A stretch of 40,000 nucleotides of DNA, taken from contig NZ_CP020991.1 in the NCBI RefSeq assembly GCF_002874775.1, positions 2,106,451 to 2,146,450 of the forward strand, read 5' to 3'. The notes beneath the pieces are model-generated. The model was not told the origin of the DNA. It made no database searches and saw only the letters and a program-made list of their open reading frames with translations. The DNA comes from Monoglobus pectinilyticus (GTDB taxonomy: Bacteria > Bacillota > Clostridia > Monoglobales > Monoglobaceae). Positions 1 to 40,000 of the stretch are shown here, one piece after another. How positions within the stretch are numbered: the first letter of the stretch is position 1; each line of letters starts with the position of its first letter. The position numbers and the translations under genes are program-made.

Positions 1-1
1 G

Positions 2-208
2 GATTATCAGAATGAATTTTATCAAGCTCATAAATATGACCTGAAAAGGCAAACTTTAGAAAATCTCAAAAATTTAGAGGATATATTAAGAATACCGAGT
101 GTGGAATTGTGTCTAGAAGTATATGCAGAAATATTATCCGAACTTAAGCAAGATGAAAAGAACAATATACAAAAAATGATGAAAAAGAAAGGCGATAATA
201 ATGAGTAG
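2..208 (+). CDS. Hypothetical phage protein, 3' fragment (start lies left of window)
   Basis: Open frame entering from the window edge (DYQNEFYQAHKYDLKRQTLENL...KKKGDNNE), stop TAG 206-208. No recognisable motif. Confidence 0.45.
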   Translation, partial: DYQNEFYQAHKYDLKRQTLENLKNLEDILRIPSVELCLEVYAEILSELKQDEKNNIQKMMKKKGDNNE

Positions 209-412
209 AAATTACATATGAAAAATTGTTTTAGAAGGTAACAAATGCATTGCGTTACAAAAATGAGATTATTTCTAAATGTAAAAACTTAGTTGATAAT
301 ATGAATAAATAATATTATTTAAACAAAAAAACGCCCTGCATATGCGAGGACGCTCGAAAAATAATAAACATATTATATCACATAATAGTGATAAAGTCAA
401 GGAGTGTTAAAT

Positions 413-856
413 ATGCAGGGTGTGACTATAGAAGAAACAAAACAGTGGTTAAATCGTGGTTATAAACTACGAGAGACGATAAGAATTTTAGAAAAAGCGC
501 AAATGCGCGCTTATGACATAGTGACGGGTACGACAATAACACTATCGGAAAGGGTACAGGAAAGTCACGGGAATGGAACAGAGAATAAATTAATTACATA
601 CGCAGATTACTGCAGGCAGATAGACTGTCATAAGACAGATTTATTTGAAATCTTGAAACAAATAACAAATGCAATAATGAAAGTTGAAAACAACATCTAT
701 AAAAACATACTCATATCAAGATACATTAATTTCGAGACATGGGAGAATATATCACAAAATATTGGATATTCATACAGACAAATACTGAGATTGCATGAAA
801 AAGCGCTACGAAAAGTTAAAGATGTCCTTGAATGTCACATTGAAAGTGTGATATAG
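413..856 (+). CDS. Phage late-gene transcriptional activator, sigma-70 region-4-like HTH (ArpU/RinA/DUF1492-type)
   Basis: ATG 413 lies 8 nt after AAGGAG; the track start GTG 404 overlaps that SD. The C-terminal ISRYINFETWENISQNIGYSYRQILRLHEKALRKV reads as a sigma region-4 HTH. Size and position upstream of the packaging genes fit phage late activators. Family recalled from memory. Confidence 0.55.
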   Translation: MQGVTIEETKQWLNRGYKLRETIRILEKAQMRAYDIVTGTTITLSERVQESHGNGTENKLITYADYCRQIDCHKTDLFEILKQITNAIMKVENNIYKNILISRYINFETWENISQNIGYSYRQILRLHEKALRKVKDVLECHIESVI

Positions 857-906
857 TGTATAATGTAGGAAATAAAAAATTTCTCCTTTTTAAATTTTTT
901 TCTATG

Positions 907-935
907 AGCCGTTACCTTATGGGGACGGCTTTTTA
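907..935 (+). terminator. Rho-independent terminator after the late-activator gene
   Basis: AGCCGT (907-912) pairs with ACGGCT (925-930), followed by TTTTT. Confidence 0.55.
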
Positions 936-1023
936 TATTGCGATTTTAGGTCTTGTGGGAATGATACATCATAAATAAATGCTGAGGGGTGGGCGGCTGT
1001 GATGTTAATGGAGGTAATTAATT

Positions 1024-1494
1024 GTGGAAATAATATATAAATCAACAAAAGAAATTAAGCCATATGAAAATAATCCGAGAAATAATAATGAAGCTGTTGA
1101 GAAAGTAGCAGTTAGCATAACAGATTACGGATTTAGGGTGCCAATTATTATTGATAGTAATAATGTAATAGTCGCAGGCCATACAAGGTATAAAGCCGCG
1201 TTAAAAATAGGCTGTGAATCTGTACCATGTATAGTTATTGATGACTTAACACCGGAGCAGATAAGAGCATATAGATTGGTAGACAATAAGACGGCAGAAT
1301 ATTCAAGTTGGGATTTTGAAATGCTTGAAAAAGAATTAAAAAGTTTAGATATAGATATTTCAGAATTTGAATTTCCTGATTTGGGAGAAACATTGGATAT
1401 TTCAGATGATGATTTTTATACAGATGAGACAGTAAAAAATGTTAAAGTGAAATCTATTAAATGTCCGCATTGCGGAGAAATTTTTGAACTATGA
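1024..1494 (+). CDS. ParB N-terminal-domain (ParB/Srx-like nuclease/NTPase) protein; possible DpdB analogue
   Basis: GTG 1024 lies 8 nt after GGAGGT. KPYENNPRNNNEAVEKVAVSITDYGFRVPIIID...VIVAGHTRYKAALKIG matches the ParB N-domain signature. The stop overlaps the next start (ATGA 1491-1494). Confidence 0.8.
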   Translation: MEIIYKSTKEIKPYENNPRNNNEAVEKVAVSITDYGFRVPIIIDSNNVIVAGHTRYKAALKIGCESVPCIVIDDLTPEQIRAYRLVDNKTAEYSSWDFEMLEKELKSLDIDISEFEFPDLGETLDISDDDFYTDETVKNVKVKSIKCPHCGEIFEL

Positions 1495-2255
1495 GAATAT
1501 ATCTTGCTACATCAACTAGTGGCGTTAAAAAAGAACAAAGAAAAGAAATGATAAAATGTTGTAGACCATTATATTTACTAGAGACTTTTTATTCAGGCGA
1601 AAAATGTTGCGCAATGGTTCAGAATGATGTTGGCACGGATAATTTTCTTCTTGACAGTGGAGCATTTTCATATATGAATGGAAAGTCTATAACAGAAAAA
1701 CAAATGGAGGAATATATAGAAAAGTACATCTGCCATATAAAAAAATACAATGTAAGATACTTTTTTGAGATGGATGTTGACTGTATATTTGGTCTTGAAA
1801 AAGTTGAAATTTGGCGTAAAAAAATTGAGAACCAAACTGGTATTAAGTCTATACCTGTGTGGCATAAGTCAAGAGGTATAGACTATTTCAAACGAATGGT
1901 CGATGAATATGATTATATAGCAATAGGCGGTTTCGCGAATGGTGATATAAAGAAGACAGAATATACGTTGATAAACAAAATGGTTAAATATGCGAATGCA
2001 AGAGGAACAAAAGTTCATGGTCTTGGCTTTACGCAAATGAAGCATATATATGATTATCCATTTTATAGCGTAGATAGTTCAACTTGGTGCACAGGAGTTG
2101 TGAGAGGAGGATATCTATATTATTTTGACGGTAAGATAATGAAATATGACATAATAAAAAATGGGAAAAAATTAAATCTATCTATAATGGCTATGCGGTC
2201 ATTTTCAGAATGGGTGAAATTTCAAAAATATCTAAACACAAGGAGAGTAGTATGA
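1491..2255 (+). CDS. dpdA: DpdA-like 7-deazaguanine DNA transglycosylase (TGT superfamily)
   Basis: 254 aa. The LLDSGAFSYM, IAIGGF, VHGLGFT and YSVDSSTW blocks resemble the shortened TGT TIM barrel of DpdA. It is ATGA-coupled to the ParB-like gene upstream and the YhhQ-like gene downstream. Confidence 0.6.
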   Translation: MRIYLATSTSGVKKEQRKEMIKCCRPLYLLETFYSGEKCCAMVQNDVGTDNFLLDSGAFSYMNGKSITEKQMEEYIEKYICHIKKYNVRYFFEMDVDCIFGLEKVEIWRKKIENQTGIKSIPVWHKSRGIDYFKRMVDEYDYIAIGGFANGDIKKTEYTLINKMVKYANARGTKVHGLGFTQMKHIYDYPFYSVDSSTWCTGVVRGGYLYYFDGKIMKYDIIKNGKKLNLSIMAMRSFSEWVKFQKYLNTRRVV

Positions 2256-2920
2256 GAAAAACAGAAAAGAATTTATCAATATTAACAATATTGTTTGTAG
2301 TATCATTAATAATTTCAAATGTAATAACAGGTAAAATCATTAATACCGGTATTCCGTTTTGGGGTTCAGTGATAACGATACCCTGTGCGGTTTTATGCTA
2401 TCCTATAACATTTTTAATTACAGATGTAGTCGGTGAGGTTTGGGGGAAAAATGAAGCAAATCATATAGTAAGATTAGGACTTATTTCACAGATAGCTGCT
2501 ACGATTATAATTATTATTGGGAAATATTTACCTTTTATTGACGCAGAAATGCAACAAGCATATATAAAAATATTAGGACAAAATTGGATATTCGTGATTG
2601 GTTCTTTAACTGCTTATCTAGTAAGTCAGAATCTTGATGTTCATATATTTCATAGATTGCGAGATAAGTATATTAAAAAACATGGCAGTACAAAAGGTGG
2701 TCGCTGGATATGGAATAATGCAAGTACAATGACAAGCCAATTTGTAGACACATTAATTTTTATAACGATAGCTTTTGGATTTGGATTTGGTTGGATATTT
2801 AACAATCAGATTACTCTAATAGGTATGTTGATAGGGCAGTATCTAATTAAGTTGATAATAGCGGCACTTGATACGCCGTTTTTTTATTTTCTGACAAAAA
2901 ATATAAAAGAAATAAATTAG
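2252..2920 (+). CDS. yhhQ: Queuosine-precursor (preQ0/preQ1) transporter, YhhQ/DUF165 family
   Basis: ATG 2252 follows AGGAGA; the track start 2210 lies inside the previous gene. Multi-TM protein with YPITFLITDVVGEVWG, SQNLDVHIFHRLR, NNASTMTSQFVDTLIF and AALDTPFFY blocks typical of YhhQ. Confidence 0.88.
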   Translation: MRKTEKNLSILTILFVVSLIISNVITGKIINTGIPFWGSVITIPCAVLCYPITFLITDVVGEVWGKNEANHIVRLGLISQIAATIIIIIGKYLPFIDAEMQQAYIKILGQNWIFVIGSLTAYLVSQNLDVHIFHRLRDKYIKKHGSTKGGRWIWNNASTMTSQFVDTLIFITIAFGFGFGWIFNNQITLIGMLIGQYLIKLIIAALDTPFFYFLTKNIKEIN

Positions 2921-2923
2921 GCA

Positions 2924-3035
2924 GTGTGGGGTGCTGGTAACGCCCCACACTTACGCTAGAGCACCTACCTCTAACGCAGATAGCCCTTCTCGGCCGAGAT
3001 TGCTACCTGCACCATTATACATGATTTAGAGGTGC
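2924..3035 (+). other. GC-rich structured intergenic element (10-bp hairpin plus a nested three-tier long hairpin that includes the next SD)
   Basis: Hairpin 1: 2924-2933 pairs with 2941-2950. Nested hairpin: ACCTCTA 2967-2973 with TAGAGGT 3027-3033; GCAGATAGC 2977-2985 with GCTACCTGC 3002-3010 (8/9); perfect palindrome TCTCGGCCGAGA 2988-2999. Confidence 0.6.
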
Positions 3036-3043
3036 GATGTCAA

Positions 3044-3235
3044 ATGGAAATAGATACCAAAATAAAAGAAGCGTTAGAAAAACGTGCTTATGGTTTTGAA
3101 ATTGAAGAAAAAGAGTTTATAAAAAATAAGAATAATGAAAATACTGGGAGAATAAAAGTAACAAAAAAATATATTCCCCCGGATGTAACTGCTTTAAGAA
3201 CGATTTTGCAATTAAAGCAGGCAGGGAAATGGTGA
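3044..3235 (+). CDS. Small protein homologous to the C-terminal half of the small terminase (no HTH)
   Basis: ATG 3044, with SD AGAGGTG at 3028-3034. ALEKRAYGFEIEEKEF...KKYIPPDVTALRTILQLKQAGKW aligns by eye with TerS residues ALLKRALGYIVEEKKI...IKHIPGDTTAQIFWLKNRKPNKW. Confidence 0.6.
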   Translation: MEIDTKIKEALEKRAYGFEIEEKEFIKNKNNENTGRIKVTKKYIPPDVTALRTILQLKQAGKW

Positions 3236-3239
3236 GGTT

Positions 3240-3704
3240 ATGGCAAAGGGCAAATATAAAAAATGGTTGAAACCTGAAAATTTATTATTAATAGAGGGCT
3301 GGGCTAGAGATGGATTGGTTGATGAGCAAATAGCGCATAACATGGGTATAGCGTGTTGTACCCTGTATGAGTGGAAAAATAAATATGCAGAGATAGACGA
3401 GACCTTAAAAAAGGGTAAAGAGGTAGTAGATTTAGAGGTTGAGAATGCACTGCTTAAACGAGCGCTAGGTTACATAGTAGAAGAAAAGAAGATTGAGGAG
3501 AATGGTATAGGTGGAGAAAAAACTATAACTACTATAAAGCATATACCTGGAGATACTACAGCACAAATATTTTGGCTTAAAAATCGTAAGCCAAATAAGT
3601 GGAGAGATAAACCAACAACAGAAGACAATACACAAGACCAAAACATAATTATTAATATTAGTCCGGCTACAACAAACGATATGGAAGATAGTTATGGAGA
3701 TTAA
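3240..3704 (+). CDS. terS: Terminase small subunit
   Basis: N-terminal HTH-like DEQIAHNMGIACCTLYEWKNKY. The C-terminal IPGDTTAQIFWLKNRKPNKWRDK motif is typical of Firmicute phage TerS. Lies directly upstream of and overlapping terL. Confidence 0.8.
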   Translation: MAKGKYKKWLKPENLLLIEGWARDGLVDEQIAHNMGIACCTLYEWKNKYAEIDETLKKGKEVVDLEVENALLKRALGYIVEEKKIEENGIGGEKTITTIKHIPGDTTAQIFWLKNRKPNKWRDKPTTEDNTQDQNIIINISPATTNDMEDSYGD

Positions 3705-4920
3705 TTTAAAAGTCAATAAGGTATATATACCTTATTTACAAAAACCACAATTTACACAGATATATTACGGCGGTTCCTCAAGCGGAAAGTCGTTTTTTTT
3801 ATGTCAAAAAATTATTATTGATAATATGAATGGTTGTAATTGGCTTATATGTAGAGCGGTCGGCAAAAGTATTAAACGTTCAGTTTTTAATGAAATCTAT
3901 AAAGCTATTAATTATATGGAACTTAGTAATTTATATAGCTTTAATTTTTCGGATATGGTTATTACAAACAAGGTAAATCAAGCGCAAATAGTCTTTGCCG
4001 GATTAGATGACGTTGAGAAATTAAAGAGTATAACACCACGAAAGGGCGTTATAGAACGAATATTTATTGAGGAAGCTACAGAAGTCAAAAGAAATGATTA
4101 TTTGCAACTCAAGAAGCGTTTGCGTGGACCGTCTAAAATAAGCAAATGTATTGTTATGGCTTTCAACCCTATTTTCAAATTACATTGGATTTATAATGAT
4201 TTTTTCGACAATAAGGTTGAAGACGGTTGCAAGAAATATGAAGATAAAAAAGTATCTATTTTAAAGACTACATATAAAGATAATATATTTCTTACAACTC
4301 AGGATATAGAAGCGTTAGAAGACGAAAGTGACCCATATTTTCACAATGTATATACATTAGGCAATTGGGGAGTTCTTCAAGGTCTCGTATATAAGAAATT
4401 TGTAGAGAAATTCTTTAATGTTTACGAAATTAGCAAAAGACCTGGAGTAGTATCGGCGTTTGGACTTGATTTTGGGTACACAAACGACCCTTCAGCTTTA
4501 TTCTGCGGATTGGTAGACGAAAAAAATAAGGAGATATATGTATTTGACGAGTTATACGAAAGGGGACTGACCAACATGGAATTGGCTCCAAAAATACAAC
4601 TAATGGGTTACGGCAAAGAAAAAATAATAGGTGACAGTGCTGTACCTCAAACGATTGAAGAATTAAGGCAATTAGGATTATCAAGGATAGAGGGAGCGTA
4701 CAAACATGAGGTTATGTACGGAATACAAAAACTTATGAATTTCACCTTTATTATACACCCTAAATGCAGAAACTTTATAAACGAAATTAATAATTACTCA
4801 TACGCCGAAAAAGACGGAGAGAGTATCAATAAACCAATAGATAAGTTTAACCACTTAATGGACGCTATGCGATATGCGGTTATCCCGAAATTAGAGGGAG
4901 ATGTATTTAGCTTTAAGTAG
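3694..4920 (+). CDS. terL: Terminase large subunit (PBSX-type)
   Basis: Walker A YYGGSSSGKSFF near the N-terminus, IFIEEATE Walker B-like motif, nuclease half with DFGYTNDPSA. 408 aa. Confidence 0.9.
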   Translation: MEINLKVNKVYIPYLQKPQFTQIYYGGSSSGKSFFLCQKIIIDNMNGCNWLICRAVGKSIKRSVFNEIYKAINYMELSNLYSFNFSDMVITNKVNQAQIVFAGLDDVEKLKSITPRKGVIERIFIEEATEVKRNDYLQLKKRLRGPSKISKCIVMAFNPIFKLHWIYNDFFDNKVEDGCKKYEDKKVSILKTTYKDNIFLTTQDIEALEDESDPYFHNVYTLGNWGVLQGLVYKKFVEKFFNVYEISKRPGVVSAFGLDFGYTNDPSALFCGLVDEKNKEIYVFDELYERGLTNMELAPKIQLMGYGKEKIIGDSAVPQTIEELRQLGLSRIEGAYKHEVMYGIQKLMNFTFIIHPKCRNFINEINNYSYAEKDGESINKPIDKFNHLMDAMRYAVIPKLEGDVFSFK

Positions 4921-4932
4921 CAGGAGGATAAA

Positions 4933-6426
4933 ATGTTTAATTTTTACGAAGAAACGCAGAGAATTATTAATATTATATCAAAAGGCGCAAATAAAGCGCC
5001 AACTATGAAAAGAATAGCGGAAATAGAATTAAATAAATATAAGCAGAGCAAAAAGCGTAAAAAAATGCTTACAGGAATAAATTATTATGATGGAAAACAT
5101 GAGATACTCAAAAAAAAGCGACTTGCCATTGAAGAGGGCGGTCAGGCTTCCGAACAGCACTATTTGCCTAATTCTAAAATAATTAATAATCAATATCGCA
5201 AAGCTGTAGACCAAAAGTCTAATTTTCTTTGCGGTCGCCCTATAGCAATTGACACGGATAACGATAAATATACCGACGAACTTAATAAGATATTTGACGA
5301 AAATTTTCATGCAATACTTAAACAGACGGCAAAAAACGCTTTAAATTGTGGTATATCATGGCTATATCCGTATATCAACGATAGAGGAGAGTTTTCCGTC
5401 AAAATATTCTCAGGTATTGAGATATTACCATTTTGGCAAGATGAAGAGCACAGATATATAGATATGGCTTGCAGATTATATGTTATCCCAACATATGAGG
5501 GGGAAAACGAAAAAGATGTGGAGCATGTTGATATATTCTTGCCTGAGGGGATTGAATATTATATATATGAAAATGGAAAATTAGTGATTGATTCTGAGCG
5601 TGAACCTGAACCATATCTTACATACAAAGATAAAGATGATAATGTTATATCTCTGAGTTGGGATAAAATACCGCTCATACCATTTAAATATAACTACGAG
5701 GAACAACCGCTTATAGAAAGGGTACAATCAATACAAGACGCAATAAATCTAATAATGTCAAATTTTGAAGATAACATGCTTCAAGACCCTTATAATACTA
5801 TATATGTATTGCTTAATTATGACGGTGCGGATTTAGAAGAATTTCGACATAATATTGCGCAGTATGGAGCGGTAAAAATAAGGTCCGTTAATGGTATTGA
5901 TGGAAATGTAAGCACTATAGAAGTAAAGGTGGACAGCGAAAATTATAAAGCTATCCTAGACCAATTAAAAAAAGCGTTAATAGAAAACGCAATGAGTTAT
6001 GATGCAAAAGACGACAGGCTTGGCGGTAATGCAAACCAAATGAATATACAGAGCATATATAATGATATTGACCTTGATGCTAATGGTATGGAGTTAGAAT
6101 TTCAAAGAGCGTTAAAAGAATTATTGTGGTTTGCTGATATGTATTTATACAATACTACAGGTCAGGATTTTACGAACGAAAAAGTAAAATTTGTATTCAA
6201 CCGCGATATGATGATGAACGAAAGTGAAATAATGACAATGCTTCAAAATTTAGGAGTGCAAATTTCACAAAAAACATTAATTTCTCAAGTGCCTTGGATA
6301 GATGACGTTGAAAAGGAATTGAGAAGAGTTGAAGAGGAATACAATACAACGAACAACGATGAGTATAATAACTTAGTCAATCAGATGAGAGGTGAAAGCG
6401 GTGATTTAGGAAATGCCGAAGAATGA
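4933..6426 (+). CDS. Portal protein (SPP1 gp6-like)
   Basis: 497 aa directly after terL, SD AGGAGG. INYYDGKHEIL motif and acidic C-terminus are typical of SPP1-family portals. Confidence 0.8.
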   Translation: MFNFYEETQRIINIISKGANKAPTMKRIAEIELNKYKQSKKRKKMLTGINYYDGKHEILKKKRLAIEEGGQASEQHYLPNSKIINNQYRKAVDQKSNFLCGRPIAIDTDNDKYTDELNKIFDENFHAILKQTAKNALNCGISWLYPYINDRGEFSVKIFSGIEILPFWQDEEHRYIDMACRLYVIPTYEGENEKDVEHVDIFLPEGIEYYIYENGKLVIDSEREPEPYLTYKDKDDNVISLSWDKIPLIPFKYNYEEQPLIERVQSIQDAINLIMSNFEDNMLQDPYNTIYVLLNYDGADLEEFRHNIAQYGAVKIRSVNGIDGNVSTIEVKVDSENYKAILDQLKKALIENAMSYDAKDDRLGGNANQMNIQSIYNDIDLDANGMELEFQRALKELLWFADMYLYNTTGQDFTNEKVKFVFNRDMMMNESEIMTMLQNLGVQISQKTLISQVPWIDDVEKELRRVEEEYNTTNNDEYNNLVNQMRGESGDLGNAEE

Positions 6427-7975
6427 AAAAATAGAAAAGTTACTTAAACGCAACGGCGAATATTGGTCGGGGCGTTTTTTGTATCTTGAAAAAGTACAAA
6501 GTAATAAAAATATAGAATACTTTCACAATCTTGAAAAACAGTACAATGAAGCTGTGCAGACGGTAACAAACGATATAAATAACTGGTATATGCGATTTGC
6601 TGAAAACAATAAAATAACATTTACAGAAGCAAAAAGATTATTAAATGCAAAAGAACTTAAAGAATTTAAATGGACTGTGGAAGAGTATATACAGAAAGGC
6701 AAAGAAAACGCCCTAAATAAACAGTGGGTAAAACAGCTTGAAAATGTTAGTGCTAGGGTACATATTAATCGTCTAGAGAGCCTTAGAATACAAATGCAGA
6801 ATCAGGTTGAGGTATTAATGGGTAATGAGTTAGATGATATAAGCAATCTTATAACTGACATATATCAAGATACCTATTATCGTTCTATTTTTGAAATACA
6901 AAAGGGTTTTGGAGTAGGGAGCAGCTTTGCAAAATTAGATACAAAATTAATTGAAAACTATATACATAAGCCCTGGACACCCGACGGCAAAAATTTCAGT
7001 GAAAGAATTTGGGGTACTCATAGACCCCAGCTTGTGAGAGAACTTGAAACAACGTTAACACAGTCAGTTATCAGAGGGGAGCAGCCTAAAAAAATAGCCG
7101 CTAAGATAGCAAAACGATTTGAGGTGAAGAAACATCAAGCCGAAAATCTTGTATTGACAGAAACAGCATTTTTCAAATCAAAATCTACATTGGACGGATT
7201 TAGAGAAATGGGAGTTAAAGAATATCAGAACGACGCAACTTTAGATAACAAAACATCTGATATATGCCAACATATAGACGGGACACATTTTTTAGTATCC
7301 GAGTATAAGCCGGGGATTACGGCACCGCCTTTTCATAATCGTTGCCGGACTGTTGCAATACCGTATTTTAACGATGAATTTACGGTCAATGAAACAAGGG
7401 CGGCGAGGGACAAGGATGGGGATATATACTCAGTGCCGGGTGATATAAAATATGCAGAATGGAAAAATAAATATGTTGAGGATTCTATATCAGATAATGA
7501 CCGTAAGTTATTTAATAAATATGTAACAATTCTAGGACTAAATGCGCCTACTATTGACGAATTTGTGAAAATGAGGTATAATAAAAAAGAGTGGGGACAG
7601 TTTACATCTTATTCGAGTTCAATAAAATCCGGTGAATTATCTCCTTTGGCTACATTTGAATTATATAAAAGTATCAGCAAAAAAATTGATGATAACTTAA
7701 TAGGCACTATTACAAGCAATGGAATAAAGATAACAGATAAATCTAAGCATTTTATATCAAGAGTAATAGGGTCGGTTGAGCAGAGGCGTAACGGCGTAAA
7801 TGTCAAAGATGTATTAGACGTGCTTCAAAATCCTGCAAGATTAGGTGATATTAGAAAGTTGAAGAATGGAAAAAGCCAAAGATTTATTGGCGACTTATTA
7901 ACGGCTACTGTTAATCCTGATACCGGAGTGTTAATACAGGTTAACCCAACAACTAGAAGAAAGGGGTTTAAGTGA
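6413..7975 (+). CDS. Head morphogenesis protein, MuF/SPP1 gp7 family, with an extra C-terminal toxin-like (BECR/RelE-fold-like) domain
   Basis: MuF core: ERIWGTHRPQLVRELETTLTQSVIRGEQ...TETAFFKSKS...DNKTSDICQHIDGTHF...PPFHNRCRT. An extra ~190 aa ends in KSKHFISRVIGSVEQRRNGVNVKDVLDVLQNP...GKSQRFIGD...VNPDTGVLIQVNP. Confidence 0.8.
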   Translation: MPKNEKIEKLLKRNGEYWSGRFLYLEKVQSNKNIEYFHNLEKQYNEAVQTVTNDINNWYMRFAENNKITFTEAKRLLNAKELKEFKWTVEEYIQKGKENALNKQWVKQLENVSARVHINRLESLRIQMQNQVEVLMGNELDDISNLITDIYQDTYYRSIFEIQKGFGVGSSFAKLDTKLIENYIHKPWTPDGKNFSERIWGTHRPQLVRELETTLTQSVIRGEQPKKIAAKIAKRFEVKKHQAENLVLTETAFFKSKSTLDGFREMGVKEYQNDATLDNKTSDICQHIDGTHFLVSEYKPGITAPPFHNRCRTVAIPYFNDEFTVNETRAARDKDGDIYSVPGDIKYAEWKNKYVEDSISDNDRKLFNKYVTILGLNAPTIDEFVKMRYNKKEWGQFTSYSSSIKSGELSPLATFELYKSISKKIDDNLIGTITSNGIKITDKSKHFISRVIGSVEQRRNGVNVKDVLDVLQNPARLGDIRKLKNGKSQRFIGDLLTATVNPDTGVLIQVNPTTRRKGFK

Positions 7976-8172
7976 TGAATATTACTGAAAAACAAAAAGA
8001 ACTTGTGAAAAAATATTTGAAAAAGTCATATACTGAAATATATCAACTCCTGTTAGATTTAGATGATAAAATAACAGAAATTGGTTTTGATGAGAATTAC
8101 GACATTAACGAAGAGGGCATATTATTGCAAAGGCTATATGATGACCTCTATTATCAAAATTCTGAAATATAA
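7975..8172 (+). CDS. Small acidic protein, candidate immunity partner of the MuF C-terminal domain
   Basis: ATG 7975 overlaps the MuF stop (TGATG). 65 aa, acidic, helical-looking. Followed immediately by a terminator. Confidence 0.55.
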   Translation: MNITEKQKELVKKYLKKSYTEIYQLLLDLDDKITEIGFDENYDINEEGILLQRLYDDLYYQNSEI

Positions 8173-8174
8173 AT

Positions 8175-8203
8175 AAGCTCCGATTTATCGGAGCTTTTAT
8201 TAT
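8175..8203 (+). terminator. Rho-independent terminator
   Basis: AAGCTCCG (8175-8182) pairs with CGGAGCTT (8189-8196), followed by a T-run. Confidence 0.75.
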
Positions 8204-8225
8204 GCTTTAAAACAGAGGTGAAATT

Positions 8226-8399
8226 ATGATTAAATGGGCGTTACCGATTTTACAAGTAGTCTTTATTATCTGCAAGGTGTTCAATTTATTAAATTGGAGT
8301 TGGAGTATAGTTTTCATACCGAGTTATATTTGGCTGACTGTATTCTTTATATTCCTAGTTTTCTGTTTAATATTTATATATTTGGGGGGCAAAAGATGA
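8226..8399 (+). CDS. 57-aa two-TM membrane protein (not in the ORF track, below its size cutoff)
   Basis: ATG 8226 lies 5 nt after GAGGTG. Translation MIKWALPILQVVFIICKVFNLLNWSWSIVFIPSYIWLTVFFIFLVFCLIFIYLGGKR. Its stop overlaps the next ATG (ATGA 8396-8399). It is a more plausible reading than the N-terminal half of track ORF 8234-8587. Confidence 0.55.
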   Translation: MIKWALPILQVVFIICKVFNLLNWSWSIVFIPSYIWLTVFFIFLVFCLIFIYLGGKR

Positions 8400-8587
8400 A
8401 GTGCCCGTATAAAGATAATAGATTTGAAAATACAACATCAAAATATATCTATGACGAAGACGGAAGTCTAATAGAAAATAAAATAACGACGTGTACCGCT
8501 TCTACTTTTGGAAAGTGTGACGGCGAAGAGTGCGCAGCATATAAAGATGGTGTATGTCAATATGTATTGGTCGAAAAGGGAGGTTGA
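8396..8587 (+). CDS. 63-aa cysteine-containing small protein
   Basis: MKCPYKDNRFENTTSKYIYDEDGSLIENKITTCTASTFGKCDGEECAAYKDGVCQYVLVEKGG. Five Cys. Translationally coupled to the preceding membrane-protein ORF. Confidence 0.5.
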   Translation: MKCPYKDNRFENTTSKYIYDEDGSLIENKITTCTASTFGKCDGEECAAYKDGVCQYVLVEKGG

Positions 8588-8633
8588 GAGTTAATGGCAA
8601 GAGAGCCAACTGGAAATAAATTTAATAATGATT

Positions 8634-8657
8634 GAGCCGCATAAGGCTCTTTTTTTA
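8634..8657 (+). terminator. Rho-independent terminator
   Basis: GAGCC (8634-8638) pairs with GGCTC (8645-8649), followed by T8. Confidence 0.7.
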
Positions 8658-8762
8658 TGTGCAAAATTCGTCTTTTTGGTATTGCAGACGTAAAAGAACA
8701 AGACTGATAGCCGCGGACTATACCGCGTATAAAAAATGTAATCAAGAAAGGTGTAGTGTTTA

Positions 8763-9371
8763 ATGGATAAAGCATTTTTAAAGGAGCTTGGGATAGAAGA
8801 TGAAAATATAACAAAAATTATCAAAGCTCACAATGAGGAAATAAAGGACAGTTATGTACCGCTTTCCCGATTTAACGCAGTTAATGAGGATAAAAAGGAA
8901 GCGGAACGAAAAGCAAAAGAATTAAAGAGCCAGCTGGACGGGTTGGACAATGTAGATGTTGCGGAATTGGAAAATACAATTGAGACATTAAAGAACGAAA
9001 ACAAAACCGCACAGGAAAATCACGAAAAAGAACTTAGGAATATAAAAATTGATTATGCTCTTGATAAAGCTTTGATAGACGCTAAAGCTAAAAATATTAA
9101 GGCTGTAAAGGCGTTTTTTAATTTAGATGAACTAGAACTTGATAATGACAATATCAAGGATATAGACGATAAAATCAAAGCGTTAGCAGAAGATGATACA
9201 ACAAGTTTTCTTTTCGGTTCCGACGAATCGAGCAAGGGTAAATTTAAGGGTGTTAATCCTGTGCAAGTACCAGGTGCCGGAAGCGGTCAGTCTGACGATG
9301 ATAGTGTAGGCTCAATGTACGCACAAAAATATAATGCTAAATTTGGCGTTACAAATAACGAAAATGAATAG
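8763..9371 (+). CDS. Capsid scaffolding protein (phage GP20-like)
   Basis: MDKAFLKELGIEDENITKIIKAHNEEIKDSYVPLSRFNAVNEDKK resembles the GP20 scaffold N-terminus. Coiled-coil-rich and acidic, directly upstream of the capsid genes. Confidence 0.75.
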   Translation: MDKAFLKELGIEDENITKIIKAHNEEIKDSYVPLSRFNAVNEDKKEAERKAKELKSQLDGLDNVDVAELENTIETLKNENKTAQENHEKELRNIKIDYALDKALIDAKAKNIKAVKAFFNLDELELDNDNIKDIDDKIKALAEDDTTSFLFGSDESSKGKFKGVNPVQVPGAGSGQSDDDSVGSMYAQKYNAKFGVTNNENE

Positions 9372-9382
9372 GAGTGAAAGTA

Positions 9383-9994
9383 ATGGCTTTAACAACAATA
9401 AAAAGAACAGAAACTAGACCTAACTTTTTAGAATCGGAAGTAGGTTTGGTGCTTAAAACGGCACAAGTAGACAACGCAAATATTGAAGCTGATGAATATG
9501 GATATAAAACGGTGAAAGGCGGTACACCTTATCCAGCGAATGATTCAACCGCAAAAGGTCTTATTTTTGAAGATGTAGACGTAACTGTTGGCTCTGACAA
9601 TGGGGTAAGACCGGCCAGCCTAATGGTTGCAGGAAGAGTTTTAGAAAATAGACTGCATACTCCGTTGAGTTCGGCGGCAAAAACAGCACTTACAGCATTG
9701 GGGTTTGTTTTTGTTGACGAACCTGTAATCATGAGAGAACCAATTGAACCCAAAGAGTATACAGCAGGAACAACCGCGTTCAGCGGTAGCGATATAGCCT
9801 ACGGAAGTGGTGAGCTAACGATTACTGCTATTGATGACAGCAACACTGATTCGGCAGTAGCTACAGTTGCATTGTCGTCTTCAACTCATAAGGTTACAGC
9901 AACTAAGGTAACGGCAGGTAATACAACGGTTGATTGCACTGTATCAGACGGCACAAATACAGCTGTGATTACTGTACCAATAGAATTAGTATAG
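9383..9994 (+). CDS. Capsid-associated/decoration protein with C-terminal Ig-like domain
   Basis: ATG 9383 lies 6 nt after GGAGTG. The C-terminal TITAIDDSNTDSAVATVALSSSTHKVTATKVTAGNTTVDCTVSDGTNTAVITVP reads as a bacterial Ig-like (Big_2-type) fold. Located between scaffold and major capsid genes. Confidence 0.5.
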   Translation: MALTTIKRTETRPNFLESEVGLVLKTAQVDNANIEADEYGYKTVKGGTPYPANDSTAKGLIFEDVDVTVGSDNGVRPASLMVAGRVLENRLHTPLSSAAKTALTALGFVFVDEPVIMREPIEPKEYTAGTTAFSGSDIAYGSGELTITAIDDSNTDSAVATVALSSSTHKVTATKVTAGNTTVDCTVSDGTNTAVITVPIELV

Positions 9995-10005
9995 GAGGAC
10001 TATAA

Positions 10006-11028
10006 ATGAATATTTTACAATTAATTTCAGACAAAGACAGATTGTCATTTTCGCAAAATCTGTCTATACAGAGAAACTATTTAGGGGACACTTTATTTCC
10101 TGATTTGAAGACACAGCACTTAGAAGCTGAGTATTTTAGACTGACTGACGGTCTTAATCTGCCAACAATGGCGCAAGTACATGGTTTTGATACAGAAGCG
10201 GCAATAGGCACAAGACCGACGTTAGAAAAGGTAACAATTGAGAAATTATTGATTAAAGAAAAGATTAATCAGTCTGAAAAAACTCGAATGTATCTAAAGA
10301 CCGGAGTATCTGAGCAAGCATTGGTTTCATATGTATTTGACGATATGGGTCGTCTTGCTGATAACGTAAAAACAAGAACTGAAGTGGCAAAAATGGAAGC
10401 GTTATCAACTGGTAAGCTGACAGTTAAGGAAAATAATCTTGATTTTACCATTGATTATGGAGTGCCTAAAGAAAATAGAATGTCAGTAGATTGGAGTTCT
10501 CCCGAAGCTGATATTTTAGGGGACATACGGTCAATGATTGATATTGCGAAAGAAAACGGTCATACTGTTAACAGATGTGTTGCAAGTAATAAGATAGTAA
10601 CCTTGATATGCAAAAATAAGGCAGTACAGACGGCTATGTATGGTGTAAATGGAGTTGGAACTTTTGTTTCGCTCGGTCAGCTTAATACAATGCTCAGTAA
10701 TATGTTTGGCTTTACAATAACTGTAAACGATGATAGATACAGATATAAAATCACAAAAGACAAATACAAGACAAAGCGTTATATAGATGAAGATGTATTT
10801 ATTTTATTTCAAAGTCTAGACGGTTCTATAGGTACCGGACTTTGGGGACCCACTCCCGAAGAGGAGGATATGGGACCTTATACAGAAAAGTCAAGTCAGC
10901 AGTACATTACCTTAACGCAGTGGGAGACACCAGACCCGAGAGCGGTTTGGACAAAAGCGAGCGGTGTATTTATTCCGGTTCTCCCGTATCCTGAAAGCCT
11001 AATTATTAGCAAGGTTAAATTAGCGTAA
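10006..11028 (+). CDS. Major capsid protein (protein E-like family)
   Basis: 340 aa after the scaffold/decoration genes, SD AGGAGG. The N-terminal ...NYLGDTLFPDLKTQHLEAEYFRL resembles E-type major capsid proteins. Confidence 0.8.
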   Translation: MNILQLISDKDRLSFSQNLSIQRNYLGDTLFPDLKTQHLEAEYFRLTDGLNLPTMAQVHGFDTEAAIGTRPTLEKVTIEKLLIKEKINQSEKTRMYLKTGVSEQALVSYVFDDMGRLADNVKTRTEVAKMEALSTGKLTVKENNLDFTIDYGVPKENRMSVDWSSPEADILGDIRSMIDIAKENGHTVNRCVASNKIVTLICKNKAVQTAMYGVNGVGTFVSLGQLNTMLSNMFGFTITVNDDRYRYKITKDKYKTKRYIDEDVFILFQSLDGSIGTGLWGPTPEEEDMGPYTEKSSQQYITLTQWETPDPRAVWTKASGVFIPVLPYPESLIISKVKLA

Positions 11029-11046
11029 CAGAAAAGGGGAACGGAT

Positions 11047-11433
11047 ATGTTAGATGAAATATACACAGCACTTGAAAGTTATGGTTACAACGAATTTGAC
11101 GGTTCTGATGAGATGATTCTAAATCTTATTATTGATAATGTTGAACAGCATATAAAAGGGTTTTGCAACATTTCTCAAATACCTAAAGACTTAAAACATA
11201 CATTCATACATAGCGTATGTGGTGAGTTCCTATATCAAAAATATAATAGCGGAAGTTTGCCGGATAGTTTTGATTTTGAGGTAGCGTGTTCGTCAATTTC
11301 GGAAGGAGATGTAAAACTTGATTTCAACATTAACGGAACATCAACAGCAGAGCAAAGATTTCTTAAAATGGTAAACGAACTCCGTTCCCCTGATTACAAT
11401 TGCTTGATAAGATATAGAAAGCTGGTGTGGTAA
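11047..11433 (+). CDS. Head-tail connector protein (gp6-like)
   Basis: 128 aa immediately after the capsid gene. Called mainly from position and size in the conserved order. Confidence 0.5.
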   Translation: MLDEIYTALESYGYNEFDGSDEMILNLIIDNVEQHIKGFCNISQIPKDLKHTFIHSVCGEFLYQKYNSGSLPDSFDFEVACSSISEGDVKLDFNINGTSTAEQRFLKMVNELRSPDYNCLIRYRKLVW

Positions 11434-11817
11434 ATGAGGATTAAAACGCCAACAGCTATCCAGATTCAGAATGCAATTACAAGCATGTGGAACGGCAGAA
11501 TGACTGTGTACGGAAATAAAAGCGTGTTTAACGAAGTTACCAAAATAACCGAAATAGAAAATGATGTAGTCTTAGCCAAAGATATACCATGCAGGATATC
11601 CTTTAAGACAATTTCAAAAGTTTCTGAACAGGACGGCGCATTTAAAACTGCACAGGAAATAAAACTTTTCTGTGCCCCTGAAATAGAAATAGCGGAGGGG
11701 TCAAGGCTTGTTATTACCCAAAACGATATAACAAACACATACGAAAAAAGCGGCACACCAGCAATGTACACATATCATCAAGAAATTATATTGTCTCTTG
11801 TAGAGGAGTGGGTATAA
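11434..11817 (+). CDS. Head closure / head-tail adaptor protein
   Basis: 127 aa, abutting its neighbours (TAA-ATG, TAATG). Positional call. Confidence 0.45.
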   Translation: MRIKTPTAIQIQNAITSMWNGRMTVYGNKSVFNEVTKITEIENDVVLAKDIPCRISFKTISKVSEQDGAFKTAQEIKLFCAPEIEIAEGSRLVITQNDITNTYEKSGTPAMYTYHQEIILSLVEEWV

Positions 11818-12212
11818 TGATACGCTGTAATTTTAATGATTTAAAAGTGTTTAGGGATAATCTAGATAAATTAACAAATGCAGAATATGACAGATTAGCA
11901 AAAGAATGTTGTAATGAAATTGCCGCACGACTGTTACGAATGACACAAAAAAATACACCTGTAGCTACTGGCACATTAAAACGTGCTTGGAATATAGAGC
12001 CGGCAGAGAAGAAAGGTAATGTGTGGGTATCTGTTATATACAATACAGCTGATTATGCAATCTATGTTGAATATGGGCACAGGACAACCAATCATAAAGG
12101 CTGGGTAACCGGGCGTTTTATGCTGACAAATGCTGAAAAAGAAATAGAAAGGATTGTCCCACAATTGCTAGAAAAACGGTTATTGCAGAAACTAGGTGAA
12201 GTATTTGACTAA
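11817..12212 (+). CDS. HK97 gp10-family neck protein
   Basis: ATG 11817 overlaps the previous stop (TAATG) after GGAGTGGG. NTPVATGTLKRAWN...YNTADYAIYVEYGHRT is the gp10-family signature. Confidence 0.75.
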   Translation: MIRCNFNDLKVFRDNLDKLTNAEYDRLAKECCNEIAARLLRMTQKNTPVATGTLKRAWNIEPAEKKGNVWVSVIYNTADYAIYVEYGHRTTNHKGWVTGRFMLTNAEKEIERIVPQLLEKRLLQKLGEVFD

Positions 12213-12639
12213 TGAAACAATTGCAGGAATATCAAATAAGTTGTATAGCTTGTTTGGAGAAAATTATAAAATATATACTAAGGAAATAAAACAGGACTTG
12301 AAAAAGCCCTGTTTTTATATTGTCAATTTATCTGTCAGAAACAGGGTTTCACTAGGTTTGAGATATAATCACGAACAGTCATTTGATATTCATTTCTTTC
12401 CTGGAAAATCAGGCAGTCAGTCTGAGATGTCAGAGATTGCGGATAAATTGATGACAAACCTTACATTTATTCAAGTACAGGATAAAAGTTATTTGTATGG
12501 GTCTAATATCAACTCCCAGATTGTTGAGGATGTGTTGCATGTTTTTGTCAATTATGACGTGCCGATGAAAATTGTTAAGACCGATAATGAGTATATGAAT
12601 AATTTAGAAATTAATGGAGGTATGAAATATGGCAATTAA
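12196..12639 (+). CDS. Tail completion/terminator-position protein, hypothetical
   Basis: 147 aa between the neck genes and the sheath gene. Start (GTG 12196 or TTG 12205) uncertain. Positional call. Confidence 0.4.
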   Translation: MKYLTNETIAGISNKLYSLFGENYKIYTKEIKQDLKKPCFYIVNLSVRNRVSLGLRYNHEQSFDIHFFPGKSGSQSEMSEIADKLMTNLTFIQVQDKSYLYGSNINSQIVEDVLHVFVNYDVPMKIVKTDNEYMNNLEINGGMKYGN

Positions 12640-12814
12640 AAAGCCGGATGAAATGGAAGTAAAAGACAAATATAATAAATCCGTTATTTTGCAGTCTGCA
12701 AAATACAAAAATAGACGTGATTTGCTTGATGTCTTATTAGATGAGAAGAAATACTATACAATTTCGGAAGTTGAAAATGCAATAAAAAAATATATGAACG
12801 GAGGTAGAAAATAA
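12629..12814 (+). CDS. Small hypothetical protein
   Basis: 61 aa, SD GGAGG upstream. Its stop overlaps the sheath start (TAATG). Confidence 0.45.
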   Translation: MAIKKPDEMEVKDKYNKSVILQSAKYKNRRDLLDVLLDEKKYYTISEVENAIKKYMNGGRK

Positions 12815-14148
12815 TGTTAGGTGGAGGTACTTTCACGACTATGAACAAAGTTCTGCCAGGTTCATATATCAACGTAATATCAACTGGCAATGCGACGGCG
12901 GCTTTGTCTGATAGAGGTTATGTAGCCGTACCAATGGAGCTTGATTATTCTCCTGAAGGAGTTTTTGAAGTAACAGCTGCGGATTTTCAGAAGAATTCTG
13001 TAAAGTTGTTCGGCTACGAGTACAACTCAGAAAAAATGAAAAATATACGAGAGATATTTTGCAAGGCAAACACTGTGTATTTTTATAATATCTGCGAAGG
13101 CGGCAAAAAAGCAACAAATACATATGCTACAGCTAAATATCCGGGCGAAGCTGGAAATCAATATAAAATAAAAATTGAAGAATCGGTAGATGATGAAAAC
13201 CGTCTTAATGTTTTGACAATTTATAACAGTACGGTTGTTGATGTTCAGCAAATAGAAAAAATTACATCAGCAAGCACAGAAAACAACGGACTTGTTGATA
13301 ATGATTATGTTGATTTTAAAAAGAATGTTGTACCAACCGTAACATCTGGGAGTTCTTTATCCGGTGGTACTAAGGGAACCTCGTCAGGAGCCACAATACA
13401 AAAGGCTTTGGATTCGTTAGAATCTTATTCGTTTAATATTCTTATTTGCACATTGACACAGACAACAGATAAGAGATTGTATGTAAACTATGTGAAGCGA
13501 TTAAGAGACGAAAACGGTATTAAATTTCAGGTTGTTATACATGACCCAGAAAATGAAATTCCGGCAGATTATGAGGGCTGTATTAGAGTGCCTAACAAGG
13601 TCGCTGACGGTTCTGAATCTGCGCATGAATTAGTTTACTGGACAGGCGGAGCAGAAGCGGCGTGCCGTGTAAATGGCTCTTTAACAAATGTTGAATATGA
13701 CGGGGAATATACCGTTGACACTAATTATACACAAACGGAGTTATCTAACTTTATTCAGTCGGGGTTTTTGGCGTTCCATAGAGTTGGAAACGAAACCCGT
13801 GTGCTTGATGATGTTAACAGTCTTGTAACTGTAACCGATGGTAAGTCGGAAGATTTTAAACGCAACCAAACTATACGGGTAACAGACCAAATATCTAATG
13901 ACATAGCTGTTCTTTTTAACACAAGATATCTGGGAATATCACCGAATGATAATATGGGCAGAGCCTCACTAAAAAATGACATTGTGAAAATACACGAGGA
14001 TTTGAGAAATATAAGAGCAATTGAAAACTTTGCATCTTCTGATGTTACAGTCGAGGCAGGAGATAAAAAAGGCTCTGTAATCGTTACTGATACAATTACA
14101 ACAATTGAAGCTATGAGACAGCTATATATGACTGTTTACGTTTCGTAA
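12814..14148 (+). CDS. Contractile tail sheath protein (XkdK-like)
   Basis: The N-terminal GGGTFTTMNKVLPGSYINV matches the sheath N-terminal motif. 444 aa, followed by the tube gene. Confidence 0.85.
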   Translation: MLGGGTFTTMNKVLPGSYINVISTGNATAALSDRGYVAVPMELDYSPEGVFEVTAADFQKNSVKLFGYEYNSEKMKNIREIFCKANTVYFYNICEGGKKATNTYATAKYPGEAGNQYKIKIEESVDDENRLNVLTIYNSTVVDVQQIEKITSASTENNGLVDNDYVDFKKNVVPTVTSGSSLSGGTKGTSSGATIQKALDSLESYSFNILICTLTQTTDKRLYVNYVKRLRDENGIKFQVVIHDPENEIPADYEGCIRVPNKVADGSESAHELVYWTGGAEAACRVNGSLTNVEYDGEYTVDTNYTQTELSNFIQSGFLAFHRVGNETRVLDDVNSLVTVTDGKSEDFKRNQTIRVTDQISNDIAVLFNTRYLGISPNDNMGRASLKNDIVKIHEDLRNIRAIENFASSDVTVEAGDKKGSVIVTDTITTIEAMRQLYMTVYVS

Positions 14149-14161
14149 GGAGGGAAAATAA

Positions 14162-14704
14162 ATGGATGAAAAAGACTATAACATAGCAAATAATGTGGTG
14201 ATGAAAGCTAAGGACAGTTTGCAAGCTAACTTAGGAAAATGCACCATAACTAATGGCACTAAGCGTTATAACTTTATGCAAGCAATTAACCTTGAAGCCA
14301 ACTTTGAAAAAACAAAAGAAGAAATTCCGATACTCGGTAAAACAGGTAAAGGAAATAAATCTACAGGCTGGAAAGGAACAGGGTCAGCAACATTTCATTA
14401 TAACACTTCAATATTTAGGGAAATGATGGCTGATTATAAGAATACCGGAAAAGATGTCTATTTTGACATTACAATTGAAAACGGTGACCCAACGTCAGAC
14501 GCTGGGTATCAAATAGTAACACTTAAAGACTGTAATATAGACGGTGGTATTCTAGCAAAATTTGACGCTGACGGCGGGTATCTTGATGAGGATATGGACT
14601 TCACATTTGAGGACTTTGAGATTACTCATTCTTTTACTGCTTTGACAGGATTTTTAATAAACAATAATAGCAACAACAATAACAACAATAATAGAAACAA
14701 CTAA
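14162..14704 (+). CDS. Tail tube protein (XkdM-like) with a poly-Asn C-terminal tail
   Basis: GKTGKGNKSTGWKGTGSATFHYNTSIFREMM...DFTFEDFEI resembles XkdM. The last 19 aa are NNNSNNNNNNNRNN-rich. Confidence 0.8.
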   Translation: MDEKDYNIANNVVMKAKDSLQANLGKCTITNGTKRYNFMQAINLEANFEKTKEEIPILGKTGKGNKSTGWKGTGSATFHYNTSIFREMMADYKNTGKDVYFDITIENGDPTSDAGYQIVTLKDCNIDGGILAKFDADGGYLDEDMDFTFEDFEITHSFTALTGFLINNNSNNNNNNNRNN

Positions 14705-14721
14705 TAATAGGAGGTAAAAAG

Positions 14722-15141
14722 ATGGGAACATTAAAAGGGTTTTTGAATCCTAAGAAGGTTGAAAATATAAAATTCGTGGTGAGCAACAGATTCGTTGATG
14801 ATGACGGTAATCCGTTAGAATGGGAACTTAGAGCACTTTCGGCAAAAGAAAGCGAATTGCTGCAAACCGATTGTATGATAAAAAAAGCTTCCAGCAGAAG
14901 AGGGGTGTCAAGTCTTGATTTAGATGCTGCTTTATACACAAAGAAGATGATGGCAAAATGTGTTGTTAAGCCGGATTTGAACGAGATTGACATACAGGAC
15001 GCTTACGGCGTTTCTTGTGCGGAAGATGTTTTGGGAAACATGTTGACAAGCGGAGAGTACACAGCCCTTTCTAACAAATTATTAGATGTAAACGGTTTTA
15101 ATGAAATATTTGAAGATGAGGTAAAAGAAGCAAAAAACTAA
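14722..15141 (+). CDS. Tail assembly chaperone (XkdN-like), zero-frame product
   Basis: FVVSNRFVDDDGNPLEWELRALSAKESELL resembles XkdN. Ends at TAA 15139-15141, right after the slippery heptamer. Confidence 0.8.
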   Translation: MGTLKGFLNPKKVENIKFVVSNRFVDDDGNPLEWELRALSAKESELLQTDCMIKKASSRRGVSSLDLDAALYTKKMMAKCVVKPDLNEIDIQDAYGVSCAEDVLGNMLTSGEYTALSNKLLDVNGFNEIFEDEVKEAKN

Positions 15142-15317
15142 TAAAAGGTGGAGACGCAGACAGTAACTATGCTTATTACTGTCTGCATGAACTCCACCTT
15201 TTACCTAGAGAATATTTAAATTTGTCCCGAAAAGAACAGGCTTTCATTGCGGCGTGTATTGAGATAAATCAGGAGGAGATAAAAAAGATTAATAAAAAGA
15301 ACAGTAAAAAGAAATAG
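14722..15317 (+). CDS. Tail assembly chaperone, -1 frameshift extension product (G/GT analogue, about 198 aa)
   Basis: The -1 frame is open from the slip site to TAG 15315-15317 and has no start codon of its own. It encodes LIKGGDADSNYAYYCLHELHLLPREYLNLSRKEQAFIAACIEINQEEIKKINKKNSKKK. Confidence 0.7.
15132..15200 (+). promoter_or_regulatory. Programmed -1 ribosomal frameshift signal: slippery A_AAA_AAC plus two-tier stem-loop
   Basis: Heptamer at 15132-15138, then a 6-nt spacer. AAGGTGGAG (15145-15153) pairs with CTCCACCTT (15192-15200). It encloses GCAGACAGTAA (15156-15166) paired with TTACTGTCTGC (15176-15186). Confidence 0.75.
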
Positions 15318-15341
15318 GGGGTGGTTATTATAGGAAAAACA

Positions 15342-17882
15342 ATGAAAACAGCAATAGAAATACAGGATAAAGTTACCGCACCTATTAAATCAATGTATAA
15401 TGCTATGAATCTTCTTATTTCCGGATTTGAGAGAATGCAGAATATGCCTGGAAATCTTGTAGATACAAAGTCAATTGCCGCTGCACGTTCTGAATTAACA
15501 AATGTAAAAACGGTATTGAGCGGAGCAGAAAAGGGCGCTAAAAAGTTGAACACAGCGTCAACATCTGCCGGAAATGCTGTTAAGACTATTGGTCAATCAT
15601 CAGCTAACATATCCAGAGTTTCAAGCTCTATGAATTCAGCTGTAAACTCAACCAAAAGATTTTCTACAGCCACAACTCAATCTATTCAAGGATTAAGAGG
15701 TCTTGTGACAAGCCTATCGAACGTAAAAAATAAAATTGTAAGCGCAACAACTACTGGTATATCTAAATTTAAACAACTTGCAACATCAATGAAAGAAAGT
15801 TCCTCTTCTGGTAATGGTATGGTTGGTGTGTTAGGAAAAGTAGCGGCGGCTGTAGGCTCTGTTATGGGAGTAAAACAAATTATCAACTTATCTGATACCA
15901 TGTCTCAAACAAAGGCTCGGCTTGATTTAATGAATGATGGACTTCAAAGCACTAAAGAATTGCAAGATAGAATTTTTGATTCTGCCCAAAAGTCCAGAGG
16001 TTCATATCAAGATACGGCTGACCTAGTATCCAAACTCGGACTAAATGCAAAAGACGCATTTGAAAACACTGCACAAATCGTTGATTTTGCTGAACAAGTG
16101 AATAAACAATTCGTTATATCCGGTGCGAGTGCGGAGGAAACAAAAAATGCAACATTGCAATTAACACAGGCACTATCATCTGGGGTTCTTAGGGGAGATG
16201 AACTACGCAGTATATTTGAACAAGCGCCTACATTGATTCAAAGTATAGCGAATTATATGGGTGTGCCAATAGGGCGCATCAGAGATATGGCAGCAGAAGG
16301 ACAAATAACAGCTGAAACGGTAAAAAATGCACTATTAGGGTGTGCTGATGAAACAAACGCTAAATTTGCTAGTATGCCATTAACATTTAGTCAGTTGTGG
16401 ACAAATTTTAAAAATAGAGCTATGCAAGCGTTTCAGCCAGTTCTTGAAAAAATAAACGAGCTTGCAAATAACGGAAAGCTGGAAGAATACATAGGTAAAA
16501 TAGCTGAAGCAATGGTGACGGTCAGTGATGTAATTATGAACGTCATAACATGGGTATTAGACCATCAAGATATAGTTAAGGCGGCTTTTATTGGGCTTTC
16601 TGTTGCTATTGGTGCAATGACTGTAGCTATGTGGGCTTTTAATATTGCTTCATATGCCAATCCGGTAATCTGGATTGTTTTGGCTATCATAGCAGTTGTA
16701 GCCTTATTAGTGGCTGGGATAGTTTTAGTCGTCGAACATTGGAACGAAATAAAAGATGCGGCAAGTGCTTGCTGGGAAGGTGTTAAAAGTGCTTGGGGGA
16801 ATGTTACAGATTTCTTCAAAGGAATATGGAATAGTATTGTTTCCAGCGTAACAGGTCTGTGGAATAATATTGTTTCGATATTTACAACGATAAAAAATTT
16901 TTTTGTCGGCATTTGGAACAGTATGTATACTGTTGTTTCTACATTTTGGGGTGCTATATGGAATACTATTTCTCCAATAGTTATGGCTATATGGAATTTA
17001 ATCAGTACGATATTCACTATAATATGGACAATAATTTCAACCATAATGCAGGGAATATTTCACGTAATAAGTAATGTGTGGAACGTAATATATAACGCCG
17101 TTTCAGGGGTGCTAATCTCTATATGGAACATTATAACAAGCATATGGAACAGTATATACAGTGCCGTCTCAGGCGTATTGTCCTCAATATGGGATGCAGT
17201 GTCGAGCATATGGAACAGTATATATAATGCAATTTCGGGCGTATTAAGCAGTATATTCAGCACTGTTTCTAGTATCTGGAACAGCATATTCTCAGCTGTA
17301 AGAAATAAGGTTGTTGAAATATATAACAATGTCAAAGACAAGTTTACGGAAATACTTAATTATCTTAGTGGTTTGAAAGATAAATTTTTACAAAAAGGAC
17401 ATGAAATGATAGACGGTCTTATAATGGGTATTGCGGATAAAATAAACGGTGTTACAAGTAAGATTAAGGAGTTGGGAGAAAAAGCGGTTGGGGCTATAAA
17501 ACAATTCTTTAACATAAATTCACCGTCAAAGGTAATGCGTGAACTCGGTAACTTTACATTTGAGGGATTTAATCTTGGACTTGCAGACCAAATAAACGCT
17601 ATCAAAAACACATCACTTAATATGGGTGCAGTGGTTACGGCTAATTCAATGCCTGACCTTAAAGCAAATCTGGACTATTCAGGAAAAAAAGATTTCAGCG
17701 CAATGCGTGAGACTATAGCTAGTAATACTACTAACAGTACATATATTCACGCTCCTGTTACTGTAACCCAAAAGAATGATATTGTTGTTCAAAATGGCGA
17801 GAGCACTGATAATCTTATTAAGAAATTATCAAGAGGAATGGAAGAAAACGCAGAAATTGTGTGGAAAGGGGTATTAGCATAA
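15342..17882 (+). CDS. Tail tape measure protein
   Basis: About 846 aa after the chaperone. ATG 15342 lies 6 nt after AGGA; GTG 15321 is also possible. Contains the TMP N-terminal region, TM segments and W/F-periodic repeats. Confidence 0.9.
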   Translation: MKTAIEIQDKVTAPIKSMYNAMNLLISGFERMQNMPGNLVDTKSIAAARSELTNVKTVLSGAEKGAKKLNTASTSAGNAVKTIGQSSANISRVSSSMNSAVNSTKRFSTATTQSIQGLRGLVTSLSNVKNKIVSATTTGISKFKQLATSMKESSSSGNGMVGVLGKVAAAVGSVMGVKQIINLSDTMSQTKARLDLMNDGLQSTKELQDRIFDSAQKSRGSYQDTADLVSKLGLNAKDAFENTAQIVDFAEQVNKQFVISGASAEETKNATLQLTQALSSGVLRGDELRSIFEQAPTLIQSIANYMGVPIGRIRDMAAEGQITAETVKNALLGCADETNAKFASMPLTFSQLWTNFKNRAMQAFQPVLEKINELANNGKLEEYIGKIAEAMVTVSDVIMNVITWVLDHQDIVKAAFIGLSVAIGAMTVAMWAFNIASYANPVIWIVLAIIAVVALLVAGIVLVVEHWNEIKDAASACWEGVKSAWGNVTDFFKGIWNSIVSSVTGLWNNIVSIFTTIKNFFVGIWNSMYTVVSTFWGAIWNTISPIVMAIWNLISTIFTIIWTIISTIMQGIFHVISNVWNVIYNAVSGVLISIWNIITSIWNSIYSAVSGVLSSIWDAVSSIWNSIYNAISGVLSSIFSTVSSIWNSIFSAVRNKVVEIYNNVKDKFTEILNYLSGLKDKFLQKGHEMIDGLIMGIADKINGVTSKIKELGEKAVGAIKQFFNINSPSKVMRELGNFTFEGFNLGLADQINAIKNTSLNMGAVVTANSMPDLKANLDYSGKKDFSAMRETIASNTTNSTYIHAPVTVTQKNDIVVQNGESTDNLIKKLSRGMEENAEIVWKGVLA
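16791..17300 (+). repeat. In-frame tandem repeats within the tape measure gene (SIWN/SIF units spaced 7 + 11 residues)
   Basis: Example: SIWNIITSIWNSIYSAVSGVLSSIWDAVSSIWNSIYNAISGVLSSIFSTVSSIWNSIFSAV. The repeats are also visible at nucleotide level (atatggaacagtatata recurring). Confidence 0.85.
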
Positions 17883-18943
17883 TGGCTTATTCTTTTTTTG
17901 TGGCAGGAACAAAATTACCAGTGCCGCCGTCATCCTTTACAACTAAAATCGTAAATAAAAATGAGACGTATGAACTAGTTGATGACGGAGAAATAAATAT
18001 TATTAAAAAAGCGGGATTGAAAGAGTTTTCATTTGAGGTTGAATTACCGTGTACAGAACGTCCATACGCTAATTATGAAGATGGTTTTCTTCCGCCTTTA
18101 CATTATTTAGAATTATTTGCATATTTAAAAAGCGAATTATTACCGTTCCAACTTGATATTTATAGAGAACTCCCTAGCGGTGAAGATACATATTACACGA
18201 ACGAAACTGTGACACTCGAAGATTATACAGTTACCGAGGAAGCGACTAACGGTCAAGACGTAAAAGTCGAATTGAATTTTAAAAAATATAGACAGTATTC
18301 AACCGCTACCGTTATGCAAGATGAAGACGGATTGCATTATACTATTGTCCGGGGTACAGATAAGCGAATAAACAGGGTTGTAGATGTGAAAGACGGTGAC
18401 ACTTTAGCCACTATAGCTATGAGAGAATTTGGACGGGCAGACCAAAATTTGATTGATTATCTATACGCTATAAATAAAGAAAACATAGATGCTGAATGTG
18501 CAAAAAGGGGAGTATCTCCACCACAGATATTCCCCGGTATGTCTATACGACTTACTGACGACAGTTTCGGGAATATCGATGAATACAACGCCAATAACAA
18601 TGTTGGCGATAATAAGTTACAGGTTGAAGACGTAAACAAGATAACTGAGGAGGGATTAACAGTGACACAATACGAAAGTATAATGCAGACTGTTATGGGA
18701 CATCAAAACAGATTAAACGCTATGAGCAGTTATATGATATATAACTATGTTGATAAGAATATGCCGAAAGAATTTCGGCCAATAGTAAGATTTTTAAATT
18801 ATAAGGGTTGGTTAAAAGGAGATGACAGCGGAGAACTCGGTTTAACTGATGATATGCTTAGAATTTTAGCGGCTCTTGCCCGTTCCGGTGCTTTTGGTAA
18901 TGACTGTCCTACCCCTGAAGATGAAAAAGACTGGGGGGATTAA
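17882..18943 (+). CDS. XkdP-like LysM tail protein with an added C-terminal 69-aa wall-binding-like module
   Basis: ATG 17882 overlaps the TMP stop (TAATG). LysM-like VKDGDTLATIAMREFG...IFPGMSIRL. The C-terminal MIYNYVDKNMPKEF...KGDDSGELGLTDDMLR...FGNDCPTPE is shared with two other proteins. Confidence 0.7.
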   Translation: MAYSFFVAGTKLPVPPSSFTTKIVNKNETYELVDDGEINIIKKAGLKEFSFEVELPCTERPYANYEDGFLPPLHYLELFAYLKSELLPFQLDIYRELPSGEDTYYTNETVTLEDYTVTEEATNGQDVKVELNFKKYRQYSTATVMQDEDGLHYTIVRGTDKRINRVVDVKDGDTLATIAMREFGRADQNLIDYLYAINKENIDAECAKRGVSPPQIFPGMSIRLTDDSFGNIDEYNANNNVGDNKLQVEDVNKITEEGLTVTQYESIMQTVMGHQNRLNAMSSYMIYNYVDKNMPKEFRPIVRFLNYKGWLKGDDSGELGLTDDMLRILAALARSGAFGNDCPTPEDEKDWGD

Positions 18944-18944
18944 T

Positions 18945-19955
18945 ATGAGTGTTTGCAGAGTGTACATTGACCCTCTGAGAGATTACAGCGGCAATAATGC
19001 AGGAGCTTCATATTTTGGAGTGCGTGAACAAGACATGAACTGGTTTGTGGCAAAAAGAGTTTCTGAAACACTTGATAATTACACATTTATGAACTCACAG
19101 AAATATTCATCTTTTGAAACTCATTTAAGCCGGGAAACAAAAGAAACTACGAAAAGTGAAGATATGTGGGAGAGCTTGCGTATACGTCTGAATGAGAGTG
19201 AAAAGCTATGGGACGATGGAGGAGAGCAGACACCTTATTACATTTATTTGGGGATAGGCTCTGAACCGTCCGGGAATAAAGAGACCAGTACAGAAAGAGG
19301 TATAAGCTGTCACTATGAAAAGAGAAATGCACCGGGTATTGATAACGATACGTGGAACGCATGGAGCTATAGTTTAGCTGATACTATACTTAATACAGTT
19401 GTGAAAAATACTGATATGCCTGAATATAAAATACCTATAACGCTGACAAGGTATCTGCCAATAAATGAAAATGAAAAAATAATGTGCGGTGTTACGGCTC
19501 ACGTAGGACGAATAAATAATGCAAATGACGCTAGATTATTATACAACGAAGAGACAAGGAATGCTATAGCTGACAATATAGCGGAGGCTATAGCATATTG
19601 GGTAGACCAGGATTACACAAGCGGGAACGTGCCTGATAAATATAAGACACCATATACAGCCATAGATAACGCCAAAGACAGGGCAAAGGCAGTTCTTGCC
19701 GAAATACAGAAGAACGAGGAATTATTGTCTGAAATAGAAAGCCGAATGGTATACAATTACATAGATAAAAATTTCCCGTCTTATGCTATAGGAACCATTG
19801 AATATTTAATTGACAATGGATTTTTAATTTTAAAAGGAGACGATAGCGGAGAACTTGGGTTGACTGATGACATGATACGTCAAATTTGTATTTTTGCCCG
19901 AGCTGGTATTTTCGGAAAAGATTGTCCTACACCTGAAAACTATATCCCGTTATGA
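18945..19955 (+). CDS. Degenerate Amidase_3-like tail-module protein with the same C-terminal 69-aa module
   Basis: ATG 18945 follows GGGGGA. The N-terminal RVYIDPLRDYSGNNAGASYFGVREQDMN parallels KIYIDPGHNPTGNDTGAVGYGLKEQDVS of the endolysin, but the metal-ligand positions are substituted. Confidence 0.55.
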   Translation: MSVCRVYIDPLRDYSGNNAGASYFGVREQDMNWFVAKRVSETLDNYTFMNSQKYSSFETHLSRETKETTKSEDMWESLRIRLNESEKLWDDGGEQTPYYIYLGIGSEPSGNKETSTERGISCHYEKRNAPGIDNDTWNAWSYSLADTILNTVVKNTDMPEYKIPITLTRYLPINENEKIMCGVTAHVGRINNANDARLLYNEETRNAIADNIAEAIAYWVDQDYTSGNVPDKYKTPYTAIDNAKDRAKAVLAEIQKNEELLSEIESRMVYNYIDKNFPSYAIGTIEYLIDNGFLILKGDDSGELGLTDDMIRQICIFARAGIFGKDCPTPENYIPL

Positions 19956-19964
19956 TAAATGTAA

Positions 19965-19993
19965 TTGACAATATTTTCCTCATATGATATATT
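19965..19993 (+). promoter_or_regulatory. Near-consensus sigma-A promoter of the baseplate-module moron
   Basis: TTGACA (19965-19970), 17-nt spacer, TGa-TATATT (extended -10, 19985-19993). Confidence 0.65.
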
Positions 19994-20024
19994 AATTACA
20001 ATATATTATATGGGAGGTAATTTT

Positions 20025-21275
20025 TTGAAAAAATTTGTTTGCGGATTATTGGTTGGAGTAATTATAAGTGGCTTAGTTGGAGTGTATGCGGTAAATCAAA
20101 TATACGATAATCCATATTCGATATATGTTAACGGAGAGCAAAAACAGATACAGGGTTATAATATTGACGGTTATAGCTATTTTAAATTAAGAGATATAGC
20201 GCAGGCAACGAATAAGTTCAATGTTGATTTTCAAAATGATAATGTAATTATTGATACGTCAAAAGGGTATTCAGAGGAGAATAAGCAACCGGAACAATTA
20301 AAAATAGATGAAAAGAAAATATATTGTGATTATTTAAATAATGTTGAAAAGATTGAAGTTCTTAATCATCCGGCAGGTGATACAACTGAATATATTAGTG
20401 TAAATGATTTATTATATTATATGACTGATGTTAATAACGACGGGGTGCAAGATTTAGCGTTTTCATCAAAGAACTATCCTAATAATGGGTTAGGTATTTT
20501 AACTATAGATAATAATAGGGTTACCGAACTTATAACTCCTTCTATTATTCCTTATAGTGCTGGTTCCGAAACATGTACTTTAGCTATGTATGATAATAAA
20601 TATGGGATATTTAAACATAGGGAGAATTCAGCTGATGATTTTGTTTTTACCACTATTGTTGGAAAGAGTAAATTTAATACAACTTTAAGTGGCTATCATC
20701 ATGAAGATATTGGTTATATAATTAACAATGAAAATGTTGGAGAATTAAATTGGTGGTCGATATTTAACAATATTATTCCAGTAAAATTTTATGGTTTTGA
20801 TTCTCTTGTATCTACTTCAAGTGAGTATTCAGGGGAAGAGCCAGACGATATTATATATTATGATTATGGAAATAATAGTTGGGCTCCTGATTATGGAGCA
20901 TATTCTGGTTTAAAATATGGGATAAATAATTTAGAATCAATCATTGATTACACCGAAAAACAATTAGTTTCTAACAGCAGTGTTATTACGTATGAATATG
21001 TATATAATGAAAAACAAATTAATTCATATATAGAATTATTAATGAGTATTGGGTTTAGTAGAAGATACCTTGAAAATGACTTGTTTGTATATCAAGAAAA
21101 GTTTCCTATTTTAATGTATAAAAAAAGTGATATAGTGCTATCAAAAAACGGTAATTATATTACTATAAATAATTCTCCTGATTATGAAAAGGTTTTTGTT
21201 TCGACTTCTCCCGGTAAAAGTCCAGAAGATATAATAAAAGAGGCTCAAAATAATATAGATAAACTTTACTTATAA
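20025..21275 (+). CDS. Membrane-anchored/secreted moron protein with copper-amine-oxidase-N-like stalk domain
   Basis: TTG 20025 lies 7 nt after GGGAGG; ATG 20010 is the alternative. The N-terminal KKFVCGLLVGVIISGLVGVYAV is a signal-anchor. YVNGEQKQIQGYNIDGYSYFKLRDIAQATNKFNVDFQNDNVIID fits the Cu_amine_oxidN1-type fold. DVNNDGVQDLAF is an FG-GAP-like motif. Confidence 0.6.
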   Translation: MKKFVCGLLVGVIISGLVGVYAVNQIYDNPYSIYVNGEQKQIQGYNIDGYSYFKLRDIAQATNKFNVDFQNDNVIIDTSKGYSEENKQPEQLKIDEKKIYCDYLNNVEKIEVLNHPAGDTTEYISVNDLLYYMTDVNNDGVQDLAFSSKNYPNNGLGILTIDNNRVTELITPSIIPYSAGSETCTLAMYDNKYGIFKHRENSADDFVFTTIVGKSKFNTTLSGYHHEDIGYIINNENVGELNWWSIFNNIIPVKFYGFDSLVSTSSEYSGEEPDDIIYYDYGNNSWAPDYGAYSGLKYGINNLESIIDYTEKQLVSNSSVITYEYVYNEKQINSYIELLMSIGFSRRYLENDLFVYQEKFPILMYKKSDIVLSKNGNYITINNSPDYEKVFVSTSPGKSPEDIIKEAQNNIDKLYL

Positions 21276-21300
21276 TATATACTATAAATAAATATTTTTC

Positions 21301-21327
21301 AAGACACCTTAGAGGGTGTCTTTTTTA
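21301..21327 (+). terminator. Rho-independent terminator of the moron
   Basis: AAGACACC (21301-21308) pairs with GGTGTCTT (21315-21322), running into a T-run. Confidence 0.8.
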
Positions 21328-21349
21328 TTGAAAAAAGAGGTGAACAAAA

Positions 21350-23377
21350 CTGGCTACGGCAAAACAGTTAGTAGAAATCGCAGAAAAGGAAATAGGATAC
21401 ACTGAAAATAGCGGTGTATACAAAGAGTATGACAGTACCGGGCAAGCGTGGTGTGCATATTTTGTTTCTTGGTGCTTAAAAACAGCCGGAATCAGTGTTT
21501 ATGGAACTCAAGGCGCAGCGGCGGCTTTTGCATACATGGCAGAAAATGAGGGAAAAGGTACATTTCACGGTAAAGGAAGTGGCTATTCACCAAAAATCGG
21601 GGATTTGTTTTTAAAAGATTATAACGGGGTTGATTGGGCTTCACATATAGGAATAGTAAGAACGGACGCCGCAAATGGAAGTTTCTCAAGTGTGGAGGGA
21701 AACTCTAGTAATAGTGTTGCTTCTAATACCCGCAATGTTTCAGATTATTGTTATGTGACACCGCCTTTTAACGGTTCTAGTGTTGGTGCTGCTCCCTTAG
21801 CTCCGCAACGTGAAATAGTTATTGAGTTGCCCGGCGGTCTTGGAAAAATATATACATATGAAACGTGGAACCGGGAGGAACATGGATATTCTGCATGGAA
21901 TTCTGATTCTGCGCAAAAGAAATTGATAACCGTTTCAAAACAGCGCAATGAATACAGTTTTGACGGTGAGGGATATGGATTTGTCGGCAAGCGTTATGTT
22001 GTAGCAATGACAAGCACATTCGGGGATATTGGTGATTATGTAGATATTTATTGTGCCGACGGTAGGGTTATAAATGCTGTAATAGGTGATGAAAAAAGTC
22101 AAACATATGAAGACTGGGACAATAATCCGGCTAATAAATGGGGACATGAAAACGGTCAAATTGTTGTTGAATTTTTGACAAATTGGTCAGCTAATCCATT
22201 GCATGAAAACCCGTCGTCAAATGGTGGGGTTTTAAAAGTTATCAATCTAGGAAACTATTTTAATTATCCCGAATATGCTATTGGATTTGACGGAACGGGC
22301 GGTGTCGCTGACAGCAATAGCGGTAAAAGTATAACATCAATACAGACTATGTCATATATAGGCGCCAGTGTAGATTTTAGAGAAAATCCTCTTAACAGCA
22401 AAAAAATGTTAAATCAAAATAATATAGAGTTATATATATCAGGAGCAGAAGGAGTTATATATAAACCGGTTGTAGTTGATGAAATAACGTGGGAAACAGA
22501 AGCGTACGGAAGTCCGGCACAGCTTGAATTTACTATTATCAAGGATGCGTATATATCTTTTGAGGAGGGCGACCAGGTTATATTTAAATATAAGGGTGCT
22601 CCTGCATTTTACGGTTTTATATTTCAAAAACAACGAACAAAACAACATCATATAAAAGTAACTGCTTATGACCAGACAAGATATTTTAAGAATAGTGACT
22701 GTTTTGTATTTGAGGGCTGTACAGCTACAGAAATAGTAAAATCTATTTGTAATGATTATAAAATAGCATATGGCCAACTTGAAGACACCGGAATTAAGTT
22801 ACCGCTTACAGTTTGTGACAATGTTCAGGTTTTTCAAATAATCGAAAATGCTTTAGATTATACGGTAGCACAAGGCGGCTATCGTTTTTTATTGTGGGAT
22901 AATTTTGGCTCTTTAGTTTTGGCTCCTAAGTTTTGGTACAAAAAAAATTATGTTGTATGTGATTTTACCGCCCAGGATTTTGATTATACAACAACCATAA
23001 ATGAGGGTACATATACAAGAGTTAAGCTATATTATGACAACGACCAAACAGGTACAAGAGAAGTATATATCAGAGATAAGTCTGCCGAATATCCTAAATT
23101 TGGTGTACTGCAATATTGCAGTACCCTTGATGAGGGGGAAGACGGAGTAAAAAAAGCTGAGGAAATTATAAAAATTACTACTAATAAAATAAGAAAACTT
23201 GATATAAAAGGAGCGTTAGGAGATGTAACGGTAAGAGGAGGAACTCAGGTATATGTTGAGCTTAATTTAGGGGACATAATTCAAAAAAAGTGGATGGAAT
23301 GTTTTAGTGCAAAACACACATTTAAAAATGGAGAGCATTTTATGGATTTACATTTAGTAGGAGGTCAATTTATATGA
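21350..23377 (+). CDS. Tail-associated lysin / baseplate hub: N-terminal CHAP peptidase + central domain + XkdQ-like C-terminal half; apparent CTG start
   Basis: The frame is open from 21344. CHAP motifs: GQAWCAYFVSWC (Cys codon 21452-21454), DWASHIGIV, VEGNSSN. The first ATG (21536) lies downstream of the catalytic Cys. GAGGTG 21337-21342 sits 7 nt before CTG 21350. The C-terminal half resembles XkdQ. Confidence 0.75.
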   Translation: MATAKQLVEIAEKEIGYTENSGVYKEYDSTGQAWCAYFVSWCLKTAGISVYGTQGAAAAFAYMAENEGKGTFHGKGSGYSPKIGDLFLKDYNGVDWASHIGIVRTDAANGSFSSVEGNSSNSVASNTRNVSDYCYVTPPFNGSSVGAAPLAPQREIVIELPGGLGKIYTYETWNREEHGYSAWNSDSAQKKLITVSKQRNEYSFDGEGYGFVGKRYVVAMTSTFGDIGDYVDIYCADGRVINAVIGDEKSQTYEDWDNNPANKWGHENGQIVVEFLTNWSANPLHENPSSNGGVLKVINLGNYFNYPEYAIGFDGTGGVADSNSGKSITSIQTMSYIGASVDFRENPLNSKKMLNQNNIELYISGAEGVIYKPVVVDEITWETEAYGSPAQLEFTIIKDAYISFEEGDQVIFKYKGAPAFYGFIFQKQRTKQHHIKVTAYDQTRYFKNSDCFVFEGCTATEIVKSICNDYKIAYGQLEDTGIKLPLTVCDNVQVFQIIENALDYTVAQGGYRFLLWDNFGSLVLAPKFWYKKNYVVCDFTAQDFDYTTTINEGTYTRVKLYYDNDQTGTREVYIRDKSAEYPKFGVLQYCSTLDEGEDGVKKAEEIIKITTNKIRKLDIKGALGDVTVRGGTQVYVELNLGDIIQKKWMECFSAKHTFKNGEHFMDLHLVGGQFI

Positions 23378-23697
23378 TTGATATAACAGAATTTACAAGG
23401 GCGGTAAAACGTGTTGCCGTTCAGGCTGTTAAAGAAACAGTTCCGGCTAACGCTGTGTTTGGGACGGTTGTTTCTGCTGAGCCGTTACAAATAGATGTTG
23501 GATACGAAAAACCTATAAGCGGAAGTCTTATAATACTACCGCTATGTTTTGATAAAAAAACATATACAACTACAAGCAGCGGTAGTCCGCCGCATAGACA
23601 CACAATAGAAATTGATAACAGCCTAAAGGTAGGAGACAAAGTTGCACTGCTTAAAATGCAGGGCGGTCAAAGACATGTTGTATTGGGGGTTGTGTAA
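23374..23697 (+). CDS. XkdR-like baseplate protein (DUF2577-type)
   Basis: 107 aa, ATGA-coupled. Sits at the position of xkdR in the PBSX order. Confidence 0.55.
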   Translation: MIDITEFTRAVKRVAVQAVKETVPANAVFGTVVSAEPLQIDVGYEKPISGSLIILPLCFDKKTYTTTSSGSPPHRHTIEIDNSLKVGDKVALLKMQGGQRHVVLGVV

Positions 23698-24110
23698 TGT
23701 TACCAGTTATATCTACGCCTAGAGAAAAAATTATTGAGACTAAAGTAGTTATATACCCCTCTAAAACATATGAAATAGATTGGGAAAACAAACGTATAGC
23801 TGGGTCAATTGACGGCGTAAAAGCGTTACAGCAATCAATACACTTAATTTTACTAACTCAAAGGTATCGTTATCCAATATATAGTTGGGATTATGCTACA
23901 GATATTGACCCTCTATACGGTATGAGAAAAGATTTTGTTGTGCCTGAACTGCAATGTAGAATACGTGAAGCATTATTACAAGATGATAGGATAACGGACA
24001 TTATAGATTTTAAAATTAACCATATAGAAAGAGGCAAATACGATGTTAGTTTTGCGGTGAAGAACAAAATATCAGATACGCTCTACATAAATGAGGTGAT
24101 AGAAGCATGA
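23697..24110 (+). CDS. XkdS-like baseplate wedge protein (gp25/W-like, DUF2634-type)
   Basis: 137 aa. Its start overlaps the previous stop (TAATG 23695-23699). Precedes the baseplate J gene. Confidence 0.55.
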   Translation: MLPVISTPREKIIETKVVIYPSKTYEIDWENKRIAGSIDGVKALQQSIHLILLTQRYRYPIYSWDYATDIDPLYGMRKDFVVPELQCRIREALLQDDRITDIIDFKINHIERGKYDVSFAVKNKISDTLYINEVIEA

Positions 24111-25831
24111 TTACTAGCAACTATGATTTTGGAGATATAACAAATAGAATGTTGCAAAGAGTGCCGAGCAAAATTGATAAAAGACAAGGCTCATTGATTT
24201 ATAACGCTGTAGCCCCGGCAAGTTTGGAATTTGCAAAAATATATCTTATGTTACAAGCAATAGAAAAAGAAGCCTTTCCCGATACCGCAAGCATAGAATA
24301 TTTGAAGAGACATGCAAAAATAAAAAATTTATCTCTGAATGAAGCCACTTATGCCATTGTTAGGGGTGAATTTAACAAGAAAATACCTGAGGGAACACGA
24401 TTCAGCTTACAAGACAGCGAATTAAATTATATAGTAATGTCTGAAAGTCCCAAATGGGATGGGGACAATGCACGGTTATATTATTATTTGATGATGTGTG
24501 AAACAACCGGGAGTAAAGGCAATCAAACCGGAAACTTAATACCCATAACCGACATAGAAGGATTAACTGTTGCTAAAATTGTTGGCATTGCTACTTATGG
24601 TACAGACACAGAGACTACGGAAAAATTTAGGAACAGATATTTTGATACTATTTTAAACCCACCTTTTGGCGGCAACCGTGCTGACTACAAGAGATATATC
24701 AGGTCTATAAATGGTGTAGGAGCTTGCCGATTGATAAGAACGCCATCAGGCGGCGGTACTGTTGGCGTTATTATCTGCGACAGCGAATATAACGAGCCGT
24801 CTCACGAGTTGGTTGGCAGTGTGCAAACGTTAATTGACCCGGTTGTTAACAGCGGCAACGGTTTTGGAATGGCACCAATAGGACATAGAGTTACTGTATC
24901 AGCTGTAGAAACGGTTGGAATAGAGGTTATTTCCAAAATTGAGTATCAAGAGGGTTATACCTGGAACGATATAACTGAAAGTTATCAAAATACTATATCA
25001 GATTATTTTGCTGAATTAAACGAATCATGGGGAGATATAGACCCTGATAATATAGTCGTTAGAATGACACAAATAGAACAAAGAATTTTGAATTTGAATG
25101 GGGTTTTAGACGTTGTTGATATAAAATTATATCCTTATGGAGAGAACGCGACTACAAATAATTTTTCGGTGCCTGACGGCAAACTTGTCTCTAATTGCTC
25201 TACAGGTTGGGAGCCGTTGTCGTTAAATGCAGGGGTAGAAGCCAAAATATCAAAAGACCCATCAGGAAACGGAAATGCTGTTAAGTTTTTATGCGGCTCA
25301 GACGTATATGGAAACGGTTGGTCTTATGATATAGCTAGACTTCTTGATAAAAAGCCAACAGATTTCATAGAGGCAACGGGATATTTAACTGTCTCGTTTG
25401 AACTTTTTCAGCCTGAAAACAGTAGGGGATTAGGTAATTTCTATATTGATTTGAGCGGTAATAAAATCATTAAAAACAGCGACGGTGGAAACACATATAC
25501 ATACGGACGGTTAAGCGGTTATGAACCAAATACAACTGAAATAAAAATTATTGGCGGTAGTGCTAAGACGAGCGACGGTGTGGATAAGGTGCACATAGCA
25601 AATGAAAAAGTTTTGGGAAATTGGGTAACTGTAGAATTTAAAATTGATTTTACTACACGTCAGAATTTCACTTGTATATATAATAATAGAGAACATATTG
25701 TTACGGGATTCCCGTCAACTGTTGACCCGTCTTCATTATATCTTAATATACAGCTTTCTGACAATCCACAACATACCAATGATATAGAAACGTATATTAA
25801 AAATGTGTCTGCGGTATATATAACGGAGTAG
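24107..25831 (+). CDS. Baseplate J-like protein (XkdT-like) with about 220-aa C-terminal extension
   Basis: The N-terminal ~350 aa resembles Baseplate_J: QGSLIYNAVAPASLEFAK...NRADYKRYIRSINGVGACRL. The C-terminal part is beta-rich and lectin/CBM-like. Confidence 0.8.
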   Translation: MITSNYDFGDITNRMLQRVPSKIDKRQGSLIYNAVAPASLEFAKIYLMLQAIEKEAFPDTASIEYLKRHAKIKNLSLNEATYAIVRGEFNKKIPEGTRFSLQDSELNYIVMSESPKWDGDNARLYYYLMMCETTGSKGNQTGNLIPITDIEGLTVAKIVGIATYGTDTETTEKFRNRYFDTILNPPFGGNRADYKRYIRSINGVGACRLIRTPSGGGTVGVIICDSEYNEPSHELVGSVQTLIDPVVNSGNGFGMAPIGHRVTVSAVETVGIEVISKIEYQEGYTWNDITESYQNTISDYFAELNESWGDIDPDNIVVRMTQIEQRILNLNGVLDVVDIKLYPYGENATTNNFSVPDGKLVSNCSTGWEPLSLNAGVEAKISKDPSGNGNAVKFLCGSDVYGNGWSYDIARLLDKKPTDFIEATGYLTVSFELFQPENSRGLGNFYIDLSGNKIIKNSDGGNTYTYGRLSGYEPNTTEIKIIGGSAKTSDGVDKVHIANEKVLGNWVTVEFKIDFTTRQNFTCIYNNREHIVTGFPSTVDPSSLYLNIQLSDNPQHTNDIETYIKNVSAVYITE

Positions 25832-25839
25832 GTGAAAAT

Positions 25840-26388
25840 ATGGGGAAAATATACACATTAAAATATTTGCCTGAATTCTTTCATGACATAATTGATTTTG
25901 CCGAATTATGCAAAACGTATGACGTTGAATTTTTGCTTCTCGAAAAAGAAATTGAAAAGTTATTAAATAACTTTTTCTTTAATTTTTTAAATGAGCAAGG
26001 GTGTAAACGCTGGGAAGACATATTAAAAATATCTATGCGTGAAACTGATACGTTAGAAGACAGAAGATTTAGAATAAAGTCTATATATTTTGGAGATACG
26101 CCATACACGGAAATAACAATGCTGGAAAGATTAGAAATGCTTGTAGGCAAAGGAAATGTTACTGTTAGTATAGATGTAAAAAATTATAAAGTTACGGTCA
26201 GATTGTCATTGAGCAGAAAAAACCAATTAGCAGAAATTATAAAAATGATTGAAAAAATGGTGCCGCTTAATATGATTATAGATGTCAAGCTGTTATATAA
26301 CACCTATGAGACTTTAGGATTATATACGCATGATTATTTAGGTAGATTTACACATTATGCGCTGAAAGAAAATGTTTTGGGAGGTTAG
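25840..26388 (+). CDS. XkdU-like tail protein (DUF2313-type)
   Basis: YLPEFFHDIIDFAELCKTYDVEF...CKRWEDILKI...TLEDRRFRIKSIY matches the DUF2313 pattern. Confidence 0.65.
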   Translation: MGKIYTLKYLPEFFHDIIDFAELCKTYDVEFLLLEKEIEKLLNNFFFNFLNEQGCKRWEDILKISMRETDTLEDRRFRIKSIYFGDTPYTEITMLERLEMLVGKGNVTVSIDVKNYKVTVRLSLSRKNQLAEIIKMIEKMVPLNMIIDVKLLYNTYETLGLYTHDYLGRFTHYALKENVLGG

Positions 26389-26390
26389 AC

Positions 26391-27806
26391 ATGGCTACAA
26401 CTACAAAAATATACGGTTTAAAAAAACCGTCATTAACAGATGTTTATAACATTATGGATTTTAATAACAATTTTGATAAAATTGACACTGTTTTAAATAC
26501 AAAAACAGAAATAGAAGATATAGGGACACTGAACGGCACCGAAAGCGTATTTAATACACGAATAAGTCCAGGTTTTTATAAAGGAATATGGAATAATCAG
26601 TCCATGAAGCAAAAGGGAGATTTTACGCTTTTTGTTTTTGATGTCTCCTCTACTAATACGGCAGAAGATACAAAGGAAACAGTAGTAATGCAAGTTTTAT
26701 TTCATGAAAATCAAGTCTCGGTCCGTTTGGGTGTGTTAGGTGTTCCGGCGAATTGGGGTAATTTCTCTCCGATAGCAACAATGTCTAATATATCAAACAT
26801 AGAACAAAAGATAGGCAATTTATCAAATCTTACTACAACGGCTAAAACAAATATCGTTACAGCGATAAATGAGTTGATAACGTCAATATCAAAAAAAGCG
26901 GATAAAGTTACAAATAACGGATTTATAGCCGGAGGAGCGGAGGCCGGAAAACTCGGAAGTATATCAATAGGAAGTGGTATAGGCTCCACCGGAGAATATG
27001 GAATAGCAATTGGCGCAGGAGCAGAAGGGGCAAATGACAGTGTGGCGATTGGACATGGGTCAATTGCTTCCGGGATTGATTCCGTTGCAATAGGAGATGT
27101 AGCGGAAAGTTTGGCTCAAAATGCTGTGCAAATATGCGAAGGCAGTAACAGCGAAAGTGAAAGTCTGCAATTTAGAAAATATAAAATAGTTAGATATGAT
27201 ACCACAGACGATGAATATTATTTGAAAGATGTTGGCAGGTTGAGCCGATTATATACTACTAATCGGTCAAACATCGTTGAAGCAATTAATGAATTAGACA
27301 ATGAAGCGGAAAATAACACAACTGAATTACTATCAAAAATAACGGAACAAAATAATAGCTTGATAATGCTGATACAAATGCTTGCTAATACTGGGATTAA
27401 CATAGTTCCATTACTCGAAATGCTGGGTAACACTATTACCGTTATTTCTGATACTGTAACTCAAATATATCAATACTCTGACAATAATAATCCTGATAAT
27501 AAATTAAAAGGAATTGTTTATGCACCAAATCTTGAAACAGTTGAATCACGTTCGATAGACGATAATTCAGGCATGACAACAATAATCATGCCAAAAGTCA
27601 AGACAATTAAAAGTCAAGGCTTTTGGGCTAGTTATGGACTTAAAACGGTCTTTATACCTAATGCTTGTACATCTCTTGCCACTAACGCATTTTCTATGTG
27701 TGGAAATTTAACTAACATATATATTGATAATGTCGAAGGTACATTTGGAGATATAGCAGCAGATTCAAGTTTGCCTAATTTAAAAGTTACATATTTAAAA
27801 AAGTGA
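26391..27806 (+). CDS. Tail fibre: conserved fibre N-terminus, YadA-head-like Gly/Ala repeats, coiled coil, C-terminal BspA-type LRR tip
   Basis: N-terminal KIYGLKKPSLTDVYNIMDFNNNFDKID. Centre GSISIGSGIGSTGEYGIAIGAGAEGANDSVAIGHGSIASGIDSVAIGD. C-terminal IIMPKVKTIKSQGFWASYGLKTVFIPNACTSLATNAFSMCGNLTNIYI. Confidence 0.75.
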   Translation: MATTTKIYGLKKPSLTDVYNIMDFNNNFDKIDTVLNTKTEIEDIGTLNGTESVFNTRISPGFYKGIWNNQSMKQKGDFTLFVFDVSSTNTAEDTKETVVMQVLFHENQVSVRLGVLGVPANWGNFSPIATMSNISNIEQKIGNLSNLTTTAKTNIVTAINELITSISKKADKVTNNGFIAGGAEAGKLGSISIGSGIGSTGEYGIAIGAGAEGANDSVAIGHGSIASGIDSVAIGDVAESLAQNAVQICEGSNSESESLQFRKYKIVRYDTTDDEYYLKDVGRLSRLYTTNRSNIVEAINELDNEAENNTTELLSKITEQNNSLIMLIQMLANTGINIVPLLEMLGNTITVISDTVTQIYQYSDNNNPDNKLKGIVYAPNLETVESRSIDDNSGMTTIIMPKVKTIKSQGFWASYGLKTVFIPNACTSLATNAFSMCGNLTNIYIDNVEGTFGDIAADSSLPNLKVTYLKK

Positions 27807-27816
27807 GGTGTCTAAA

Positions 27817-28245
27817 ATGGAATACAGACTAATAAATGGTATTTGCCATATATGCAAATATAAAACGGTTGTAACAAATGAGAATGGTACAAAACTTGAA
27901 TTTTATCATTTGGACGAGGTTGAAACTAATCAGTCATTGGAACTACATCAGCAACTCAGCGACTTGCCAGCTGAGATTGTTCCTCTTGATGTATCAGACT
28001 GTATTTGGCTTGACGGTAAAGAGTTCTCGTTTGATACAGAAATTATTCAGGCTTATGAAATGGGGGAAACAGAATATATAAAATATCTTTTGGAAAAATC
28101 CCGTCTTAACAATGCAAATCTGCTTAATGAAATTAAAACATTGGGTCAGGCTCAGACTGATTTAGAGTTAGAATTAATCGAACAGGGACAATACATAACA
28201 GACCTCGAATTACAACTTTTGGGAGGGGGTGAAAGCAATGTATGA
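27817..28245 (+). CDS. XkdW-position protein / possible fibre assembly factor
   Basis: ATG 27817 lies 6 nt after GAGGTG. 142 aa with a C-terminal coiled coil. Positional call. Confidence 0.4.
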   Translation: MEYRLINGICHICKYKTVVTNENGTKLEFYHLDEVETNQSLELHQQLSDLPAEIVPLDVSDCIWLDGKEFSFDTEIIQAYEMGETEYIKYLLEKSRLNNANLLNEIKTLGQAQTDLELELIEQGQYITDLELQLLGGGESNV

Positions 28246-28366
28246 AAAGATTAAAAACAGATACGAAAAAGGATATGTAACCAATAGTCAGCTTATGCGT
28301 TATATATCACTCGGAGTATTGACGGAAAAGCAGGCAGAAAAAATTAAGGCGTTGGAGAATGAATAA
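28238..28366 (+). CDS. XkdX-family small protein (42 aa, below the ORF-track cutoff)
   Basis: MYEKIKNRYEKGYVTNSQLMRYISLGVLTEKQAEKIKALENE fits the XkdX pattern (Y..G..T..Q....V..G.IT...Y..I). Overlaps the previous gene by 8 nt. Confidence 0.65.
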   Translation: MYEKIKNRYEKGYVTNSQLMRYISLGVLTEKQAEKIKALENE

Positions 28367-28368
28367 TT

Positions 28369-30720
28369 ATGATAATTGATTATAAAGTTGATTCGCAAAT
28401 TTTACGCAGAACCAGCAGAAATTTAATAGTGGCGGACAGCATAAAATATTTGGCTGTCCGTTTTAATTTTTCTGATGAATGGAAAGGCACTAAAAAGACA
28501 GTTGTTTTTTTATATGATGGATATAGCTATAATGTTCTTTTGGATGAAAACGAAATAGCGATTGTGCCGCATGAAGTTATAAAAAGTCCTGGATTTAATT
28601 TATCTGCATATGGCACGAATAACGGAATGCGAATAACAACTAACACATGCAAAGTATCTGTTATAAAGAGTGGATATTGTGAGGGAGAAACACCACCTGA
28701 ACCAACACAAAACGTATATGAGCAAATATTAGATAGATTAGATAATAGCGGTGGAGGAACAGAAAAAAACGGAAAATCAGCTTATGAAATAGCCGTAGAG
28801 AATGGATTTAACGGAACTGAAAGTGAATGGTTAGAAAGCCTAAAAGGTCAGCCGGGCAAAGACGGAATAAACGGAGCAGACGGCAAAGACGGAGCAGATA
28901 TAACAGCTATAAATGATTCCGAAACCTCATCAGAGACCACGTGGAGCAGTGCGAAAATCACTACTGCTAATACGGAACTCCAAACACAAATTAATAATAC
29001 ATACAATCATCACCTGAATGATAGTAACAATATAGGCAATGAGGTATATAACGGAGCGGTTCTTACTATAGTTGACGATGATGGGTCTATAGAGTTTTTA
29101 AATAATTTTGTACCGATATATAAGGATAAGGGTGTTAGGTGCAGTTTTGCGGTAGTTGCTTGCAGAGCAGAAACACCAATAGGTACAACGACAAGCGGCG
29201 ACCCTTACGAGGCTTTAAGCTGGACACAAATAAAAGAACTTGTTCACGATGGATTTGATATGCAAAGTCACACATATAGTCATGATGTTAAAGTGTTTCG
29301 AACAGGCGAAAATTTAAACGAAGAACAACTTGAACATCAATTCGGTGACGCTGATAGATTGTTTCGAGAAAATGGACTTGATTATAACTGTATGGTATAT
29401 CCATGGGGTACGGCTCAAGCAATCAAAAAAAGGGTTGCAAAACGATACGCCAAATATGGAATGACGTTGATTAGTGGGGATACGGGACTAAATGATGAAA
29501 TAAATGAGCCTATGGCAATATCAAGATACACATTGCAGAGCGGTTCAACAAGTTTAGCAAGTGCTAAATCTCAAATTGACACAGCCATTGCCAATAAGCA
29601 ATGGCTTATATTATGCACTCACGCAAATGCAAATCAACCCAGTGCTGATACATTGGGATATATTATTGATTATGCCATAAGTAAAAAAATGCGTATAGAA
29701 ACGTTTTCTAAAGCCGCAAGGCTCAAGGCTCCGGTGTATTACGCAGGCGATGGCGACAATATGTTCCGGGTCATGCCAAATGGTGACACAAAATGCAAGC
29801 CTGACGATGATACTGTAAGATATATAGTGCAAAGGGCTACCGCATTAGGATTATTTGAGGACACGGAAGCAAGCATATCGGCAAGTTACGGAAAAACACA
29901 AAACATAGCAGGTGACACATTGGATAAGTCGCTTATAACAGTAACTGTGACGATGACAAGCGGGAAAGAAAACATTGTAACCGATTATGCTGTAGAAGAA
30001 ACGGATTTAACGTTGTCAGAGGGCGAAAATACGTATCATATAAAATATAAAGGACTTAGTTGCACATTAACAGTAACAGCGATAGCGGCGGCAGAAGCCG
30101 CAGAAATTACACAACAGCCGCAAGATGTAACAACAGAAGTTGGCGAAACTGCAAATATGTCAATAATAGCAAAAGGTACAGGCTTGACTTATAAATGGCA
30201 GTGGCTTGATGTGAGAGGCGACAACCCTGTTGGTACATGGACTAATTGTGCAGACGGCACATCAAGCATATTGCAATTTATAGCGGAACAATATCATAAT
30301 TTACGCAAATACAGATGTATCGTGACAAGCGGTATAGGAGAAACACTAACGTCAGATATTGCAACATTGCATATAGGAAGCAATTACAGCACATTAATAG
30401 AGCACACCTCTGAATCAGAAGCTATCGAACGAACATGGTACAGTATTCCTTTATCAGCCGGTGCGTATCGTTTTCGGGCAACAGTGGAGAAAGCCGAATA
30501 TGCTTGTACTTTTCAGCTTAAAACAGCAGTTAATAATGTAGATGATAAAAATGGCACGGTTATGTTTATCGCGCCAACAGGCACGTTTAACGCCGCAAGC
30601 GCAATATATACGTTTGAGGGTGATTTTACGTTAGAATCAGGCACGGAATACCTATTTTTGTACACAAAAGGAATTACTGCCGGGAAAACAATAACTATTG
30701 AATATTATAAAACTAATTAG
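28369..30720 (+). CDS. Large tail fibre/receptor-binding protein with collagen-like hinge, CE4 (NodB) polysaccharide deacetylase domain, Ig-like domain and C-terminal beta-sandwich
   Basis: KGQPGKDGINGADGKDGAD hinge. NodB motifs TIVDDDG, HTYSH, VYPWG, LILCTH. Ig-like ITQQPQDVTTEVGETANMSIIAKGTGLTYKWQW...YRCIVTS. Confidence 0.75.
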   Translation: MIIDYKVDSQILRRTSRNLIVADSIKYLAVRFNFSDEWKGTKKTVVFLYDGYSYNVLLDENEIAIVPHEVIKSPGFNLSAYGTNNGMRITTNTCKVSVIKSGYCEGETPPEPTQNVYEQILDRLDNSGGGTEKNGKSAYEIAVENGFNGTESEWLESLKGQPGKDGINGADGKDGADITAINDSETSSETTWSSAKITTANTELQTQINNTYNHHLNDSNNIGNEVYNGAVLTIVDDDGSIEFLNNFVPIYKDKGVRCSFAVVACRAETPIGTTTSGDPYEALSWTQIKELVHDGFDMQSHTYSHDVKVFRTGENLNEEQLEHQFGDADRLFRENGLDYNCMVYPWGTAQAIKKRVAKRYAKYGMTLISGDTGLNDEINEPMAISRYTLQSGSTSLASAKSQIDTAIANKQWLILCTHANANQPSADTLGYIIDYAISKKMRIETFSKAARLKAPVYYAGDGDNMFRVMPNGDTKCKPDDDTVRYIVQRATALGLFEDTEASISASYGKTQNIAGDTLDKSLITVTVTMTSGKENIVTDYAVEETDLTLSEGENTYHIKYKGLSCTLTVTAIAAAEAAEITQQPQDVTTEVGETANMSIIAKGTGLTYKWQWLDVRGDNPVGTWTNCADGTSSILQFIAEQYHNLRKYRCIVTSGIGETLTSDIATLHIGSNYSTLIEHTSESEAIERTWYSIPLSAGAYRFRATVEKAEYACTFQLKTAVNNVDDKNGTVMFIAPTGTFNAASAIYTFEGDFTLESGTEYLFLYTKGITAGKTITIEYYKTN

Positions 30721-30731
30721 GAGGGCAGAAC

Positions 30732-31013
30732 ATGGACGAAAATGAAGCGGCAATCAGAGAGCGGCTGACGGCGGTTGAATCCTCCGTTAAGTCTGCTCAC
30801 CACAGGATAGACAACATTGAGGAGCTGACCCAATCGGTTAAATCTTTGGCAGTTGAAACAAAATATCTAAAAGAAGATATTTCCGATGTTAAAGAAAAAA
30901 TAGACGTTATAGCCGGACGACCGTCACAGATTCTAACGGTTATAATTACAGCACTAATAACGGCGACTATAAGCGGATTTGTAGGGTTCGCAATTACAAA
31001 TTTATTAAAATAA
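30732..31013 (+). CDS. XhlA-like lysis accessory membrane protein
   Basis: N-terminal coiled coil (RLTAVESSVKSAHHRIDNIEE) plus a single C-terminal TM segment, directly before the holin, as in PBSX xhlA. Confidence 0.7.
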   Translation: MDENEAAIRERLTAVESSVKSAHHRIDNIEELTQSVKSLAVETKYLKEDISDVKEKIDVIAGRPSQILTVIITALITATISGFVGFAITNLLK

Positions 31014-31028
31014 AGGAGGTAAAAGAAC

Positions 31029-31277
31029 ATGAGTAATAACATAACAGCCGGAACAATAGCAAGAACCATAGTATTATTGCTGGCACTGGCAAATCAGGTA
31101 TTAGCGATGAGCGGTAAGCAGGTGCTTAATATAGCGGACGATGATATATATCAGATTGTCAGTATAATATTTACAGTTAGTGCGTCTGCTGTAGCGTGGT
31201 GGAAGAATAACAGTTTTTCGCAGGCGGCTATAAAAGCAGACGAATATAAAGAAAATATAAAAGAAAGGAATAATTAA
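31029..31277 (+). CDS. Holin (SPP1-family-like)
   Basis: 82 aa with two TM segments. AWWKNNSFSQAA motif and a charged C-terminus. Confidence 0.8.
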   Translation: MSNNITAGTIARTIVLLLALANQVLAMSGKQVLNIADDDIYQIVSIIFTVSASAVAWWKNNSFSQAAIKADEYKENIKERNN

Positions 31278-31278
31278 A

Positions 31279-32139
31279 ATGGCAAAGATATACATAGACC
31301 CAGGGCACAACCCAACCGGAAACGATACGGGAGCCGTAGGTTACGGACTAAAAGAACAAGACGTATCTGTGCAAATTGGAGTATTACTTAGAAATATGCT
31401 GATTAACAGCGGACAAACGGTAAAAATGAGCCGTGAAAATATAACTGATACGGTAGCGCATGAGTTAAACGCCAGTCTTGCAGGTAGGTACAACGCCGCC
31501 AATAGCTGGAACGCCGATATATTTGTCTCAATTCATTGCAATGCGGCAAATACAAAAGCGTATGGCTGTGAGACATATTACTGTACAGGCAGTACTCAGG
31601 GCAGGGCGTTAGCTGAGTGCGTACAGCCGCATATGGCCGCGGAGACGGAAAGGTATAACAGAGGTGTCAAATCCGCTAATTTTGCGGTTATAAGACACAC
31701 GAACATGCCTGCTATACTGGTAGAAACTGCATTTATAGACAATTATGACGATAACAGATTTTTAGCAAGTGAGGACGGAAAATATAAATGTGCGGTTGCG
31801 ATATATAAAGGTATATGCGACTATTTAGGAATAGAATATAAATTGGAAAGCGAGGACGAACTAATGAGCAGAGAATATGAAGAATTAAAGGCAGAAAACG
31901 ACCGTCAGAATGACATAATTAACCAAATGGGAACAGAACTTGAAGAATTGAGAAACACTGCAAAATCTGTAATTTATGATTACGTGGACGACAATATGCC
32001 GGAATGGGCTAGACCGACAATACAAAAGTTGGTTGACAAGGGATTTTTAAAAGGTGATGAAGAGGGCAAGCTGGGGCTTACTTATGACTTGATGAGAATG
32101 TTAATAATTAACGACCGCGCCGGGGTTTATGGGAAGTAA
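31279..32139 (+). CDS. Endolysin, N-acetylmuramoyl-L-alanine amidase (Amidase_3) with coiled coil and C-terminal wall-binding-like module
   Basis: YIDPGHNP, KEQD, FVSIHCNA and LVETAFIDN motifs. C-terminal VIYDYVDDNMPEWARPTIQKLVDKGFLKGDEEGKLGLTYDLMRML. Confidence 0.9.
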   Translation: MAKIYIDPGHNPTGNDTGAVGYGLKEQDVSVQIGVLLRNMLINSGQTVKMSRENITDTVAHELNASLAGRYNAANSWNADIFVSIHCNAANTKAYGCETYYCTGSTQGRALAECVQPHMAAETERYNRGVKSANFAVIRHTNMPAILVETAFIDNYDDNRFLASEDGKYKCAVAIYKGICDYLGIEYKLESEDELMSREYEELKAENDRQNDIINQMGTELEELRNTAKSVIYDYVDDNMPEWARPTIQKLVDKGFLKGDEEGKLGLTYDLMRMLIINDRAGVYGK

Positions 32140-32150
32140 TTAAACGAAAA

Positions 32151-32187
32151 ATAGGGCGAGGCTTTTAATAGCTCCGCCCTATTTTTC
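32151..32187 (+). terminator. Rho-independent terminator ending the late operon
   Basis: AATAGGGCGAGGC pairs with GCTCCGCCCTATT (imperfect), followed by TTTTT. Confidence 0.75.
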
Positions 32188-32222
32188 AATTAGATAAATA
32201 TTACCATAAAAAATTTAATTTT

Positions 32223-32384
32223 TTATTTATTACAAATTAATAATGTTTTGTAAACATTAAGCGAACCAACATAATATCCTTCACAATCATATACTTCCCC
32301 GAAACCGTTATGTTTTACTTTTATCGTTACTTCCTGTTCTTTGCCGAAAACTTTCATTGTTGTTTTAAATATTTTATTATACAT
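32223..32384 (-). CDS. 53-aa hypothetical protein (below the ORF-track cutoff), driven by promoter copy P1
   Basis: ATG at 32384, 8 nt after AAGGAG (32398-32393). MYNKIFKTTMKVFGKEQEVTIKVKHNGFGEVYDCEGYYVGSLNVYKTLLICNK. Confidence 0.5.
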   Translation of the reverse strand: MYNKIFKTTMKVFGKEQEVTIKVKHNGFGEVYDCEGYYVGSLNVYKTLLICNK

Positions 32385-32428
32385 TTCAATATCTCCTTAA
32401 GATTTATTTATTTCTTTATCTTACTTAT

Positions 32429-32457
32429 ATTATAGCACGCGATGCGTGCAATGTCAA
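32429..32457 (-). promoter_or_regulatory. Consensus sigma-A promoter P1 with a palindromic operator in the spacer
   Basis: On the minus strand: TTGACA (32457-32452), 17 nt, TATAAT (32434-32429). The spacer holds the perfect palindrome GCACGC-GAT-GCGTGC (32435-32449). Part of a 59-nt unit (32426-32484) repeated at 33094-33152 with 56/59 identity. Confidence 0.7.
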
Positions 32458-32503
32458 TGTTTTATTTTGAAAATATTGCACAAATTAAAGCTTCATTTTT
32501 TGT

Positions 32504-32692
32504 CTACTTTTTATCTTCGCTTTTGTATCTTAGTAACTTTTCAATTATTAAACGTTCGACATAGTCAGGAGGGGTTCTTTTCCCGAGCTCCCAATCTTGC
32601 CATGTGCGATGAGGAACGCCAATATATTTTTCAGCTTCTACTTGTGATAGCCCTACTTTTTTTCGGGTCTCCTTTATATTTATTATAATCAC
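32504..32692 (-). CDS. Small XRE-type HTH DNA-binding protein
   Basis: IKETRKKVGLSQVEAEKYIGVPHRTWQDWELGKRTPPDYV is a classic HTH_XRE layout. The start is uncertain: GTG 32692 overlaps the AGGAG SD, and the only downstream in-frame candidates are ATT/ATA. Confidence 0.7.
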   Translation of the reverse strand: MIIINIKETRKKVGLSQVEAEKYIGVPHRTWQDWELGKRTPPDYVERLIIEKLLRYKSEDKK

Positions 32693-32716
32693 TCCTTTTT
32701 GTCTTTTAATGAATTA

Positions 32717-32893
32717 TTATTTCTTATTTCTTAAAATTATTTCTATGATAGTAAATGTCAGTGTTATTGCTGACATAATTATAATAATATAGTCTATAAT
32801 TTTAATATTTTTAAAATTAGTATCAGAAATGAATAATATCATTAAAATAACAGTAAAAATACTTTGTAAATTGTTCTTTAAAAACTTGACCAT
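32717..32893 (-). CDS. Possible 58-aa two-TM membrane protein (weak call)
   Basis: MVKFLKNNLQSIFTVILMILFISDTNFKNIKIIDYIIIIMSAITLTFTIIEIILRNKK. No convincing SD. The sequence is AT-rich, so it could be a chance ORF. Confidence 0.3.
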   Translation of the reverse strand: MVKFLKNNLQSIFTVILMILFISDTNFKNIKIIDYIIIIMSAITLTFTIIEIILRNKK

Positions 32894-32914
32894 ATTGTTT
32901 TTGTGTGATAAAAT
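32886..32914 (+). promoter_or_regulatory. Plus-strand promoter pointing into (antisense to) the 33-aa peptide gene
   Basis: TTGACC (32886-32891), 17 nt, TGa-TAAAAT (extended -10, 32906-32914). No plus-strand ORF follows it. Confidence 0.5.
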
Positions 32915-32919
32915 TTAGT

Positions 32920-32952
32920 AAGGATGAGGGAGCCTTTAGCTCCCAAATCCTT
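32920..32952. terminator. Two-tier hairpin just downstream of the peptide gene (likely its terminator; also the 5' end of the putative antisense RNA)
   Basis: AAGGAT (32920-32925) pairs with ATCCTT (32947-32952). It encloses GGGAGC (32928-32933) paired with GCTCCC (32939-32944). TTTT follows on the plus strand; only a weak T-tract follows on the minus strand. Confidence 0.5.
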
Positions 32953-32963
32953 TTGAAAAAGTA

Positions 32964-33065
32964 TTACTTTTTCTTTTCGAGGTAGTCAATAATCTTTATC
33001 ATGCTATAAATTCCAGCGAGGATTGAAGCTAAGATTTTGGCTACCTTCTCAATTATATCCCACAA
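32964..33065 (-). CDS. 33-aa hydrophobic/amphipathic peptide with Lys-rich C-terminus (candidate type I toxin)
   Basis: TTG 33065 lies 7 nt after AGGAGG (33078-33073). MWDIIEKVAKILASILAGIYSMIKIIDYLEKKK, stop TAA 32966-32964. Sits between promoter P2 and the hairpin at 32920-32952. Confidence 0.55.
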   Translation of the reverse strand: MWDIIEKVAKILASILAGIYSMIKIIDYLEKKK

Positions 33066-33096
33066 TTTTTTACCTCCTTTCTTTTGGTATGTCTAT

Positions 33097-33125
33097 ATTA
33101 TAGCACGCAATGCGTGTAATGTCAA
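33097..33125 (-). promoter_or_regulatory. Consensus sigma-A promoter P2 with a palindromic operator in the spacer
   Basis: TTGACA (33125-33120), 17 nt, TATAAT (33102-33097). The spacer holds the palindrome CACGC-AAT-GCGTG (33104-33116). Confidence 0.7.
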
Positions 33126-33160
33126 TGTTTTATTTTGAAAATACTGCACAAAAATATCGC

Positions 33161-33248
33161 ATTTATTTTATGTAAATTGAACAAAATAAATGTGAGACAT
33201 GATATACATGTCTCACTAACTAATTATTTTTTTAATATACATATTATT
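33161..33248. repeat. Direct-repeat copy A (terminator hairpin plus conserved flank)
   Basis: Aligns with 37276-37359: shared atttattttat, gagaca..tgtctc hairpin, aactaattatttttt(t)aa(t/c)atacatattatt. Confidence 0.7.
33181..33216 (-). terminator. Rho-independent terminator of the 309-aa gene
   Basis: GTGAGACATG (33192-33201) pairs with CATGTCTCAC (33207-33216). On the minus strand it is followed by ATTTATTTTGT. Confidence 0.7.
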
Positions 33249-34173
33249 GGCTATAATCATATATTTTTTGTAATGCTTTGCGGTTTTCTTCAAAATAATT
33301 TTCCGTAATTGTATCCTTTCCATTTATGAATAATATATTGTTATTTATAAATTCATGTAATATATTACTATTTATAAATCTATGTCCAAAAACATCGCTG
33401 TCAAGGTGTTTTAATACTATATCACCTATTGTTTTATCCGAATGGTATTTTGCATAACTTTCGCAAAATATTTCAAGACTTGAAATTGATTGCACATTAT
33501 CCGGACTATTAAAATCGCATAATTGAAATATAAATATCTTTTGGTCAAGTCTTATTTTCGGATTATATTTTTTATCTAGTGTTTTATATGGAATAGATAA
33601 TTTTTTTAGAATTATTTTTACAAAATTATCTAATGAGTTTTCGTAGGATTTGTCTATATAATCCCAATATTTTAATTCCGTTTCTATTTTTGGAATTAAT
33701 TCTTTTTCTATAATATTTTGGTCTACCATAAATATTATAGATTCTGATTTACATGGTTCTTCAAAATCCCATTCAAAATTGTCAAAATCTTCTAAATATT
33801 TATTAATCTGTAGAAAAAACTCATTATCCACAGGCTTATTGTCAATTGTGCAATTAGCGCCAGCTGAACAATTGCTTCCGAATGTACAGTTTTTATTAAA
33901 TGTGTTATTATTGCCAAAGGTACAATGGCAACCGAATATTGAGCCACTACCAAAGTTATTATCTGAGCAAAAAAAACAATAATTTTTGAATTTATAACCC
34001 GAAAAGTCATTACCGTCCCCGAAAGCACAGCCGTCTTCAAAAACATATATAGCGTCTTGGGGTAGAATCTCTTTTTTAAACTTGATACTGCTGTAATCAC
34101 CCTTGGGACATTCAATAATACCATATTCGTTTTTTTCTAATTTTTTAATATCTTCTATTGTATATTTTTTCAT
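33244..34173 (-). CDS. Hypothetical protein: N-terminal Cys/Asn-rich hexapeptide (left-handed beta-helix-like) repeats plus unknown C-terminal domain
   Basis: Six-residue periodicity in CTFGNN NTFNKN CTFGSN CSAGAN CTIDNK. No signal peptide. Has its own promoter, SD (AGGAA, 7-nt spacing) and terminator. Confidence 0.65.
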   Translation of the reverse strand: MKKYTIEDIKKLEKNEYGIIECPKGDYSSIKFKKEILPQDAIYVFEDGCAFGDGNDFSGYKFKNYCFFCSDNNFGSGSIFGCHCTFGNNNTFNKNCTFGSNCSAGANCTIDNKPVDNEFFLQINKYLEDFDNFEWDFEEPCKSESIIFMVDQNIIEKELIPKIETELKYWDYIDKSYENSLDNFVKIILKKLSIPYKTLDKKYNPKIRLDQKIFIFQLCDFNSPDNVQSISSLEIFCESYAKYHSDKTIGDIVLKHLDSDVFGHRFINSNILHEFINNNILFINGKDTITENYFEENRKALQKIYDYSQ

Positions 34174-34209
34174 TTAAAGTTTCCTTTCAATAAAATTAAT
34201 TATGTTATT

Positions 34210-34238
34210 ATTATACAATATTACATTAGTTATGTCGA
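34210..34238 (-). promoter_or_regulatory. Sigma-A promoter of the 309-aa gene
   Basis: TCGACA (34238-34233), 17 nt, TATAAT (34215-34210), preceded by TG. Confidence 0.6.
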
Positions 34239-34257
34239 TAGTTTTTTAAAATATTAT

Positions 34258-34284
34258 AAAAAAGGGGTAGCATAAAACTACCCC
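34258..34284 (-). terminator. Rho-independent terminator of the LRR operon
   Basis: On the minus strand: GGGGTAG-ttttatg-CTACCCC followed by T6 (plus-strand A-run 34258-34263). Confidence 0.85.
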
Positions 34285-34299
34285 TATACTATATTGAAA

Positions 34300-35403
34300 T
34301 TAATCAAAACAATTAAAACAATCATAACAATAATATGGTAATTTGTCAGTGTTGATTTTAATGTTGTCGGGAACGGATACATTTTTAAGATTTTTACAAC
34401 CAGCGAAAACACGATTTTTAATCTCTGTTTCGCTATTATAAATCTTTAATGTTTTTAATCCGGTGCAATCCGCAAAAGCGGCGAATCCAATTGTGATAAC
34501 GCTATCAGGAATTATTATGCTTTCTAATCTTTTACAAAACCAAAAAGCATATTCTCCAATTTCGGTAATATTATTAGGAATTATTATTGTTTGTAAATTA
34601 TAACAATTTTTAAAAGCATAATCCCCAATCCGTTCCGTTTCGTTTGACATGGTTACACTAGTCAGACTAGTACAATCACTAAAAGCGGAAGATTCTATTG
34701 AGATTACACTATGTGGAATAACTATACTAGTCAGACTAATACAGCCACTAAATGTACAGTGTTCTATCACTGTTACGTTGGGAATTTTTATACTTTTGAG
34801 ATTTGTACAATCTTGAAAAGCATAATCCCCAATCCATGTTACTTTTTTTGGTATGTTTATCGTTTCTAGACTTTCACAATTTTCAAAAGCACCACGCCCT
34901 ATGTATTCTATACAATCAGGTATAGTTATGTTTTTTAAGCTTGTACATTCTCGAAATGTACCGCCTGATATATAATTAAGACTATCAGGGAGTATTACAT
35001 TAACAAGATTCTCACAACCTCTAAACGCTTCACCGCCTATCAAGGCTAATCCCTCAGGCAACGTAATTTTCTTTAGATTTTCGCAATCTTTGAAAGAACG
35101 ATACCCAATTGTGATTATACTATCAGGAAGTACTATGCTTTCTAGACTTTCACAAAATTGAAAAGCATAATCTCCAATTTCTTCTAAGTTTTCTGAAAGT
35201 TTAATGCTTTTTAAATTATAACAAGTTTCAAATGCACAATCTCCTATTTTGATAACGCTATCAGGAATTGTTATGCTTTCTAAACTTGTGCGAACCCAAA
35301 AAGCATGATTCTTAATTTCGGTAACATTATCTGGAATATCAAATGTTCCATTTATTATATCCTCATCGTCTACTTCAATTAAAATATTGTTTTCTATTTT
35401 CAT
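34300..35403 (-). CDS. BspA-type leucine-rich-repeat (LRR_5-like) protein, 367 aa, no signal peptide
   Basis: About 13 repeats of the pattern [IV]xIPxx[IV]xxIGxxAFxxCxxLxx[IV], e.g. ITIPDSVIKIGDCAFETCYNLKSIKL. Acidic N-terminus MKIENNILIEVDDEDIINGT. Cys-rich tail PYYCYDCFNCFD. Confidence 0.8.
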   Translation of the reverse strand: MKIENNILIEVDDEDIINGTFDIPDNVTEIKNHAFWVRTSLESITIPDSVIKIGDCAFETCYNLKSIKLSENLEEIGDYAFQFCESLESIVLPDSIITIGYRSFKDCENLKKITLPEGLALIGGEAFRGCENLVNVILPDSLNYISGGTFRECTSLKNITIPDCIEYIGRGAFENCESLETINIPKKVTWIGDYAFQDCTNLKSIKIPNVTVIEHCTFSGCISLTSIVIPHSVISIESSAFSDCTSLTSVTMSNETERIGDYAFKNCYNLQTIIIPNNITEIGEYAFWFCKRLESIIIPDSVITIGFAAFADCTGLKTLKIYNSETEIKNRVFAGCKNLKNVSVPDNIKINTDKLPYYCYDCFNCFD

Positions 35404-35428
35404 TATAAATCCTCCTTTTAATTTTTAT

Positions 35429-36214
35429 TTACATCTTCAAAGCTTCGTTCCATGAAATACGTCTTACCAATTTAATAGTATTAGTGACATATATATCATC
35501 AATTAACTCCTTTTCAATAATATCACCCGGTTCAACCTCAAATAAAGCAATATTACTTAAATTGCCATGCCAATAATTAAATACATCGTATAGATTTTTA
35601 ACATAATGATATCCTCTTCTAAAACATTTTATATTATCAATAATAGGCATTTGTCTGCCTATGTCGTACTCCGTATCACGATATGAATAAGTTATTTTAT
35701 TTTCATCGCATATAATATCACATGCTTTGAAATTTCCTTTTTTTATTAGGTTTTCACAATGAACAAATGCGCTGTCACCTATGCGTTTTATGCTATCTGG
35801 GATATTTATTGAACTTAAATTTTCACAATTAGAAAACGCACATGCTCCAATTTCTGTAACACCGTTAGGAATAATTAGTGATTGCAAATTTGTGCAACCG
35901 TCGAACGTTAAATCACCGATTCGTTTCACACTATTAGGAATATTTATATATTCTAAATCTGTGCAATGTCGGAATGTCCAGTTATCTATATATGTGATCC
36001 CATCAGGTATGTGTACTGATTTTAAAAAGTTGCATTCTGCAAATGCGCCGCTCCAAATATATTTAACGTTATTAGGAATGTCAATAGATGTTAAATTTTT
36101 GCGACCTTCAAACGCATCACTGCCTATCTCTGTAACATTGTCAGGAATTATTACTGTTCCGTTTTCTATATCTTCATAAAAAACTTTTTTTAAAATATTG
36201 TTTTCTATTATCAT
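35429..36214 (-). CDS. BspA-type LRR (LRR_5-like) protein, 261 aa, with a distinct C-terminal domain (GYHY...EVEPG motif); no signal peptide
   Basis: The N-terminal ~150 aa are LRR_5-like repeats. The C-terminal part is FKACDIICDENKITYSYRDTEYD...CFRRGYHYVKNLYDVFNYWHGNLSNIALFEVEPGDII. Confidence 0.8.
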   Translation of the reverse strand: MIIENNILKKVFYEDIENGTVIIPDNVTEIGSDAFEGRKNLTSIDIPNNVKYIWSGAFAECNFLKSVHIPDGITYIDNWTFRHCTDLEYINIPNSVKRIGDLTFDGCTNLQSLIIPNGVTEIGACAFSNCENLSSINIPDSIKRIGDSAFVHCENLIKKGNFKACDIICDENKITYSYRDTEYDIGRQMPIIDNIKCFRRGYHYVKNLYDVFNYWHGNLSNIALFEVEPGDIIEKELIDDIYVTNTIKLVRRISWNEALKM

Positions 36215-36232
36215 GTTTTTGCTCCTTTAAAT

Positions 36233-36670
36233 TTATTTTTTATTTTTTTCTAAAAGTGATAATAAATCCGATATAATATCACCATAGTTTTTCCCGGTTC
36301 TTGCTTTTATATCGTCCAACTTGGACGATGTGGATTTACTTAAACGTATGGATTTTATTATTTCTGATTCATCGTTCTCCCCAAAAATTGATTCATATTC
36401 CTCAGCTGTCAATTTTTGAGAAGCAAAGGTTTTAGCGTTTTCGTAACTTATCGGAAGTATAGTTTCTCCGCCAGTCCACTCATTAGACATAACACATACT
36501 GCATATTTCGTGTTAGCGCCTCCGTAGCAATGCAGAAAAAACTCACCTGTTCTCTTCCGATAAAGAGTTTCAGATATATGGTTTATATTTCCAGGTTCTA
36601 GATACCAATAGGTACCTATTTTTTTGGCTTTTTCTGTATCATATTTTTTAGAATTAATTATTTTTTTCAT
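36233..36670 (-). CDS. 145-aa protein: unknown N-terminal domain plus C-terminal ribbon-helix-helix
   Basis: SD AGGAGG. KKYDTEKAKKIG...ETLYRKRTGEFFLHCYGGANTKYA...WTGGETILPISYENAKTFA belongs to a small-protein type I recall from Firmicute mobile elements. The tail IKSIRLSKSTSSKLDDIKARTGKNYGDIISDLLSLL is RHH-like. Confidence 0.7.
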   Translation of the reverse strand: MKKIINSKKYDTEKAKKIGTYWYLEPGNINHISETLYRKRTGEFFLHCYGGANTKYAVCVMSNEWTGGETILPISYENAKTFASQKLTAEEYESIFGENDESEIIKSIRLSKSTSSKLDDIKARTGKNYGDIISDLLSLLEKNKK

Positions 36671-36690
36671 TTTTTAACCTCCTAGCGTAA

Positions 36691-36709
36691 GGGTGGCTAT
36701 AAGCCACCC
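36691..36709 (-). other. GC-rich intercistronic hairpin between the 72-aa and 145-aa genes
   Basis: GGGTGGCT (36691-36698) pairs with AGCCACCC (36702-36709) around a 3-nt loop. No T-run follows on the minus strand. Confidence 0.6.
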
Positions 36710-36715
36710 GTTAAT

Positions 36716-36934
36716 TTAAATAGAATAAACATTAGTTGGAGCTTCCCAATCACAAGCCCAACCTTCATCATCTCCGTCTTCTGGGCTATAATTATCTAAT
36801 ATGTTCCAGACAACAATATATTTGTTTCCATTTTCATCAATAGCAGCAGCTTCATAATATTTGTTTTCATTAGTTCCTGCTATATATGCTTCTTGCGTTA
36901 GTGTGTATTCCTTGTTTTTAAAAATTACTTTCAT
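36716..36934 (-). CDS. 72-aa acidic hypothetical protein (first gene of the LRR operon)
   Basis: SD AGGAGA. MKVIFKNKEYTLTQEAYIAGTNENKYYEAAAIDENGNKYIVVWNILDNYSPEDGDDEGWACDWEAPTNVYSI. Confidence 0.65.
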   Translation of the reverse strand: MKVIFKNKEYTLTQEAYIAGTNENKYYEAAAIDENGNKYIVVWNILDNYSPEDGDDEGWACDWEAPTNVYSI

Positions 36935-36968
36935 TTTTATTTCTCCTTTATATTTTTATTCTGTTCTC

Positions 36969-37043
36969 TCTTGTTTACAAATACATTATACTATATAGTT
37001 GTAAACAAGTCAATACTTTTATTTGAAAATACTGCACAAAAAA
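36969..37043 (-). promoter_or_regulatory. Consensus sigma-A promoter P3 with an 11-bp inverted repeat bracketing the -10, plus the upstream block shared with P1/P2
   Basis: TTGACT (37013-37008), 17 nt, TATAAT (36990-36985). The inverted repeat CTTGTTTACAA (36969-36979) / TTGTAAACAAG (36999-37009) brackets the -10. Upstream block ttttatttgaaaatactgcacaaaaa (37017-37043) matches P1/P2. Confidence 0.7.
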
Positions 37044-37102
37044 CAAACATGTATTTTGTATATTTTTAACAAATGTTTGTTATAAACTATTATAAAGCGA
37101 AA

Positions 37103-37140
37103 ATGGAGCCAAAGTTAAATGGCTCCATATTTTTTATTTT
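37103..37140. terminator. Bidirectional terminator-like hairpin upstream of P3
   Basis: ATGGAGCC (37103-37110) pairs with GGCTCCAT (37121-37128). T-runs flank it on both strands. Confidence 0.6.
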
Positions 37141-37275
37141 GTGTTATTATATATTAATATAATGAAAGTCTTTTTTAATATTCATATTATTTTCCCCCCA
37201 AAAATTAATAATTAAGATATATAAAATATAGCATATTAATCTAATTATGTCTACCCGATTTTAAAGAGTAAATAA

Positions 37276-37359
37276 ATTTATTTTATATTCTAAACATAAA
37301 AAAGAGACACGCATTATACGTGTCTCAGGAACTAATTATTTTTTAACATACATATTATT
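37276..37359. repeat. Direct-repeat copy B (terminator hairpin plus conserved flank)
   Basis: Aligns with 33161-33248. The stem differs by compensatory changes: gagacaCG..CGtgtctc here against gagacaTG..CAtgtctc in copy A. Confidence 0.7.
37297..37326 (-). terminator. Rho-independent terminator downstream of tRNA-Lys (ends the tRNA operon)
   Basis: On the minus strand: GAGACACG-tataatg-CGTGTCTC followed by T6. Confidence 0.8.
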
Positions 37360-37412
37360 TGACAAAATAATCTAGTATCAATAAAAAATAATTGTTCGAA
37401 TGTTAATTGATT

Positions 37413-37488
37413 TGGTGACCCATCGGAGATTCGAACTCCGGACACCTTGATTAAAAGTCAAGTGCTCTGCCAACTGAGCTAATGAGTC
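37413..37488 (-). tRNA. tRNA-Lys (anticodon UUU), CCA encoded
   Basis: Reverse complement GACTCATTAGCTCAGTTGGCAGAGCACTTGACTTTTAATCAAGGTGTCCGGAGTTCGAATCTCCGATGGGTCACCA folds as a cloverleaf. Anticodon loop CTTTTAA. Confidence 0.93.
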
Positions 37489-37504
37489 ATATTTAGTTTT
37501 TTAA

Positions 37505-37579
37505 TGGCTGGGCCGGCAGGATTCGAACCTACGAATGCAGCAGTCAAAGTGCTGTGTCTTACCGCTTGACGACGGCCCA
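37505..37579 (-). tRNA. tRNA-Gln (anticodon UUG), CCA encoded
   Basis: Reverse complement TGGGCCGTCGTCAAGCGGTAAGACACAGCACTTTGACTGCTG...GGTTCGAATCCTGCCGGCCCAGCCA. Anticodon loop CTTTGAC. Confidence 0.92.
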
Positions 37580-37584
37580 GTATT

Positions 37585-37662
37585 TGGGGTGGGTAAAGGG
37601 AATTGAACCCTTGACCTCTAGAGCCACAATCTAGCGCTCTAGCCAACTGAGCTATACCCACC
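37585..37662 (-). tRNA. tRNA-His (anticodon GUG) with G-1, CCA encoded
   Basis: Reverse complement GGTGGGTATAGCTCAGTTGGCTAGAGCGCTAGATTGTGGCTCTAGAGGTCAAGGGTTCAATTCCCTTTACCCACCCCA. The extra 5' G pairs with C73. Confidence 0.92.
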
Positions 37663-37679
37663 ATATTTAAATAAAAAGC

Positions 37680-37756
<77 letters not shown>

Positions 37757-37765
37757 ATAAAATTG

Positions 37766-37797
37766 TTATAACCGCTTGATTGTGGAAGCGGTTATAA
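37766..37797 (-). other. 12-bp perfect hairpin in the spacer between tRNA-Gly and tRNA-Arg
   Basis: TTATAACCGCTT (37766-37777) pairs with AAGCGGTTATAA (37786-37797) around an 8-nt loop. Confidence 0.6.
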
Positions 37798-37800
37798 AGG

Positions 37801-37874
37801 TGGAGCGGGTGATGGGAATCGAACCCACGCAATCAGCTTGGAAGGCTGAGATTCTACCATTGAACTACACCCGC
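37801..37874 (-). tRNA. tRNA-Gly (anticodon UCC), CCA encoded
   Basis: Reverse complement GCGGGTGTAGTTCAATGGTAGAATCTCAGCCTTCCAAGCTGATTGCGTGGGTTCGATTCCCATCACCCGCTCCA. Anticodon loop CTTCCAA. Confidence 0.92.
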
Positions 37875-37896
37875 GTTCAATTTTTGCGACTTTGAT

Positions 37897-37925
37897 ATTA
37901 TATCAACTATATAATAATTTGTCAA
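37897..37925 (-). promoter_or_regulatory. Consensus sigma-A promoter of the tRNA operon
   Basis: TTGACA (37925-37920), 17 nt, TATAAT (37902-37897), about 23 nt upstream of the tRNA-Gly 5' end. Confidence 0.75.
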
Positions 37926-38476
37926 GAAAAATTTTCAAAAAATTTTATTTTTTTTATAAATTAACATTATAAACAATTTGGGTGTAGAAAATAAAATGTT
38001 GTTTGTGCAATTACTATAACTTTTGACGACTTTTTTATGGGTTTCTTTAAAGAATTTTGATTACAGTTTGTAATTGTAATACAGTTTCTTATATTTTCTG
38101 TTTAATACATTCTGATAAAATTCGAATTTAACCTACTATTGAAATCTCATTTTAGTCTAGTCGGATTTTAAACTTTTAATACTTCATTATACTAAAAAAA
38201 TTGAAATAATTAAAACAGGCTTAAAATAAAAAAATGTATTAAAAGTTTTTCTTTTTGTTATAAAGCTTTAAAATAATAACAATATAATAATCAATAAAGC
38301 TCATAATATCAAACTTAATGTTTTTGTTATTGATTTGTTTTATAAATGATAACAATTAAAAATTTAGTCTCTCTTTAAAATACTTCAATAAAACAAATCA
38401 GCAAAATAAAAACAGTATAATCTCAGTAAATAGAAGCATAACGTATTTATAGTATGTGTTTTTGTGATGGGTTATA

Positions 38477-38505
38477 TTGACTTTGAGGCAATTCTGGTAT
38501 ATAAT
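38477..38505 (+). promoter_or_regulatory. Sigma-A promoter upstream of murJ
   Basis: TTGACT (38477-38482), 17 nt, TATAAT (38500-38505), 69 nt before the murJ ATG. Confidence 0.65.
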
Positions 38506-38573
38506 GTATGACGGTAGACTGATTTAGGTCTACTGTTTATATTTTAGTATTAATTTGAATTGGAGAATTTTAT

Positions 38574-40000
38574 ATGACGAAGAGCGAAAGCGGCGGAAAG
38601 GCAGTTAAGTCAATCAGTATTATGGCGGTGCTTATACTTCTTGCAAAATTTATGGGTCTGTTCAGAGAGATGCTTATTGCCGGGATTTATGGTCAGGGCT
38701 ATGCTTCCGATGTTATCAACAGCGCGACCCAAATTCCGCTTTTATTTTTTGATATGGTGCTGGGCGTGGCAATTTTATCCACCTTTGTTCCGATTTATAA
38801 CAAAAATTTAGAAAAGGTGGGAAAATCCGGCGCTGACGCTTTTGCTAATAATTTTATCACTATAGTGGGGGCTGTTGCAGTTCTTGCCGCAATTTTGGGG
38901 TCGGTATTTGCCCAGCCTATAGTTAAAATGATGGTGCCCGGCTATGCTGAAGTCCCGGGTAAGGTTGAAGAAACTGCCAGATTGCTTCGTGTCCTTTTTC
39001 CGTCTATAGCTTTCACTGCTATTGCCTATGTGGTTGTCGGAATTTTGCAGTCGCATGGTGAGTTCACTATTCCGTCCTTGATAAGCGTTGTATCAAACGG
39101 TGTTATGATAGCATATCTGCTTATATTTGGGGACAAGCTGGGGCTTATGGGCGTGGCTGTATCAATGCTGGCGGCGTGGGCTCTTCAATTGTTTTTCCAA
39201 ATTCCATGGCTGATTAAGACCGGATATAGGTATAAACCTCGGTGGAATATTAAAGATGGGAGCATGAAAGAGGTAGCGCTTTTGGCGCTTCCGGTTCTTA
39301 TAAGCTCCTGGGTTCAGCCGCTTTGCAACGTTATAAATATGTCGTTTGGTTCAAGTCTCGGAAACGGCGCTGTGTCCGCTCTAAACTGGGCAAACAAGAT
39401 ATATATTATAATGGTTGGAGTGTTTGCTTACGCGATAACGAATTTTATTTTTCCTAAGTTATCAAGGCTTAACGCTGATGACAATAATGAAGCCTTTGCG
39501 TCAACAACAAGAACGTCGGTCGGCTGGATAGTTTTTATAATCACTATAGTATCAGCCTTGTTTCTTGCACTTTCAAGCCCTATCATTAAAGTCGTATTTG
39601 AGCGCGGAGCGTTTACCGCTGAATCTACCGGTATAACTGCGTCTGCACTATTCTTTTACTCATTCGGAATGGTCGGTTACTCTATATGCGAGGTTTTGAA
39701 TAAGAGCTTTTACGCCATTCAGGACGGAAAGACGCCAATGTTCACATCAATTTTTGGGGTTGTAGTCAATATCGGGTGCGCCGCTTTATTTGTTCTAGTT
39801 TTTGATATAGGAATAGAAGGGCTGGCCCTGGCTAGCGCTATAAGCTCAACGGCAATCGCCGCAGCATTGCTTATAATGATAAACAAGAGGCGTGAAGGCG
39901 TGATAACAGGCACTTTTATGCTGAACCTGCTGAAAACTTTCATCTGCGGTGTGCTCGCGTTTATAACAGCCAAATATGTATTCCTTGCTGTCGACGGCGT
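38574..40000 (+). CDS. murJ: Lipid II flippase MurJ (MviN family), 5' portion; runs off the window
   Basis: ATG 38574 follows TGGAGA. MTKSESGGKAVKSISIMAVLILLAKFMGLFREMLIAGIYGQGYASDVINSATQIPLLFFDMVLG... is the canonical MurJ N-terminus. Polytopic, open to the window end, and visibly higher in GC than the prophage. Confidence 0.9.
   Translation, partial: MTKSESGGKAVKSISIMAVLILLAKFMGLFREMLIAGIYGQGYASDVINSATQIPLLFFDMVLGVAILSTFVPIYNKNLEKVGKSGADAFANNFITIVGAVAVLAAILGSVFAQPIVKMMVPGYAEVPGKVEETARLLRVLFPSIAFTAIAYVVVGILQSHGEFTIPSLISVVSNGVMIAYLLIFGDKLGLMGVAVSMLAAWALQLFFQIPWLIKTGYRYKPRWNIKDGSMKEVALLALPVLISSWVQPLCNVINMSFGSSLGNGAVSALNWANKIYIIMVGVFAYAITNFIFPKLSRLNADDNNEAFASTTRTSVGWIVFIITIVSALFLALSSPIIKVVFERGAFTAESTGITASALFFYSFGMVGYSICEVLNKSFYAIQDGKTPMFTSIFGVVVNIGCAALFVLVFDIGIEGLALASAISSTAIAAALLIMINKRREGVITGTFMLNLLKTFICGVLAFITAKYVFLAVDG

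Follow-up and report, generated by a model that had tools for sequence, protein, structure and literature searches.

Modification of phage DNA with 7-deazaguanine is established, and members of the phage DpdA family have been shown to be required for the presence of this base in DNA (PMC6884629, PMC7544227). One more phage with a dpdA gene would not in itself be news. Modification was not detected in the DpdA-only phage Orion and amounts to traces in Salmonella phage 7-11, and the Clostridium hosts of DpdA-only phages lack a preQ0 pathway (Hutinet 2019; PMC6884629). In bacteria, insertion of preQ0 by DpdA requires the NTPase activity of the ParB-superfamily ATPase DpdB (PMC10164549), in agreement with the ParB-like partner named in the first-pass annotation of the DNA studied here. 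For mycobacteriophage CRB2 it has been put forward that ORF1, a ParB-like neighbour of DpdA, is homologous to dpdB (PMC6392294). ParBc domains also occur in fusions with phage methyltransferases, where their role has been called unknown (PMC12783734).

Here we describe a ParB-like gene, a dpdA gene and a yhhQ gene in a prophage of Monoglobus pectinilyticus. Computational analysis established how the genes are arranged, what their products are homologous to, which folds these are predicted to adopt, which of their residues are conserved and that the genes are conserved together. The trio probably constitutes a phage-encoded, salvage-type 7-deazaguanine DNA-modification module, placed at the start of the late (packaging) operon.

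Gene order and encoded proteins of the prophage locus

The window, as we call the whole 40,000-nucleotide stretch of DNA analysed, carries the three genes on the plus strand at 1024–1494, 1491–2255 and 2252–2920, according to the open reading frame listing and direct reading. They are preceded by the gene for an ArpU-like late activator and followed by the terminase genes. All three reading frames are intact, and direct reading gave exactly the ATGA start/stop overlaps previously noted, at 1491–1494 (parB-like/dpdA) and 2252–2255 (dpdA/yhhQ), accompanied by internal ribosome-binding sites. The first gene has a GTG start, with GGAGG at 1010–1014. The listing begins the third gene at 2210, but the ATG at 2252 is the likelier start, giving 222 residues to 2920, because a Shine-Dalgarno sequence (AAGGAGAG) is found at 2240–2247, within the 3′ end of dpdA on the same strand.

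The plus-strand gene preceding the module (404–856) encodes an ArpU/RinA-like late transcriptional activator, matching phrog_36 (“transcriptional regulator”, E = 1.5e-17) and phrog_248 (“transcriptional activator”, E = 1.3e-14), with weak matches to sigma-70 region 4 and to ArpU. Between this gene and the module, folding of the RNA from 898–942 gave a plus-strand hairpin at 906–936 (−14.8 kcal/mol, z = −3.4), whose stem has 7+2 bp and which runs into UUUUU. It is terminator-like and may function as such. On the far side, a GC-rich, strongly structured plus-strand spacer (2921–3031; −44.6 kcal/mol, z = −3.8 for the RNA fold of 2918–3035), with a hairpin at 2920–2957, separates yhhQ from a small ORF and terS, and is likely to mark where the module ends. 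In window positions 1–4000, Rfam returned no credible match, either to this spacer or to a preQ1 or other riboswitch ahead of the module. A scan for sigma-70 promoters and terminators yielded counts no higher than those of shuffled sequence and was uninformative, and megablast of positions 1–8000 against phage genomes returned no match.

The second gene (1491–2255, plus strand) encodes a predicted DpdA-family DNA guanine transglycosylase of 254 residues. The protein matched phrog_887 (E = 2.2e-47), the family in which the validated DpdA of phage 9g is also found (E = 2e-98), and tblastn aligned it with 9g DpdA (E = 5e-11), the alignment covering 76% of the query with 27.5% of residues identical. 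Its AF2 model (pLDDT 89.1, pTM 0.87) is predicted to be a TGT-like (β/α)8 TIM barrel: bacterial TGT filled the top 15 places among the Foldseek matches in the PDB (E = 5e-7, TMq ~0.65), with generic TIM barrels ranking lower, and the top matches in BFVD were phage queuine tRNA-ribosyltransferases (E = 3e-18, TMq 0.71–0.81). The solved bacterial DpdA structure was absent from the top 50 fold matches. When the DpdA profile was searched against PDB sequences, it produced only a spurious match to Homer, so the family assignment rests on PHROG, tblastn and fold.

The first-pass annotation had proposed a DpdA-type enzyme of the TGT superfamily on account of a DSGAF…GGF…DSSTW layout; this layout is present, and the model and family matches bear the proposal out. 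DSGAF includes D55 (nt 1653–1655), GGF spans G146–G147, and these are followed by H176-G-L-G and by VDSSTW with D195 (nt 2073–2075). Across 79 non-redundant relatives, D55, D95, H125, G146, H176 and D195 never vary, and the same residues are found in DpdA of phages 9g, Typha and phiFN37. Asp55 and Asp195 are the putative catalytic pair, mapped by alignment rather than by structure superposition, the reference residues being the DSGG-type Asp and nucleophile Asp of TGT and Asp95/Asp256 of S. Montevideo DpdA. The NCBIfam and PADLOC DpdA models matched in part, with residues 139–197 on model positions ~198–255, leading into Asp256. With hhalign, LLDSGAFS of the window DpdA profile fell on LTDSGGFQ of E. 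coli TGT, a match to the local motif only, at an overall probability of 0.45%. We class the protein as a member of the superfamily rather than an orthologue of bacterial DpdA (bDpdA) or TGT, because its match to the bDpdA equivalog NF041059 is partial and far below the cutoff (21.6 bits against 200), Pfam TGT (PF01702) gave no match at E ≤ 0.1, and the TGT/bDpdA zinc site is missing, with no conserved Cys/His cluster after D195.

The first gene (1024–1494, plus strand) encodes, as had been annotated, a 156-residue ParB N-domain (ParBc) protein, matching Pfam ParB_N (E = 8.9e-8, above cutoff) and phrog_620 (E = 6.6e-52). The N-domain was modelled by AF2 with pLDDT 88–96. Foldseek matched the model to Noc, ParB-CDP/CTPγS and KorB (7ng0, 6sdk, 7bnr; rmsd 2.0–2.4 Å over ~93 residues, E ~3e-6), and the protein's profile aligned with CDP-bound B. 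subtilis ParB (6SDK; E = 7.8e-7). The predicted fold is that of the ParB N-terminal (CTPase) domain, of the ParB/Srx type. The nucleotide-binding boxes PxxPR, GERRxRAA and ENxxR of canonical ParB have the counterparts NNPRNN, AGHTRYKAA (AGHTR, G52–R55, nt 1177–1188) and DNK; the first Arg of GERR is replaced by Thr, so that GHTR keeps one of the two arginines, and box III reads D-N-K. These are followed by an acidic linker and a C-terminal CPHCG knuckle (C147/C150, nt 1462–1473). The central HTH and C-terminal dimerisation domain of the ParB/Noc/KorB clamps were not found: the Foldseek and HMM alignments end at about residue 90, and beyond residue ~95 the AF2 model has only short helices, the acidic linker at low confidence and a CxxC hairpin. 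An intersubunit zinc site formed by the ParB CxxC tail and DpdA Cys40 was considered and rejected, as Cys40 and the tail do not covary.

Sequence similarity places the closest relatives of this protein in the N-terminal domains of phage ParB–DNA-methyltransferase fusions that occupy the same genomic slot. In PADLOC the protein matched MTase_II in the N-terminal part (4e-25) and, weakly, typeIV_Cas6 (0.023), with no DpdB match at E ≤ 1, and Pfam returned ParB_N, not DndB. We regard the protein as at most a functional analogue of DpdB, not an orthologue, because the ParBc module is otherwise fused to phage DNA methyltransferases. The trio had been read as a stripped-down DpdB/DpdA pair plus an importer; DpdA and the importer stood, whereas DpdB did not, as there is no DpdB/DndB match, the motif is AGHTR rather than DGQQR, and the C-terminal domain is lacking.

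Bacterial YhhQ is a transporter for tRNA-queuosine salvage. The third gene (2252–2920, plus strand) encodes a predicted YhhQ/COG1738 queuosine-precursor (preQ0/preQ1) transporter of 222 residues, and its annotation as an importer is supported by Pfam Vut_1 (155 bits, cutoff 27.2; E = 2.5e-45) and the queuosine precursor transporter model TIGR00697 (130.5 bits, cutoff 50.95), both above cutoff, with phrog_4899 at 8.5e-44. The E. coli YhhQ-type equivalog NF008406 scored 50.1 bits, under its cutoff of 252. HMM searches of six-frame translations, covering the complete window plus the 10 kb on its left side, gave no match to QueC, QueD, QueE, FolE or DpdC/DUF6884, in keeping with the initial observation that folE, queD, queE and queC are absent from the window. 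A search of the literature on Monoglobus and queuosine found nothing relevant.

The ParB-dpdA pair in related loci

We compared 106 related loci, representing 32 DpdA clusters at 70% identity, of which 31 have upstream sequence. A ParB-like ORF lies directly upstream of dpdA on the same strand in every one of these 31 informative clusters, whose DpdA identities range between 99% and 35%, most commonly with a 4-bp overlap at the junction. This recurrence is far beyond chance. The loci include Veillonella, Persephonella, Methanolobus and Acidobacteriota MAG contigs, and they span different backbones, phyla and positions, with TerL 24–53% identical or absent; in most of those examined the pair is upstream of terminase genes. 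ParB and DpdA proteins also recur on many contigs at 95–100% identity. Pairwise identities of the two proteins correlate (Mantel r = 0.68). Lineages have exchanged ParB and YhhQ modules among themselves. The clade of short DpdAs comprises at least 415 clusters at 50% identity (E ≤ 1e-30), with 5,827 matching at E ≤ 1e-3.

Downstream of the pair, YhhQ follows in 18 clusters (20 with L036 and L098, by tblastn) and a QueC/QueD/QueE/FolE set in ~12; YhhQ is mixed with QueC in one cluster only (L064). DUF6884, the DpdC family (PMC12235509), is added in some loci. This pattern points to ParB+DpdA as the conserved core, with YhhQ and FolE/QueD/QueE/QueC as interchangeable supply options, and the option found behind the core may be a simple predictor of whether precursor is salvaged or self-made. 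Co-conservation of the three genes in related phages, which the annotation had made a point to check, was borne out across related loci and isolated phages. The compact ParB-DpdA-transporter architecture that it had singled out is real and recurrent but less singular than supposed, since the trio already exists, unremarked, in the isolated phages phiFN37 and Roos. What is of interest is that a large short-DpdA clade is invariably coupled to a ParBc-type protein, which parallels both the DpdB requirement and the ParBc domains of methyltransferases. At only 156 and 254 residues, the pair is an appealing minimal system in which to examine the function of the ParB module.

No clean natural ParB-DpdA or DpdA-YhhQ fusion was found among the long matches of a search of representatives. 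Candidates P0312 and P0281 resemble read-through or frameshift products into yhhQ, and P0275 has an N-terminus repeated five-fold; all three were rejected. A deletion variant of the Monoglobus prophage, L112, has lost dpdA and yhhQ and kept parB; lysogeny therefore does not depend on the module, and ParB is able to persist on its own. Its alignment reveals a deletion at a microhomology (CGGAT) that left the first 50 codons of dpdA, and we rejected the variant as an argument for ParB being an independent backbone gene, since it is a deletion derivative and not an ancestral ParB-only state.

Proposed pathway and alternative explanations

From these data we infer the following activities, base and role for the ParB-type protein. 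YhhQ in the host membrane would import a queuosine precursor base, most likely preQ0 and possibly preQ1; that YhhQ supplies the base we propose with good confidence. DpdA, a minimal TGT-like TIM barrel, would replace guanine in double-stranded phage DNA after replication by a two-aspartate transglycosylase mechanism (Asp55, Asp195). That it acts on DNA with 7-deazaguanine appears very likely. The ParB-type protein, co-translated with DpdA, would be an obligate partner that binds nucleotide, engages DNA and gives DpdA access to target guanines, a role proposed by analogy with the DpdB ATPase of bacterial DpdA and with CTP-gated ParB clamps. We favour a required partnership, if less firmly. The expected product would be dPreQ0 (dPreQ1 if preQ1 is imported), because no DpdC, QueF or amidotransferase was noted (the HMM search covered DpdC/DUF6884). 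Modified virion DNA would be protected from restriction in the next host.

A second possibility confines the modification module to DpdA and YhhQ, the ParB-like gene being an independent nuclease or nickase, or a packaging or partition gene, that merely occupies the pre-terminase slot. ParB-like genes are indeed common in phages (500 matching records, with three in phiFN37 alone), PHROG relatives of this one are annotated “partition nuclease”, most examined loci have the pair upstream of the terminase genes, the L112 variant keeps parB without dpdA, and DpdAs of the 9g type function with no ParB neighbour. We nevertheless consider this explanation unlikely: same-strand adjacency holds in 31/31 clusters across varied backbones, phyla and positions, including the replication module of phiFN37; the closest ParB relatives form a single polypeptide with a DNA-modifying enzyme of another class; and L112 is derived by microhomology deletion rather than ancestral.

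It is less probable still that the genes are as assigned but that want of precursor leaves the module all but silent in this host, a decaying or conditionally useful passenger. Orion and Salmonella phage 7-11 are precedents for absent or trace modification (PMC6884629), synthesis genes are absent from the phage, and a natural prophage variant has lost dpdA and yhhQ, yet the three ORFs are intact, the catalytic motifs invariant and ParB and DpdA maintained at 95–100% identity on many contigs, and the alternation of YhhQ with QueCDE/FolE argues for selection maintaining precursor supply. An auxiliary metabolic cassette for RNA, importing precursor for TGT-like insertion into host or phage tRNA and so tuning translation in infection, is highly improbable, for although databases label the family “queuine tRNA-ribosyltransferase” in the category “moron/auxiliary metabolic gene”, although the nearest solved structures are tRNA-guanine transglycosylases and although YhhQ serves tRNA-queuosine salvage in bacteria, the window protein groups with phage DpdA (9g), has no Pfam TGT match, is a mere 254 residues without the zinc subdomain and C-terminal regions of TGTs, and has as its obligate neighbour a DNA-associated ParB module common to DNA methyltransferases.

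If the trio does modify phage DNA, phage anti-restriction in the gut commensal Monoglobus pectinilyticus would be linked to how available queuosine precursors are in the gut. The outcome of restriction digestion, of nanopore and other sequencing and of CRISPR targeting can change when gut phage DNA carries 7-deazaguanine. More speculatively, small ParBc proteins might be general nucleotide-gated DNA-loading adaptors for varied post-replicative DNA-modifying phage enzymes, acting in cis for methyltransferases, and for DpdA through translational coupling and a CxxC docking or dimerising knuckle. Were this tentative idea correct, such enzymes could scan the entire genome and modify it shortly before it is packaged, the DpdB requirement and the ParBc of phage methyltransferases and CmoX-type enzymes would come down to one mechanism, and the 156-aa and 254-aa pair would be a minimal experimental model of it.

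Relation to described modification systems

The DpdA systems of phages 9g, CAjan and Pseudomonas phage iggy (DpdA1 type) have a homologous transglycosylase, of PHROG 887 and with a TGT-like barrel. The motifs DSGAF / GG / HGxG / DSSxW are shared between DpdA of the 9g type and that of the window, and the purpose of these systems, post-replicative 7-deazaguanine modification against restriction, is the one proposed here. The enzymes differ in length (317 residues in 9g, 254 in the window) and in gene neighbourhood: dpdA of the 9g type adjoins a DNA polymerase clamp gene, whereas that of the window adjoins a parB-like gene. Among well-studied phage DpdAs, those of 9g and a Stenotrophomonas phage lack a ParB neighbour, which means that not every DpdA needs ParB. 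The 9g, CAjan and iggy phages encode folE/queD/queE/queC, and 9g amidotransferases in addition, whereas the importer is the sole phage-encoded supply in the window. The CAjan cluster likewise holds yhhQ (PMC7544227), which is dispensable there because preQ0 is made de novo.

The bacterial Dpd core of DpdA, DpdB and DpdC (Salmonella Montevideo) resembles the window in setting a TGT-superfamily enzyme beside a ParB/Srx-superfamily protein, and some relatives of the window module have a DUF6884/DpdC-like gene as that core does. DpdB, however, is larger and of the DndB family, with DGQQR and an SspE-like C-terminal domain, where the window protein is a 156-residue ParBc with AGHTR and a CxxC tail. 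Bacterial DpdA has ~400 residues with a zinc site and specific insertions; that of the window has 254 and no zinc site. The restriction operon of the bacterial system (dpdD-K) has no equivalent at the window module, and bacterial Dpd is a host defence, whereas the setting of the module is one of phage counter-defence.

In the phage ParBc-DNA methyltransferase fusions, the N-terminal ~130 residues are 46–60% identical to the window ParB protein, and the ORF37 fusion of Streptococcus prophage EJ-1 lies in the same slot, in the order late activator, ParB-enzyme, terS, terL. ParBc accompanies a post-replicative DNA-modifying enzyme in the fusions and in the window pair alike. The fusions carry an N6/N4 methyltransferase domain in cis, whereas the window has a separate, translationally coupled transglycosylase; the stand-alone ParBc ends in a conserved CxxC knuckle, which the EJ-1 fusion lacks.

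The closest counterparts in gene order are in isolated phages, whose DpdAs (phiFN37, Roos and the actinophages) are 26–41% identical to that of the window. Fusobacterium phage phiFN37 has, in its replication module, a ParB-like gene, dpdA with a 4-bp overlap, a DUF6884 gene and a transporter; the extra DpdC-like gene predicts dADG as its product. Faecalibacterium phage Roos has ParB_N, a small ORF, DpdA and Vut_1, and a small ORF likewise separates the ParB-like gene from dpdA in Typha. Actinophage Sonali has a ParB-like gene and dpdA, again with a 4-bp overlap, followed by QueC/QueD/QueE/FolE. The actinophages Sonali, Typha and CRB2 make preQ0 themselves, where the Monoglobus phage has an importer.

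Gene organisation and surroundings

The module comprises three genes on the + strand: a ParB-like gene (1024-1494, 156 aa) with a GTG start codon and a GGAGG motif at 1010-1014, dpdA (1491-2255, 254 aa) and a yhhQ-type gene (2252-2920, 222 aa). The ORF list and the raw sequence agree with the first-pass annotation that the genes are joined by ATGA start/stop overlaps at both junctions (1491-1494 and 2252-2255). A start at 2210 for the third gene, proposed by mechanical ORF calling, is probably too long; we prefer the ATG at 2252, associated with AAGGAGAG at 2240-2247. Upstream lies an ArpU/RinA-like late activator (404-856; phrog_36, 1.5e-17), with a terminator-like hairpin (906-936) between activator and module, and downstream are a small ORF, terS and terL (3032-4920). 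The window covers a late prophage region, with portal, capsid, sheath and tail genes extending to an amidase endolysin (31279-32139).

The spacer at 2921-3031 is GC-rich within AT-rich surroundings and has a predicted fold of -44.6 kcal/mol (z = -3.8). Its hairpin (2920-2957) has 14 bp, arranged as 11 and 3 pairs separated by a 3-nt bulge, and lacks a U-run; an Rfam search of the spacer gave no match. Its position immediately 5′ of the small ORF and terS would be consistent with a processing element, a termination element or part of a packaging signal. Outside the module we observed a tail-region protein with BspA-type LRR and YadA-head repeats, a 783-aa protein with a polysaccharide deacetylase domain, two BspA-type LRR proteins on the - strand past the endolysin and a cluster of five tRNAs (Lys, Gln, His, Arg, Gly), together occupying 26391-27806, 28369-30720, 34300-36214 (-) and 37413-37874 (-). 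The tRNA cluster probably marks host DNA close to the right prophage end.

Identity of the three proteins

The dpdA product has no match in Pfam, and matches to curated bacterial DpdA models are confined to residues 139-197 (NCBIfam, 21.6 bits where the cutoff is 200; PADLOC, 6e-5). It belongs to phrog_887 ("queuine tRNA-ribosyltransferase", 2.2e-47), the same PHROG as the DpdA of phage 9g (2e-98), which is the founding experimentally characterised member. A tblastn search returned 140 phage records, among them 9g (27.5% identity, E=5e-11), the Fusobacterium phage phiFN37 (41%) and mycobacteriophages annotated as DpdA-like. The wider family holds 3,245 word-indexed homologues and 5,827 clusters (50% identity) at E<=1e-3, at least 415 of them at E<=1e-30. 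Among hits from the representative protein library, one (P0275) contains a complete DpdA preceded by a five-fold tandem repeat of the DpdA N-terminal segment ("MxIYLA..."), and in two others (P0281 and P0312) reading continues past the dpdA stop into an out-of-frame, then in-frame, yhhQ; these are probably frameshift or assembly artefacts.

The AlphaFold2 model (26-sequence alignment; pLDDT 89, pTM 0.87) bears out the TGT-like fold previously proposed for this protein: its best 15 PDB matches are all bacterial tRNA-guanine transglycosylases (E=5e-7, TMq about 0.65), with generic TIM barrels ranking lower. In the viral structure library, phage queuine tRNA-ribosyltransferases scored best (E=3e-18, TMq 0.7-0.8), and a Cellulophaga phiST protein of the DpdA3 type was a more remote match. 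Across 79 non-redundant relatives, the putative catalytic residues D55 (DSGAF) and D195 (VDSSxW) do not vary, nor do D95, H125, G146-G147 and H176-G-x-G, and all are also present in the DpdAs of 9g, Typha and phiFN37. Local hhalign comparison aligned LLDSGAFS with the E. coli TGT motif LTDSGGFQ, at negligible overall probability. The conserved residues support the prediction of an active enzyme. Given its short length and the absence of the zinc site present in TGT and bacterial DpdA, we assign the protein to the phage DpdA family and the TGT superfamily, but it is not orthologous to either of those two enzymes.

The third gene can be placed in the YhhQ/COG1738 family, as first proposed, on the strength of its scores against Vut_1 (155 bits) and TIGR00697 "queuosine precursor transporter" (130.5 bits, cutoff 50.95). 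It falls below threshold for the E. coli-specific YhhQ equivalog model (50 bits versus a cutoff of 252), and its predicted substrate could be either preQ0 or preQ1.

The first gene encodes a protein that passes Pfam ParB_N and matches phrog_620 (6.6e-52). The confidently modelled N-domain superposes on the nucleotide-binding domains of Noc, ParB (in complex with CDP or CTPgS), KorB and sulfiredoxin with an rmsd of 2.0-2.4 Å over about 93 residues. Profile comparison with B. subtilis ParB (6SDK; E=7.8e-7) aligned counterparts of the ParB boxes, namely NNPRNN/PNPYQPR, AGHTRYKAA/AGERRFRAA and DN/EN. Past residue 95 or so, the predicted structure contains neither an HTH nor a dimerisation domain; what remains is limited to short helices, an acidic linker modelled at low confidence and, at the terminus, a conserved CPxCG knuckle. 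This CxxC tail may dock DpdA or dimerise the ParB-like protein; a search for its covariation with DpdA Cys40 found none. The suggestion that this protein is a stripped-down DpdB did not hold: PADLOC gave no DpdB match, returning instead a match to the N-terminal portion of a model for type II methyltransferases (4e-25), and DpdB is a DndB-family protein with a DGQQR motif and an SspE-like C-terminal domain (PMC10164549; PMC12235509). Two BFVD proteins matching the DpdA model, A0A6J5RUN9 ("ParB/Sulfiredoxin" from an uncultured Caudovirales phage, 424 aa, E=2e-3) and A0A6G5XZE9 (449 aa, E=1.3e-17), are long enough to be candidate ParB-DpdA fusions.

Conservation, precursor supply and proposed function

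A search with an alignment of DpdA relatives yielded 80 loci from IMG/VR and 26 from genomes; ORF calling and iterative HMM searches were followed by clustering at 70% DpdA identity, giving 32 clusters. A ParB-like ORF lies directly upstream of dpdA on the same strand in 31/31 clusters with upstream sequence, most commonly with a 4-bp overlap. This adjacency persists over a DpdA identity range of 99% to about 35% and is seen in Clostridia, Veillonella, Persephonella, Methanolobus and Acidobacteriota MAG contigs, at loci whose terminases are 24-53% identical to that of the window, or where none was detected. Downstream of dpdA, YhhQ was found by ORF search in 19 clusters and by tblastn at two further loci (L036 and L098). 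Clusters lacking YhhQ carry QueC, QueD, QueE and FolE directly 3′ of dpdA (Pfam: QueC 6.5e-59; PTPS 1.4e-30; radical SAM; GTP cyclohydrolase I 2.8e-69), and YhhQ and QueC occur together only at L064. ParB plus DpdA thus forms the conserved core, behind which comes one of two precursor-supply options, an arrangement that provides strong contextual support for 7-deazaguanine chemistry. Identity matrices correlate between ParB and DpdA (r = 0.68) and between DpdA and YhhQ (r = 0.58), with values of 0.35 versus 0.15 for deep pairs, and the same data indicate that ParB and YhhQ subtypes have at times been exchanged between lineages.

Some loci have an additional gene between dpdA and the supply genes. 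DUF6884 (the DpdC family, also with a weak PF03883 match) separates dpdA from yhhQ or the que genes in phiFN37 (L107:4745-5179), at L071:2218-2628 and in the L055 cluster; the predicted consequence in these phages is conversion of dPreQ0 to dADG. A conserved 103-aa ORF without a Pfam hit lies between dpdA and yhhQ at L050:6742-7053 and at three other loci (L051, L052 and L060), and may be an additional tailoring or accessory protein of the module.

Six-frame HMM searches of the window gave no matches to QueC, QueD, QueE or FolE, in line with the first-pass annotation; these and DUF6884 were likewise absent from two contigs spanning 10 kb leftward, and DUF6884 from the window. In the proposed mechanism, the three proteins would be co-produced at the onset of late transcription. 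YhhQ would bring in preQ0 or preQ1, and DpdA would swap G in duplex phage DNA for the imported base via Asp55 and Asp195. The ParB module would bind nucleotide and DNA and recruit or activate DpdA, a role analogous to that of DpdB, in a pairing that would mirror the cis arrangement of ParB-methyltransferases. The modified DNA would then be packaged. Since a downstream tailoring enzyme is absent, the expected product is dPreQ0, or dPreQ1 if preQ1 is imported.

A natural variant of the same prophage (L112), encoding a 100% identical ParB protein, bears on the alternatives. Here L112:8330-8720 corresponds to window 1491-3235, and dpdA codon 50 is joined to the 3′ end of a 67-aa ORF at a 5-bp CGGAT microhomology, leaving a chimeric 66-aa ORF. 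Most of dpdA is lost in the deletion, together with the whole of yhhQ and the structured spacer, but parB is retained. It is possible that the cassette is silent, in view of this variant and of the DpdA-only phage Orion, in which modification was not found (Hutinet et al. 2019, PMC6884629). The retention of parB alone, together with the existence of DpdA phages without ParB, would also fit a ParB-like gene that is an unrelated neighbour of DpdA, which we disfavour given the 31/31 coupling. A function directed at tRNA is disfavoured by the family membership of the dpdA product and by its DNA-associated partner.

Comparison with known systems

Systems of this type are already known. The salvage idea appears in Hutinet et al. 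(2019, PMC6884629), who noted the presence of YhhQ in some phages and the absence of the preQ0 pathway from Clostridium hosts of such phages. The CAjan cluster also includes yhhQ, but this phage synthesises preQ0 de novo and can therefore do without the transporter (PMC7544227). The ParB-like neighbour of DpdA in mycobacteriophage CRB2 was once proposed as a dpdB homologue (PMC6392294), and the role of ParBc beside DNA-modifying enzymes has explicitly been called unknown (PMC12783734). In the searchable literature we found no description of systematic ParBc-DpdA coupling, of the identity of this ParBc module with the methyltransferase-fused one, or of YhhQ and FolE/QueDEC alternating downstream of a shared core. 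The module is chiefly of value as a minimal model of the dependence of DNA transglycosylases on ParB.

Among isolated phages, phiFN37 carries a ParB-like gene, DpdA (4-bp overlap), DUF6884 and a transporter within its replication module, and Faecalibacterium phage Roos has ParB_N, a small ORF, DpdA and Vut_1, annotated as hypothetical throughout. Mycobacterium phage Typha has a ParB-like gene, a small gene, DpdA and a hypothetical gene, then QueD, QueE and FolE. In Arthrobacter phage Sonali, ParB-like and DpdA genes (4-bp overlap) precede QueC/QueD/QueE/FolE; of its two DpdA-like genes, gp81 and gp87 (L116:1-113, 2483-3373), only gp87 is coupled to the ParB-like gene and the supply set. In 9g and a Stenotrophomonas phage, dpdA lies between folE and the polymerase clamp, without ParB.

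The closest relatives of the ParB-like protein among isolated phages are the N-terminal domains of ParB-DNA-methyltransferase fusions (46-60% identity), found in Streptococcus, Lactobacillus and Staphylococcus phages. One of these, ORF37 of the Streptococcus prophage EJ-1 (L119:2001-3266), is a 421-aa ParB_N and N6_N4_Mtase fusion that, unlike the stand-alone ParB proteins, lacks the CxxC knuckle. It holds the slot of the trio, in the order activator, ParB-enzyme, terS-like ORF38 and terL, which suggests a common "DNA-modification slot" heading the packaging operon in Firmicutes phages.

Follow-up and report, generated by a model that had tools for sequence, protein, structure and literature searches.

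Beyond a few model species, type I toxin-antitoxin systems have hardly been charted, since annotation overlooks both the peptide and the RNA. Prophages of C. difficile carry several of them (CD0977.1-RCd11, CD0904.1-RCd13, CD0956.3-RCd14 and others), in which the toxins are usually unannotated and 34-47 aa long, have AGGAGG 7-8 nt before the start codon, combine a hydrophobic region with a Lys-rich charged end, and are opposed by a convergent SigA-type antisense promoter (PMC7699646). In yonT-yoyJ/SR6 of the B. subtilis prophage SPbeta, the small toxin is expressed from a polycistronic mRNA. The antisense gene of this system lies between two small-protein genes and SR6 converges on the 3′ end of the first of them; RNase III degrades the duplex in yonT-yoyJ/SR6 and related systems (PMC5848175).

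By analogy, these prophage type I systems of C. difficile and B. subtilis appear to be the closest described counterparts, by function, of the locus reported here, a 33-aa peptide gene (pep33) in an operon of a Monoglobus pectinilyticus prophage. The locus shares with the C. difficile systems a Clostridia prophage as carrier, a small unannotated peptide, the AGGAGG spacing, a Lys-rich end and a facing SigA-type promoter, all of which were found at pep33. It differs from them in that pep33 has no sequence similarity to their toxins and in that the operon adds a second membrane peptide, an HTH protein and a promoter operator. The best architectural match is yonT-yoyJ/SR6, which is likewise prophage-borne and polycistronic with the antisense gene between two small-protein genes. 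SR6 overlaps the second gene at its 5′ end, whereas the predicted antisense start at our locus lies upstream of the start of the second gene (pep2) and just the -35 box of its promoter overlaps it. The B. subtilis systems (yonT-yoyJ/SR6, txpA/RatA, bsrG/SR4) have no cognate HTH and operator, unlike the cassette here, and no Pfam or Rfam matches to them were obtained.

Shut-off by a protein and an antisense RNA together is found in the immI region of phage P22, where Pant/arc-ant is repressed by an operon-encoded protein and the convergent internal promoter Psar makes the small antisense sar RNA. The sar RNA silences residual message after the main promoter has been shut off, and its target is the ribosome-binding site of ant, the second gene. 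The combined shut-off proposed below resembles that of immI, but the antisense RNA would target the first cistron and the proteins are unrelated. A protein repressor and an RNA antitoxin also control tisB in E. coli: TisB is an amphipathic transmembrane helix of ~30 aa with interspersed charges, its repressor is the host LexA, and the RNA IstR-1, which is encoded divergently, targets the 5′ UTR. An amphipathic peptide and a dual control are common to tisB/istR-1 and our locus, whereas the putative repressor here is a cassette-encoded HTH protein, and there is no homology between the two.

Aca proteins repress promoters that carry an inverted repeat, which is the model for the role that we propose for the HTH protein (PMC6765145, PMC13551039). 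As in acr-aca operons, the cassette has a strong promoter with an inverted repeat, variable small upstream cargo, a short 3′ HTH gene whose product is probably a repressor, and several neighbouring promoters per regulator. Unlike in those operons, the HTH protein is 62 aa long and has no Aca2 dimerisation domain, the operator has another sequence, the hosts are Clostridia, and the cargo consists of membrane peptides, not known Acr proteins. The word 'antisense' is absent from one recent paper on Aca proteins (PMC13551039). Tests for membership in curated families of toxins, antitoxin RNAs (RatA, SR4-type, Fst RNAII, Sib and others) and Aca proteins placed the locus in none of them, and the literature searched yielded no account of the cassette, of its palindrome or of prophages in Monoglobus.

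The accessory cassette and its operator-bearing promoter

The window analysed is a stretch of 40,000 nt from M. pectinilyticus (GCF_002874775.1, NZ_CP020991.1:2106451-2146450), and positions are counted from its first letter. An earlier note, made from the sequence alone, had guessed a Clostridia prophage, and the origin of the window bears this out. Genes for an SPP1-type holin (31029-31277, plus strand) and an Amidase_3 endolysin (31279-32139, plus strand) are followed by a minus-strand accessory block that encodes ORF53, a 62-aa XRE-type HTH protein, ORF58, pep33, a 309-aa protein and BspA-type LRR proteins. The best explanation of positions 32504-33152 (minus strand) is a self-contained prophage accessory cassette with pep33 as its first cistron. 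Between 32100 and 33300 the window is identical, except for 2 nt, to NZ_OY725739.1, a record in which pep33 is not annotated, while a DNA similarity search with the 1.2-kb region returned no match among GenBank phages. Metagenome and protein-index look-ups placed the cassette in thousands of human-gut assemblies, as only two alleles, A and B, that are ~5% apart. The allele survey covered an IMG/VR contig, a Monoglobus 'plasmid 15' record, 13 metagenome loci and 8 ORF58-encoding contigs, and allele B was present in >2000 blocks of a public assembly index. Homology between the alleles starts ~35 nt upstream of the -35 box of the cassette promoter, which gives the boundary of the cassette.

This promoter, P(op)1 (33097..33125, minus strand), is TTGACA-17-TATAAT with a TG, as the earlier note had read it, and scored 12/12 in the promoter scan, one of only two such matches in 4.5 kb. 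It is predicted to drive pep33. The spacer between its -35 and -10 boxes contains an operator-like palindrome, CACGCAATGCGTG (33104..33116), of the form CACGC-N3-GCGTG, and co-occurrence suggests that this is probably the site of the HTH protein. A duplicate of 59 nt, 95% identical to the first copy, lies 668 nt downstream (32426-32484) and holds a second promoter-operator copy, P(op)2 (32429..32457, minus strand; operator at 32436-32448), which would drive ORF53 (32223-32384). Such palindromes occur in the 40-kb window at these two sites only, each inside a copy of P(op).

The pattern TTGACA-N3-CACGC-N3-GCGTG-N-TATAAT, which has 22 specified bases and includes no HTH coding sequence, was found at 53 viral loci in IMG/VR and 41 genome loci (94 in total), against a chance expectation, by our own estimate, of well under one match in 596 Gb. 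All 41 genome loci came from Clostridia (Oscillospiraceae, Ruminococcus, Acutalibacteraceae, Eubacteriales and others). The chassis of P(op), operator and HTH carries many unrelated small cargo genes in other phages, whose products are soluble and often acidic. A 19-nt upstream element (TTTGTGCARTATTTTCAAA) was also tried as a search probe and was rejected, as its matches were mostly unrelated; a literature search for the palindrome gave nothing relevant.

The HTH gene (32504..32692, minus strand) encodes a probable autorepressor with the signature ..VPHRTWQDWELGKRTPPDYV.. and a match to HTH_3 in Pfam (1e-6), beside which weak matches to Aca2_YdiL and MqsA were obtained. The score against Aca2/YdiL (PF08965) was 19.8 bits, below the cut-off of 23.8. 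Aca2 chains were among the closest solved structures in PDB (E = 1.7e-3), over the HTH part only, and the gene has the Aca2-type arrangement of an HTH at the operon 3′ end and a promoter with an inverted repeat. A same-strand ORF with the family signature, IPxRTxxDWExGxRxPxxY, was present within 4.5 kb downstream of 56 of the 82 promoters, and the HTH was usually the last gene, after variable small cargo genes. In tblastn the HTH family was found in about 47 of 52 viral operator loci and in none of 14 unrelated control loci. From this co-occurrence and the similarity to Aca2 we infer that the HTH protein represses P(op) via the palindrome. A reading of the locus as a pheromone receptor system of the SHP/Rgg or PrgQ/PrgX type was rejected, since the HTH protein is just 62 aa long and has no peptide-binding domain.

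Two small membrane peptides and the hairpin between them

The pep33 ORF (32964..33065, minus strand) translates to MWDIIEKVAKILASILAGIYSMIKIIDYLEKKK, a 33-aa amphipathic or membrane peptide with a KKK tail that is a candidate toxin. Its 5′ UTR is short (33066..33096, minus strand) and contains AGGAGG (33073-33078) 7 nt before the TTG start codon (33065). The ORF, AGGAGG, the start codon and the 7-nt spacing had all been placed correctly in the earlier note, whereas its distance of ~25 nt from the promoter to AGGAGG was too long: AGGAGG begins 19 nt after the -10 box, with 18 nt between the two. This Shine-Dalgarno sequence is unpaired in the predicted mRNA fold. In its length below 60 aa, its hydrophobic or membrane character and its possession of a ribosome-binding site, pep33 agrees with the generic definition of the peptide in type I systems. 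The best 19-aa Kyte-Doolittle window scored 1.84, the longest uncharged stretch was 13 aa, and the hydrophobic moment was 0.55 (18-aa). By these measures pep33 is nearer to TisB or ShoB than to Fst or PepA1. It is less hydrophobic than classical type I toxins, and charged residues interrupt its hydrophobic core. Of the likeness to Fst and PepA1 that had been proposed, the small size, the hydrophobic region and the Lys-rich tail stand, but the peptide is less hydrophobic and has no sequence relation to Fst, PepA1, TxpA or BsrG, and the profiles of Fst/Ldr, PepA1, TxpA/BsrG, Hok and other curated toxin families were unmatched.

Relatives of pep33 were sought in several collections. Exact-sequence look-up gave no match, phmmer against 1.84 billion representative proteins gave 0 matches, and no family was assigned from Pfam, NCBIfam, PHROGs or PADLOC. 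A tblastn search, the method by which the CD0956.2/CD0977.1 toxin family of C. difficile was found, had been suggested in the earlier note; run against 50,697 phage records with an E limit of 10, it yielded nothing relevant, only non-significant matches in Microbacterium phages (E about 2) and, as regards the CD0956.2/CD0977.1 family, no C. difficile phage. The peptide is missing from every gene call in public assemblies. The pep33 ORF is kept in allele B, where it differs from allele A by one synonymous change and the substitution I23L; these two substitutions are too few to test coding constraint.

The second gene, ORF58 (pep2; 32717..32893, minus strand), encodes 58 aa with two predicted transmembrane helices and is annotated as 'hypothetical protein' in thousands of assemblies. 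The alleles differ in it at 13 positions, of which 11 are the third of a codon (binomial p = 2e-4), and the 6 amino-acid replacements are conservative without exception. This third-position bias and the conservative replacements identify ORF58 as a real small membrane protein gene. Pep33 is the first cistron of an operon pep33-ORF58-HTH, and what had been described as a type I toxin-antitoxin-like locus is not a free-standing two-gene pair but the first part of this three-gene operon with its operator-bearing promoter.

A two-tier GC hairpin (32920..32952) starts 11 nt past the pep33 stop codon, as had been noted, and folds with -18.8 kcal/mol. Folding and comparison with related modules (see below) suggest that it serves as the 3′ structure of pep33 and as the 5′ stem-loop of a predicted antisense RNA. 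The only change in the hairpin of allele B is a 1-nt deletion in the loop, and an equivalent hairpin is present in all ten modules compared (-11 to -31 kcal/mol). In the window, the 8 nt that follow the hairpin include 3 T (sense strand) or 2 T (antisense strand), with similar values across the ten modules, and a U-tract beside the hairpin is absent on both strands in every one of them. The hairpin is not the GC-rich stem directly followed by a U-tract that makes an intrinsic terminator, and the terminator scan listed just a shortened plus-strand version of it; a classical terminator was rejected because there is no U-tract on either strand. As there is also no sense-strand promoter before ORF58/pep2, it and the HTH gene must therefore depend on read-through for expression. 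Leader-peptide attenuation was rejected as well: with no overlap between the hairpin and the start region of ORF58, the attenuator geometry is absent.

The facing promoter in ten divergent modules

The promoter that faces pep33, P(as) (TTGACC-17-TGaTAAAAT; 32886..32914, plus strand), scored 10/12 with a TGn extension, in agreement with the earlier note. The start predicted for its transcript (~32920-32922) coincides with the first bases of the hairpin, at the foot of the stem. P(as) had been said to precede no ORF, which is true on the plus strand, but its -35 hexamer overlaps the ATG (32893) of the minus-strand ORF58, which had been missed. As a driver of a downstream plus-strand gene P(as) was rejected: the next gene in the window is on the minus strand, and the neighbours vary between modules. 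The -10 box (32909-32914) is intergenic. Both hexamers are unchanged in allele B. Singly, the match is weak evidence, as 59 of 5000 dinucleotide shuffles of its 98-nt region scored as well (1.2% reached 10/12); it is significant because it is conserved in related cassettes.

Nine other modules share the layout of the window (L030, L031, L040, L083, L084, L099, L102, L104 and L113). Their common order is P(op), a short 5′ UTR with a strong Shine-Dalgarno sequence, pep1, the GC hairpin, an AT-rich spacer, P(as), pep2 and the HTH gene. The pep1 products are 26-48 aa long, of membrane type and with a Lys-rich end, and pep2 encodes a transmembrane peptide of 28-58 aa in all ten modules, in many cases with stop/start coupling to the gene that follows. 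Between module groups there is little relation in peptide or nucleotide sequence; the ten modules are not all independent, since L083/L113, L084/L099/L102 and L040/L104 form related groups. A conservation check of the facing promoter, which the earlier note had proposed, found an equivalent at the same position in 9 of the 10 divergent modules, with a spacer of 17 nt throughout, the -35 box within ~13 nt of the pep2 start codon, and the -10 box ending 6-18 nt before the hairpin. The promoter is perfect in L083, L104 and L113 (TTGACA-17-TATAAT, 12/12) and scored 11/12 in L040 (TTGACT-17-TATAAT with TG) and L084 (TTGACA-17-TAGAAT) and 10/12 in L099 (TTGACA-17-TAGGAT), as it did in the window (TTGACC-17-TAAAAT). 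L102 has TTGACG-17-TAGGAT, L030 has TTGATT-17-TATACT, and L031 has only a weak match (8/12). In pairs of related modules the hexamers of P(as) are kept while the spacers have diverged. Across the modules the combined p value was 1.3e-14 (Fisher's method, 5000 shuffles per module), and the sense strand of the same regions scored 5-9/12.

These figures bear on a reading in which the P(as) match arose by chance in AT-rich DNA and pep33 is a non-coding leader, or an attenuation leader peptide for ORF58 and the HTH gene. The shuffles that reach the score of the window alone, the consistent lack of pep33 among the gene calls of public assemblies, and two alleles too similar to test coding constraint would fit it. 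We nevertheless consider it very improbable, because the position of P(as) is conserved over modules of unrelated sequence and all modules have a first-cistron ORF of 26-48 aa with a strong Shine-Dalgarno sequence, a membrane-type composition and Lys-rich ends.

As a control, operons from P(op) to HTH with soluble cargo were scored, and their antisense strand reached just 6-9/12, over much longer intervals. Two Ruminococcus loci whose cargo is a non-hydrophobic basic peptide are likewise faced by an antisense promoter. The conserved position of P(as) and its absence from soluble-cargo operons argue that it is a functional, cargo-specific part of the module. On the antisense strand Rfam gave no antitoxin family and noise only (for SIB_RNA, 16 bits and E = 6, where the gathering score is 56).

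Proposed double control of pep33

Our preferred reading, to which we give moderate credence, is that pep33 and its antisense RNA form a type I toxin-antitoxin-like pair nested in an HTH-autoregulated operon, so that pep33 would be under two locks. The type I interpretation given in the earlier note is thus retained for the facing promoter, now seen to be conserved, and for the C. difficile toxin-like peptide, and is altered in that both belong to a larger HTH-autoregulated operon. Judging from its sequence features, P(op) would act as a consensus sigma-A promoter and transcribe pep33, ORF58 and the HTH gene as one mRNA. The 3′-encoded HTH protein would bind CACGCAATGCGTG in the promoter spacer and switch P(op) off, with the same logic as Aca repressors in acr-aca operons. 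The exposed AGGAGG would allow efficient translation of pep33. Judged by analogy to TisB and to the toxins of C. difficile prophages, its product may be an amphipathic helix that acts on membranes and does harm in large amounts. P(as), located between pep33 and ORF58, would fire towards pep33. Its RNA would have the GC hairpin at its 5′ end, as a stem-loop that protects it, and would match perfectly, as a complement, the hairpin and pep33, the latter either in its 3′ part or over its whole length. The duplex would cause cleavage or a translation block of the pep33 segment, with ORF58 and the HTH gene spared. Convergent transcription from the strong P(op) may silence P(as) until the repressor acts. 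The net effect would be a burst of pep33 when the cassette is free of repression, for example as it enters a naive cell, followed by shut-off through the repressor, after which the antisense RNA would clear residual pep33 message.

Several features count against this reading. The Shine-Dalgarno sequence of pep33 is fully exposed and the 5′ UTR is short, unlike in hok or bsrG mRNAs; P(as) is weak in L031, and the modules are partly related; the hydrophobicity of pep33 is moderate; and the antisense RNA has no identifiable terminator in the sequence.

The same wiring could also serve a pep33 that is not an addiction or suicide toxin. Pep33 and ORF58 would then be small phage-serving membrane effectors, made in a burst and shut off, which act for example in superinfection exclusion or in the inhibition of a membrane-bound host defence or transporter. 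The soluble cargo of the chassis elsewhere, which resembles anti-defence or moron cassettes, points in this direction, as do the second conserved membrane peptide that always accompanies pep33, the moderate hydrophobicity of pep33, and the two Ruminococcus loci, where a non-hydrophobic basic peptide is also faced by an antisense promoter. However, the specificity of the antisense promoter for small-peptide cargo suggests products that need extra containment, the size, Lys-rich ends and AGGAGG spacing of pep33 match those of proven prophage toxins, and no function for pep33 or ORF58 could be inferred from any family library. We regard the effector alternative as rather unlikely, with a real share of the probability nonetheless.

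A role of P(as) mainly in transcriptional interference, in which collision or occlusion would throttle read-through into ORF58 and the HTH gene and the RNA would have no pairing function, is improbable in our estimate. Two near-consensus promoters do face each other ~180 bp apart, and in most modules the -35 box of P(as) lies right on the pep2 translation start. The hairpin followed by UUUUG might moreover end the antisense RNA after about 35 nt. Set against this, a conserved stable hairpin at the predicted antisense 5′ end in all modules is a feature to be expected of a long-lived functional RNA, and interference leaves the restriction of P(as) to peptide-cargo operons unexplained. Interference and RNA pairing are not mutually exclusive mechanisms.

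The window could hold one member of a widespread and previously undescribed hybrid cassette class in gut Clostridia prophages, in which an Aca-like HTH with a fixed operator and a convergent antisense promoter together gate a pair of tiny membrane peptides; we put this forward tentatively, as a possibility somewhat short of an even case. Such a class would amount to a protein-plus-RNA double lock on a new family of phage membrane effectors or toxins, for which addiction, abortive infection, exclusion or anti-defence are candidate roles, and the chassis would serve phage accessory genes in Oscillospiraceae, Ruminococcus, Acutalibacteraceae and Monoglobus as a general plug-in module for their expression. 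In phages of gut Clostridia, such modules could be discovered systematically by their signature: a consensus promoter with an operator, then a small ORF and a GC hairpin, and a facing consensus promoter that lies over the start of another small ORF. A cassette-encoded repressor combined with a cis-antisense RNA would make a compact natural burst-then-silence circuit, and the pair of operator and HTH protein may prove a portable regulatory part for use in Clostridia, whose engineering is difficult.

The sequence scan also located a palindromic terminator hairpin of the upstream 309-aa gene at 33192..33216, which may possibly set the outer limit for a long antisense transcript.

Promoter-operator cassette and its cargo

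The promoter-operator cassette, which is present in the window in two minus-strand copies (33097-33125, ahead of pep33, the candidate toxin ORF of 33 aa, and 32429-32457, ahead of ORF53), matches the pattern TTGACA-N3-CACGC-N3-GCGTG-N-TATAAT, which was found to recur in 53 contigs of IMG/VR and in 41 genomes of Clostridia (loci L022-L114). The cargo behind the cassette consists of small genes that are very diverse between loci, and an HTH of one family (IPxRTxxDWExGxRxPxxY) lies close to it in nearly all of them. Cassette and HTH together look like a portable, Aca-like regulatory chassis. Some loci (L026, L045, and L064) carry an additional palindrome copy 5′ of the -35 box. The element upstream of the promoter is repeated a third time in the window, in partial form, as TTTGTGCAGTATTTTCAAA...TTGACT-17-TATAAT (36982-37073, minus strand); this copy lacks the palindrome and is followed downstream by further small minus-strand ORFs.

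Antisense promoters, the pep33 stop codon and ORF58

In two Ruminococcus loci, the cargo of the same promoter-operator is a highly basic, non-hydrophobic peptide of 37-50 aa (..KLKHKLKKKK), located at about +55..169 after the promoter in L094 and at +35..188 in L096. In both loci an antisense promoter close to the consensus (TTGACA-17-TATACT) faces this peptide as well, which shows that antisense guarding is not confined to hydrophobic cargo. In the window, the stop codon of pep33 lies within a second hairpin, which is rich in AU (GAAAAAGUAAUACUUUUUC, 32954-32972) and is followed on the plus strand by UUUUC. It could act as a weak terminator, giving a predicted antisense RNA of about 55 nt from the facing plus-strand promoter (32886-32914). 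ORF58 (32717-32893, minus strand), the cistron following pep33, encodes a genuine protein of 58 aa, for which two transmembrane helices are predicted and which is annotated as 'hypothetical protein' across thousands of gut assemblies; no obvious Shine-Dalgarno sequence was found for it, and it shares the short motif IKIIDY with pep33.

Cassette position and accessory genes

In contigs L128-L135, which carry allele B, the common one of two cassette versions about 5% apart, the cassette is flanked directly by the endolysin gene and by a divergent 89-aa HTH_3 gene that adjoins chromosomal ruvC, placing the cassette at the prophage end. These contigs lack the 309-aa gene, the LRR genes, and ORF53; therefore, the version in the window gained extra accessory genes. 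Two adjacent BspA-type leucine-rich-repeat proteins are encoded at 34300-36214 (minus strand), both genes with strong 69-nt repeat periodicity. The matching Monoglobus record carries just one LRR gene, of greater length, which suggests that prophage copies recombine or differ in this region. A perfect bidirectional terminator with 26-nt arms (32141-32192) is common to the endolysin gene on the plus strand and the accessory block on the minus strand.
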